A DNA stretch of 39,723 nucleotides. It comes from a virus (Duplodnaviria; Caudoviricetes). The position numbers and the translations under genes are program-made. Positions 1-39,723 of this stretch are shown in pieces. Below the pieces are notes generated by a model that searched no databases, was not told the DNA's origin, and was given only the letters and a program-made list of their open reading frames with translations. Location: the IMG/VR virus record IMGVR_UViG_3300048577_000433, positions 1 through 39,723 of that record; one strand, written 5' to 3'. How positions within the stretch are numbered: position 1 is the first letter of the stretch; each line of letters opens with the position of its first letter.

Positions 1-1386
1 CTATTCTGCCGGCTTCTGAATCCGGGATTCGCGCTTGCACGCCTTGCATTCCCGGCCGACCCCAGACCAGTTTCGGGAGTTCTTTGGGAAATCGCTTTTG
101 GGCTTAAAAGACTGACACTTATAGCACCATGCCGAATTGTCGTCCTGATACTTCCTTCTGGATGCCCCGTTAAATGACGACCGAATGAAGTCGAGGCGCT
201 TACGGTCTTCTTTGCGGATCAATTCCAGATTCCAAATCTTGAAATTCTTCTTGTTTCCGTCAAGGTGGTACACGTCTTCATCTGGCTCAAGCGCGCGTCC
301 AAGGTATTTCTCTATGACGAGTATATGCACCTTCACGGTTTTTTTGAGGACATTACGCTTTTTGAGGGAAGGTAATTTGTCGATGGCGCTGCGCTTACCT
401 GCTCTCCTGACCCGCTGATAGACCTCCTGCACCATGCGAACGGTGGTATGCCCCATCATACCGGCCACAATGCCCGGATCAACGCCCTGCTCCAGGAGCG
501 ATGTCGCGAAATGGTGGCGAATGTCATAGAGCCTAATCCGACGCGTAATCCCTGCTGCGGCTTTAGCGTTTTCCCAAGCGCCCTTGACGCTGGAAACAGG
601 CTTCCCCCGCCAGTGAATTGGCCACGCGATCCCGGCCGCGTCATCGTCTGCTTTCCATCGGTTGAGCAAGGGCAAGATATTCCTGGCCAACGGGACATCG
701 CGCCACGGCAGACCGCCCTTGTCGGCCGACATGACGCGGACCCAACCGTCCTCTAGGTTGAAATCATCCCAGCGAAGAGCAAAAAGCTCAGACTGGCCAG
801 GCCGCACGCCCAGATAAAACGCAAGTTGGATGGCCCGGACAAGATGCGGCGGGCTTACGTCAAGGATGGCCTCCACCTCTTCGCGCGAGGGAGGCATGGC
901 CTTCGAAACCTGCTTGTCTTTCTCGACAAAGAAGTCGGCGCCGGGATTTTTGTTGATGAGCTTGTACTTCTTGCCCCACCTCAGGACAGCGCGCACACGC
1001 TCCCAAATCCTGACGCCAGATCCGGGAGAGCTTTTTTGGCTCGCCTTCTCCACGATCTTGGACAGGTCCTCTTCGGTGATTTTTTCAACGACCTTGTCTC
1101 CGATTACGGGAAACACCCAGGCTTCCAGGGTGTAGATGTCGGCGGCCAGCGTCGTTGCCGCCAGGGCGCGGCGGGTCTGGTATTGATCTACGAGATTGCG
1201 GAATGTCAGCCCTGAAACGGGCTCGGGTGCGAGAGCGGCGGGATTGATTTTTTTGATCGACTTAACGACATGTTCGCGCGCTTCGGCCTCTCGTTTCGAG
1301 TCGAAGTATTCCTTCTCGGGCTGTGATCTTCCGGGAATGCGGTACGAGACTATCCATTTCCCCTTACCGCCGCGCTGATATGCCAT
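1..1386 (-). CDS. int: Tyrosine recombinase/integrase with C-terminal HNH-like and zinc-ribbon extension
   Basis: GVRPGQSEL (R), ADKGG (K), LYDIRH (YxxR in place of HxxR), MMGH, EVY (Y). N-terminal arm-binding-like segment KGKWIVSYR. Start moved to the ATG at 1386. Confidence 0.93.
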   Translation of the reverse strand: MAYQRGGKGKWIVSYRIPGRSQPEKEYFDSKREAEAREHVVKSIKKINPAALAPEPVSGLTFRNLVDQYQTRRALAATTLAADIYTLEAWVFPVIGDKVVEKITEEDLSKIVEKASQKSSPGSGVRIWERVRAVLRWGKKYKLINKNPGADFFVEKDKQVSKAMPPSREEVEAILDVSPPHLVRAIQLAFYLGVRPGQSELFALRWDDFNLEDGWVRVMSADKGGLPWRDVPLARNILPLLNRWKADDDAAGIAWPIHWRGKPVSSVKGAWENAKAAAGITRRIRLYDIRHHFATSLLEQGVDPGIVAGMMGHTTVRMVQEVYQRVRRAGKRSAIDKLPSLKKRNVLKKTVKVHILVIEKYLGRALEPDEDVYHLDGNKKNFKIWNLELIRKEDRKRLDFIRSSFNGASRRKYQDDNSAWCYKCQSFKPKSDFPKNSRNWSGVGRECKACKRESRIQKPAE

Positions 1387-1429
1387 GCGTCGATGTCTAC
1401 GGCAGGATGTAGCCGGGGGCAACAGGGAG

Positions 1430-1696
1430 TTAGCCAGCGAGTCGCTGCTCCATGATTGCCCTCACACGATCTTTGACGGGGCGTGTGTCCGTGGTCGTGG
1501 TCTTTTTCTGCTTCTTGGCCCGAAGATATTTCTGCGGGTGCGCCATGAGGTCGTCCAGTGTGGACTTCGCATAGACGTTGGCGAGGGGCCCAGACAAAGG
1601 CACATCGAACAACGACAGGAGCGTATCCCACTCCCGCTTGCTCTGGCCGCAATAAGCGGCTGCCTTGTCAGGTTTGAAGTATGGCCCCTCGCTCAC
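1430..1696 (-). CDS. Putative excisionase / small DNA-binding protein
   Basis: Directly upstream of int; YFKPDKAAAYCG...YAKSTLDDLM is an Xis/HTH_17-like pattern; GTG start with GGAG RBS. Confidence 0.6.
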   Translation of the reverse strand: MSEGPYFKPDKAAAYCGQSKREWDTLLSLFDVPLSGPLANVYAKSTLDDLMAHPQKYLRAKKQKKTTTTDTRPVKDRVRAIMEQRLAG

Positions 1697-1739
1697 GGTT
1701 GCTACTCCTCTCTGCCAGGGCATCTGCTTACGGCTTTGG

Positions 1740-2312
1740 TCACCCGGCCTTTTTTGTCCTTATTGCCCATGCCCACGCGATCTTCTTGGCCGGCGGCAGG
1801 TCACCCAACCCGTGGTTGCACTCGGCGCAGGCCAGGGCCATGTTGACCATCCGGTCAATGCCGCCTTGGGACAGCGGGACGACGTGTTCGATGGTGGCCG
1901 TCTCAGCGGTGAGCGGACACCCGCAGTAAATGCAGGACCAACCGTCCCGCGAGGCTACGTTGAGGATTGCGGCATGGCGTCGGCGCTTTCCCTGAGTGGA
2001 CCTGGGCACCTTCTCCGACGGGCGCCACGAATCCTTTCCAGCCTGAAACGCCTGCCAGGCGGCCAAGGCATTCCCTGTCCAGGTGAGCGTGCCGTTTTGC
2101 TTTCGATAGACCAGGGCAACTCCGCCAACAGCGTCGAAGCGCATGACCTCATAGCGATTTGTCGGTTCGTGGATAATGGCTCCCCGGCTCTGGAGCCAGG
2201 AAGAAAAGGCCCCTTGGTGGGGCCTGAACTGGTTGATCGTGCTCGGGTTCATTCTGCACCAACTTGGGTTTTCCCGGTGCGGGGTGACCTCTCGGCCCCG
2301 GTCCGCCTTCAA
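1740..2312 (-). CDS. HNH endonuclease
   Basis: RDGWSCIYCG...TIEHVVPLSQGG...NMALACAECNHG. Start uncertain. Confidence 0.88.
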   Translation of the reverse strand: MKADRGREVTPHRENPSWCRMNPSTINQFRPHQGAFSSWLQSRGAIIHEPTNRYEVMRFDAVGGVALVYRKQNGTLTWTGNALAAWQAFQAGKDSWRPSEKVPRSTQGKRRRHAAILNVASRDGWSCIYCGCPLTAETATIEHVVPLSQGGIDRMVNMALACAECNHGLGDLPPAKKIAWAWAIRTKKAG

Positions 2313-2692
2313 GAAGCGAAGCTATGGGGGTATTCGACCTTGAAAATGCCCAGGCGGCCCGGGCAGGCGAAAAACGGCAGCGGCCGGGCGTCGGCCAGGA
2401 CCCAATGCCATTCGCCGGGGATGGCCCAGCGGGATTCACTGTCTTGGACTTGGCACACGATACGGACGATCCCGACGACCCCGCCTGGCCGAAAGGCGTC
2501 CGGGTGTTTGGCCTTGAGGCCCAGGCAGTCCGGCGCGCTTTCGTAGTCGCCGGCCTTCCCCGCGTGGATGAGGATCGTTTTCCCGAGGGCTTTGGCTGGA
2601 CACCGCCACGTTCGATTTTCGATGTCTTTGCCGCCGACCAGGATCAGGCCGGCCCAGGGCTGGCGGATGGAGATGCAGGGCATGGTGGTCAT
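2309..2692 (-). CDS. ASCH domain protein
   Basis: CISIRQPWAGLILVGGKDIENRTW...ILIHAGK...GRLGIFKV is the ASCH signature; ATGA overlap with the upstream gene. Confidence 0.9.
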   Translation of the reverse strand: MTTMPCISIRQPWAGLILVGGKDIENRTWRCPAKALGKTILIHAGKAGDYESAPDCLGLKAKHPDAFRPGGVVGIVRIVCQVQDSESRWAIPGEWHWVLADARPLPFFACPGRLGIFKVEYPHSFAS

Positions 2693-3198
2693 GGTCGCGC
2701 CTCCCGGCGTTTCCGATCCTCCTCCTCGACGAACTCCTCCATGGATCTCCGCATGACTTCGTCCCCGATCAGTCCGACAAAGCCGATGTCCACCAGGACG
2801 TGCGACGGGCAGTGTTCCTCGTGGATGTCCTCTTCTGAGCCGCACCAGCGGCAGGGCTCGTCGTCCGAGTCCTTGAACTTGGCAAGTGCTCGTTTCGACG
2901 CCAGGGCCATGAGGATGCAGTCAGCGGTGGCAAGGTCCAGGCTGTCCAGGGCTTCGGCGAGCGCGGCGCGGAGCTTGGTTATCTCGCTGGCGTGCCAATC
3001 TGACTCGTGCTCGTACTCCTCGATGCAGCCCCGTCGAAACTGCGCCTTGTCACGCCACCAGATCATGGCGGCGCGGAGTCGGGAAACGTCCGTCACGACG
3101 GACTGCTCCTGGACAAAGCACTTCCGAAGCCACCATCCAAAAAAGCAAAGTAACGCGCCAACGGCGACATAATAAACAGCGATTATAAATTCATGCAT
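2689..3198 (-). CDS. Hypothetical protein (N-terminal TM helix, coiled coil, CxxC)
   Basis: Coupled starts/stops within the operon; MHEFIIAVYYVAVGALLCFFGWW; CRWCG...HEEHC. Confidence 0.6.
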   Translation of the reverse strand: MHEFIIAVYYVAVGALLCFFGWWLRKCFVQEQSVVTDVSRLRAAMIWWRDKAQFRRGCIEEYEHESDWHASEITKLRAALAEALDSLDLATADCILMALASKRALAKFKDSDDEPCRWCGSEEDIHEEHCPSHVLVDIGFVGLIGDEVMRRSMEEFVEEEDRKRREARP

Positions 3199-3560
3199 TA
3201 CTCTCCTCCTCCAGGCCAGGGAATCCAGCGGTCGCCAACAGTCACGGACCACCATTTTCCGTGGACATGATCCTTCCATGCTATACCATGCAACGCCATG
3301 CTGTTTATTCCGATCTTGACCATGACGTAGATGCTATCCACGAGGACTTTTTTGTCTTTCGGCGGCAGCGTGGCATCCGTCCCGTCGTACTCGACCCAAA
3401 GCGTCGCACGGGGAAGCGAGTTCCATGCTGCGATGGCTTTGTCCCTGTCCACATGGATTGCCCCAGACGTGCCACAGGAATGGCACGATATTTTAAACGC
3501 CTCCGCGAACGGCAGGCTTTTAGTGCAAAGCGGGTTCGGACACGGCAGCAGATTATCCAT
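3198..3560 (-). CDS. Lar-family (restriction alleviation-like) zinc-binding protein
   Basis: LLPCPNPLC...ISCHSCGTSG...DKAIAAWN pattern. Confidence 0.65.
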   Translation of the reverse strand: MDNLLPCPNPLCTKSLPFAEAFKISCHSCGTSGAIHVDRDKAIAAWNSLPRATLWVEYDGTDATLPPKDKKVLVDSIYVMVKIGINSMALHGIAWKDHVHGKWWSVTVGDRWIPWPGGGE

Positions 3561-3562
3561 CG

Positions 3563-4651
3563 CTACACCTCAGGGAATTCGTTCCACTCCACGCCATCGA
3601 GCATCCTTCCGGCGATGCGCTTGCCGACGCGACACATGGACGAACCGAACTCCTCGTTAAGGATTTTGCACGCAGGATCGACCTCCTTACATTTCCCGGC
3701 AGGACAGGGCGCATACTCCCCCATCTGTTTAAGGAAAAACGGCACTCTCGCCCTCTGACATTGTTCTCTCAGGGATCGGACCCACTCAAGGTGCATCGGC
3801 CGCGCGCCGGGGCCGGTTTCGCCGCCGGCGATGATCCATTCGAGTTCATCAACGCTTCCCCATGGCTCGTAATTGTCGTTCGTGTAGCCGCAAGAGAGGC
3901 ATCGGTTGTAAGAATAGTCGTCCTCGCGATGGCATTCCTCGTGCTGTTCGATGGCTCCACATTCCGGGCAGGCCCATGAACATCCCAAGTATTTGGTGAT
4001 ATTCAGCGGCCCCAACATCGGTTCGACAGAGACAAAGTGGATGGACGCCGGAGTTTTCAGGAGAATCGGAATACGTTCATCGGCTCGCTGCTGATCTTCG
4101 GCCGTGACGCCGAGCCACAAGTTCCGCATGGGCCAGCCGACGTTTCGCCCCTCGGCCAGGACGCCATCCAGGGCGTTACCCGCTGCGTTGGCCGCGTCCT
4201 CGCCGAACATAGACATGGCCGCGCGGCCCAGGACCTGCGTGTGGTGCTGCCAGGTAAAGCGGGTGAAGTAGCGCCGCATCCGCTTCGGCCGTTTCGTGAG
4301 GACCAAAAACGTGTGCCGAGGGGCCAGGGCCACGCAGGCAAAAATCTGGTCCAGGAACTCGTCAGGCACTGCCTCGTGAAAGAGGTCGGTCATGGAGCCG
4401 AGGAAGATTCTGCGCGGCCGCCGCCAGCGGAGCGCCTGCTCCATCTGCCCGGGAAAGAGGTTGACGCGCCCGGTCCACTGGCCATCCCGGTCGGTCAGCC
4501 CCTCGTAATACTGGCAGACGGCGACATTGTGGGCCATCCGATCAGCCAGGCGTGCAGCATAGCAGTGGTCGCAGGCCGGCGAGATCGGAGAGCATCCGTA
4601 GCAAGGGTTTATCGTGGCATCGCACCACGCTATTTTTGATTTGTCGGCCAT
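3563..4651 (-). CDS. DUF5131 / phage Gp37-Gp68 family protein
   Basis: SKIAWCDATINPCYGCSPISPACDHCYA, IFLGSMTDLFH, LVLTKRP, FVSVEPML, WIIAGGETGPGARP, PFFLKQMG; carries an inserted CPEC...CLSC segment. Confidence 0.92.
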   Translation of the reverse strand: MADKSKIAWCDATINPCYGCSPISPACDHCYAARLADRMAHNVAVCQYYEGLTDRDGQWTGRVNLFPGQMEQALRWRRPRRIFLGSMTDLFHEAVPDEFLDQIFACVALAPRHTFLVLTKRPKRMRRYFTRFTWQHHTQVLGRAAMSMFGEDAANAAGNALDGVLAEGRNVGWPMRNLWLGVTAEDQQRADERIPILLKTPASIHFVSVEPMLGPLNITKYLGCSWACPECGAIEQHEECHREDDYSYNRCLSCGYTNDNYEPWGSVDELEWIIAGGETGPGARPMHLEWVRSLREQCQRARVPFFLKQMGEYAPCPAGKCKEVDPACKILNEEFGSSMCRVGKRIAGRMLDGVEWNEFPEV

Positions 4652-4812
4652 GGCGTCTCCCAATAAAAATGCCGGCATGAAGCCTGCTGTTGCGGTGTTT
4701 TCGGCTTCTGCCGAGGCATGATATATTGCCGGTGGAAGCTCTAACCACCATTGCGCCGTATTCTGTTGGTCGGCGACACCCCGAGAAGGCTTTTTGATGG
4801 ATCATGCCCCGG

Positions 4813-4842
4813 CAGAAACCGGCCCCCCGCTAGGGGGCCGGT
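4813..4842 (-). terminator. Probable intrinsic terminator
   Basis: Minus strand ACCGGCCCCC-TAGCG-GGGGGCCGGT followed by TTCT, just after the stop at 4849; the U tract is short. Confidence 0.55.
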
Positions 4843-4848
4843 CAGGGG

Positions 4849-5076
4849 CTAGGCGATATGGTCCCATGTCCCCATCTTGACGACCTCTCCCAAGACCCCG
4901 GGCGAGAGCACTTCTGGGCCTTCAAGTCCGCTTGAGTCATCTTCAAGCAGCCGGTCAGCATGATCGGCCATGGCCTGATTGGCGGTCTCTACTGGCTGCT
5001 GTTGGGGCGATTGCTCATCGTCCACAGTTATTTCGACCTCAGCCGTGTAGCGGTACCGGTACGTGTGGATGGTCAT
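4849..5076 (-). CDS. Hypothetical acidic protein
   Basis: ATG overlaps the upstream stop (TGATG); MTIHTYRYRYTAEVEITVDD. Confidence 0.6.
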   Translation of the reverse strand: MTIHTYRYRYTAEVEITVDDEQSPQQQPVETANQAMADHADRLLEDDSSGLEGPEVLSPGVLGEVVKMGTWDHIA

Positions 5077-5273
5077 CAGATCAGCCCCCGGTCTTCGGCC
5101 AGCCACTCGGGCATCTCGACGGTGATGAGCTGGCCCCGTGCGGCGTTCTCGGGCCATTCGATTTGGCTTTTTGGTAGCGTTATTTCCCTGCCGCAGTATT
5201 CGACGATGATGGCCTCGATGGTTTCGTGTCGAAACTCCAGATCCTCCACCGACGTCATGTCGTTGCGCGCCAT
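5076..5273 (-). CDS. Small phage hypothetical protein
   Basis: 65 aa; HETIEAIIV...LPKSQIE...VEMPEWLAEDRGLI, a pattern common in phage early genes. Confidence 0.75.
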   Translation of the reverse strand: MARNDMTSVEDLEFRHETIEAIIVEYCGREITLPKSQIEWPENAARGQLITVEMPEWLAEDRGLI

Positions 5274-5276
5274 GGC

Positions 5277-6143
5277 CTACGCCGCCTTGGGCTGGCCGCC
5301 GGCCAGGCGGATTTTCCTTTTATCGTCGCCGTGCCCGACAGTGATTTCGGCGATGCCCTTGCCCACCAGCAGCTTGCGCAACGCTTCGCCTTCAGCGGGG
5401 CCGTACATTTCGCTCAGCGGATCAGGTTCGGCCGAAACCATCTTGAGTTGGAACGCCTGGGCCGACTCGCGCCGGGTGGCAATCGTCCCGTCCGTGGCCA
5501 GAGTCAGGCGACCGCCGGAGGTTTGGGCCGGGGTCTCGGGCGTCACCTCGGCCGAGATGATCATGGCGTCCGTCGCGTTGGGGTCGGGCTGGCAAATGAG
5601 CTTCATTTTCACTTTGCCCTTGTACTTGGGCATGAATCTGGCCCGCATGTCATAGGCCACGGTCTGGATCGCGTTGCTCAGGGCCTGGACGGTCATGCCC
5701 TTGTCGATCTCGATCAAGGTCAGCAAATGACGCCCCGTACAGCTCAGGTCGACGGGGAGATTCGCGCGCTTGAGCTCATCCAGCATCTCGCCGAGTTCAT
5801 CCGCGTAGGACACGACTTCGGCCTCGAGTTCGGCGTTCCTGGCCATGAGAAGCCGCACGATCAAATCGTGCATGTGCTCGTTGGCCGCGCGCTCGACGGC
5901 GCGGTCGCTCCAGTGGGCCATGGCCACTTCGCTCTCGTAGGGGATCGCCGCCCCTATGCCGGCGGAAAAGCAGTCCAGGCGCAGGCGCGCGATGTCGGCC
6001 GGGCCGATTTCAGCGGCAGCGCTCTCCCCTGGTGCCGTGGTGACCGCAGCCGAGGCCATGGCCGAACGCCGAGGTTTGGTCTTGGGCGGCAACGCATGCA
6101 ACGGCGGGGTTTGACGGGGGCTATGCTCGGTTCTGGCTTCCAT
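5277..6143 (-). CDS. Hypothetical protein
   Basis: 288-aa ORF with AAGGAG RBS, in operon orientation; start uncertain. Confidence 0.6.
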   Translation of the reverse strand: MEARTEHSPRQTPPLHALPPKTKPRRSAMASAAVTTAPGESAAAEIGPADIARLRLDCFSAGIGAAIPYESEVAMAHWSDRAVERAANEHMHDLIVRLLMARNAELEAEVVSYADELGEMLDELKRANLPVDLSCTGRHLLTLIEIDKGMTVQALSNAIQTVAYDMRARFMPKYKGKVKMKLICQPDPNATDAMIISAEVTPETPAQTSGGRLTLATDGTIATRRESAQAFQLKMVSAEPDPLSEMYGPAEGEALRKLLVGKGIAEITVGHGDDKRKIRLAGGQPKAA

Positions 6144-6243
6144 GGAAACTCCTTGGTGGTGTTTTGGGCTTGGATGCCGGCCGGGCGGAGGAGCGAGTTC
6201 CCGGCCGGTTCCAAACCTCGGCGGCGGGGCCGAGGTGATGGAG

Positions 6244-6387
6244 CTATTTCTTCACGTGCTGCTCCACGCAGCGGTCGCACACGGCGACGGATCGCAGGTC
6301 GTCCGCCGGATTCGGGTTCTTGATGCTGGTCAGATGGTCCGCTTCGGCTTTGCAGATGTAGCAACGCAGGGGATTGGTCGGGCTCAT
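6244..6387 (-). CDS. Small zinc-finger protein (47 aa, below the ORF-track cutoff)
   Basis: Hand translation MSPTNPLRCYICKAEADHLTSIKNPNPADDLRSVAVCDRCVEQHVKK; GGAG RBS directly after the upstream stop. Confidence 0.65.
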   Translation of the reverse strand: MSPTNPLRCYICKAEADHLTSIKNPNPADDLRSVAVCDRCVEQHVKK

Positions 6388-6399
6388 GGTGACGATCTC

Positions 6400-7116
6400 C
6401 TAGTCGAGGGTCATGAAACAGGGCTGATGCCGGCCCGGGGCGGCCTGGCTGGCGAAGGCCATTCCGGCGATGGACGTACCGGCCCGGCTCCCCGTCGCCA
6501 TGGCGGTAAGGCTGCCGGCGGTCGGCCCGGGCACGAGCATGGAACCGATGCCGGCCGTGCCGGCGGCCAGACAGCAGGCCACGCCGCCGGTCTGGGCGAA
6601 GAAGTAGTGCCCGGGGGGCACGTCACAGGTGGCGATGCCGGCCGGCAGATTGTTTTCGGTGGCCGAGGCGGCCACGCCGCACCAGGGCGAGGGCACGAGC
6701 GACACCACGGAATCGGCGGTCAGCGCCGCCCGAACGGGCTCGGCCAGGGTGAGGACGGTCGTGCCGCCGGCCGGGCAGGCAGTGTTGGAGAGGATGCGGT
6801 ATTGCCGGCCGCGGCCTTCGCTGGCGACGATCTGGAGGTAGCCATCCTCGTAAGCGTTTTCAGCCACGGGCGCGTCCCCGACGACCAGGCTCACGATACG
6901 GTCACCTACGGCCGCCGGTGTGGCGGGCCGGTTGGTATGGGCGGGATTCGCCACCGGGGCCATGGCCAGGGAGCCGGCCGGGATGTCAGCGCCGGCTTTG
7001 GCGTATCGGAACTTGCGGCCGTCGGCGGTGATGCGCAACGCGCCGATGGCTTCACGCTTGGCTTGCGAGGTTTCGCCGACGTCCTGGGTAAAGGAAAGCT
7101 TCATGGGTTGGGCCAT
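6400..7116 (-). CDS. Early-operon paralog of the capsid-adjacent (decoration/cement-like) protein
   Basis: Collinear with 36117-36836: LRIxADGRKFRxAKAGA, SATExNLPxGI, AQTxG, MLVPGxTAGSLxAM; AAGGAGG RBS. Confidence 0.9.
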   Translation of the reverse strand: MAQPMKLSFTQDVGETSQAKREAIGALRITADGRKFRYAKAGADIPAGSLAMAPVANPAHTNRPATPAAVGDRIVSLVVGDAPVAENAYEDGYLQIVASEGRGRQYRILSNTACPAGGTTVLTLAEPVRAALTADSVVSLVPSPWCGVAASATENNLPAGIATCDVPPGHYFFAQTGGVACCLAAGTAGIGSMLVPGPTAGSLTAMATGSRAGTSIAGMAFASQAAPGRHQPCFMTLD

Positions 7117-7139
7117 GGTGTTCCTCCTTCGGAGGGGGG

Positions 7140-8078
7140 TTAGGAGAGGTTGCTGTGGCAGGCGTGGGCGCGGCGATTCGAGCAGATCAGGTTGCCGTGC
7201 CACAGGATCTTCATGGCGCGTCCGGCCGGGCCGCCCAGCTCAACCCACGGCTGGCGGGCGAAGAAGCCGTTTTGGTTGATGGCAAAGCCCAAGTAGTTGG
7301 TGTTGACGGCAAAGAGGTTGCCGGCCGGGCAGTAGTCGTCAGGGGCGAGGATCATGCCTTCGTAGACAAGATGGGCGAACCCGGCCTGGGCCACGTTGTC
7401 GTCGGTGACAAAGCGCCCCTGCGCCATGAGGATGGCGGCTACTTTTTGGTAAAGCGTCGAGGTGGTCACGGCGACGTTGGGCCGCACCGCTCGCGTTTTC
7501 CCCGCGTGATCGGTGAGCTTGAACGTTGCAGCGTCACGGGTTTCGTTCAGGACATGCAGGCTGATGGCCTCATGGTCATCCAACGTGATGCCCTTCCAGG
7601 GCTTGGAGCCGTCAGCGGCAATCAGGTCATTTTCGGCGATGCCGCCGTAGGGCTTGTCAGGGTCGGGGCTGGTCAGCGCCCGCAGGCCGGTCAGGGTCGG
7701 GGCCTCGTCGCCGGCGGCGGAATAGAGCGTGGCGGCCAGCCACCCGGCGCAGGTACGTTGGGCGGTCTCGATCTTTTGGGTCACGTACTGGACCTGGGCA
7801 TAGTCGCCACTGTCCTTATGGTCTGATTCATAGACCGTGGCATTGCCGTAGGCGTGTTTCCAGTTGAACGAGGCGGCCAGCCCCTTGGGGGCCATGGGGT
7901 CATCCAGGGGCACGCGGATCGTCTCGCCGCCGGCCGGCCGCTCGAACAGGCCGGCCTGGCGGTTCATGAGCAGGTCCAGCAGGAACGAGTTGCGGAAGTA
8001 GATGTCCACGGCCCGGCCACCGGCGGCGGCGAAGTAGTCGTTGGTGATGGATTCGATCTCACCGAGAGAAAGGGACAT
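7140..8078 (-). CDS. Early-operon paralog of the major capsid protein (internal 16-aa deletion)
   Basis: Collinear with 35107-36075: SFLLDLLMN, AASFNWKHAYGNATVY, PYGGIAE, DDYCPAG, MKILWHGNLICSNR; AAGGAGG RBS; alternative in-frame start at 8303. Confidence 0.92.
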   Translation of the reverse strand: MSLSLGEIESITNDYFAAAGGRAVDIYFRNSFLLDLLMNRQAGLFERPAGGETIRVPLDDPMAPKGLAASFNWKHAYGNATVYESDHKDSGDYAQVQYVTQKIETAQRTCAGWLAATLYSAAGDEAPTLTGLRALTSPDPDKPYGGIAENDLIAADGSKPWKGITLDDHEAISLHVLNETRDAATFKLTDHAGKTRAVRPNVAVTTSTLYQKVAAILMAQGRFVTDDNVAQAGFAHLVYEGMILAPDDYCPAGNLFAVNTNYLGFAINQNGFFARQPWVELGGPAGRAMKILWHGNLICSNRRAHACHSNLS

Positions 8079-8295
8079 GTGGTCCTCCTTGGGGCTGCTG
8101 GCCCGAGTCGCGGCGATGCGCCGGGCTTCGAGGTATTCCAGGCGAGTTTCGATAAGGGCGTCGAGGCGGGCCTCCAGATCGGCGAAGATCGATTCCAGGC
8201 CGGCGATACATGGGTCCGTCTCGGCGTCCTGGCTGTTTCCTGGGGTGACCACGGGCCCGGCATGATCGGGCCCGTGGATTGAGGTTGTGTCAGGG

Positions 8296-9567
8296 TTATT
8301 CATTCGGCTGGCCGTCCGTCGCCGGGCACAGGCCCTTCTGGTTGCAGGCGGCGCAGTCCGTGGACAGGCGCACCATGGCTCCGTTGTCCGGGCACTCGAA
8401 GGCCTCTTCTTGGGCCTGGCCCATGGGCTGGGTGTCTTCGAGGGGAGCGGTTTCAGTCGGCTGGCCCTGGGCGGGCGGGGCTTGCTCGGGGTCGGGGACA
8501 ACGCCGGCAGCGGCCAGGGCGTCGGCCGCCATCTGCTTGACCTGTTCGCACTGGACGTAGCTCCAGTCCTTCGAATAGACGCCAAAGTCTTTCTCAATAC
8601 CGGCAACATCGAGTCCGGCTTCTTGAGCCGCCCTTACGGCTGCTTCACGCGACGCTGTTGTGGCCCTGGGCTTCTTGCTTTGTTCGCCTCCCAAGGGCGC
8701 GCCCTTATCAGCCGGAACGTTGGTCAGAGGGGGGAAGACCTCATCGGGATCAGCCAAGCCGTCTTTGATCTCCGTGGCCAAGGAGCGGACGTTCATGTAT
8801 TCGTCCCTGGTCCACTCGCTGGCGGGCTTACCGATCTTGGCGAATACCCGTTCTTCCGTGACGCCATACTTGGCGAGAAAGGACAGCACTTTGCCCTTCG
8901 CGTAGACGAACCGGGTCGGGTCCTCGAGGCCTTTCGCTTCGGAAGCCTTGGCGACCTCAATGGCTTTTGTTTCAAGCCACTTCGGGACGCCGGCGAAGAT
9001 GACGTTCCGCAGGGCCTTGGACTGGCCGACCTGAAAGCCCATGTCGTCTGCACGCTCCGCGTCGTAGTTTCCACCGACGGGATTGTGCTTCTTTCTGAAG
9101 AGACGAGACGTGGTGAAGCCGGTTTCCAGATCGATCCATGATGCGGTGAAGACGTCGATACCGTCCCTGGTTTCCAATTCGACATCGACCACGCAGTTGC
9201 CCCAGTTCCTGGCGATGCAGTAGGCCAAACCGATGGAACCGCCTTCGACGACAGAATTGCGGTTTGTCTTTCTGTTTTTGACCTCCCACCGGTAATAGAA
9301 GTCCTCGCCGGCGCAGGCGGCTTCCTCCAAGACCTTTTCGACAATCGCGGCAAGGTTCCTGGGCTTCTGAACCTTGATTGCGGTTGCATACTTGGTCTGC
9401 ATTCGCTGCATGGGTTCTGTGGCGGAGAGGTGGATGGACTGTGGCGATTGCTCCTGGCCGAATTTGGCCGCCGGAGAATCGTTTCCTTTCACAGCGGGCA
9501 GATATTCGGGAGGAAGCCCGGTTATGACCCGCATATCCTCCGGCGTCATGTACTGGCCATTGTTCAT
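8296..9567 (-). CDS. Putative single-strand annealing/recombination protein
   Basis: Directly downstream of a PD-(D/E)XK exonuclease; GGSIGLAYCIARNWGN...WIDLETG...GQSKALRNVIF core; flexible C-terminus ending in a Cys cluster. Family is inferred from context. Confidence 0.55.
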   Translation of the reverse strand: MNNGQYMTPEDMRVITGLPPEYLPAVKGNDSPAAKFGQEQSPQSIHLSATEPMQRMQTKYATAIKVQKPRNLAAIVEKVLEEAACAGEDFYYRWEVKNRKTNRNSVVEGGSIGLAYCIARNWGNCVVDVELETRDGIDVFTASWIDLETGFTTSRLFRKKHNPVGGNYDAERADDMGFQVGQSKALRNVIFAGVPKWLETKAIEVAKASEAKGLEDPTRFVYAKGKVLSFLAKYGVTEERVFAKIGKPASEWTRDEYMNVRSLATEIKDGLADPDEVFPPLTNVPADKGAPLGGEQSKKPRATTASREAAVRAAQEAGLDVAGIEKDFGVYSKDWSYVQCEQVKQMAADALAAAGVVPDPEQAPPAQGQPTETAPLEDTQPMGQAQEEAFECPDNGAMVRLSTDCAACNQKGLCPATDGQPNE

Positions 9568-9569
9568 GG

Positions 9570-10391
9570 CTATTCGCTCCTTTTGGGGGGATTCTTGCGA
9601 TGTGCGGGGATATGGGGACACGTCCACCAGTATCCGCAGTATTTCGGGGAACACTTCCAATGACCCGGCTCGGCAGGTGGAAAGATTCCAGCCTCTATCT
9701 GGCGCAGCATGATTTTCACTCTGGACACAAGAGCCTGGAAGTCAGCCGGTTCACGTGACGTTTCGAGGCGATGATGGGCCGGTTCCTTGGTCCGGGTGAA
9801 AATCTCGAAGGAGAGTTTTGACGGGTAACGGCCTCTGTTGTGGGCAATCACTTCGTTGTACAGGGTGGCCTGAACATCCGTATCGGCTTGGCCTTGCGGC
9901 CATTTGCGCGCTGAGTTTTTGAGGTCCAGCCACCATTCGCCCTGGCCGTTCCTGGACAAGACATCCAGCGTGATACGAAAAGGCACCGGTAATTCGGGGT
10001 GATCCATGAAAAGCGTGGTTTCTACGAGAATGGGCCGGACCTGGGGAGCAAGGTCGCTTCGATACAAGCCGGCCAGTGCAATCGTGGTGTCCAGCCCTTC
10101 GCTGATCTGCTTCCGGGCACTCGGAGCTTCATCCAGGGGGATAAAAACCCCTTCGTCACGGACGGCTCGGACATAAGCGTCTCTTGCGGCATCCTGAATG
10201 GTGTCCATGGGTACGTCCTGACCGGAGAGGAGTTTGGCTTTGTGATTGACCTCGGCTCCACGATGGAGTCCCGTGCCAACTCTCCCAGCTATCCCCGCAG
10301 GAATAACCTCCCCTTCGATCCATCTTCGGCGCACCGTTTCCCCACACATGGCCCAGGATTTGATGAGGGTTTGATTGATGTAGTTGATCAA
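9570..10391 (-). CDS. PD-(D/E)XK RecB-family exonuclease
   Basis: VGTGLH, LVE, ITLDVL, WLDLKN, QATLY and terminal WKCSPKYCGYWWTCP. Confidence 0.88.
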   Translation of the reverse strand: MINYINQTLIKSWAMCGETVRRRWIEGEVIPAGIAGRVGTGLHRGAEVNHKAKLLSGQDVPMDTIQDAARDAYVRAVRDEGVFIPLDEAPSARKQISEGLDTTIALAGLYRSDLAPQVRPILVETTLFMDHPELPVPFRITLDVLSRNGQGEWWLDLKNSARKWPQGQADTDVQATLYNEVIAHNRGRYPSKLSFEIFTRTKEPAHHRLETSREPADFQALVSRVKIMLRQIEAGIFPPAEPGHWKCSPKYCGYWWTCPHIPAHRKNPPKRSE

Positions 10392-10864
10392 GTCCCGCCC
10401 CTCCTCTCCCCCTGGCTGGCCTTCTTAAGCGCCAGCTCGGAGATGCCCGCGATCTCGTGGGCCAGGGTCCGGCCGCCGGGCAAGCGCGCCCCCTCTGTGA
10501 TGGCGGCGCAGATGGCGTGGATGCGGCCCATGGCCTCGTGGAGATAGTGGACGCGCCGCGGCAGTTCCCGGTCCTCGGTGGAGGCGTCCGCTTCGAGGGT
10601 CTGCCGGATGTCGGCCAGGATGCGAGAGGCGTCCTCGCCCTGGGCAGTGGCCACTTCCATCCCGAGCGGTCGCCACTCCATCCGGTAATCCACGTTCTGG
10701 GCGGGCAGCATGCCGTGATCCCGCTGAAAGTCGTCGCGGAAGGCCCGAAGGAACTTTTCGGCATCGGACTCATCGGGAAACGTCGCCACTTGCTGAAAAA
10801 CGCCGCAAGCGATGTGCTCGGAGAACACCAACGCCTGATCCGGGGTGATTTGCGACGGTTCCAT
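10388..10864 (-). CDS. Hypothetical protein
   Basis: GGAGG RBS; stop overlaps the next start. Confidence 0.6.
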   Translation of the reverse strand: MEPSQITPDQALVFSEHIACGVFQQVATFPDESDAEKFLRAFRDDFQRDHGMLPAQNVDYRMEWRPLGMEVATAQGEDASRILADIRQTLEADASTEDRELPRRVHYLHEAMGRIHAICAAITEGARLPGGRTLAHEIAGISELALKKASQGERRGGT

Positions 10865-10866
10865 GG

Positions 10867-11037
10867 CTACCTCCCCATCTGCCAGACCAGCAGCCGGCCG
10901 GAGTTGATGATTTGTTGGCCCTCGATTGAGGGGTTGCAGGGCATCGCCAGAGCGATCAACGTTGCGATGATGCAAGCCACGCAGACGATGCCGCCAATGA
11001 CATTCAGCACGTGATACCGGTCGCCCTGGCTGCGCAT
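10867..11037 (-). CDS. Small single-TM protein (56 aa, below the ORF-track cutoff)
   Basis: Hand translation MRSQGDRYHVLNVIGGIVCVACIIATLIALAMPCNPSIEGQQIINSGRLLVWQMGR; GGGAGG RBS; fills the gap exactly. Confidence 0.6.
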   Translation of the reverse strand: MRSQGDRYHVLNVIGGIVCVACIIATLIALAMPCNPSIEGQQIINSGRLLVWQMGR

Positions 11038-11053
11038 GACGCCTCCCTGCCGG

Positions 11054-11515
11054 TTACGCCGCCCGCCCGGAGAGGGTCGGAAGCGGCGGCTTCTCGGCGA
11101 ACTCGAGGTCGTCCATCGTGTAGACGGGCCTGGACGAATCCACCGTCACGCGCGCGCCGGCCGGCACAACCCAGAGGTCGCGGCCGGGACCAAGCATGGC
11201 CCGGGCCGGGGCCAAGAGTTCGTCGAGCGTCGCGGGAGGGGCCGGGGGCAGCAAGGCAAGGGTAACGGGCGCGTTGGCCAGCTCCCTGGTGGCGTCCTCA
11301 ATGAGGTACGGCAGGCCCTCGCCGCTGGTGATCCACGTGGGGTTGGCCCCGCGCTGCTGGTAAAGCGCGACCAGCCAGCTATCCGGGATGGAGCCGCGCC
11401 GCTTGGCGTCGGAAATGCTCGACTGTCGGATGTTCAGGAGGTTCGCCAGCTCGACCTGTGTCCGGGTCCCGGCGATGGCGTGTATGCGGGCCATGGCGGC
11501 CTCGAAGTCGTTCAT
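11054..11515 (-). CDS. Phage CI-type HTH regulator (no peptidase domain)
   Basis: TQVELANLLNIRQSSISDAKRRGSIPDSWL...NPTWITSGEG matches the Phage_CI_repr HTH pattern; alternative start at 11608. Confidence 0.85.
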   Translation of the reverse strand: MNDFEAAMARIHAIAGTRTQVELANLLNIRQSSISDAKRRGSIPDSWLVALYQQRGANPTWITSGEGLPYLIEDATRELANAPVTLALLPPAPPATLDELLAPARAMLGPGRDLWVVPAGARVTVDSSRPVYTMDDLEFAEKPPLPTLSGRAA

Positions 11516-11822
11516 GGGGACTCCTTGGCCGCCCTGCCCTCCTACGTGTGTCTCCCTGGCGGGTACCAAGGGCTTCGGAGGGACAGGGCGGCGGCTTGGG
11601 GTGTTCATCCCTGGCAGCGTTCGCCGGCCTTTTCGGCGGGCCGCCAGCAGCGCCACGGTGGGGCGCCGGGCCTCTGTTGCGACAAGATCAGGATGAGCAA
11701 CGCGCTCCTCCTTGGATCGGGCCGGTTGATCCGGTCCGGAGATGGCAAATGGGCCGCCCCGCGTTCGTGGGGGAGGTCGGAGCGGCCCGGGCTAGGGGTT
11801 GGGAGGGTCGCATGGGGCGATT

Positions 11823-11898
11823 TGGTGGAGATGGCCGGGATCGAACCGGCGGCCTCCTGCGTGCAAGGCAGGCGCTCTCCCAGCTGAGCTACACCCCC
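11823..11898 (-). tRNA. tRNA-Ala(UGC)
   Basis: 76-nt cloverleaf GGGGGTGTAGCTCAGCTGGGAGAGCGCCTGCCTTGCACGCAGGAGGCCGCCGGTTCGATCCCGGCCATCTCCACCA; TGC anticodon, G3:U70, encoded CCA. Confidence 0.97.
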
Positions 11899-11910
11899 GA
11901 AAGATGATGG

Positions 11911-12108
11911 CTACGCCGCGCTGCCGCCGCCGCCCTGGGGCGAGAGGCCGAAGTAGGCCGGGCCGTAACCGGCCAGCCCGCCATTACCGAAACACTCGAT
12001 CATTTCGTCATCGCCGCCGTGGTCGTGGAATTCGGCAAGGGCTGCCTCCTTCGCGGCGGATAGCGTCAGGCTGTCCCGCAACGTCGGTGACGCATTGTTG
12101 CTCTCCAT
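11911..12108 (-). CDS. Hypothetical protein, first well-supported ORF of the leftward operon
   Basis: 65 aa with strong AAGGAGGAGG RBS. Confidence 0.6.
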   Translation of the reverse strand: MESNNASPTLRDSLTLSAAKEAALAEFHDHGGDDEMIECFGNGGLAGYGPAYFGLSPQGGGGSAA

Positions 12109-12136
12109 GGCCTCCTCCTTGTGTTGTTCGGGGGTG

Positions 12137-12275
12137 TGGCGGACGGCTGGCCGGGCTTGATGCCGGCTCCTGGCGCACTACCAGCCCTCTACCGGGCGTC
12201 TCGGTCATGGCGTTTCCGCAGCATCGGCCAGGGCTACTCCGTCCCGCGTGTCCATCCACGCCGCAGCCGCCCGCC
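12137..12275 (-). ncRNA. Putative tRNA-like structured RNA
   Basis: Terminal stem GGCGGGCGGCTG/CAGCCGTCCGCC, D-like arm GCGTG-GATGGA-CACGC, T-like arm GCCGG-CATCAAGC-CCGGC, 3' GCCA, long central insert. Confidence 0.5.
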
Positions 12276-12634
12276 TCACCCCCGATCCCTGGTCAGCCGT
12301 CGCGAGTCTCACGCCGGCAATTCCAAGGGCGTCTTTCAACGCGGGGTTTCGGTTTATTGCCAGCCCGCACGGATGTTTCACCGCCGTCGCTCTGGCCGCC
12401 CGCTCTGCCCGGGCATGTGGTTGGTGTTCGTTGCTCCTGCCGCTTTCCCCTTCCCCTTGCCTGCCGCGTCTGCCTGCGCCGTCTGGAGCGTCCTGCCGGG
12501 CTCTTGTCCTGGCTGGCCCTGCATCCTGGTCGAGGCTTTCGCTTTCAGCTCGGTTCCGGCCGCCTCCCGGTCGCCTACCGGCCCCGGCCAGCTTGGCGCG
12601 GGGCTTTGGGCTCGTGAGTGGCGTCGTTGAGGAG

Positions 12635-12676
12635 AAAATAGAACCTTAGGTTCAGCACGTCAAGAACCATTTGTTC
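12635..12676 (-). promoter_or_regulatory. Leftward early promoter PL with two operators
   Basis: TTGACG (12663-12658), 17 bp, TATTTT (12640-12635); GAAC-N5-GTTC at 12641-12653 and 12664-12676. Confidence 0.8.
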
Positions 12677-12687
12677 TAATTCTGGTC

Positions 12688-12714
12688 AAAAAAATAGCCC
12701 CGCCGAAGCGGGGC
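12688..12714 (-). terminator. Intrinsic terminator insulating PL from the cargo genes
   Basis: GCCCCGC-TTCG-GCGGGGC followed by TATTTTTTT. Confidence 0.9.
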
Positions 12715-12738
12715 CAGGGCATTTGCTTGTGAAGCTGG

Positions 12739-14136
12739 TTATTTCCAGTTCTGTTTGGCGTAGTCCGCCAGGATGTATTCCAGGATTGTGAGATTTGAAC
12801 TGAGGCTCATGGCCCCCGGAGAAGCTAGCGCCCCAATGATGGTAAAATACTGGCTTATGGACAAATTTTGTCCGGCGTAGAGGGTGCCGAGCCAGGTCCC
12901 GTACTGGCTCCACTGCATAGATGTTTCGGCTCCCATGTAGATGAGTTTGGCGGCGGAGCGGACCTTGGCCTTGGTGGCAGCGGGCAGGGCCTCGATCTGC
13001 TCCATGGTGAGGTAGCTGCCGCCGGTGTCGGCGGTCTTGATGTGGACGTAGGTGTATTGGCCGGTGGTGATGGACCCGGCGGACAGGATGGTCAGCGGCT
13101 GCCCAGAGGACACATCGAGATAGAGATCCATGTATTGCGAATACTGGATGCTCGTAAACACGTAGGTGCCGCTGGCCAGATAAGCGGTCCCGTGCTGGTT
13201 GGTTGTCCAGGCCTTGTAGGCCGTGCCGGCCGGGATTGGCTTGGCAGCGTTGGAGTTGGGCACGTTGTCCGTGGCGCCGCTGGTGATGGTCGGGGCGACT
13301 GGCGCGGTCGTGGCCGGACAGGTGACGGTGGGCATGGTGTAGGGCAGAGGCGTGCCGATGGAATCGTATTGCGCCCGGTTGATGGCCCCGCCGGCCTGGC
13401 CGGTTTTGGCTATGGACGCGTATTGGTTCATGGTGATCGAGCCGGTGGCGTAAGCGTTCGACTTGGCCTTGGCGTACTGGCCCACGGTGATGTTGCCGTT
13501 GGCCGACACGTCGCCCGCCACCTCGGCGTACTGGTTGAGCATGACGTTGCCTGAGGCGGCGCAGACATAGCCGCCGACCGTGGCGTATTGGCCGAGGTCG
13601 GCCGAGGTGTCGGATATCACGTTGCCGCTTACGGCGGCGTACTGGTTGAGCAGCAGGTTTTTGCCGGCCACCGAGCCGTTGACCACGGCATTTTGGGGCA
13701 GGGCCAGGTTGCCATCGGTGTTGATGACGTAGTCGCCGCCGGACCATTCAGACGACTTTGGCGTGATCGAGGCTGCGGCCAGGCTGTTGGCCTCCAGCCC
13801 TGTGCCATCGTTGACGGTACCGACGGATCGCACGGGGTAGACTCCACCGCTGGGAGCCTGGGCCGTAAGCGTGAATTTGGCTCCCCCGGGCATGGTGTAG
13901 GTCGCGCCCGCGCCGGCCCGGATCGTTTCCAGGGCTGCGCTGTCCAGGGTCTTGGCGTACTGGATGCCGGACCAAGCGGCGTAGTATGCGGCGTGGCTCT
14001 GGCCGGCGGTGACGACGCCAAGCCCGGCAGTAGAGGAAAGGCGGCTTATGCCGGCGGCGAGGGCGCTGACGACGATGATGGCAATGACAACGACAAGCAG
14101 GGTTCCGCCGTGGGCGGGCGAGCGGGATGACGACAT
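12739..14136 (-). CDS. PilX-like minor pilin/adhesin with beta-helix repeats
   Basis: Class III-like signal HGG|TLLVVVIAIIVVSALAAG lacking Glu5; VRSVGTV strand; ~17-19-aa repeats with a recurring QY motif; AAGGAGG RBS. Confidence 0.7.
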   Translation of the reverse strand: MSSSRSPAHGGTLLVVVIAIIVVSALAAGISRLSSTAGLGVVTAGQSHAAYYAAWSGIQYAKTLDSAALETIRAGAGATYTMPGGAKFTLTAQAPSGGVYPVRSVGTVNDGTGLEANSLAAASITPKSSEWSGGDYVINTDGNLALPQNAVVNGSVAGKNLLLNQYAAVSGNVISDTSADLGQYATVGGYVCAASGNVMLNQYAEVAGDVSANGNITVGQYAKAKSNAYATGSITMNQYASIAKTGQAGGAINRAQYDSIGTPLPYTMPTVTCPATTAPVAPTITSGATDNVPNSNAAKPIPAGTAYKAWTTNQHGTAYLASGTYVFTSIQYSQYMDLYLDVSSGQPLTILSAGSITTGQYTYVHIKTADTGGSYLTMEQIEALPAATKAKVRSAAKLIYMGAETSMQWSQYGTWLGTLYAGQNLSISQYFTIIGALASPGAMSLSSNLTILEYILADYAKQNWK

Positions 14137-14156
14137 AGGCCCTCCTTATATGGAGG

Positions 14157-14187
14157 ACCATAGATATTTATATATCTATTTTGTCAA
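14157..14187 (-). promoter_or_regulatory. Putative promoter/operator of the PilX-like gene
   Basis: TTGACA (14187-14182), 19 bp, TATGGT (14162-14157); palindrome ATAGATAT-N4-ATATCTAT at 14160-14179. Confidence 0.45.
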
Positions 14188-14222
14188 TAAGAATATGCAT
14201 CAAAATAAAGCACTCCTTAATT

Positions 14223-14924
14223 TCACTCACCCCTTACGACGCAAGATCGCGCACGAGAGTAAATCACGCAACAAAAAGTGTAAAACGAAGGATTGTTGAG
14301 CTTCCTCTCAGAATATATATCTTCAATTTTATCATAACATGCCCGTCGTGCAGCATTCAGCATGTCTCGATGCTTTTGCTTGGCCAGCTTCAATTCATCA
14401 TCGTCGAAGAAAAGACACCCATCTTTATCAATACGGTCACAAATCTTTGTTGCAAATGAACGATAAGCCAATATATCACTATATTCTGAAGAAAGCCAAC
14501 CATACTTCCTGCTGCCAATTTCTAAAACAGTTTCTATAGAATCACAGTCGTGATACACATGAGAAATAGCAGTTTTTAATGCTCCAAAATCTTCATCTGT
14601 CTGATGCAAAAGATCGTTGATTGACACACCAACCGAGTCTACTTTTGACAATGTCACATCAAAAAATTTATTAAGTCTTAAACATAGGTTTCGGCGGTCT
14701 TCTATTTCGTTCTTGTTGTGGTAGTAATAAACGCCGAATAAAATACCAATAACAGAAATAAAAAAAGCTACAACAGGAGCAACTGTAGAATAGTAGTCTT
14801 TAAGGTAGGTCATCTGGCAACTATTCGCAATATCGACAAAGGAAATAGCCGGAAGAAAAGGTATTGCTATTAAATACAAACAGAATGAAAAAGCCAAAAC
14901 TCCCAAAAGAACAAAGCTCTTCAT
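14223..14924 (-). CDS. AT-rich membrane protein (2 N-terminal TM helices + helical domain)
   Basis: Hydrophobic segments at about residues 3-26 and 47-67; 6 nt from the upstream gene. Confidence 0.75.
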   Translation of the reverse strand: MKSFVLLGVLAFSFCLYLIAIPFLPAISFVDIANSCQMTYLKDYYSTVAPVVAFFISVIGILFGVYYYHNKNEIEDRRNLCLRLNKFFDVTLSKVDSVGVSINDLLHQTDEDFGALKTAISHVYHDCDSIETVLEIGSRKYGWLSSEYSDILAYRSFATKICDRIDKDGCLFFDDDELKLAKQKHRDMLNAARRACYDKIEDIYSERKLNNPSFYTFCCVIYSRARSCVVRGE

Positions 14925-14930
14925 AAAGCT

Positions 14931-15266
14931 CTATTTTTTCCAATACCCATCGCGCAATTCTATAAAGATAGTTTCAAGCTTTACTGGACTTATATTAACC
15001 ATCCTGATCTTTTTAAGAATCTTTTCCGGCGTCGAAAATTTTGCAAAGAATGCAAAAGCTTCATTTGCGAAAGAAGGTCCCAGCTTTTCTATGCCAGAAA
15101 AATCGAGTTCAATCTCTGGGTCGTCATTCTTCCATTTATCTTCATTTTCCAATTCACTAAGATACAACGACCGAAACTCAAGCGCATTAAACTTACCATC
15201 CCCTTGGTGCTCGTCACGATTGACAAGCCGGTTTGAGAATTGTGTCGCGATATTTATAGTTTTCAT
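14931..15266 (-). CDS. STAS-like (DUF4325-type) protein
   Basis: IELDFSGIEKLGPSFANEAF motif; 111 aa. Confidence 0.85.
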   Translation of the reverse strand: MKTINIATQFSNRLVNRDEHQGDGKFNALEFRSLYLSELENEDKWKNDDPEIELDFSGIEKLGPSFANEAFAFFAKFSTPEKILKKIRMVNISPVKLETIFIELRDGYWKK

Positions 15267-16440
15267 CTTGGCTACGCCTTGTTTTTATCGTGAGATGATA
15301 CATTGTACCGGCAAAGACTTTGCCACCATTACTTCCAAACGCCTCTTCTTTCCCATGCTCATCCAGTATATAATAGCCCTTACACGACAAAATCGCAAGC
15401 CGTATACCTAGTGCTCTGCAGTTTTCTTTTATTCTTTGTAGGCCTTTTCCTCGACGCTGCCCTTGTTCATAATATTCTACAATCCCGAACCATTCCTTTT
15501 TCTTCTCTGGAGCAGTAATCGCACCACTAATATTTCTTTCCATTGCCTTCTTAATAAACATCCCATCATGGTCAGGCGAAGAAGCTAGCTCTTTTAGTAT
15601 CATATTCCTTTGAGGACCGGTCACCAGACTATTTCTAATACCAATTCCATTGTCTGCAATGCATACAGAAATAATTTCGTGGGTTTCATGAAATTGTGCA
15701 AGCATCCACCATCCAGAATCTCGTCTGTAAATGCCATGCTCTGTTACGTTGTTAAATATTTCTGTAGAGATTCTATCGTAAAATACTTCAATTTCATCTG
15801 GGCTCAAATCAGAATACCTGACCAGCAGAGCCTTTAATTCATCTTCACGTGCGGATGTTCCAAATCCGTCATGTTCTCGTTTTATTTTAACAATTTCACT
15901 TGGTGAATAGTGATAGAGATCGTCTACCTCTTTTATTTTCACATAATCATAGAAACCACAGTGATACAAATAAGAATTGACAGCGCCGCTTTCAGAAGGG
16001 AATTGTGCAATCTGCTGTGGTTGTCCTCTGTGTCCGCTAAGCTCTGTCCATTGCTTCAAAGCACACAGCAGTGTTACTGCAGAAGGCCAAACACGAGTGC
16101 ATAGCCCAAAATCAATTGTCATCATACGCGCTCTTGAGTTAAGCAGCTCCATCGCGTAGACAAGAAAATTTTGAACTAATTGTGGTTCTTCAATCCCGAA
16201 TTCGCCGTCTATCTTTATTACTTCTGATTTCTTTTTATAGTTTGTCGGTCTGTAATATTCGGAGACAAAATGAGATCGATACTTTTGCTGCTCTGAAAAT
16301 ATAGATAACGGGATGGTCTTTTTGTATTTCTTTTTCCTTTTGCTGTTTCTATCTTGACCTGAATCGCGCTCAAACCTTTTTCTATTTAAAACAAACTCTC
16401 TTTTCTTGGACTCAGAAATAACGCTATGTTTCTTTTTCAT
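15214..16440 (-). CDS. GHKL/HATPase_c ATP-binding protein with N-terminal STAS-like region
   Basis: N box STEIFNNVTEHG, G1 ISVCIADNGIGI, G2 RRGKGL, terminal FAGTMY; N-terminal IDFGLCTRVWPSAVTLL...YLYHCGFY. Confidence 0.82.
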   Translation of the reverse strand: MKKKHSVISESKKREFVLNRKRFERDSGQDRNSKRKKKYKKTIPLSIFSEQQKYRSHFVSEYYRPTNYKKKSEVIKIDGEFGIEEPQLVQNFLVYAMELLNSRARMMTIDFGLCTRVWPSAVTLLCALKQWTELSGHRGQPQQIAQFPSESGAVNSYLYHCGFYDYVKIKEVDDLYHYSPSEIVKIKREHDGFGTSAREDELKALLVRYSDLSPDEIEVFYDRISTEIFNNVTEHGIYRRDSGWWMLAQFHETHEIISVCIADNGIGIRNSLVTGPQRNMILKELASSPDHDGMFIKKAMERNISGAITAPEKKKEWFGIVEYYEQGQRRGKGLQRIKENCRALGIRLAILSCKGYYILDEHGKEEAFGSNGGKVFAGTMYHLTIKTRRSQDENYKYRDTILKPACQS

Positions 16441-16502
16441 TAATTTTCCTTGGTCAAATCAAATATTGCATCTTGTGAAGCAATTGAGTCAACTTGGTGT
16501 AT

Positions 16503-16856
16503 CTACTTTCTCTTAGGAAGACGATGCCCATACTTCAAAAGAAGTTTATCATCCTCATCAGATTCCATTTCAGCGTATGTCCGCCGTTTCTCTTGGAACA
16601 TAATCGCTGCGTAAGCAAAGTACAAAATCGTTATCGCAAGCCAATGCAAAATCAGAGAGACAAAATCAATCGAAATCCCAAAAAACGAATTTCCAGGATG
16701 TTCTGTTGCAGGCGGCGCAAAAATAAAGCCATACCCTGCTGGTTTGTTGACAATCCCCGCGCCAGGGATGTTGGCAACATATTTCCATGGAGGACAGATC
16801 GTCAGCAAGGCCATAAGCAAAATGTAGACGATGACCACGGTCCGCTTTGATGGCAT
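16503..16856 (-). CDS. Small two-TM membrane protein downstream of the repressor
   Basis: Two hydrophobic helices; starts 8 nt after the repressor stop (alternative GTG at 16862). Confidence 0.7.
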   Translation of the reverse strand: MPSKRTVVIVYILLMALLTICPPWKYVANIPGAGIVNKPAGYGFIFAPPATEHPGNSFFGISIDFVSLILHWLAITILYFAYAAIMFQEKRRTYAEMESDEDDKLLLKYGHRLPKRK

Positions 16857-16864
16857 GTCCACCT

Positions 16865-17362
16865 CTATGTTCTAGAAAATCTCTTTAATTCATTCCTCAA
16901 TTCACGGTTTTCTTCACGCAAGGTACGATTATCGTCGCGTAGTTCCTGACATTCACGGCGACATGCTTCAAGTTCATTTTTTAATTCTACATAATGAGAC
17001 TCTAATGGTTGATTTCCATACTTTGACAAAGGTGATTTAACATCGGCGCGCAGATAAGAAGAACTATGTCCATTCCCTGACACATCGACTGCTGGCAACT
17101 TTGCGTCTCCAGTAGCTATCAGAGATTCCTCTTCCAAGCACTTGTTTGCAAACAAAAGAAACGTCTCCAGGCTCATCCCCAAATTTTGAGCCAGACGTTT
17201 TATGGATTTGATCCCGAGCCCTTTGGCGTGTTTGGAATCAAGAGTATAGTCCAGCATCCTCGGAGAGTTAAGGCCAGCCTGGGCCGCCAGTTGGTCCTTG
17301 TCCCTGCCGTCTCGCATCAGGGCACGAAGCGCTGCCGCAGTGGCTGCTTTGATTTCGCTCAT
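16865..17362 (-). CDS. Immunity repressor (XRE HTH + C-terminal coiled coil)
   Basis: DKDQLAAQAGLNSPRML...IKRLAQNLGMSLETFL; divergent from the cro-like gene; no S24 peptidase motifs; alternative GTG start at 17380. Confidence 0.72.
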   Translation of the reverse strand: MSEIKAATAAALRALMRDGRDKDQLAAQAGLNSPRMLDYTLDSKHAKGLGIKSIKRLAQNLGMSLETFLLFANKCLEEESLIATGDAKLPAVDVSGNGHSSSYLRADVKSPLSKYGNQPLESHYVELKNELEACRRECQELRDDNRTLREENRELRNELKRFSRT

Positions 17363-17373
17363 AGGAATTTTAT

Positions 17374-17441
17374 GAACCACCAGTTCTATTAGGTCAAAAA
17401 GTTCTCGGCCCGTTGACGTGACGAACCTTTGGTTCTAAACT
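17374..17441 (+). promoter_or_regulatory. Rightward early promoter PR with operators
   Basis: TTGACG (17413-17418), 17 bp, TAAACT (17436-17441); GAAC-N5-GTTC at 17374-17386 and 17423-17435, degenerate copy at 17392-17404. Confidence 0.82.
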
Positions 17442-17448
17442 CTTGCCC

Positions 17449-17727
17449 ATGAGAACCGCAGATCGCTTTGCCCAGCTGATGGGTATTACCACCCGTCACG
17501 CGGATTATCTCGGCAAGGGGGACCGTGTTGCCAGCCCTGAGCTTGCGATGCGCGCCATGGACGTTTTAGGCCTGAATCCCGTGCTGCTCCTCGATCCCAA
17601 GCGGAGAACTCGCCCGCTGTGGGATGATGTTGAGGAGTGCCTCACGCGGCTGGACGCTTCCGCCACTTCCCCCATCTCGTCGCATCCCGGAGCAGCACAA
17701 CCGGCTCGGCCTCTGGATGCGGCATGA
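17449..17727 (+). CDS. Cro-like HTH protein
   Basis: RFAQLMGITTRHADYLGKGDRVASPELAMR; first gene after PR. Confidence 0.72.
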   Translation: MRTADRFAQLMGITTRHADYLGKGDRVASPELAMRAMDVLGLNPVLLLDPKRRTRPLWDDVEECLTRLDASATSPISSHPGAAQPARPLDAA

Positions 17728-17753
17728 CCCCCTCGCTCTCCAGAGTCTGCCCG

Positions 17754-17993
17754 TCAAATCCTCCAGCCTGGCCATCTCCTCCGGGGCTTAGGCTGCGGCA
17801 CGATCCTGCGAAAAATCGAGCCTGCCGAACGCACAAGCTTGCACAGGGCGCTAAAACGGATGCAGACCGATCCACCTTTCCCATCTTCGAGCCGGTAGCG
17901 CAGGATCATTATTTCCTGCTTGTAACAAACTATCGGACGCTCAAAATTCACGACGCACGGCGTCAAACCTTGCCTTTCTTCCGCTTTATCCAC
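17754..17993 (-). CDS. Hypothetical protein, antisense to the PR operon
   Basis: GTG start with GGAGG RBS; AT-rich upstream segment at 18050-18090. Confidence 0.45.
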   Translation of the reverse strand: MDKAEERQGLTPCVVNFERPIVCYKQEIMILRYRLEDGKGGSVCIRFSALCKLVRSAGSIFRRIVPQPKPRRRWPGWRI

Positions 17994-18451
17994 GTGACCC
18001 CTCCATACAGCAATCGGGGGTCCACTATCGCAGGCCGTATACCTGGGGCAATAATTTTTACGCCTATATCGAAAAGGATTGTATATATTATCCTGTGGGT
18101 TGCTCTAAACCATCTGCCCCTTCCCCTTGTCACTGCCGCCCGGGGCAGAGCAACCGGCCCAGCCCCTGGACGCAGCATGATGGATTTCAATCGTCTTCGG
18201 CACTCGGCAGCGCCTGCCGCCATTGCAGGCCGGCCCGGCCGCCGAATCGCTGCAGCGCATAGCGGATCATCTCGGCTTTGGCTGTCTGCGCCGGCGTCCC
18301 GGCCGGAAAGGTGCGGCGACGCCAGATGATGACCGCCAGCCCGACCACCCGCAGGGTGACTTTCAGAGCCTTATCCTCTGCCCGCCTCCTGACCGAGACG
18401 TGCAGGTGCAGCATCCCCGGGCCGGCTTGGGGCGGATCGGCCCCCTCGGCC

Positions 18452-18829
18452 TCAGGCGTTGCCATAGGTTCCCGGTATTTCGCAGCGACTCCAGGGCAGA
18501 CCGGCGATGGCGCGCTTGAGCGATGGGATCGACTCGGCGTTAACGCCCACGCAGCCCCGTTCGCCCCGTTCGCCCACGAACCGCAGCAAGGCCGCGCCCT
18601 GGGCGGGATCGGCTATCGGCTCCAGGAACTCCATCGCGAACGTGCCCGGCCGGGGGCATCCCATGGTTTGCAGTGCATCCAACACTTGGTGCAAGGTCGG
18701 CATGGCGGATACCGGAAAACGCATGGGGCAAATGGCGCCGTCCTCGGTGTAGGCCTGCACGAAAATCGTGTCGCCCTGGAGCGCCACGCAACTGTCGAAA
18801 GACATAATCTTTAGCTCTCGCATACGCAC
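18452..18829 (-). CDS. Hypothetical protein, antisense to the PR operon
   Basis: Globular-looking composition; no family recognised. Confidence 0.4.
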   Translation of the reverse strand: MRMRELKIMSFDSCVALQGDTIFVQAYTEDGAICPMRFPVSAMPTLHQVLDALQTMGCPRPGTFAMEFLEPIADPAQGAALLRFVGERGERGCVGVNAESIPSLKRAIAGLPWSRCEIPGTYGNA

Positions 18830-18842
18830 CTCGGAGGTTTTT

Positions 18843-19163
18843 ATGGGTCTGTTTGCAAAGTTGTTCGGGAAGAAGGACCAACAGAATAACGACGAACTGG
18901 TTTATGATCTCGACCTGATTCCCGAAGTCACCATTGACGACGTTGACGTAATTTCGATGTCTCAGGGTTCATTCCGGCGAAAAACACCGGCTGAAGAACG
19001 CATTCGCGTGACTCTCACCATGAAGAAATCCACGTTTGAGGCGCTGCGTCGCTTCTGTACCGAGACCAATGCGAACGCTTCGCAGGCGCTGCGCTCGGGA
19101 TTTCGGTTCGCGGAGCAACCGTTTCGGAAAAACACTAGGTTGATAAAAGATTTCGACGAATAG
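18843..19163 (+). CDS. Putative ribbon-helix-helix DNA-binding protein
   Basis: GGAGG RBS; RIRVTLTMKKSTFEALRRFCTETNANASQALR. Confidence 0.6.
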   Translation: MGLFAKLFGKKDQQNNDELVYDLDLIPEVTIDDVDVISMSQGSFRRKTPAEERIRVTLTMKKSTFEALRRFCTETNANASQALRSGFRFAEQPFRKNTRLIKDFDE

Positions 19164-19232
19164 CCGAGTTGAGTCCAGGCGGTTTGGTGGATGAGAACGT
19201 CTCGAAAAATCAGGCTGGTGGAGCAGATGAGT

Positions 19233-19664
19233 ATGAATCGTACCCGTGGCGCGCTGTTGGGGCTGCTCGTTTTGGCCGCCCTGCTCCCTGGCCCGGCCCT
19301 GGCTGACGACCTGACCGGCGTGGTGCTGCGGGTGCTCGACGGCGACACGCTGCGAGTGCGCATCGACTGCCCGTGCTGCCCGCCTCTCCTCCAAACCTGG
19401 GGCGTGAGGCTGCTGGGGGTGGACGCCCCCGAGCTCAAGGACAAGCGCGCCGACAGGGCATTCCTGGCCAGGGAGGCCCGGGGCGTGCTGGCTGAGCTGT
19501 GCCCGCCCGGGGCGTCGGTGACGTTGCGAGGGGCCAAAATGGACAAGTACGGCGGCCGGATGCTGGCCTGGGTGTCCTGCAACGGCGGCCCGGACGCGGC
19601 CGGGGTGCTGCGGGGCTACGGCTTGGTCCGGGAATACTGGGGAAAGGGGCCGAAGCCGTGGTAA
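19233..19664 (+). CDS. Secreted thermonuclease (SNase family)
   Basis: Signal peptide ending ALA; VLRVLDGDTL, VRLLGVDAPEL, DKYGGRMLAWV. Confidence 0.92.
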   Translation: MNRTRGALLGLLVLAALLPGPALADDLTGVVLRVLDGDTLRVRIDCPCCPPLLQTWGVRLLGVDAPELKDKRADRAFLAREARGVLAELCPPGASVTLRGAKMDKYGGRMLAWVSCNGGPDAAGVLRGYGLVREYWGKGPKPW

Positions 19665-20914
19665 GCGCGCTGCCGCTTGAGCTTCCGCCGCTGTCGGTGG
19701 GGTCTCTGTTCACCGGCATTGGCGGTTTGGACCTCGGGCTTGAATGGGCAGGAATGGAGATTTCTTGGCAGTGCGAACAGAACACTTTTTGCCGTGGCGT
19801 GTTGCGGCGGCACTGGCCCAAGGCGAGGCTTTACGATGACATCAACACGCTCATTGCAAATGACCCTGCTCCCGTTGACGTCCTCTGCGGAGGATTCCCC
19901 TGCCAGCCCGTCAGCCTCGCCGGGCGCCGCCAAGGAGCCAATGACGCCCGGTGGCTCTGGCCAGCTATGCGAGACGTCGTTTCGCACCTCCGACCAACTT
20001 GGGTACTTGGAGAAAATACTCCTGGACTCATCACAATGGGACTCGACGGAGTGCTGCTTGACCTGGAAACGCTCGGCTACGCCTGCCGGACGTTTGTTGT
20101 TCCGGCTTGTGCCGTCGATGCGCCGCACCGACGAGACCGCGTTTTCATTGTGGCGCACTCCTGCGGTAGCGGACGCGACCAGGGGGGCACACCCCTGCCC
20201 GGACAAACAAGCGGGGAAGCACTCGCTGGTGACGGAGGCGAAAGGACTGTGGCCGACGCCGCAATCGAATGTGGTCTATCCAAAGAACGGGCTAGAGCCG
20301 AAGGTGCGATGCCCAAGCGATCCTCAAGTAGGACTCGCGGATGTGGCGATGTGGTCCACGCCCACGGCCAGTCTTCACAACGACGGGGAGAGCCCGGAGA
20401 CGTTTCGGGCCAGGCAGGCCAAACTCAAAGAGAGCCACAGGAACGGCAACGGAGCGGGAACGCCGCTGGCTATCCAGGCCAAGGAGTCAGCCCTGTGGCC
20501 GACGCCGGCGGTATCGGATGCCACGGGGGGAAAGACAGTCCCTGCCGGGACAACACCGGGAGGGATGAGGCCGGACGGGAGCAAGGCGCAAGTCGGGCTG
20601 CGTACGACGGCTTTATGGTCCACGCCTCGGGCCTCGGACGGGGAGAAAGGCGGACCCAACCAGAAGTTCGGAGCGGGCGGCCAGCCCCTTCCGGCCCAGG
20701 CCCATGGAGCGATGCCATCTGGATCACCGGAGCTGACGGAAAAGCCCGGCGGGTTAAACCCGGAGTTCGTCTGCTGGCTCATGGGGTTCCCGGCCGGGTG
20801 GCTCGATTAGGAAGCCTTGGGAACGCCGTCGTTCCATACTTAGCGCTCCGATTCGGCCGCGCCATCCTTGCCGCGCATTACGGGTTGACCGAGACGGGTG
20901 AGGTTGCGGCGTGA
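19658..20914 (+). CDS. DNA (cytosine-5) methyltransferase, alpha polypeptide (motifs I-VIII and X)
   Basis: SLFTGIGG (I), GGFPCQ (IV), ENTPG (VI), PHRRDRVF (VIII), LGNAVVP (X); motif IX is absent in this frame. Confidence 0.92.
   Translation: MVSALPLELPPLSVGSLFTGIGGLDLGLEWAGMEISWQCEQNTFCRGVLRRHWPKARLYDDINTLIANDPAPVDVLCGGFPCQPVSLAGRRQGANDARWLWPAMRDVVSHLRPTWVLGENTPGLITMGLDGVLLDLETLGYACRTFVVPACAVDAPHRRDRVFIVAHSCGSGRDQGGTPLPGQTSGEALAGDGGERTVADAAIECGLSKERARAEGAMPKRSSSRTRGCGDVVHAHGQSSQRRGEPGDVSGQAGQTQREPQERQRSGNAAGYPGQGVSPVADAGGIGCHGGKDSPCRDNTGRDEAGREQGASRAAYDGFMVHASGLGRGERRTQPEVRSGRPAPSGPGPWSDAIWITGADGKARRVKPGVRLLAHGVPGRVARLGSLGNAVVPYLALRFGRAILAAHYGLTETGEVAA
19836..20810 (+). CDS. Overlapping-frame methyltransferase beta polypeptide (TRD-like repeats + motif IX)
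   Basis: +1 frame ORF nested in the MTase gene; five W[RPS]TP repeats; ends LNPEFVCWLMGFPAGWLD (motif IX-like). Confidence 0.75.
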   Translation: MTSTRSLQMTLLPLTSSAEDSPASPSASPGAAKEPMTPGGSGQLCETSFRTSDQLGYLEKILLDSSQWDSTECCLTWKRSATPAGRLLFRLVPSMRRTDETAFSLWRTPAVADATRGAHPCPDKQAGKHSLVTEAKGLWPTPQSNVVYPKNGLEPKVRCPSDPQVGLADVAMWSTPTASLHNDGESPETFRARQAKLKESHRNGNGAGTPLAIQAKESALWPTPAVSDATGGKTVPAGTTPGGMRPDGSKAQVGLRTTALWSTPRASDGEKGGPNQKFGAGGQPLPAQAHGAMPSGSPELTEKPGGLNPEFVCWLMGFPAGWLD

Positions 20915-20996
20915 GCATCCTGGACGCCCACGGTCGCGAGGCCGCTCCTCTGACCGCATATGAACGGCGATGGGCCGAGACCATGGAGACACTGTC

Positions 20997-21773
20997 ATGA
21001 CCAGCGCAGACGTTCGCACAGCCATGCGCGCACGCTTCATCTCGCCAGAGTGGGCGCTGTTTTTCGAGGTTGGCGACGGCACCGGTGCGCATCAACATCG
21101 CTGGGCCGACGCCGTAGCCATGAACCTGTGGCCATCGCGGGGTCTGTCCATTCACGGGTTCGAGATCAAAGTCTCTCGCTCCGACTGGCGGGCCGAACTC
21201 AAGAACCCGGCAAAGGCTGAATCGGTGTCCCAGTATTGCGACCACTGGTGGATCGTGGCCCCCACCGGAGTAGTCCCGAAGGATGAGCTACCCGACACCT
21301 GGGGACTTTTCGAGGTGGACCCGGCCGGAAAGCTCAAACAGGTGGTTGCCGCTCCCAAGCTAGAAGCCAAGCCGGCGGGCCGGCCGTTCATGGCTGCGCT
21401 CCTGCGCCGTGCCGGACAGGTGGGCGAAGATGACATCCGCAAAGCCGTCATGGTGGAGACGGACAAGATCAGGGACCAGCACAAGCAGGCGGTGGATCGG
21501 GAGGTGGCTCGGAGGATGGAGCGCTACGACCGTGTGGTTGAGCGGGCAAACGAAATTAAGGATTTGTGCGGCATCGACCTGAAAGGGTGGACGCCGCCCG
21601 AGGAGATTGCCGCCGCCATCAAATTTGTTCTCACCGTTGGCTCTCTTGACACCTACCGTGGGGTTGACCGCATCCGTGACAATCTGCGCCGGGCGTTGGA
21701 ACAGATGGACCAGGCCGTGGAAGAGGCACAGGGACAGCGTGCGGCCGTGGAGAAGATGAGGGCGGCGTCATGA
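20997..21773 (+). CDS. MmcB-like PD-(D/E)XK nuclease
   Basis: FEV...WADAVAM...GFEIKVSRSDWRAEL...CDHWWIVAP...ELPDTWGL. Confidence 0.75.
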   Translation: MTSADVRTAMRARFISPEWALFFEVGDGTGAHQHRWADAVAMNLWPSRGLSIHGFEIKVSRSDWRAELKNPAKAESVSQYCDHWWIVAPTGVVPKDELPDTWGLFEVDPAGKLKQVVAAPKLEAKPAGRPFMAALLRRAGQVGEDDIRKAVMVETDKIRDQHKQAVDREVARRMERYDRVVERANEIKDLCGIDLKGWTPPEEIAAAIKFVLTVGSLDTYRGVDRIRDNLRRALEQMDQAVEEAQGQRAAVEKMRAAS

Positions 21774-22336
21774 GCGGAGCCTTGGCCCTCACCCCCAACC
21801 CTGGCCCCCGCCGCTGCGTCAAATTCTCCGGCCGTGCTCAAGGGAAAAATGAATGGCTCACCCCGCCGGACCTCATCAGGTTGCTTGGCCCTTTCGATCT
21901 GGACCCATGCGCCCCGGTTGATCGCCCCTGGGACACCGCACGGGATCATCTCACCATCCGCGAAAATGGCCTTTCCCGGCCCTGGGCCGGCCGCGTCTGG
22001 CTCAATCCTCCTTTCGGCCAGGAAATCCCCGAATGGATGCGGCGCATGTCCAGCCACGGCGACGGCATCGCCCTGGTCCTGGCCCGGTCGGAAACGGCCT
22101 GGTTTCAGGACTACGTCTTCGGTTCGCCAACCATGTGCGCCGTCCTGTTCCTGCGCGGCCGGCTCACATTCCACCACGCGGACGGAACGCCGGCCCGGGG
22201 GAACTGCGGGGGGGCTCCTGTGCTTGTGGCTTATGGCAGTCGCAACGGGGTAGCCCTGTCCACCTCTGGTCTTCAGGGAGCGTTTTTCCCTGCACGATGC
22301 ACAGGACTCCCCGCCACGGTCGGGGTAGGAGCGTAG
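21770..22336 (+). CDS. Phage DNA N6-adenine methyltransferase (Dam-like)
   Basis: EWLTPP, FDLDPCA, VWLNPPFG, FLRGRLTF. Confidence 0.9.
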   Translation: MSGALALTPNPGPRRCVKFSGRAQGKNEWLTPPDLIRLLGPFDLDPCAPVDRPWDTARDHLTIRENGLSRPWAGRVWLNPPFGQEIPEWMRRMSSHGDGIALVLARSETAWFQDYVFGSPTMCAVLFLRGRLTFHHADGTPARGNCGGAPVLVAYGSRNGVALSTSGLQGAFFPARCTGLPATVGVGA

Positions 22337-22339
22337 AAC

Positions 22340-23359
22340 ATGCGCGACTACGCAACGGTCTCGCCTGTCTTCTGGACAGGGCAAACAGGACGCCGCCTAA
22401 AAGCCGCCGGACCTGATGCAATGCTCGTTGCCCTGTATTTGGTCACCTCGCCTCACTCGAACGCCTTGGGACTGTACTACCTCCCCGCGCTCTATGTCGC
22501 GCACGAAACTGGCCTGCCTCTGGAAGGGGCTTCAAAGGCCCTTCAAAGGGCTCAAGACGCCGGTTTTTGTGCCTACGACCAAGACGCGGAGGTGGTGTGG
22601 GTCTTTGAGATGGCCCGGTTCCAGATTGGCCACGCCCTATCCCCGAAAGACAACCGGGTGAAATGGGTCAACGAGGAATATGCAAAGCTCCCTAAATGTA
22701 AATTTTTAAAGGATTTTTTTGACAAGTATGCTTCAGCCTTCCACCTCAAGGAAGCTCGGGGCGGGGTACAAAATACAACCCCCTCGGAAGCCCCTTCGAA
22801 GCCCCATCGAAGCCAAGATCTTGATCAGGAACAAGATCAGGAGAAAGAGGAACCTTCCCTTCGGTCAGGTTCTTGCCCGGAGGTGGCCGAGCCACCTGCC
22901 GGGCAGACGCCGGCAGAGCTGCCGAAGCTGATTGGAACCCTCCCCCTGGCTGACGGATCGGATTTCGAGGTGAGGCAGGACCTCGTGGACGAACTGACCC
23001 CGCTCTACCCGGCCGTGGACGTCCTGCAGGCATTGCGCAGCATGAAAGGCTGGCTCTTGGCCGACCCGAAACGACGGAAAACGTCCAGGGGCGTCCGCCG
23101 CTTTATTTCTGCCTGGCTGGATCGGGACCAGAACAAGGGCGGGAACGTGCCGGCGGCCAGGGCCAGCCCCGCCCCCGGACCTATCGTGCCGAGAAGTGTC
23201 CGCGACCTGGAAAGCATCGAGCGTCATACCGAGGCCGAAAGGCTTTTGCGAAGAGGAAGGCCCCATGAAAATGCTGGAGATGCAAACAATCCGGGACGAG
23301 TTGGGCAGGCTCAATGTGCGGCTCTCTCCGCCACTGAGGTTGATACCGGCCGAACTTGA
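22340..23359 (+). CDS. Phage replication initiator protein
   Basis: MRDYATVSPVFW...LYLVTSPHSNALGLYYLP N-terminus; C-terminal LYPAVDVLQALRSMKGWL...RRKT...RFISAWLDRDQN. Confidence 0.82.
   Translation: MRDYATVSPVFWTGQTGRRLKAAGPDAMLVALYLVTSPHSNALGLYYLPALYVAHETGLPLEGASKALQRAQDAGFCAYDQDAEVVWVFEMARFQIGHALSPKDNRVKWVNEEYAKLPKCKFLKDFFDKYASAFHLKEARGGVQNTTPSEAPSKPHRSQDLDQEQDQEKEEPSLRSGSCPEVAEPPAGQTPAELPKLIGTLPLADGSDFEVRQDLVDELTPLYPAVDVLQALRSMKGWLLADPKRRKTSRGVRRFISAWLDRDQNKGGNVPAARASPAPGPIVPRSVRDLESIERHTEAERLLRRGRPHENAGDANNPGRVGQAQCAALSATEVDTGRT
22523..22814. repeat. Candidate replication origin (iteron-like repeats inside the initiator gene)
   Basis: GAAGCC(CC) three times at 11-bp period (22787, 22798, 22809), inverted copy at 22523-22533, AT-rich tract 22693-22720 between them. 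Confidence 0.5.
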
Positions 23360-23633
23360 ATCCAGCGCGGAAACGCTGGCCATTGACCTCGCGGGATGGA
23401 CCGAAGACCGTTTTTTTATGGCCATTCAAGAGCATCGGCGGCGCTCAAATTACCTGCCGATGACGCATAGCCTGATCCTGGCTGATGCGGCAGTTCGGTC
23501 TGCCGTTGCCGAGCCGATCCCGTTACCCCCGGGCAAGGACGAAATGCAGGAAATTTGGGCTCTGGGAAAGCGGCGTGTGCGGGAATTGCTGGATAACCTG
23601 GCTGCAGGATGCCGGCGTGAAACCGTGCGATGA
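23265..23633 (+). CDS. Putative replication accessory / helicase-loader-like protein
   Basis: Overlaps the 3' end of the initiator gene; FFMAIQEHRRRSNYLP. Confidence 0.55.
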   Translation: MKMLEMQTIRDELGRLNVRLSPPLRLIPAELESSAETLAIDLAGWTEDRFFMAIQEHRRRSNYLPMTHSLILADAAVRSAVAEPIPLPPGKDEMQEIWALGKRRVRELLDNLAAGCRRETVR

Positions 23634-23814
23634 GATCCCTGGCCTGCGCTGCTGCAACGCGGGATATTGCTGGGGGAAGCACTATTTCGGCAAGAAGGTC
23701 GAAAAAACGCCGCTGGGACAAGTCGAAACGTGCCTCTGGCAGCCCACGGTACTTGAGCGTCATCGCAGGGATGGCGGGGAAATTCCGGCCGGCCTCATGC
23801 CGGCGCAACGATAA
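23617..23814 (+). CDS. Small Cys-rich hypothetical protein
   Basis: GTG start; PCDEIPGLRCCNAGYCWG; fills the gap in the operon. Confidence 0.45.
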   Translation: MKPCDEIPGLRCCNAGYCWGKHYFGKKVEKTPLGQVETCLWQPTVLERHRRDGGEIPAGLMPAQR

Positions 23815-23840
23815 CCCGGCTTTGGCCGGAAGGAGATCAC

Positions 23841-24263
23841 ATGGACCAGAAAGAAGCGACCCAAGCGGCCTTGGAAATCGTCAAAGCCCAGGCGTCCGTG
23901 CGGGCGATGACCGACATCGAGATCAACAGCATGATCGCCAGCGTGTCGGCCGGCATCCTCGCGGCCTCCAAAGGTGACACCGTCATGGACAGCATGGCGG
24001 ACATTTTCAAGGCCTCGGTCATCGATCCCCAAAAGGCCGTCACCGAACGTGCGGTGGTCTGCCTGGAGTGCGGGAAGAAATTCAAGATCCTGACCAAGAA
24101 GCACTTGGGCGCCCACGGACTGACCCCCGAGGAATACAGGGCCAAGCACGGCATGAAGAAGGGCGCGCCCCTGATCGCCAAGGGCCTGCAGCGCGAGCGG
24201 CGCAAAAAGATGAAGGACATGAAGCTGTGGGAGCGGCGCGGCCAGCAGGAAAAGGCCGAATAA
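23841..24263 (+). CDS. mucR: MucR/Ros family transcriptional regulator
   Basis: VVCLECGKKFKILTKKHLGAHGLTPEEYRAKHG...PLIA; AAGGAG RBS. Confidence 0.93.
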   Translation: MDQKEATQAALEIVKAQASVRAMTDIEINSMIASVSAGILAASKGDTVMDSMADIFKASVIDPQKAVTERAVVCLECGKKFKILTKKHLGAHGLTPEEYRAKHGMKKGAPLIAKGLQRERRKKMKDMKLWERRGQQEKAE

Positions 24264-24264
24264 C

Positions 24265-24672
24265 ATGCCTCAGGAGCGCATGTCGGCCGCTCAATACCGT
24301 GCCTTGCGCCTCGGGGAAAGCCACCCCGGGGCGCGGCCCGGTCCTGCTCGTCGTGCTCCGCATCAGGCCGGCAAGATGAACAAGCTCGAAGCGCAGTATG
24401 ATCGCGAAGTGCTGCGACCCCGCCTGAGGGGTGGGGAATACCTTGACGTGCGTTTCGAGCCGTTCAAGCTGCGGTTGGCGGACAAGACTTTCTACAGCTT
24501 CGATTTCGTCGCGGTGCGACCGGAAGGCTTTGAAATCCACGAATGCAAGGGCTTCTGGGAAGATGACGCCCGCGTGAAGTGGAAGGTGGCAGCGGAGCAA
24601 TTTTGGTGGTTCCGCTTCTTTGCGGCCAGGCTTGTCAAAGGCTCGTGGGAAGTTGAGGAATACCGGGGGTAG
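24265..24672 (+). CDS. DUF1064-like PD-(D/E)XK endonuclease (resolvase-like)
   Basis: MNKLEAQY...FYSFDFV...HECKGFWEDDARVKWK. Confidence 0.75.
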   Translation: MPQERMSAAQYRALRLGESHPGARPGPARRAPHQAGKMNKLEAQYDREVLRPRLRGGEYLDVRFEPFKLRLADKTFYSFDFVAVRPEGFEIHECKGFWEDDARVKWKVAAEQFWWFRFFAARLVKGSWEVEEYRG

Positions 24673-24674
24673 AC

Positions 24675-24923
24675 TTGCAGCTTCTGCTTATCGGCGCGGA
24701 CGCCATCGCCCAGGCCATCGGCGAGCCTCGCGACGCCATACGCAAACTGGTCGACAAGCAGGGCCTGCCCGCCTGGAAAAGCGGCTCCGGCCGGGGCACA
24801 TGGCGCGCCCGGCCGGCCGATCTCGATGCCTGGTTGGAGCGCCAGCGCGATGCCAGATGCCCAAATCATTGCCTGGGCGCAGTCAAGGATTCCGCAGTCG
24901 CCCGCTCCAACGCCAGGCCATAG
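24675..24923 (+). CDS. HTH_17-type DNA-binding protein (possible late regulator)
   Basis: LIGADAIAQAIG...LVDKQGLPAWK...WRARPADLDAWL. Confidence 0.72.
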   Translation: MQLLLIGADAIAQAIGEPRDAIRKLVDKQGLPAWKSGSGRGTWRARPADLDAWLERQRDARCPNHCLGAVKDSAVARSNARP

Positions 24924-25048
24924 CGCGTCGCAGCCTCGGCAAACGCCGGATCGGTGTCGAGCCGTTGCAGCAGCATCCGCCTCCCCGCCTCTTCTCCATG
25001 CTGATCCAAGCAGTTGAACACGTATGCAATCAATTCCGCTTCGCTCAT
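24866..25048 (-). CDS. Small hypothetical protein (60 aa)
   Basis: MSEAELIAYVFNCLDQHGEEAGRRMLL; AAGGGG RBS; the 3' end of the 586-aa shadow ORF. Confidence 0.5.
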   Translation of the reverse strand: MSEAELIAYVFNCLDQHGEEAGRRMLLQRLDTDPAFAEAATRYGLALERATAESLTAPRQ

Positions 25049-25222
25049 TAAATTCCCCTTTTTCTTGGCCCTGATGGCAATGCCCGCCAATCCTGTCAAT
25101 ACCCCAAAGTGGCCCGCCCGATACCCGCCCGAACCCCGTCCGATCCCCTGACGTGAGGTCCCTGTAAATCCAGGGGCTAGGCTCTCCCGCATCAGCCCAA
25201 TTCTGGGCAACGGGGGTCTGCC

Positions 25223-26095
25223 ATGGATCATGCCGACATTCTCCGGGATTTCCCGCTTGGGGTGTCTCTGCTCAAGGCAGAGGAGGGGTACAAGGACAAA
25301 CCCTATCGCTGTTCTCGCGGATTTTGGACTCTCGGCTATGGGTTCAATCTGGTTGCCCATGGTTTTGCCGAGGAAGATTTTGCGGGTTGGGTTTGGGATC
25401 GCGCGAAAGCGGAATCGATGCTCCTTGATGAGCTGGCGGATATTGTCGCCCTGCTCGACCGCCGTTTTCCGGCCTGGCGCGAAAAGCTTGATGCAGTCCG
25501 GGAAGCCGTCGTCCTGTCGTCGTTCTACCAACTCGGCGTCAACGGCGCTCTCGCCTTCAAGAACACCATCGCCATGGTTCAGGCCGGCGATTGGGAAGGG
25601 GCTGCCCAGGGCATCATGGCGTCCCGGTGGGCCAAACAGGACCCGGAGCGCGCGCAGCGCAACGCCGACGCCATGCGCACCGGAAATCTCCCGGAGGTGG
25701 TGCGCGGTGTCAGGATTTTTGCTCCCGAAACGGCTCCGGTCGTGGATGCAGCATTGGTTCAACCCGCGCCACGTGTGGTGCAGGCTGAAGGATTGCGGAA
25801 TCAGCAAGTCGACAGCGGACCGCTGGGCGGGCAGGTGGGAGCGGGTGTACCGGGCCTTGGGGCTCTGATCGCCGACATCTCCAAGCGCATCGGCAAGTCC
25901 CCGGCCGCCTACGGCGCCTCGGGCCTGTTCGCCATGCTGGTGGGCAACGTCCGGCTGAAGCTGGACTTGTGGGTTTTCGATCACGTCTACCACTTCGAGG
26001 ACGCCGGCGCGCTGGCCGCGGCGGTCGCTCTCGGCCTGGTCGCCTGGGGCCTGGCCCGCCACCCCGTTTGCGGCAAGGGGGGCCAGAATGCGTAA
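25223..26095 (+). CDS. Endolysin, T4-like lysozyme (GH24) with C-terminal hydrophobic extension
   Basis: E-x8-C-x5-T triad in EEGYKDKPYRCSRGFWTLGYG; SRWAKQDPERAQR. Confidence 0.9.
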   Translation: MDHADILRDFPLGVSLLKAEEGYKDKPYRCSRGFWTLGYGFNLVAHGFAEEDFAGWVWDRAKAESMLLDELADIVALLDRRFPAWREKLDAVREAVVLSSFYQLGVNGALAFKNTIAMVQAGDWEGAAQGIMASRWAKQDPERAQRNADAMRTGNLPEVVRGVRIFAPETAPVVDAALVQPAPRVVQAEGLRNQQVDSGPLGGQVGAGVPGLGALIADISKRIGKSPAAYGASGLFAMLVGNVRLKLDLWVFDHVYHFEDAGALAAAVALGLVAWGLARHPVCGKGGQNA

Positions 26096-26441
26096 GTTCC
26101 TTCTCCCTCTGCTCATCGTCTCCACTCTGTCCATGGCCGCATGTGCCAACCTGTCCACGTCCGGGGCCGGTCCATCCTCCGCCGGCCTCGGGCCGGATGG
26201 GCTTGAGGCCTCCGAATCCACGTCCACCCTGCCCGAACGGATCACGTCGGGCATTTCCTGGTTGTGGGCCTGCGTCGTGTCCCTGCGCGCCATGGGCGTG
26301 GGCTCCGGCCCCCTGGCCGAGTTGACCGCCACCATCACGGACATTTCCCGGCTGGCCCAAGGCGGCGACCTGGACGCGGCCCGGGAGCTTTTCAGCAAGG
26401 CATGGGCCATGGCCGTCTCGCTCAAAGGGGGTAAGGCGTGA
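26088..26441 (+). CDS. Lipoprotein in the lysis cassette (spanin-like)
   Basis: MRKFLLPLLIVSTLSMAAC lipobox. Confidence 0.65.
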   Translation: MRKFLLPLLIVSTLSMAACANLSTSGAGPSSAGLGPDGLEASESTSTLPERITSGISWLWACVVSLRAMGVGSGPLAELTATITDISRLAQGGDLDAARELFSKAWAMAVSLKGGKA

Positions 26442-26992
26442 TGGACCTGCAGACGTATCCCACCGTGCGGCCCAAGCTGGTTTCCGGCCATGTCGTGACC
26501 TTTGAAGGCTCGGACTTGCTGTCCCGGGCCATTCGCTTTTTTGCCCCGGGCGGATCGCACACGGCCATGGTGCTGCGCCTCGCCGACTGCGCGGACACGG
26601 TTTTCCTCATCGAGGCATTGGAGCATGGGCCGACGCTAACCCGCATGTCTCGCCGGATCAGCAACTACGATGGCCGTGTGCATATCCAGATGCCGGACCT
26701 GACCCGCACGCAGCAACGGGCGTTGACGGCCATGGCCCTGCGACTGCTCGGGGCCCGTGTCGGCTATGACTACCCGTCCCTTTTCGCCAACGTGCGTCGC
26801 CGAGTGGCCCTCAACATGCGCCGGGGATTTTGCAGCGAGACGGCGCAATACCTGCTGACCATGGCAGGCGTGATGCCGCCCCAGGCCGAGGCCATGACCC
26901 CCGGTGAACTGCGGCAGGCGCTTGGCCATGAGGTTACCTTGGCCGCCTACACGGCCGATTGCGAATCGGTCGAGGTCGGGGGTGTCGCATGA
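26438..26992 (+). CDS. Permuted papain-like (YiiX/NlpC-P60) amidase
   Basis: SHTAMV, LIEA, GYDY, FCSE in His-before-Cys order. Confidence 0.85.
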   Translation: MMDLQTYPTVRPKLVSGHVVTFEGSDLLSRAIRFFAPGGSHTAMVLRLADCADTVFLIEALEHGPTLTRMSRRISNYDGRVHIQMPDLTRTQQRALTAMALRLLGARVGYDYPSLFANVRRRVALNMRRGFCSETAQYLLTMAGVMPPQAEAMTPGELRQALGHEVTLAAYTADCESVEVGGVA

Positions 26993-27240
26993 GTGACCTG
27001 GACGTTGAACGGCTGGCGGAGGCCCTGGCCGAGAAGCTCCAGGACGGGAAATGCGGTCAGGCCTCATGCTGCGCAAAATGCAGCCTTACCCCGGAAGACC
27101 ATGCCGAGCAGCACCGCGCCATGTCCGGGGCCCTCAAGATGCGGTCGGTGGTGGTGGTCAAGATACTGGAATGGGGCGCCGTCGCCATCGTCGCGTGGGT
27201 TGCCATGCGGATGGGGTGGGTCAGCGCTCCCCGGCCGTAA
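26989..27240 (+). CDS. Small C-terminal TM protein (holin-like)
   Basis: ATGA coupling; ILEWGAVAIVAWVAMRMGWV. Confidence 0.55.
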   Translation: MSDLDVERLAEALAEKLQDGKCGQASCCAKCSLTPEDHAEQHRAMSGALKMRSVVVVKILEWGAVAIVAWVAMRMGWVSAPRP

Positions 27241-27513
27241 CAGCAACGCCAAAACCTCGCGGCGGCTTGCCCGAAACGACGGGCACAACCCCCGGCCGCC
27301 GATATGCCCGGGCATGCCACGTAAGCCCCGGGCGAACGGATAAACGGACGCCGATCAAAAGGGCACGGGCTCGACCGCTGGAAGCCTGGGTATAGCAGCG
27401 GAATACAAATCAAAGTCCCCAGGGTGAAGCACGGCAGGTCCGATATTTCGCGAGGCATACGGCACAGGACGGATCAGGGCGTTTTTTCCCCTTTCGGGGG
27501 AGAGGTGTACGTG

Positions 27514-28089
27514 ATGAGTGGGAAAAGCGGCGGTCTGAACAAAAAGCAGCAGCGTTTCGTTGAGGAGTACATTGTGGACCTCAACGCCACGCAAGCCGCT
27601 ATCCGCGCCGGTTACAGCGCCAAGACCGCCTATCGGATCGGTCACGACCTCCTTCAGAAAACGTCAGTTTCCGACGCGATACAGGCGGCCATGGCCGAGC
27701 GGTCCGAGCGGACCCAAATCACGGCCGACGAGGTTCTCAAGGAGCTGGCCCGCATTGCGTTTTCCGACATTCGCAAAGCGGCCACGTTCGGGCCTGCTGG
27801 CGTCACGATTCGGTCTTCCGCCGAGCTTGACGACGCCACGGCCGCGGCCATCTCCGAGGTCAGCGAGACCACTACGCAGTTCGGGGGCTCCCGCAAGGTC
27901 AAACTGCACGACAAGGTGAAGGCCCTGGAGCTGGCCGGCCGCCACCTGGGCCTGTTCGAGAAGGACAAGGGCCCGGGCGCGGCCGTCCTGAACTTCATCA
28001 GCATGTGCCCCGAGCCGGCCCCGCTGCCGGATGAGTTCAAGCCACCGGACCCGGATGATGCCCAGGACTCCCAGGAGGGCCAGGGATGA
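27514..28089 (+). CDS. terS: Terminase small subunit
   Basis: LNKKQQRFVEEYIVDLNATQAAIRAGYS...DKVKALELAGRHLGLF. Confidence 0.95.
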   Translation: MSGKSGGLNKKQQRFVEEYIVDLNATQAAIRAGYSAKTAYRIGHDLLQKTSVSDAIQAAMAERSERTQITADEVLKELARIAFSDIRKAATFGPAGVTIRSSAELDDATAAAISEVSETTTQFGGSRKVKLHDKVKALELAGRHLGLFEKDKGPGAAVLNFISMCPEPAPLPDEFKPPDPDDAQDSQEGQG

Positions 28090-29465
28090 ATGTCCAGGCC
28101 GAATACCGTCCCTTGCCGAAGCAAGCGGCTCTGCACGCCAGCCCGGCCAATGAGGTCCTGTACGGCGGAGCCGCCGGCCCGGGCAAAAGCCATGCCCTGC
28201 GCATGGAGGGTCTGCACTGGTGCCTGCGCATCCCAGGCCTGCGGGCGTACCTGTTCCGCCGGACCTTCCCCGAGCTGGAACAGAATCACATCCTGCCCTC
28301 CCAGGCCCATTTCCCCATGGGCGTCGGCACATTCAAGGCCCAGGCCAAAAGGTGGGACTTCGTCAATGGTTCGCGCCTCTTCTTCGCCTCGTGCCAGTAC
28401 GAACAGGACGTGTTTCGCTATCAGGGCGCGGAGATCCATCTGCTCCTCATCGATGAGCTGACCACGTTCACAGAGTTCCAATACGACTACCTGCGCGGCC
28501 GCCTGCGCTGCGCCTTGGTCATTCCCGAGCAGTACCGCCATAAAATCCCGGGCATCTCCTGCGCGTCAAACCCTGGCGGGGTGGGTCATGCGTTTGCCAA
28601 GCGGCGCTGGGTGGATTTTGTCCGGCCGATGGAGCTCAAGCGTGCCGCCCAGGATGAAGGCGGCATGTTGCGCACCTACATTCCCGGCCTGCTCCAGGAC
28701 AACCCGATCCTGATGCAGCGTGACCCTGGCTATATGGCGCGACTGGATGCCCTCCCGGAGCCGTACCGCTCGGCCTACAAGGACGGTCGCTGGGACATCT
28801 TCATCGGCCAAGCCTTCGAGTTCAACCGCTCGCGCCATGTCGTCAAGCCGATGCCGATCCCGGAGCACGCGCCCCTCTACATGACGTTCGACTGGGGCTA
28901 CGGCGCGCCGTTCTCCTTGGGCTGGTGGTGGGAGGATGCCGACGGCCGGCTTTATCGTTTCGGCGAGTGGTACGGATGGAACGGCACGCCCAACCAGGGC
29001 CTGCGGCTCGTGGATTCCGAGATTGCCCGGGGCATCCTGCAGCGGGAGGAAAGGTGGGGGCTGAAGGGGCGTCCCATTGTCCGTCTTGCCGGGCCGGACT
29101 GCTTCGCCAAGAAGCCCGACTATCGCGGGGGCGGCCAGGGACCGAGCACGGCCGAGCAGTTCGCCGAAGGCGGGGTGGACAAGCTGACGCCTGGCGATCC
29201 GTCGCGCGTGGCCAAGATTCGTCGTTTTCGGGAGCGGCTGAAGCTGCCGGCTGACAACAGCGCGCCCATGCTCCAAGTCTACGAGTCCTGCGAGCAGTTC
29301 ATCCGAACCATCCCCTTGCTCCAGATCGATCCCCTGAACGTCGAAGACATCGACACCAAGGGCGAGGACCACATCTACGACGAAGCCTGTCACATCTGCA
29401 TGTTGCGCGCTCCGGCGGCTGACGGCCTGACCGCCGGGACAAATTGGGGAAGGAGGTCATCATGA
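28086..29465 (+). CDS. terL: Terminase large subunit
   Basis: Walker A YGGAAGPGKS, Walker B LLLIDE, ASNPGG, nuclease TFDWG and EDHIYDE. Confidence 0.95.
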   Translation: MNVQAEYRPLPKQAALHASPANEVLYGGAAGPGKSHALRMEGLHWCLRIPGLRAYLFRRTFPELEQNHILPSQAHFPMGVGTFKAQAKRWDFVNGSRLFFASCQYEQDVFRYQGAEIHLLLIDELTTFTEFQYDYLRGRLRCALVIPEQYRHKIPGISCASNPGGVGHAFAKRRWVDFVRPMELKRAAQDEGGMLRTYIPGLLQDNPILMQRDPGYMARLDALPEPYRSAYKDGRWDIFIGQAFEFNRSRHVVKPMPIPEHAPLYMTFDWGYGAPFSLGWWWEDADGRLYRFGEWYGWNGTPNQGLRLVDSEIARGILQREERWGLKGRPIVRLAGPDCFAKKPDYRGGGQGPSTAEQFAEGGVDKLTPGDPSRVAKIRRFRERLKLPADNSAPMLQVYESCEQFIRTIPLLQIDPLNVEDIDTKGEDHIYDEACHICMLRAPAADGLTAGTNWGRRSS

Positions 29466-29683
29466 GCTGCGGCACAGCACAGGCGGCGGTTCGATTGGCG
29501 GGCCTGGGCCCGTATGTCGATCTGGGCGACGATGTCACGCTCTGCTTCATCTCGAACCGGGCATATCGGACATGCTCGGACTGCGGGACCGTGTTCGTCG
29601 TATCGACCTGGGTCGGAGCTGGCGCGGGGCGCTGCCCGTTCTGCAGGGGGGCCATGACGCGGCCGGCCAGGGAGGAGCAATGA
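29462..29683 (+). CDS. Small zinc-ribbon protein
   Basis: CSDCG...CPFCR; ATGA coupling at both ends. Confidence 0.6.
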   Translation: MSCGTAQAAVRLAGLGPYVDLGDDVTLCFISNRAYRTCSDCGTVFVVSTWVGAGAGRCPFCRGAMTRPAREEQ

Positions 29684-29919
29684 ACGTCCGCGCGTCGGGC
29701 CGCACATCGTCGCACGATGCTCCTCCTCAAGATGCTTCAGGCCCTGAGTGGGGTGGCGTTGATTACTCCCCAAAGTACGCCGCCGGGCGTTGTCCTCGTT
29801 GTGGGGCCTTGGTCAAGGCCTACAACCGGGAACCATGGCTGGGCGCGCTCAGGATTCGGCATCACCGGTGCGGGTGCGGCGCGAGCTTCAAGAGCATCCA
29901 GCAAGACCCTGTCGCGTAG
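29680..29919 (+). CDS. Small zinc-ribbon protein (Ogr/NrdR-N-like)
   Basis: CPRCG...IRHHRCGCGASFKS; GGAGG RBS. Confidence 0.6.
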   Translation: MNVRASGRTSSHDAPPQDASGPEWGGVDYSPKYAAGRCPRCGALVKAYNREPWLGALRIRHHRCGCGASFKSIQQDPVA

Positions 29920-29998
29920 CTTCAAGCGGCAACCCTGCTCATACCGCCTGCGGTATCGACTCTCTTTCCTTATCCAGAAATTCCGCTTTCATGGGCCT

Positions 29999-30802
29999 AT
30001 GCCCCGTGTCCACCAAATCCACCTCCCTGGCCGCGACGTCGGCCCCGCGAACCGGCAGATAGACCGGATCGAGGGGACCACGACGCTGGCGGTCCCGCCC
30101 TCGACGGTCTGGCGAGACAGCGTCACCGGGGCCGAATACGCGGCCCTGGCCGGCGGCCTCGCCTGGCCGGCCCATCCTGCCCCTGGTGCGCTGGTCGTCC
30201 TCGGCCTGCGATGGTCCCCGGGTGACCGGCGCACCTATCATGCCCTTACTGAGGTGGTTCACGACAATTTGGACGAACTCCTCAAAAGGTATCTGGCGCT
30301 GTCGGACACGTGGGTTCTTGATGATCCGGGAAAATGGTTTGGGCCGTACGGCATGGACAAGGATGAGGAACCAGACCCCTACTATTCGTATTCTCTCGTC
30401 TCGTGTCAGGCCTTGGGCAAACTGTTCCTTCTCACCGATTTGGCGTGGCAGCAAAAGGACCGATGGCGTGTCTACTGCCAGCGCATTTCCGACGCCATTG
30501 GCCCGTCCGGCTCTCTATACCCCGAGGGCTTGCCCGGGGTCATGGCCGAGGGCACGCGGTTCACGACCACGTGGCGCGGCGGCGTCCTGCCCGATCCCGC
30601 GCAATTCCCGTTGATGGCGGCCCTGGGCCGCGCCCTGGAGGGCCTGGACTTGGTCCAGCCGCTCCGCGACCTCGTGACCGTCCCTGGCCAAGCCTACGGC
30701 GACCCCTGGGACGATGCCGCCCGGGGCACGCACACGCCGGCCCCCGGCGAGCTCCTGCCCACCATCCCTGATTTCGATGCCCTCACGGAGGTAATCTCGT
30801 GA
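29999..30802 (+). CDS. Hypothetical protein, possible RNase H-like fold
   Basis: ALAGGLAWP...GALVVLG...YHALTEV...LDELL; start uncertain. Confidence 0.55.
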   Translation: MPRVHQIHLPGRDVGPANRQIDRIEGTTTLAVPPSTVWRDSVTGAEYAALAGGLAWPAHPAPGALVVLGLRWSPGDRRTYHALTEVVHDNLDELLKRYLALSDTWVLDDPGKWFGPYGMDKDEEPDPYYSYSLVSCQALGKLFLLTDLAWQQKDRWRVYCQRISDAIGPSGSLYPEGLPGVMAEGTRFTTTWRGGVLPDPAQFPLMAALGRALEGLDLVQPLRDLVTVPGQAYGDPWDDAARGTHTPAPGELLPTIPDFDALTEVIS

Positions 30803-31020
30803 CCGTGATTCCCCTGCCGCTCTGGCAGTTCGTAGCCATGGCCCTGGGCCTCGTGGCGCTCCTTGCGGGGGCGCTGCTGCTCGGCTGGCGTCTCGGCCGG
30901 GAGAGCGTGCAACGGCCGATGTGGCTGACCACGGCCCCCCTGCCCCGGCCTACGGCCGCCGAGCTGCTTCCAGGGAATGATCCCTGGGCCGAGGCCATGG
31001 GCCGTGGGGGTGACGCATGA
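30799..31020 (+). CDS. Small single-TM protein
   Basis: LWQFVAMALGLVALLAGALLLGWRLG; coupled start and stop. Confidence 0.65.
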   Translation: MTVIPLPLWQFVAMALGLVALLAGALLLGWRLGRESVQRPMWLTTAPLPRPTAAELLPGNDPWAEAMGRGGDA

Positions 31021-31466
31021 GCCTGGTTCTCGTGTGTGAGATGTGCGGCACCAACCTCGGCACGTTCGATCCCGAGGGCTTGGCCATGCCGCTGGCCGGG
31101 GCCATGTTCTCCCCCCTGGGGCCGGGATTCGCGCCGCCGTTCGACCAGGCCGCGCCCTGGGAATTCCTGCTGTGCCCCATGTGCCTCAAGCGGGCCATGG
31201 GATGGGACATGAGCGCGCCGGATATGGTGCGCCCGGACCGCCTGTTGACCACGGACGGCTACTGGATCGTCGGTGAGGGCCTGGAGACGCCGCCGCCGGC
31301 GCCCTACGTCCACGACTCGGAGGAGCTGGCCAGGGAGTGGGAGCAGGCCGAGGCGGCGCGCGAGGCGGCTCGGCAGAAGCCGACGGCGGCACACGCGCAG
31401 CCGGCCACGCAGGCCCCGGCCTCGGACCCGGTTCCGGCCCCAGCCAAGCGCAAGGGCAGGCGGTAG
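31017..31466 (+). CDS. Hypothetical zinc-binding protein
   Basis: CEMC...CPMC; coupled start. Confidence 0.65.
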   Translation: MSLVLVCEMCGTNLGTFDPEGLAMPLAGAMFSPLGPGFAPPFDQAAPWEFLLCPMCLKRAMGWDMSAPDMVRPDRLLTTDGYWIVGEGLETPPPAPYVHDSEELAREWEQAEAAREAARQKPTAAHAQPATQAPASDPVPAPAKRKGRR

Positions 31467-31469
31467 GCC

Positions 31470-33773
31470 ATGGCCGACGACGTCTCCCCCAACATCCTCC
31501 CGCCGGCAGACCGGCCCAAGGACGTCGCAAAAGCGGTCCTGGGCCTTTTCCTCGACTGCATGGCTGACAGGGAAGCCAAAGGGCTGCCGGCGCGCTGGAA
31601 CCGCAACTACCGCCTGGGCCAAGGCGTGCATTGGGAACGCACGCCCAGGCAGGCCGGCGTGCCCCTGACCACGGCCAATCTGCTGCACCTGCACCGGACA
31701 CGCACGGTCAACACCCTCACCAACAACAACCCCACGTTCAACGTCTACCGGGTGGGGCCGGAGGGTGATGAGGACGTGTTTCAGACCATCGAACGGCTGG
31801 CCACGTACTGGTGGAGCGAGCAGGAGCAGCAAGCCGTTTTTGAGACCTCCGTCATCAATGGCGAGACCTACGGCGTGGCCGTGGAAAAAACCATCTTCGA
31901 TCCGACGCTTGAGGGCATCGGCGAGGTCCAAACCGTCACCATCGAGCCATGGTACTTCGGGATGCACCCCGTGGATACTCGGGACATCCAAGCGGCCAAC
32001 GCCAATCTGCACTTTCAAAGCATGGACATCAGGGAGGCACGCCGACGCTGGCCTAAGTTCGCTGACAAAATCAAGACAGATGCCCAAATCCTGGAGCAGG
32101 TCAACGACACCCGCAACGAGGTGATGACCGGTTCCGCATCGTCCGGTTTGCTCATGCGTTTCGCTGGGGCTGTTCGTTCCTTCTTCTCGGGGCCAGCTTC
32201 GAACCAGTCCAACGGCCAACAGGACCGGGTGTTGATCATCGAGTGTTGGGCCAAAGACTACACCATGACGGACACGGGTCCGCTCTACCCTGGATTTATC
32301 CGCTGCGTGACCGTGTGCAACGCTGGGACGCTGGTGCTGGACGACCGGGGCAATCCGTCCATCAACCCGACCATGGATGCAGTTGAGGCGTCAAAAACAT
32401 GGTTGTTCGACAAATTTCCGTTCAGTCTAGCCGTCTCGAACATCGATCCCGCCAGCGCATGGGGATCATCCGACTTCGACCAGCTGGCCAGCCTGCAGAT
32501 GGAAATCAACAAGTGCCTGTCCCAAATCACTTACCACAAGGACCAGGCGGCCCGGCCAAAGATCATCAACCCCCGTGACTCGGGCGTTCCCAATGAGGCG
32601 TTCTCGAACCGCTTGGGCATCATCAACCCGGTTTCGGCCGCGCTGTCCCAGGCCATCCGCTACATGGAGTTCCCGAACAATACCCAGGACATCCAGGCCG
32701 TCATGGGCATCTACAAGGAACTCTTACTCCAGATTGCCGCCACCTTCGACCTGGAGCGCGGGGACACCCCGGGCCAGAGCGTCATAGCCTACAAGGCCCT
32801 GGCCGCCCTCATCGAGCAGGCTTCCACGATGATGGCCGGCAAGATTCGGCATTACTCGCGCCTCATTCGTGACAGGGGGCGCATGTACCTGTCCCACGTC
32901 CAGAACTGGTACACCGAGGAGCGGTGGATCAGCTTTTCCGACGCCGACGGCCGCACCACGCCGATGTCGATCAACGGCAAGATGATGCGCGTCCCGGCCC
33001 GCCTGACCGTTGTCAACGGCTCCACCATGCCGGTCTCGAAGATCCAGCAGCGCGAAGAGGCCTTGGAGCTGTTCCGCGAGCAGGCCATCGACCGGCAGGA
33101 ACTTCTGGAAAAGCTTGAATACTCCAACACCCGCGAGGTGGTCGCCCGTATGGCCGCCGTCCCGGCCGAGCAGGTGGTGCAAAACCTCGTTGTCGCCGGC
33201 CTCCTTTCTCCCGAGGCCGCCGGCCAGGCCGCCCAGGTCGGGGCCATGGACCCGAAGGACCTGGCCAAGGCCGTGGAGTCCGGCGAGCTCAAGCCGGCGC
33301 CCCCGGCCAGCCCGGGCCAGCCCCAGAGGCCGAGTCCCGAAGAGCAGGCCGCCGCCCATGCCCAAGCTCTCGAACTTGAGAAGGGGCAGATCGACAACGC
33401 GAAGGGCCAGGCCGAAATCGAAAAGCTACAGGCAGAAAAGACACGCCTGGAGGCCGACGCCAAGCGTCTTGAGGCCGAGGCCGCCAAGATCGCCGCCGAT
33501 GCCGCGATGGTCAGCCAACGCGACGCACGCGAAGCGGCGGCGCACCAGTTGTCCACCGTCGAGACCGTGGGTCGCATTCAGCGCGAGGCCGACGGCCATC
33601 AGCACAAGATGTCCATGGACCAAACCGAAGCTGAGCGCAGGGCCGCCGAAACTGATGCCAAGACCAGGGCCGCAGAAGCTGCAGCCTCGCCCCCGTCGCC
33701 CCCATCCCAGGAACCCCAACCCGTAACGCCGCCCCCGAGCGGCCCCGAGGGAGGCATCAATGCCGCTTTATGA
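31470..33773 (+). CDS. Portal protein (P22-like, long C-terminal coiled coil)
   Basis: 767 aa; position between terL and scaffold; FPFS...WGSSDFDQLASLQMEINK; helical barrel-like C-terminus. Confidence 0.85.
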   Translation: MADDVSPNILPPADRPKDVAKAVLGLFLDCMADREAKGLPARWNRNYRLGQGVHWERTPRQAGVPLTTANLLHLHRTRTVNTLTNNNPTFNVYRVGPEGDEDVFQTIERLATYWWSEQEQQAVFETSVINGETYGVAVEKTIFDPTLEGIGEVQTVTIEPWYFGMHPVDTRDIQAANANLHFQSMDIREARRRWPKFADKIKTDAQILEQVNDTRNEVMTGSASSGLLMRFAGAVRSFFSGPASNQSNGQQDRVLIIECWAKDYTMTDTGPLYPGFIRCVTVCNAGTLVLDDRGNPSINPTMDAVEASKTWLFDKFPFSLAVSNIDPASAWGSSDFDQLASLQMEINKCLSQITYHKDQAARPKIINPRDSGVPNEAFSNRLGIINPVSAALSQAIRYMEFPNNTQDIQAVMGIYKELLLQIAATFDLERGDTPGQSVIAYKALAALIEQASTMMAGKIRHYSRLIRDRGRMYLSHVQNWYTEERWISFSDADGRTTPMSINGKMMRVPARLTVVNGSTMPVSKIQQREEALELFREQAIDRQELLEKLEYSNTREVVARMAAVPAEQVVQNLVVAGLLSPEAAGQAAQVGAMDPKDLAKAVESGELKPAPPASPGQPQRPSPEEQAAAHAQALELEKGQIDNAKGQAEIEKLQAEKTRLEADAKRLEAEAAKIAADAAMVSQRDAREAAAHQLSTVETVGRIQREADGHQHKMSMDQTEAERRAAETDAKTRAAEAAASPPSPPSQEPQPVTPPPSGPEGGINAAL

Positions 33774-34146
33774 TTTCGCGTGCTCGGCGTGTGGCCGCGT
33801 GACCGAACTCCTCGCGCCCATGGATCAGCTTATTGCCGCATGTCCGGTCTGCCGTAGCCCGGCTGATCGGATCATTTCCGGCCGGTCCGCATACCGCAGT
33901 GATGCCGACTGGGTGGCGTCCTGCGTGGTCGGATTCGATCCCGAGGACACCCGCCCTGCGGTGCGCGCGTATTTCGCCAATCCGAACGACCGGCATGTCC
34001 TGGCCCGGGCCATGCGCGTCGCCGGAATCCGCCACAAGGATCATGGCGAAGACGCCGCGGCCAAGCTCGCGCGTTCGGCGATGATGAACATGGAGCCGGT
34101 CACGCGCGAGGTCATGGAGCGACACAAGGCCCGTCACGGCCGATAA
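33760..34146 (+). CDS. FmdB-family zinc-ribbon protein
   Basis: MPLYDFACSACG...CPVC...RIIS. Confidence 0.85.
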   Translation: MPLYDFACSACGRVTELLAPMDQLIAACPVCRSPADRIISGRSAYRSDADWVASCVVGFDPEDTRPAVRAYFANPNDRHVLARAMRVAGIRHKDHGEDAAAKLARSAMMNMEPVTREVMERHKARHGR

Positions 34147-34170
34147 CCCATAGCCACAGGAGAGGATTCG

Positions 34171-35094
34171 ATGCCTGACCTGATTTCCACCGTGCCCGGA
34201 GACATCGGCAGCGGCGGGCCGGCCATGCCGGCGGCGGCTCCCGATCCGCAACCGGGCCCGGAGTCCGGGACTCCCACTCCCGGCCCAGGGCCGGCCACGC
34301 CGCCGCCCAGCGCGCCCGACAACGGCGATCCCGGCAAATCCGGGGCCCCGGCCCTGGCCTCCGACACGCCGCCCGATCCCAAGCCCGCCGCCGCCCCGAC
34401 GCCGGCCGCGCCGCCGGCTCCCGTTGAATCGCCCGAAGTGCTGGGTCTGCGCGCGCAGGTGGAACAGCTGACCCAACTGGTCGGCCAACTCATGCCGTCC
34501 AAAGCAGAGACGCCTGCGGCTCCGGCCCGGGACTTCGCGGCGGAAAAGGCTGCTCTGGACGCCGACTTCAAGGCCGAAAAGCTCGACACCACCACCTACA
34601 TGGCGAAGGTCACGGCCCTGGCTACTGAGCAGGCCAAGGCCGATGCCCTGGCCGTGGTCAGCCAGGGGAACCACAACACCGTTCAGGCGGTACAGGCCGA
34701 GCTGAAAAAGGCCCAGGACAACGCGTCCTGGAAGGCCCTGTGCGAGGCCCATCCCGGGCTGCAGGGCTTCGAGCGGACGCCCGAGTTCGCCGCGCTCAAG
34801 GCTGCGAACCCTCTTCATGATCCCCTTTCGGCCTTCCTGACGCACCAGCTCACCGAGACCAAAGCCGCCACCGAAAAGGCCGTGGCCGACGCGGTGAAGG
34901 CCAAGGAAAAGGAGATGGTCGAGGCAATCCGGGCCAAAGGCCATGCGGCCGTGCTCGGAAACCCCGGCGGCCAGGCCCCCAAGGCCGGCGTCGATTTCGA
35001 CGCCATGCTCAAGGAACCGGATAAATATGGCGGACTGGCCGCCGTGCAAGCGGCCAAGCTCAAGCACCAGCGGGCCAGTGTCGGCGCGCAATAA
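34171..35094 (+). CDS. Scaffolding protein
   Basis: Pro/Ala-rich N-terminus, helical remainder, immediately upstream of the capsid gene. Confidence 0.78.
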   Translation: MPDLISTVPGDIGSGGPAMPAAAPDPQPGPESGTPTPGPGPATPPPSAPDNGDPGKSGAPALASDTPPDPKPAAAPTPAAPPAPVESPEVLGLRAQVEQLTQLVGQLMPSKAETPAAPARDFAAEKAALDADFKAEKLDTTTYMAKVTALATEQAKADALAVVSQGNHNTVQAVQAELKKAQDNASWKALCEAHPGLQGFERTPEFAALKAANPLHDPLSAFLTHQLTETKAATEKAVADAVKAKEKEMVEAIRAKGHAAVLGNPGGQAPKAGVDFDAMLKEPDKYGGLAAVQAAKLKHQRASVGAQ

Positions 35095-35106
35095 AGGAGA
35101 GACCCT

Positions 35107-36075
35107 ATGCTGACCTTTGAAGAACTCGAAAGCATCACCAGCGACTATTTTGCTGCCGCTGACGGCCAGGCCGTGGACATTTATTGGCGCGAATCCTTCC
35201 TTCTCGACCTGCTCATGAATAAAAAACGGGGGCTGTTCGAACGTCCTTCCGGCGGCCTTCACATCCGCATTCCCCTCAACTATTCCGGTGCCGAAGGCGG
35301 CTTTTTCTCCCGCTCCACCCCTCTGTCCAGCGACGACCGCGAGTCCATCAACGCCGCCTCGTTCAACTGGAAGCACGCTTACGGCAACGCCACCGTCTAC
35401 CTGACCGACGAGCTGGTCAGCAACGGCGATATCGCCTCCGTCCAATTCGTCAACCAGCGGATCGAAAACGCCCAGAAAACCTGCTCCGGCTGGCTGGCGA
35501 AGACCCTGTATGCCGACGGCTCCGACATCGCGCCGACCCTGACCGGCCTTGGCTCCTTGGTCAGCACCGATACCAGCCGGCCCTACGGCGGCATCGCCGA
35601 GAAAGACATGGTGGCCGAAGACGGTTCGACTCCCTGGCACGCCGTTTATGACGCCACGGCCGAAGCCATCAGCCTGGAGGTTCTGCAGACCATGCGTTCC
35701 TCGGCAAAGCTGGGCGACGGGGCCACCGGCAAGCCCAACGTGTCCGTCACCACCGAGGCGCTCTACAACAAGGTTTCCCGCATCCTCCAGATCCAGCAGC
35801 GGTTCGTGAAGGATGAAGACACGGCCAAAGCCGGATTCACCCACCTCGTCTACGAAGGCATGACCCTGGCCGCCGACGACTACTGCCCCGCCGGTCATTG
35901 CTACGCCTTGAACACCAACTACCTGGGCTTCGCCATCCACCAGGATGGCTTTTTCAAGCGTATCCCTTGGGCCGATCTGATCGGTCCCGTCGGCCGTACC
36001 ATGAAGATTCTCTGGCACGGCAACCTTATCTGCTCCAACCGCAAGGCCCACGCCTGCCACGCGAACCTGAACTAA
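35107..36075 (+). CDS. Major capsid protein
   Basis: 322 aa after the scaffold; GGLHIRIPL...AASFNWKHAYG, AGFTHLVYEG...DDYCP, WHGNLICSNR typical of HK97-fold capsids; AAGGAG RBS. Confidence 0.9.
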   Translation: MLTFEELESITSDYFAAADGQAVDIYWRESFLLDLLMNKKRGLFERPSGGLHIRIPLNYSGAEGGFFSRSTPLSSDDRESINAASFNWKHAYGNATVYLTDELVSNGDIASVQFVNQRIENAQKTCSGWLAKTLYADGSDIAPTLTGLGSLVSTDTSRPYGGIAEKDMVAEDGSTPWHAVYDATAEAISLEVLQTMRSSAKLGDGATGKPNVSVTTEALYNKVSRILQIQQRFVKDEDTAKAGFTHLVYEGMTLAADDYCPAGHCYALNTNYLGFAIHQDGFFKRIPWADLIGPVGRTMKILWHGNLICSNRKAHACHANLN

Positions 36076-36116
36076 TCCTCATCAGCTAAGCGTCCTCGTC
36101 TAAAGGAGAAATCGCC

Positions 36117-36836
36117 ATGTCCACGCCCATCAAAAACATGTTCAGCCACGGCCTGTTCGAGGCCAAGGCCACCACGCCGGAAGCCCTCGGCACCCTGCGC
36201 ATCCTGGCCGATGGCCGAAAGTTCCGCCTGGCCAAGGCCGGCGCCGCCGCGCTCTCCCCGGGCAAGCTGGCCGTAGCCCCGGACGCCGTGGCCAACCACA
36301 TCAACCTGACCGGCTCCGCGATCAAGGTCGGCGAAAGCCGAGTGCCCGTGACCGTCGGTGCCACGGCCGTCACGGACGGTCAGTACGTGGGCGGTTTCCT
36401 GCAGATCAACGCCGGGACCGGAGCCGGCATGCAGTACAAAATCCAGTCGCACGGCACCTGCGCCGCCTCGGGCGTCCTGGTGGTGGTCCTGGAGGAACCC
36501 ATCCGCGTGGCACTGGACGCCACTTCCAAGCTGTCCCTGATTCCCTGCCCCTGGAACGACACCGTGGAATCGGCCACGGAGGAAAACCTTCCCGTGGGCA
36601 TCACTCTGTGCCCGGTTCCGGCCGGGTACTTCTACTGGGCCCAGACCTCGGGCCAAGCCGTCGCCCTGATCGCCGGCACCCCGGCCAAGGGCACCATGCT
36701 CGTTCCCGGAGCCACGGCCGGCAGCCTCGCCGCCATGAACGCTACCCTGGACATCGATCAGCCCGTGGTCGCCACCATGGGGCACACCGCCGGTGTGGAC
36801 GGCCAGTACAAGCCGGTCCTGCTGGCCATCGAATAA
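36117..36836 (+). CDS. Capsid decoration/cement-like protein
   Basis: Directly after the capsid gene; DGRKFRLAKAG and YFYWAQTSG; Gly/Ala/Thr-rich beta composition. Confidence 0.68.
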   Translation: MSTPIKNMFSHGLFEAKATTPEALGTLRILADGRKFRLAKAGAAALSPGKLAVAPDAVANHINLTGSAIKVGESRVPVTVGATAVTDGQYVGGFLQINAGTGAGMQYKIQSHGTCAASGVLVVVLEEPIRVALDATSKLSLIPCPWNDTVESATEENLPVGITLCPVPAGYFYWAQTSGQAVALIAGTPAKGTMLVPGATAGSLAAMNATLDIDQPVVATMGHTAGVDGQYKPVLLAIE

Positions 36837-36845
36837 GGAGCCGCC

Positions 36846-37082
36846 ATGTCCATCACTGCCACGCAGACCGGCGAGACCAACGAGGGGAACATGCGGACCT
36901 GTTTCGGCACGTTCACCAACATCGGGACGTCCGGGACCATCAACACGGGCCTGTCCAGCGCGATCAAGCGCGCGACCGTCACCGGGGCCGAGACGCTGGC
37001 CGATGCCGGTGGCGGCGTGCTCGCTGTCACGCTGCCGGCCACGGCCACGTCCGGTTTTTGGGAAGCCTCGGGGGACTGCTAG
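36846..37082 (+). CDS. Small virion protein
   Basis: 78 aa, Thr/Gly-rich, AAGGAG RBS. Confidence 0.65.
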   Translation: MSITATQTGETNEGNMRTCFGTFTNIGTSGTINTGLSSAIKRATVTGAETLADAGGGVLAVTLPATATSGFWEASGDC

Positions 37083-37808
37083 ATGCCCGCCGGCAGCGTC
37101 ACCATGCCCCAGGCGGCGGCCGAGGGCGTCAAGTGCGCCCACACGGACACGCTGCACCAACTCGCCCAGGAGGTGCTGGACATCGTGGACGACCCGTCCA
37201 TCGGCGAGCCCAGCGTGGTGCAGTGGGTCAACCGCTGCCTGGGGCGCACCATCTTGGAGCTGGCCAGGCGGCGGGTCTATCTGCCGTCGCTGGCTGCATC
37301 AGGCGAGGTGGAGACCATGGCCGCCACTGAGGTCGTGGCGCTGCCGGCGGACTGGCATGACAATCTCCATGGAGCGTGGGACGTGACCACGGGCCGGGCC
37401 ATCATGGTCCGGCCTTGGCCGGTGTTGCAGCGCCTGAGAGGCCCCGGCCCGGTTCGGCACGGTCAGATCATGGCCGTGGCGTCGTTTGCCCGCCAGCTCC
37501 GTTACTGGACTGTCCCCCACTCGCCCCTCAGGATCGCGATTCAGTACCACCGCCAACCGACCCCGCTGGCAGCCGGAACGGACAAGCTCTTGGAACTCCC
37601 GGTCGAAATCGCCACGGACATGGTGCTCGATTTCTGCTGCGCCGAGGGATTTAGCCGCATCGAGCAGGAGCAAAACGACGGCAAGAGCAACACGGCCTAT
37701 CACCGAAACCGCTATGTCGAGGCTGTGGATGCGCTGGCGCTTCAGCTCGGTCCGTGGCCCGAACCGGCAGCGGAAATCAACGACATCATGGGTTGGGGGG
37801 GGCTGTGA
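37083..37808 (+). CDS. Putative head-tail adaptor protein
   Basis: VVQWVNRCL, VALPADW, IQYHRQPTPL, ELP pattern and position. Confidence 0.65.
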   Translation: MPAGSVTMPQAAAEGVKCAHTDTLHQLAQEVLDIVDDPSIGEPSVVQWVNRCLGRTILELARRRVYLPSLAASGEVETMAATEVVALPADWHDNLHGAWDVTTGRAIMVRPWPVLQRLRGPGPVRHGQIMAVASFARQLRYWTVPHSPLRIAIQYHRQPTPLAAGTDKLLELPVEIATDMVLDFCCAEGFSRIEQEQNDGKSNTAYHRNRYVEAVDALALQLGPWPEPAAEINDIMGWGGL

Positions 37809-38716
37809 TCGCCTTGCGGTTCGGCCCTTGCCTGGGCCTCAACACCGTGTCCGCACCCGAGGCCCTGACTTACGATGGTCAGACAAAGGCTTGGGAGGCG
37901 GCGTCCCTGGTCAACCTCGACGTGATAGACGGCGGCCGGCGGTCGAAGCTGCGGCCTGGCTATTCTCTGGCCCAGGCTGGCGACTGGCGCGACGGTTTTA
38001 CAGCTCCCGACGGACGGGCCTACGCGGTCAAAGACGGCGTGCTTGTCGAAGTCCTGGCCGACCTTTCCACGCGCGCCCTGGTGGCCCTGACGACTTCCGG
38101 ACGGGTGGCCTGGGCCGCGCTCGATGACTTGGTGTTTTGGACCAACGGCGTTGAGTCCGGGATGATCCGAGCCGGCGAGGCTGCGGCATGGGGCGGCAAA
38201 ACGTACCCGGAGGCCTCCGAGGCCGGGCGCTATGTCTCCCCGCCCGCCGGCATGGCCCTGGTGGGATTTGCCGGCCGCATCTGGATCGGTGAGGGTAGCA
38301 TGCTCCACTACACCGACGGCGACGACGCGCAGTTCTACCAGGACGCGGCCAACTACCTCGAAATGCCGGCAGACATCACGGTCCTGGCTCCGGTGGATGA
38401 CGGCTTGTACGTCGGCACCACGGCCGGGACCTGGTTCCTGGCCGGCTCTGATCCGACCACCGGCATGCCCATGGTGCAGGTGTCGAGTGACCCGGCAACG
38501 CCCTGCACGTCGGTGCCCATCCGCTCGGATGAGGTCACGCAAAAGTACAACCCGGCTGGTGCAGCCATCTGGACGAGCCGACACGGCATCGTTTTCGGCC
38601 TGAGCAGCGGGATCGTCCTGCAACCAACCAAAGACAGGGTGGCGCTCGACGCGCCGGCTCAATACGGGGCAGCCTGCCTCGTCGGGCGTCGGTACGTCGT
38701 GTTGCTGCACCCATAG
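37805..38716 (+). CDS. Putative head-closure/tail stabilisation beta-propeller protein
   Basis: GLNTV...NLDV...LRPGY start, all-beta pattern, GTGA coupling. Confidence 0.6.
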   Translation: MIALRFGPCLGLNTVSAPEALTYDGQTKAWEAASLVNLDVIDGGRRSKLRPGYSLAQAGDWRDGFTAPDGRAYAVKDGVLVEVLADLSTRALVALTTSGRVAWAALDDLVFWTNGVESGMIRAGEAAAWGGKTYPEASEAGRYVSPPAGMALVGFAGRIWIGEGSMLHYTDGDDAQFYQDAANYLEMPADITVLAPVDDGLYVGTTAGTWFLAGSDPTTGMPMVQVSSDPATPCTSVPIRSDEVTQKYNPAGAAIWTSRHGIVFGLSSGIVLQPTKDRVALDAPAQYGAACLVGRRYVVLLHP

Positions 38717-38725
38717 GAGGAAGTC

Positions 38726-39184
38726 ATGGCGCTTCGTCTTTCCACCGGCCTTCGCAATATGCTGCTTGGTACGTCCAGTTTCAAAACGATCATGCAAAAC
38801 GGCGTGATCCGCATCTTCCCCGGCGTGCAGCCGGCCACGGCTGACGACGGCGAAGGGGCCACGCCTCTGCTCGAAATAACCGTCTCTTCCGGAGCGTTCA
38901 CCCCGGGCACGGCCACGAACGGGCTGAACTTCGCCGCCCCGGCTTCCGGAGCCTGCGCCAAAGCGGCCGGCGAAGTCTGGTCCGGCGCGGCCACGAGTTC
39001 GGGCACGGCCGGCTGGTTCCGGTTCTACGCCAACGATCGCACCACCGGGGCCGACACGACTCACGCCCGCTTCGACGGCTCGGTGTCCACTTCGGGTGCC
39101 CAGCTCAACATGAGCTCCACGGCCATCACCGCCGGCGCCACCACCACCATCGACAGCTTCGTGGTTACCATGCCGGCTTCCTAG
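38726..39184 (+). CDS. Virion/tail structural protein
   Basis: MALRLSTGLRNMLL...GTAGWFRF...RFDGSV; AGGAGG RBS. Confidence 0.7.
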   Translation: MALRLSTGLRNMLLGTSSFKTIMQNGVIRIFPGVQPATADDGEGATPLLEITVSSGAFTPGTATNGLNFAAPASGACAKAAGEVWSGAATSSGTAGWFRFYANDRTTGADTTHARFDGSVSTSGAQLNMSSTAITAGATTTIDSFVVTMPAS

Positions 39185-39210
39185 GCCGACCTTACGATCA
39201 GGGCGGAACC

Positions 39211-39723
39211 ATGGGCAAATACGACGATCCGAATCTCTATCTCCCTGACGGCCAAGGCCTGATCCGATTCCCGGCCCAGGACCGCTGGATTCTGCGAGGA
39301 GACGAGAGACAGGCCGACACGCTGCGTGGCGCCGCCCTGCAACTCAAAGCCGGCCTGGACCAGGGCAACGTCAACGCGCTCAACCAGTGCAGCGCGATGC
39401 GGCGGTACGATGACGGATCAGTCATCGAGGTGCGAAAGAATTACAACTTCTACGAGCTGAACATCTACTGTCCACACGTCCCAGGGCCGCAGGAAGCACA
39501 GCCGATCCAGATTGTGCCACCGCTTGAGCCGGGGCAGTTTTTTTGGGTCCCTGGGTGTTTTGCTCGGTACGGTTTCCAGGAAGGGCAGGAACTGCACAAC
39601 GAGATTCTGCTGAAGGCTGGAAGCCTCGACGGCGATACGTCGAACGAGGGGTTTGGGACCGTCTTCGAAAATCTGGACGACGTCGGCCTGCCGCCTCCGG
39701 GGACTTCGCCGGATGGTTCCATT
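39211..39723 (+). CDS. Partial CDS (probable tail protein), runs off the window
   Basis: Open frame MGKYDDPNLYLPDGQGLIRF... to the window end with no stop. Confidence 0.65.
   Translation, partial: MGKYDDPNLYLPDGQGLIRFPAQDRWILRGDERQADTLRGAALQLKAGLDQGNVNALNQCSAMRRYDDGSVIEVRKNYNFYELNIYCPHVPGPQEAQPIQIVPPLEPGQFFWVPGCFARYGFQEGQELHNEILLKAGSLDGDTSNEGFGTVFENLDDVGLPPPGTSPDGSI

Follow-up and report, generated by a model that had tools for sequence, protein, structure and literature searches.

We detected, in the leftward and likely early operon of a tailed virus, a cassette of capsid and decoration genes that trees and alignments show to have been captured from a head-gene cluster resident in Solidesulfovibrio chromosomes, and whose capsid has been remodelled. 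We suggest that the cassette may act early and in a dominant-negative way on the procapsids of this host element, as a chain-terminator or a scaffold sink, a reading to which we give a probability of about 0.45. The window, the whole stretch of DNA analysed (39,723 nucleotides), is a 39.7-kb virus record that has, besides an integrase and the leftward operon, genes for lysis, terminase, portal and a podovirus-type head (Table 1).

Table 1. Features of the cassette, its flanks and the related late genes, in window positions
Feature	Position	Strand	Basis or remark
Captured, remodelled HK97-fold major capsid gene (predicted)	7140..8078	-	Alignment, tree, profile, host ortholog model
Captured capsid decoration gene, whole; predicted beta-tulip fold	6400..7116	-	Fold, tree; 78-79% identical to S. 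magneticus-group host copies
N-terminal fragment of host-element scaffold	8079..8303	-	tblastn, scaffold alignment; in frame with capsid gene
Shine-Dalgarno of capsid gene	8083..8090	-	Host-cluster inheritance; permits an unfused 312-aa product
E-loop stump, ~10 residues instead of ~26	7875..7904	-	Also in contigs of runs X1 and X8
Hypervariable patch ahead of spine helix (host residues 99-107)	7809..7832	-	
A-domain helices and loop, remodelled and with 6 residues inserted (host residues 191-232)	7416..7559	-	
PD-(D/E)XK nuclease, leftward (likely early) operon	9570..10391	-	Pfam PF12705, E 2.7e-11
Upstream gene, phrog_3657; left flank of the insertion	8296..9570	-	Last codons overlap the cassette ATG
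Small CxxC gene, bordering the insertion on the right	6244..6387	-	82% to the G215 gene
Late scaffold of the phage	34171..35094	+	Position; C-terminus resembles host scaffold
Late major capsid protein of the phage, E-loop full	35107..36075	+	~72% identical to that of the host element
Late decoration protein of the phage	36117..36836	+	
Phage TerL	28086..29465	+	68-72% identical to the separate TerL of the host element
152-aa virion protein gene	38726..39184	+	91% nt identical to S. magneticus-group host copy

Both cassette frames, 7140-8078 and 6400-7116 on the minus strand, are open and follow the gene order of the late pair at 35107-36075 and 36117-36836 on the opposite strand, and an AAGGAGG Shine-Dalgarno precedes each start, as the first-pass annotation had described. 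Its estimates by eye of 60-65% identity for the capsids and 40-45% for their partners were close to the measured 197/305 aligned residues (64.6%) and 103/238 residues (43.3%); the pairs also match in blastn (65.6% over 1417 nt, E 2e-86). Early and late capsids both pass the NCBIfam capsid_maj_Podo cut-off (NF033394, 80 bits), the early copy with 136 bits. Window ORFs and profile searches gave no portal or terminase copy adjoining the cassette, again in agreement with that annotation. The recombination genes it placed upstream held for the PD-(D/E)XK nuclease, while a strand-annealing role for 8296-9570 is a weak lead (Atlas scores 0.77-0.81, bar 0.9).

The cassette partner is predicted to have a beta-tulip capsid decoration fold. 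Its model (pLDDT 92.5) matched 8qsy best (Z 12.1, rmsd 2.4, 114 aligned); capsid entries made up 9/10 of the top rows, with decoration or cement proteins as the best matches. Foldseek alone gave a best E of only 3e-3, and a sequence search of the PDB matched nothing. A consensus scan of the cassette strand from 6400 to 12600 detected no promoter-like site, being no richer than shuffles, and none of the public runs holding the cassette is listed as RNA; run X3 is probably DNA.

Elsewhere in the window we observed a tyrosine integrase with an in-frame C-terminal HNH_3 match (1-1422; residues 364-406), a separate HNH gene (1740-2312), a tRNA-Ala(TGC) (11823-11898), an Rfam DUF3800-VIII match barely over its cut-off (11528-11592; 42.6 vs 40.2 bits), and C5 and N6 DNA methyltransferase genes with a ROS/MucR regulator (19499-22336, 23841-24263). 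The accessory block at 12739-16862 encodes a 465-aa protein with a weak bactofilin match, a membrane protein, a STAS-like DUF4325 gene and a phrog_3364 gene, and is possibly a defence or moron cassette. The product of 16865-17380 has a C-terminal coiled coil and, from its position, is likely the immunity repressor; the G215 prophage has an S24 repressor at that place, and no S24 domain was matched in the candidate.

The first-pass annotation took the cassette for paralogs arising by duplication of the late genes, which the trees contradict. The nearest 323-residue relatives of the early capsid are 68-74% identical and lie in the head cluster of Solidesulfovibrio and related genomes; the cluster of its own late capsid reaches 61%. 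Compared with S. magneticus-group host copies, the early capsid is 75% and the early decoration protein 78-79% identical, and the 75-residue extension matches host scaffolds at 51-85% (tblastn). At the DNA level, cassette and host are 79% identical over 6400-8115 and 81-86% over about 8100-8228, two match blocks joined across a deletion that removes most of the scaffold gene. In the capsid protein tree (41 rows) the three early capsids group together (100/100) within the host clade, and so do the three early decoration proteins in theirs (25 rows, 100/100), which is the separate early clade that the annotation had proposed looking for. Constraining early and late genes to one clade was rejected for both trees (AU p 5.7e-7 for the capsid, 1e-110 for the decoration protein), and self-duplication of the late genes with it. 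On this sequence evidence the cassette genes are xenologs captured from the host head cluster. The protein trees place the donor by the S. magneticus group with support of 88/94 and 92/87, below the support threshold, and the DNA tree does not separate a host donor subgroup.

Prophage G215, whose TerL is 92% and late capsid 86% identical to those of the phage, has the upstream gene followed directly by the small CxxC gene, that is, an empty site. The insert thus amounts to 1.9 kb between two genes adjacent in G215, and no integrase, portal, terminase or replication genes were found within it. We rejected a nested second prophage or satellite, since the 1.9-kb insert has no mobility or packaging genes of its own, and here the annotation had judged correctly. 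The virion gene at 38726-39184 does not group with its G215 copy (AU p 6e-4) and, judged from its sequence, is a second gene exchange between phage and host element. Together with the G215 prophage it points to Solidesulfovibrio as the inferred host of the phage. The neighbours of 38726-39184 are only about 35% identical to those of the host as proteins.

The cassette is not unique to this genome. The ENA proteins P0121 (91%) and P0002 (87-88%) have the extension, deletion and insertion in common. P0002, an early-type decoration protein, a late capsid, a late decoration protein, TerL and the 152-aa protein all cite a 106,270-base contig, and from shared contig base counts we infer a phage context for P0002 and P0121. 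Contigs of X8 (6213-6550) and of X9 from the same study (6219-6435) span the downstream junction, two contigs of X1 from another study tile the upstream junction with a 24-base overlap, and an X8 contig (7372-7938) covers the E-loop stump in a variant form, at 91%. An assembly chimera was rejected on the ENA proteins P0002 and P0121 and the contigs of runs X1, X8 and X9; with the synonymous excess described below, these bear out the earlier view of selection rather than misassembly.

Copies were otherwise rare. The E-loop-junction pattern occurred 0 times in viral_contigs and in 0/25 genus genomes, and scans with the decoration and upstream genes detected no relatives in viral_contigs. Capsid matches were 0/80 at DUF5131 loci and 0/2 viral and 0/5 genome at g5277 loci; annotated phages gave no close match (best 33%), and the 50%-representative search gave no further E-loop-less family. 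The G215 genome carries the host element while its prophage is cassette-free, and g5277-bearing prophages in three more genomes also do without the cassette, which is thus dispensable.

The first-pass annotation described the pair as intact, which is right for the frames and wrong for the capsid structure, since the capsid copy has a net 16-residue E-loop deletion and a 6-residue A-domain insertion. The early capsid is predicted to have the HK97 fold from its profile and from the model of the host ortholog, which has that fold and matches phage capsids (TM 0.66). We take the E-loop to occupy host residues 58-83, flanked by strands 53-57 and 84-88. We surveyed 289 aligned rows and removed 33 missing a flank; the span is at least 27 residues in 252 of the remaining 256, 11 in the three early copies, and 18 in P0261, a probable frameshifted fragment.

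The core segments are 84-98% host-like and near-identical between early copies, the two most distant copies being identical over core stretches of 43/43 and 57/57 residues. Host residues 99-107 are 0/9 identical between early copies and 9/9 between two host species, and the A-domain region of host residues 191-232 is rewritten in the early copies. Sites invariant in 13 host rows were changed at 13/186 in the core versus 43/59 in the remodelled segments (27/41 with the E-loop left out), the remodelled segments having been picked after data inspection. At 67 core sites where host and late capsids differ, the copies are host-type at 52-54 and late-type at 5-6. In phage 80alpha, subunits contact each other chiefly through E-loops and A-domain helices; each E-loop is wrapped around the P-domain of its neighbour, and the scaffold attaches with its C-terminus at the N-arm helix (PMC5644958). 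Similar subunit contacts are described for phage YSD1 (PMC7385642). By analogy with these contact roles, the lesion map suggests that the variant has lost its donor contacts, while its acceptor surfaces (N-arm and P-domain core) stay host-like.

A full scaffold was correctly reported missing beside the pair, but the 75 in-frame codons upstream of the capsid (8079-8303), whose ATG at 8303 falls in the last codons of the gene before it, had been overlooked. The fragment keeps a coiled-coil-like part; the conserved C-terminal ~125 residues are gone and, in the scaffold alignment, the most conserved C-terminal motif with them. It had no tblastn match to the scaffold of the phage. Scaffold-capsid fusions are called as proteins of 387-388 aa (P0001, P0002, P0121). 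In one X1 contig (depth 3) the 30 letters preceding the capsid start are replaced by 172, which breaks the fusion frame and suggests that the fusion is optional.

With the two remodelled stretches excluded, dN/dS of the early capsid to its nearest hosts is 0.24-0.27, and that of the decoration gene is 0.30-0.36; neither is near 1, the value that the first-pass annotation had proposed checking against. Host-host capsid pairs gave 0.01-0.22 (eight pairs), and at like distance the early capsid-host value of 0.24 exceeds the host-host value of 0.09. Between the decoration gene and a phage-type X8 contig, 13 synonymous and 4 non-synonymous changes were counted among the 17/19 differences listed (pN/pS 0.125, p 7e-5). 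The capsid comparison with an X8 contig, whose extent and phage origin are not established, gave 5/7 listed changes synonymous and 2 non-synonymous. Differences among early capsids did not significantly avoid the family-conserved columns (8/155 vs 17/151, p 0.06; further pairs 15/155 vs 17/151, p 0.71, and 15/156 vs 22/151, p 0.22), which also fits relaxed constraint.

These numbers bear on the alternative that the capture was a recombination accident in which only the decoration gene is selected, for instance as extra cement on the phage head, with the capsid decaying in frame so as to avoid polarity. The strongest post-capture purifying signal lies in the decoration gene, the family-conserved columns are not significantly spared among early capsids, the deletions are in frame and the scaffold remnant is variable, all as decay would have it. 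However, the changes are strongly clustered, with the core stretches fully identical and the patch at 0/9; only 13/186 host-invariant core sites changed although dS is about 0.4, and most of the listed capsid changes (5/7) are synonymous. Early timing also ill suits a virion part, and the decoration protein shares 43% identity with that of the phage itself. We regard decay as rather unlikely.

The donor was characterized in the Solidesulfovibrio genomes. Its head cluster runs portal, Zn ribbon, scaffold, capsid, decoration, adaptor, closure and virion proteins, and is flanked by signalling and housekeeping genes in the one genome scanned. A single full-length, stop-free capsid, 83-100% identical, is present in 23/25 genomes of the genus, and the host-element capsid in 18/251 sampled family genomes. 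TerL is present in 24/25 genus genomes (in one as two pieces) at a locus separate from the head cluster, neighboured by terS and shared genes in the five loci compared. The host TerS has 191 aa and covers PF03592 positions 1-130 of 141, the whole Terminase_2 domain. A CI-like HTH-S24 repressor has a 70-100% ortholog in 23/25 genomes, at most 8 kb from terL in 14 and distant in two closed chromosomes (G044, G245). No integrase or replication match by the host element was found among 25 + 40 chosen ORFs of one genome, and with the phage lysozyme as query only 5/25 genomes gave a lysin.

By its genes, the host element looks like a domesticated split prophage, similar to gene transfer agents (GTAs). 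We do not class this element, known from genes alone, as a GTA, because its long TerS is unlike the short TerS of GTAs and a conserved lysin was not found. The split-locus, podovirus-type element is a candidate for a GTA-like system not described before; its loci in G001 are L025:6816-20969, L075:16600-20000 and L070:9881-16989, with orthologs in other genomes. In the wider capsid family, three genes are interrupted at or near the E-loop end by 0.85-2.3 kb (L010:8441-9296, L040:6136-6991, L041:804-3148), and in protein P0252 an in-frame insert shows, by eye, HNH-like motifs; these inserts are possibly introns or homing elements. At L018:10273-13292 one capsid gene is followed by four tandem decoration-protein homologs.

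The comparisons above establish the capture, the insertion site, the lesions, the persistence in diverged copies and the synonymous excess. Action against host procapsids, the reading that we prefer, could proceed as follows. The cassette would be transcribed early by operon read-through and translated by coupling at the overlapping start. A variant with host-type N-arm and P-domain would bind the host scaffold and accept the E-loop of a neighbour; lacking an E-loop of its own, and its A-domain helices being altered, it could not extend the lattice, and host procapsids would end early or be mis-shaped. The scaffold fragment and the extra decoration protein would titrate the remaining host head parts. 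The phage would gain by keeping a co-expressed related machine (capsid about 72%, TerL about 70%) from mixing parts with its own and from cutting and packing phage DNA. The lesions of E-loop and A-domain agree with the dominant-negative option of the first-pass annotation, but the likely target is the host element and not the rival phages it had in mind.

Several points weigh against poisoning of host procapsids. G215 and other prophages do without the cassette, and the early capsids show neither a significant sparing of family-conserved columns nor a dN/dS as low as that of host-host pairs at like distance. A whole decoration protein is no obvious poison and is loosely explained, and the capsid of the phage itself, a close relative, might be poisoned too. 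Co-induction with the host element by the SOS response is unsupported, as the repressor candidate has no S24 domain. More tentatively, we suggest that the Solidesulfovibrio machine harms related phages, by mixing of parts, by mis-packing DNA or by riding on the lysis that phages bring about, and that the cassette is a phage-encoded counter-defence against it.

The sequence type of the copy is informative for the remaining explanations. A soluble, non-assembling capsid could be a decoy that soaks up a capsid-sensing immune receptor before the late genes are expressed, as the first-pass annotation had proposed. Capsid sensors such as Avs7 and Dsr1 exist (PMC13581612), the lost lattice contacts would leave the copy monomeric, its position is early, and the hypervariable patches resemble an arms race. 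Yet the copy is host-type and not phage-late (52-54 vs 5-6 of 67), and a host sensor is expected to ignore the capsid type of its own host; binding usually activates such sensors, and the scaffold fragment and decoration gene are left unexplained. The decoy therefore stands but is disfavoured, and we consider it unlikely.

We find it improbable that the poison is directed at co-infecting or co-resident related phages instead of the host element. The same lesions would serve, and the genus has related phages with 70-86% identical capsids; but the sequence is still host-type, the closest related phage capsid is that of the phage itself, and expression in a lysogen is unlikely from a mid-operon position with no promoter-like site. 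Quite improbable as well is a minor subunit that sets the size or vertices of the phage capsid, or that redirects host-element heads for the phage. Ccm offers a precedent (PMC8569155), phage and host parts appear exchangeable (38726-39184), and the N-terminal extension resembles a delta domain, but Ccm retains its E-loop, G215 and L009 make heads without the cassette, and the cassette sits in the leftward operon. An encapsulin-like shell built by the pair is very improbable: encapsulins share the HK97 fold and the decoration gene is retained beside the capsid, but E-loop and A-domain contacts are lost, no cargo gene was recognised in the insert and the same patches diverge fast between copies. 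The geometry and shell options of the first-pass annotation are weak on this account, given the cassette-free related prophage and the lost lattice contacts.

Action against the host element, if real, would touch on several questions. The upkeep of costly domesticated phage machines by bacteria calls for an explanation, and the cassette suggests conflict between phages and GTA-like elements; if the counter-defence proposal is true, domesticated elements would be kept partly as anti-phage weapons. The genus-wide element provides a GTA candidate in sulfate reducers that are in culture and non-pathogenic, and a natural E-loop-less HK97 subunit would be useful for assembly studies. Among titles and abstract openings in a mostly non-subscription literature (cf. 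PMC9662315, PMC11841831, PMC5026251, PMC11434368), we found no description of a phage-borne crippled host GTA-like capsid or of the Solidesulfovibrio element.

Several features of the host element are GTA-like by comparison with the multi-locus RcGTA genome and Desulfovibrio Dd1: it is vertical, single-copy, split between loci, under purifying selection and placed among housekeeping genes. It differs in its TerS of 191 aa versus 125 aa in Dd1 (Table 1 of PMC6854486), its podovirus-type head and its CI-like S24 repressor, the likeness to Dd1 being one of gene features. Degenerate Desulfovibrio prophages may relate to GTAs (PMC6006170), and the host cluster may be among those of D. magneticus that the supplements of that paper give. 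Genes in common with domesticated head-tail clusters are also known from phages that carry GTA-like structural genes; there they are working late genes by shared descent (PMC11409702), whereas here an extra crippled copy lies beside a complete late set.

A second capsid-fold gene in one phage is known from the vertex paralog gp24 of T4, a late and essential self-paralog. Tai tail-assembly inhibitors are also reported to interfere with virion assembly, but they are host-side and target tails (PMC11364771). SaPI1 CpmB resembles the cassette as a scaffold-derived piece of one element acting on the procapsid of another; it keeps the capsid-binding C-terminal helix (PMC5644958), whereas the cassette fragment keeps the N-terminal part and has lost the conserved C-terminus. 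The closest likeness in kind is to SaPIbov5 Ccm, an HK97-fold capsid homolog of a mobile element thought to act on the assembly of another; Ccm, at 24% identity, still has its E-loop and makes working small heads (PMC8569155, PMC6893505). Here the direction is reversed, phage against host chromosomal element, and the copy is ~85% identical in its core, E-loop-less, and accompanied by a scaffold fragment and a decoration gene. It does not belong with Ccm-type redirectors, being encoded in a phage with head genes of its own and not in a PICI satellite. We suggest that the cassette is a variant of capsid-homolog interference whose target is possibly new.

Follow-up and report, generated by a model that had tools for sequence, protein, structure and literature searches.

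In SaPIbov5, the capsid homologue Ccm forms homotypic capsomers and the E-loops differ, as described in the sections of the Ccm study drawn on here (PMC8569155). The capsomers of HK97 are held by A-domain contacts at the center and by E-loop/P-domain contacts at the rim (excerpts of PMC9698820 and PMC12002296), and the domain order of the HK97 fold given in the former was used for naming. In P22, the scaffold binds the coat protein's N-arm through a helix-turn-helix at its C-terminal end, and removal of the C-terminal 11 residues of the scaffold abolishes assembly (10.1101/2022.12.13.520362, available portion). A GTA is distinguished by several distant loci that hold only packaging and structural genes, and in the same partial source the TerS of known GTAs is said to lack a DNA-binding domain (PMC11841831).

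The window analyzed here is the whole stretch of 39,723 nt of record IMGVR_UViG_3300048577_000433 and is part of the genome of a temperate short-tailed phage. Tree topology and sequence identity together show that the phage took a three-gene insert of 1.9 kb (8303-6400) from its Solidesulfovibrio host, namely from a domesticated GTA-like element with two loci. An integrase gene is found at the left end of the window, followed by a leftward operon that includes a PD-(D/E)XK nuclease. The rightward module contains the terminase, P22-like portal, scaffold, capsid, adaptor, and head closure genes. Downstream of the portal, the late head set spans 34171..36836 on the plus strand and consists of the phage's own scaffold (34171-35094), the late capsid (35107-36075) with a full loop of 25 aa at 35278-35352, and a putative decoration gene (36117-36836). 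A sibling prophage in genome G215 is 78-84% identical to the late region of the window at the nucleotide level, with a capsid that is 86% identical, which places the host of the phage in the same genus (Solidesulfovibrio).

Several other features of the window were recorded. The integrase ORF (1-1422, minus strand) contains an HNH_3 domain (residues 364-406) that follows the catalytic domain, and a tRNA-Ala(TGC) is located within the leftward operon at 11823-11898 (minus strand). A 465-aa protein (12739-14136, minus strand) combines an N-terminal pilin-like hydrophobic segment with bactofilin-like repeats (weak Pfam match), and its N-terminus has a further match close to the G215 prophage. An island of 40% GC within the 63% GC genome occupies 14001-17000 and contains three minus-strand ORFs (14223-14924, 15214-16440 (phrog_3364), and 16865-17380) that are candidate accessory or defense genes. 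A regulator of the ROS/MucR family is encoded at 23841-24263 (plus strand), and the G215 prophage has one too.

The insert begins at the start codon of the scaffold and ends with the stop codon of the putative decoration gene, and the early capsid is its middle gene. It is flanked upstream by a phrog_3657 gene beside the PD-(D/E)XK nuclease (8296..9570, minus strand), whose stop marks the insertion point, and downstream by a 47-aa Cys-containing ORF (6244..6387, minus strand). The G215 sibling prophage is without the insert, and there the 47-aa ORF directly follows the upstream gene. The early ORF is open in frame upstream to an ATG at 8303, which overlaps the previous stop. In this long form of 387 aa, the first ~65 residues of the host scaffold (8079..8303, minus strand) are fused in frame to the capsid, and alignments show that the rest of the scaffold, including the conserved C-terminal tail, is deleted. 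The early major capsid gene (7140..8078, minus strand), derived from the host element, encodes 312 aa from an internal ATG at 8078, which is preceded by the Shine-Dalgarno-like AAGGAGG (8084..8090, minus strand) inherited from the capsid gene of the host element. The similarity of the early and late DNA continues through the gene next to the capsid (6400..7116, minus strand), which has a late counterpart and encodes a putative decoration or cement protein, as judged from its position and a weak Atlas lead (0.81 to the PF23982/PF22758 clusters). A scan for promoters and terminators remained at the chance level (8 vs 6.9 expected).

Known copies of the cassette come from three database records and a single contig of low depth. 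The scaffold-capsid fusion is also present in P0004 and P0123. A sister allele was obtained from run X1 as a single contig of depth 3.2 that lies on window positions 7881-8295 and is 97-99% identical on both sides; most other contigs aligned with the window were short fragments from relatives. Its two ATGs are separated by 367 nt vs 225 nt in the window, and it retains a longer scaffold piece that is still without the tail. With this spacing the scaffold piece is out of frame with the capsid, and thus the fusion of scaffold and capsid is not required. The early-type decoration proteins appear to share contigs with the three short capsids, as they come from three records in which the longest contig has the same size as in the records of those capsids.

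The preliminary description held that the early capsid lacks the tip of its predicted E-loop, and retranslation agrees exactly with the lengths on which this was based: 9 aa in the early protein (7878..7904, minus strand) vs 25 aa in the late protein. Translation likewise confirms that the early capsid has lost a net 16 aa in frame between conserved flanks and has gained a net 6 aa before PNV. Two other early copies share the deletion; the capsids of P0004 and P0123 are 87-92% identical to the window copy, and both contain the same 9-aa segment. In an independent run, one contig covers 7881-8079 with 1 difference from the window. The recurrence of the stub in P0004 and P0123 and in the independent contig excludes chance or an assembly slip, and an assembly artifact was rejected as the source of the short loop on the same evidence. 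The full loop is found in 118 of the 120 listed homologues, the two short ones being the window's own protein and P0004; P0123 is the third short copy. The segment measures 25-41 aa in all 148 rows of a family alignment with identities down to about 24%, for which the sequences were hand-chosen from the homologue matches, with near-duplicates, fragments, and early copies left out. No related capsid in that alignment has a similarly short loop, none was detected at the 19 viral loci or the 21 genome loci, and an exact DNA pattern scan for the junction in viral and metagenome contigs returned 0 loci. Two other arrangements were observed. In the viral contig L018:10273-13292, the capsid is followed by four homologues of the putative decoration gene in tandem, and in L010:8166-9994 the capsid gene is split between residues 91 and 92 by ~850 nt, possibly an intron or insertion element.

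Structures were predicted for both proteins. The AF2 model of the late capsid has the HK97 fold and aligns with 7F38 over 279 residues (Z 20.7, rmsd 3.3 Å). Strands 52-58 and 81-98 flank the segment 59-83 that is deleted from the early copy, and this segment sits directly before the spine helix (108-133). The name E-loop follows from the topology of the HK97 fold. The model of the early capsid is well folded (pLDDT 91.6); the N-arm, the P-domain with its spine helix, and the A-domain are all present, the extended E-loop hairpin is absent, and a stub hairpin (strands 53-57/68-72) is all that is predicted in its place. Foldseek matches of the early model include HK97, phage capsids, and encapsulins, and the protein belongs to PHROG 9953 (major head protein). 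No Pfam family was found for either window capsid, and a PDB search with single sequences gave no match, whereas a profile search found PDB relatives. The family is distantly related in sequence to the capsids of the cyanophages A-1(L) (7F38) and Mic1 (6J3Q), of the Mx8/Mx9-like phages, and of MetMV, and to Pfam SU10_MCP. The predicted topology and the HMM alignment to 7F38 support assignment of the deleted segment to the tip of the E-loop, as had been proposed. The comparison drawn at the same time with the T-number of encapsulin shells finds no support in this analysis.

The closest full-length relatives of the early capsid are chromosomal, with 21 loci spread over Solidesulfovibrio, Desulfolutivibrio, and related genomes. 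Its ungapped identity is 80.6% to the host capsid of locus L020 vs 64.3% to the phage's late capsid. By tblastn, the early decoration protein is 69-79% identical to the Solidesulfovibrio host copies, and the N-terminal extension of the early ORF is 51-85% identical to the host scaffolds. Maximum-likelihood trees, built from 41 capsids and 35 decoration proteins, place the early genes within the host-element clade, with the L021/L022 group (titled S. magneticus) as nearest neighbors. The early capsid had been called a capsid paralogue. The position in the host clade contradicts a duplication of the late capsid in situ, and the AU test, which rejects a clade that unites the early capsids and five late capsids of phages (p = 6e-48), rules out such a duplication.

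Among 25 genomes of the genus Solidesulfovibrio, the capsid of the host element was detected in 23 and its TerL in 24, whereas a sample of 301 genomes from the family yielded the capsid in just 22. At 12 of the 21 loci, the same three host genes lie upstream of the head-tail cluster; the others are short contigs or a different genus-level site. The terS-terL pair is located at a second site with flanks common to all 5 genomes taken, and in L038 and L056 the head-tail and terminase loci are neighboring. A leader motif located ahead of the head-tail cluster is found again in front of the terminase locus in 5 of 5 cases with 22-30 bits, where the best of 20 shuffles reached 9.6 bits. A genome search with the short leader pattern stayed at background level and gave no third locus, and the motif was not found in the window or in the G215 prophage. 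No match to the integrase or replication genes of the window was obtained at the element loci. The TerL motifs are intact, and the dN/dS of the element's capsid is 0.01-0.25 for seven host pairs. The host TerS (191 aa) retains the whole Terminase_2 domain (positions 1-130 of 141), and its N-terminal part aligns with the phage TerS. The portal of the element has 602 aa vs 767 in the phage, and its scaffold has about 190 aa vs 307. Examples of the element loci, which were numbered L020-L058, are L023:6816-20912 and L041:7881-11384. With its far-apart loci of packaging and structural genes only, the host element appears GTA-like.

The G215 prophage encodes a 175-aa protein and a giant LPD38-like protein in an open frame of 2,136 aa (Atlas 0.96), which from their position and size would be ejection proteins. 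Both genes are missing from the syntenic place in the host element. Three queries for them matched in 4, 2, and 5 of the 25 genomes, with full-length matches in G215 and G304 only. Since it is without the giant protein of the phage, the host element may be a defense against this phage or a parasite of it. Two types of endolysin occur in 5 and 3 of the 25 genomes, neither of them genus-wide, and fast-evolving substitutes may escape such searches. An endolysin-like gene (GH108-like by sequence reading) is located upstream of terS at L038:8-493 and is not genus-wide in Solidesulfovibrio. On the phage side, a virion gene at window positions 38726-39184 (plus strand, phrog_3758) is 83-95% identical in amino acids and up to 90% identical in nucleotides to the copy in the host element, while its neighbors are 30-40% identical to theirs. 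This difference indicates that parts have been swapped between phage and element, in a second, recent exchange.

The changes in the insert are concentrated. In the scaffold, the C-terminal tail, its most conserved part, is lost in both alleles seen. In the window capsid, 20 of 45 host-conserved positions are changed in the F-loop and A-domain vs 6 of 169 elsewhere (p = 5e-11), a comparison from which the E-loop was excluded and for which the regions were picked after the data had been seen. The corresponding counts for the other two early copies are 17/45 vs 10/169 and 21/45 vs 10/169. The late capsid of the window gives 9/45 vs 25/169 (p = 0.49), and all three late capsids are without clustering. 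The F-loop region (7809..7832, minus strand; named from HK97 topology) is invariant in the host and differs among the three early copies, as do about half of the A-domain positions; some A-domain changes are fixed in all three. The net 6-aa insertion lies in an A-domain loop (7482..7526, minus strand) that is predicted to form a new β-hairpin (186-189/195-198). In the decoration gene, 12 of 28 host-conserved positions are changed in residues 201-238 vs 9 of 138 elsewhere, and this lesion is common to all three copies. It includes a same-length replacement of the loop at residues 207-216 (6469..6498, minus strand), of which the host and late proteins share the original; the replaced loop is common to P0314 and P0361. 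The original motif is kept in 36 of 46 matches and missing from 10, and Desulfolutivibrio-type host copies differ. Because distant host copies vary in this loop as well, the lesion in the decoration gene is weak evidence.

The remainder of the early capsid is of host type. Over the N-arm and P-domain, 207 of 228 positions are identical to host L020 vs 162 of 229 to the late capsid, and the corresponding values for P0004 are 202/228 to the host and 156/229 to its own late capsid. Relative to the host, pS is 0.2-0.4 and pN is 0.02-0.10 in these regions, so that the similarity is to be ascribed to selection and not to recent conversion; recent gene conversion of the conserved regions is ruled out by this synonymous divergence. 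The whole-gene dN/dS of the early genes vs the host is 0.25-0.41, which by codon comparison marks them as relaxed but not neutral. The substitution patterns thus show one focused lesion per insert gene and an N-arm and P-domain that are under purifying selection.

A subunit with the host-type N-arm and P-domain, no E-loop tip, and a changed A-domain, encoded together with a tailless scaffold, suggests a dominant-negative reading. The products of the insert are probably, by a modest degree, decoys that would enter or titrate the procapsid assembly of the host element and stall it. The leftward operon would be expressed early or from the prophage, before late assembly. The scaffold fragment would pair with the host scaffold through its N-terminal helix but would not have the coat-binding tail. 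The early capsid would accept host scaffold tails and the E-loop of a neighbor on its host-type N-arm and P-domain, but could neither donate an E-loop nor close the A-domain ring, and shells would end or be misformed. The phage's own shell would be spared because its scaffold and capsid diverge in those regions (about 30% and 71% identical, respectively). The phage would gain in that host-element heads are stopped from taking portal, terminase, tail parts, and phage DNA. With the host element in 23 of 25 genomes, the target would nearly always be present. The original suggestion that the early protein may co-assemble but block or reshape the lattice stays the best idea, most likely with another partner. 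A complex prediction for the scaffold fragment and the host scaffold scored 0.01 and counts neither way. As counterpoints to the decoy, the insert is rare, and the G215 sibling prophage persists without it. The host and late capsids are also 72% identical, which makes self-poisoning a real cost for the phage.

The main rival to the decoy is suggested by Ccm, which also changes intra-capsomer surfaces and keeps inter-capsomer surfaces (PMC8569155, in the sections available). The early capsid would make its own capsomers, for example pentamers, dock on the capsomers of the host element through the conserved P-domain, and alter the size or shape of the host-element shell, and the phage could then use or neutralize the shells of the host. 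The altered intra-capsomer surfaces and the retained P-domain are those expected from the partial account of SaPIbov5 Ccm, the early model folds (pLDDT 91.6) with a new A-domain hairpin, the fused scaffold piece resembles a delta domain, and the A-domain changes shared by the three copies could be a new interface rather than a loss. However, the variation of the F-loop and about half of the A-domain among the three copies fits relaxed constraint better and favors loss over a new interface. Ccm moreover has a full E-loop, and the aligned family contains no loop shorter than 25 aa; both this route and the benefit attached to it are judged unlikely. It is more doubtful still that the early protein joins the late capsid of its own phage in a common assembly and changes or controls the lattice, as first proposed. 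An identity of 64% between the two capsids, with the flanks conserved, and the presence of both genes within one genome in at least two records, are consistent with such a role, but the origin and the retained surfaces are host-type and not late-type, the gene is located in the leftward operon, and the sibling with an 86% identical capsid is without such a gene. The late capsid is thus most likely not the partner.

In another reading, the non-assembling, host-like capsids would bind and blunt a host sensor of phage capsid or titrate some other host factor. Bacterial receptors for conserved phage proteins exist (PMC12803255, in the portion consulted), and early placement with lost polymerization surfaces suits a soluble decoy; this immune reading nevertheless leaves unexplained why scaffold, capsid, and decoration pieces are retained together and why a host-type rather than a phage-type surface is conserved, and we consider it quite improbable. 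The same genus is infected by related temperate phages whose capsids are 60-86% identical, and the insert occupies an accessory position in the leftward operon, as would suit exclusion of superinfection by broken subunits from a lysogen that poison the heads of incoming phages. The conserved surfaces match the chromosomal element, however, and neither the 19 viral loci nor the trees yielded a phage whose capsid is of host type, which leaves little probability for exclusion. Neutral decay of a captured fragment is given an equally low probability. Its long branches, the deletions that affect two of the three genes, the variable junction in the scaffold, and the dN/dS vs the host of 0.25-0.41, above the host-host capsid range of 0.01-0.25, are those of a decaying fragment, but every frame is open in the three records, whose capsids differ by 8-13%, the changes are sharply clustered, pN is far below pS in the N-arm and P-domain, and the insertion is gene-precise with an overlapping start.

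The preferred reading, a dominant-negative decoy aimed at the host element, would link two things that are seldom met together, an undescribed genus-wide GTA-like element, whose ancestral phage family still infects the hosts, and a phage cassette directed against it. Should the cassette block the element, then the element costs the phage something, and a direct test would be available of whether hosts retain domesticated phages of the GTA-like kind for the sake of gene transfer or of defense. As a natural one-sided HK97 subunit, the cassette would map the surfaces that start a shell vs those that extend it. Tentatively, the domesticated ejection-deficient virion genes that Solidesulfovibrio keeps from this phage family might serve as a defense or parasite by which phage DNA and parts are diverted into dud heads. 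Some phages would answer with captured and early-expressed host genes, each cut at one assembly surface, as a counter-defense assembled from the genes of the defense itself; this further proposal is possible but doubtful. The named Solidesulfovibrio isolates L026 and L027 carry the element, which makes tests feasible. A literature search (few subscription papers, no supplements) returned no report of this element or cassette, nor of a phage with lesioned copies of genes from a GTA-like element of its host.

The host element resembles FpGTA of Faecalibacterium, which is likewise two-locus, podovirus-like, and near-ubiquitous in its genus. Both contain a terminase-portal-scaffold-capsid set and no replication genes (excerpts of PMC12946183). 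In the same excerpts the TerS of FpGTA is without an obvious DNA-binding domain, whereas the host-element TerS keeps the whole Terminase_2 domain. Unlike for FpGTA, no genus-wide endolysin was found here. The Dd1 GTA of Desulfovibrio desulfuricans comes from the same bacterial family as the host element; compared by description, its predicted TerS has 125 aa and no DNA-binding domain vs 191 aa here (PMC11841831, PMC6854486, both in part). Unlike Dd1, the present capsid occurs in only 22 of 301 sampled genomes of the family. The capsids of A-1(L) (7F38), Mic1 (6J3Q), the Mx8/Mx9-like phages, and MetMV share the HK97 fold with the window proteins, and the aligned relatives keep the full hairpin. 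The early capsid is set apart from the encapsulins by its neighbors, which are scaffold and decoration homologues in a phage operon rather than a cargo-enzyme gene.

The scaffold fragment is comparable with the SaPI scaffold mimics CpmB and Rcm, in that a scaffold-like protein is proposed here to compete with the true scaffold (PMC12409344, in part). CpmB and Rcm keep the coat-binding part and redirect size according to the same partial source, whereas the phage fragment keeps the N-terminal helix and has lost the tail. The resemblance of this lost tail to the C-terminal part of the P22 scaffold is an analogy only. The closest likeness of the early capsid is to Ccm of SaPIbov5, in which the capsid homologue of one element interferes with the assembly of another, as is proposed here. 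Ccm cannot build capsids alone, and its E-loop and N-arm differ from those of the target capsid; it is satellite-borne, acts against a helper phage, and gives functional small shells (PMC8569155, sections consulted). The early capsid is likewise distinct from its proposed target, with 80.6% identity to the host capsid and lesions in the E-loop, F-loop, and A-domain. Unlike Ccm, it has lost most of the E-loop, and its carrier is not a satellite (PICI) without capsid genes but a full temperate phage with its own head module and lesioned copies of three host-element genes. Capsid homologues for interference are known from satellites, and the cassette would reverse the direction of such interference.
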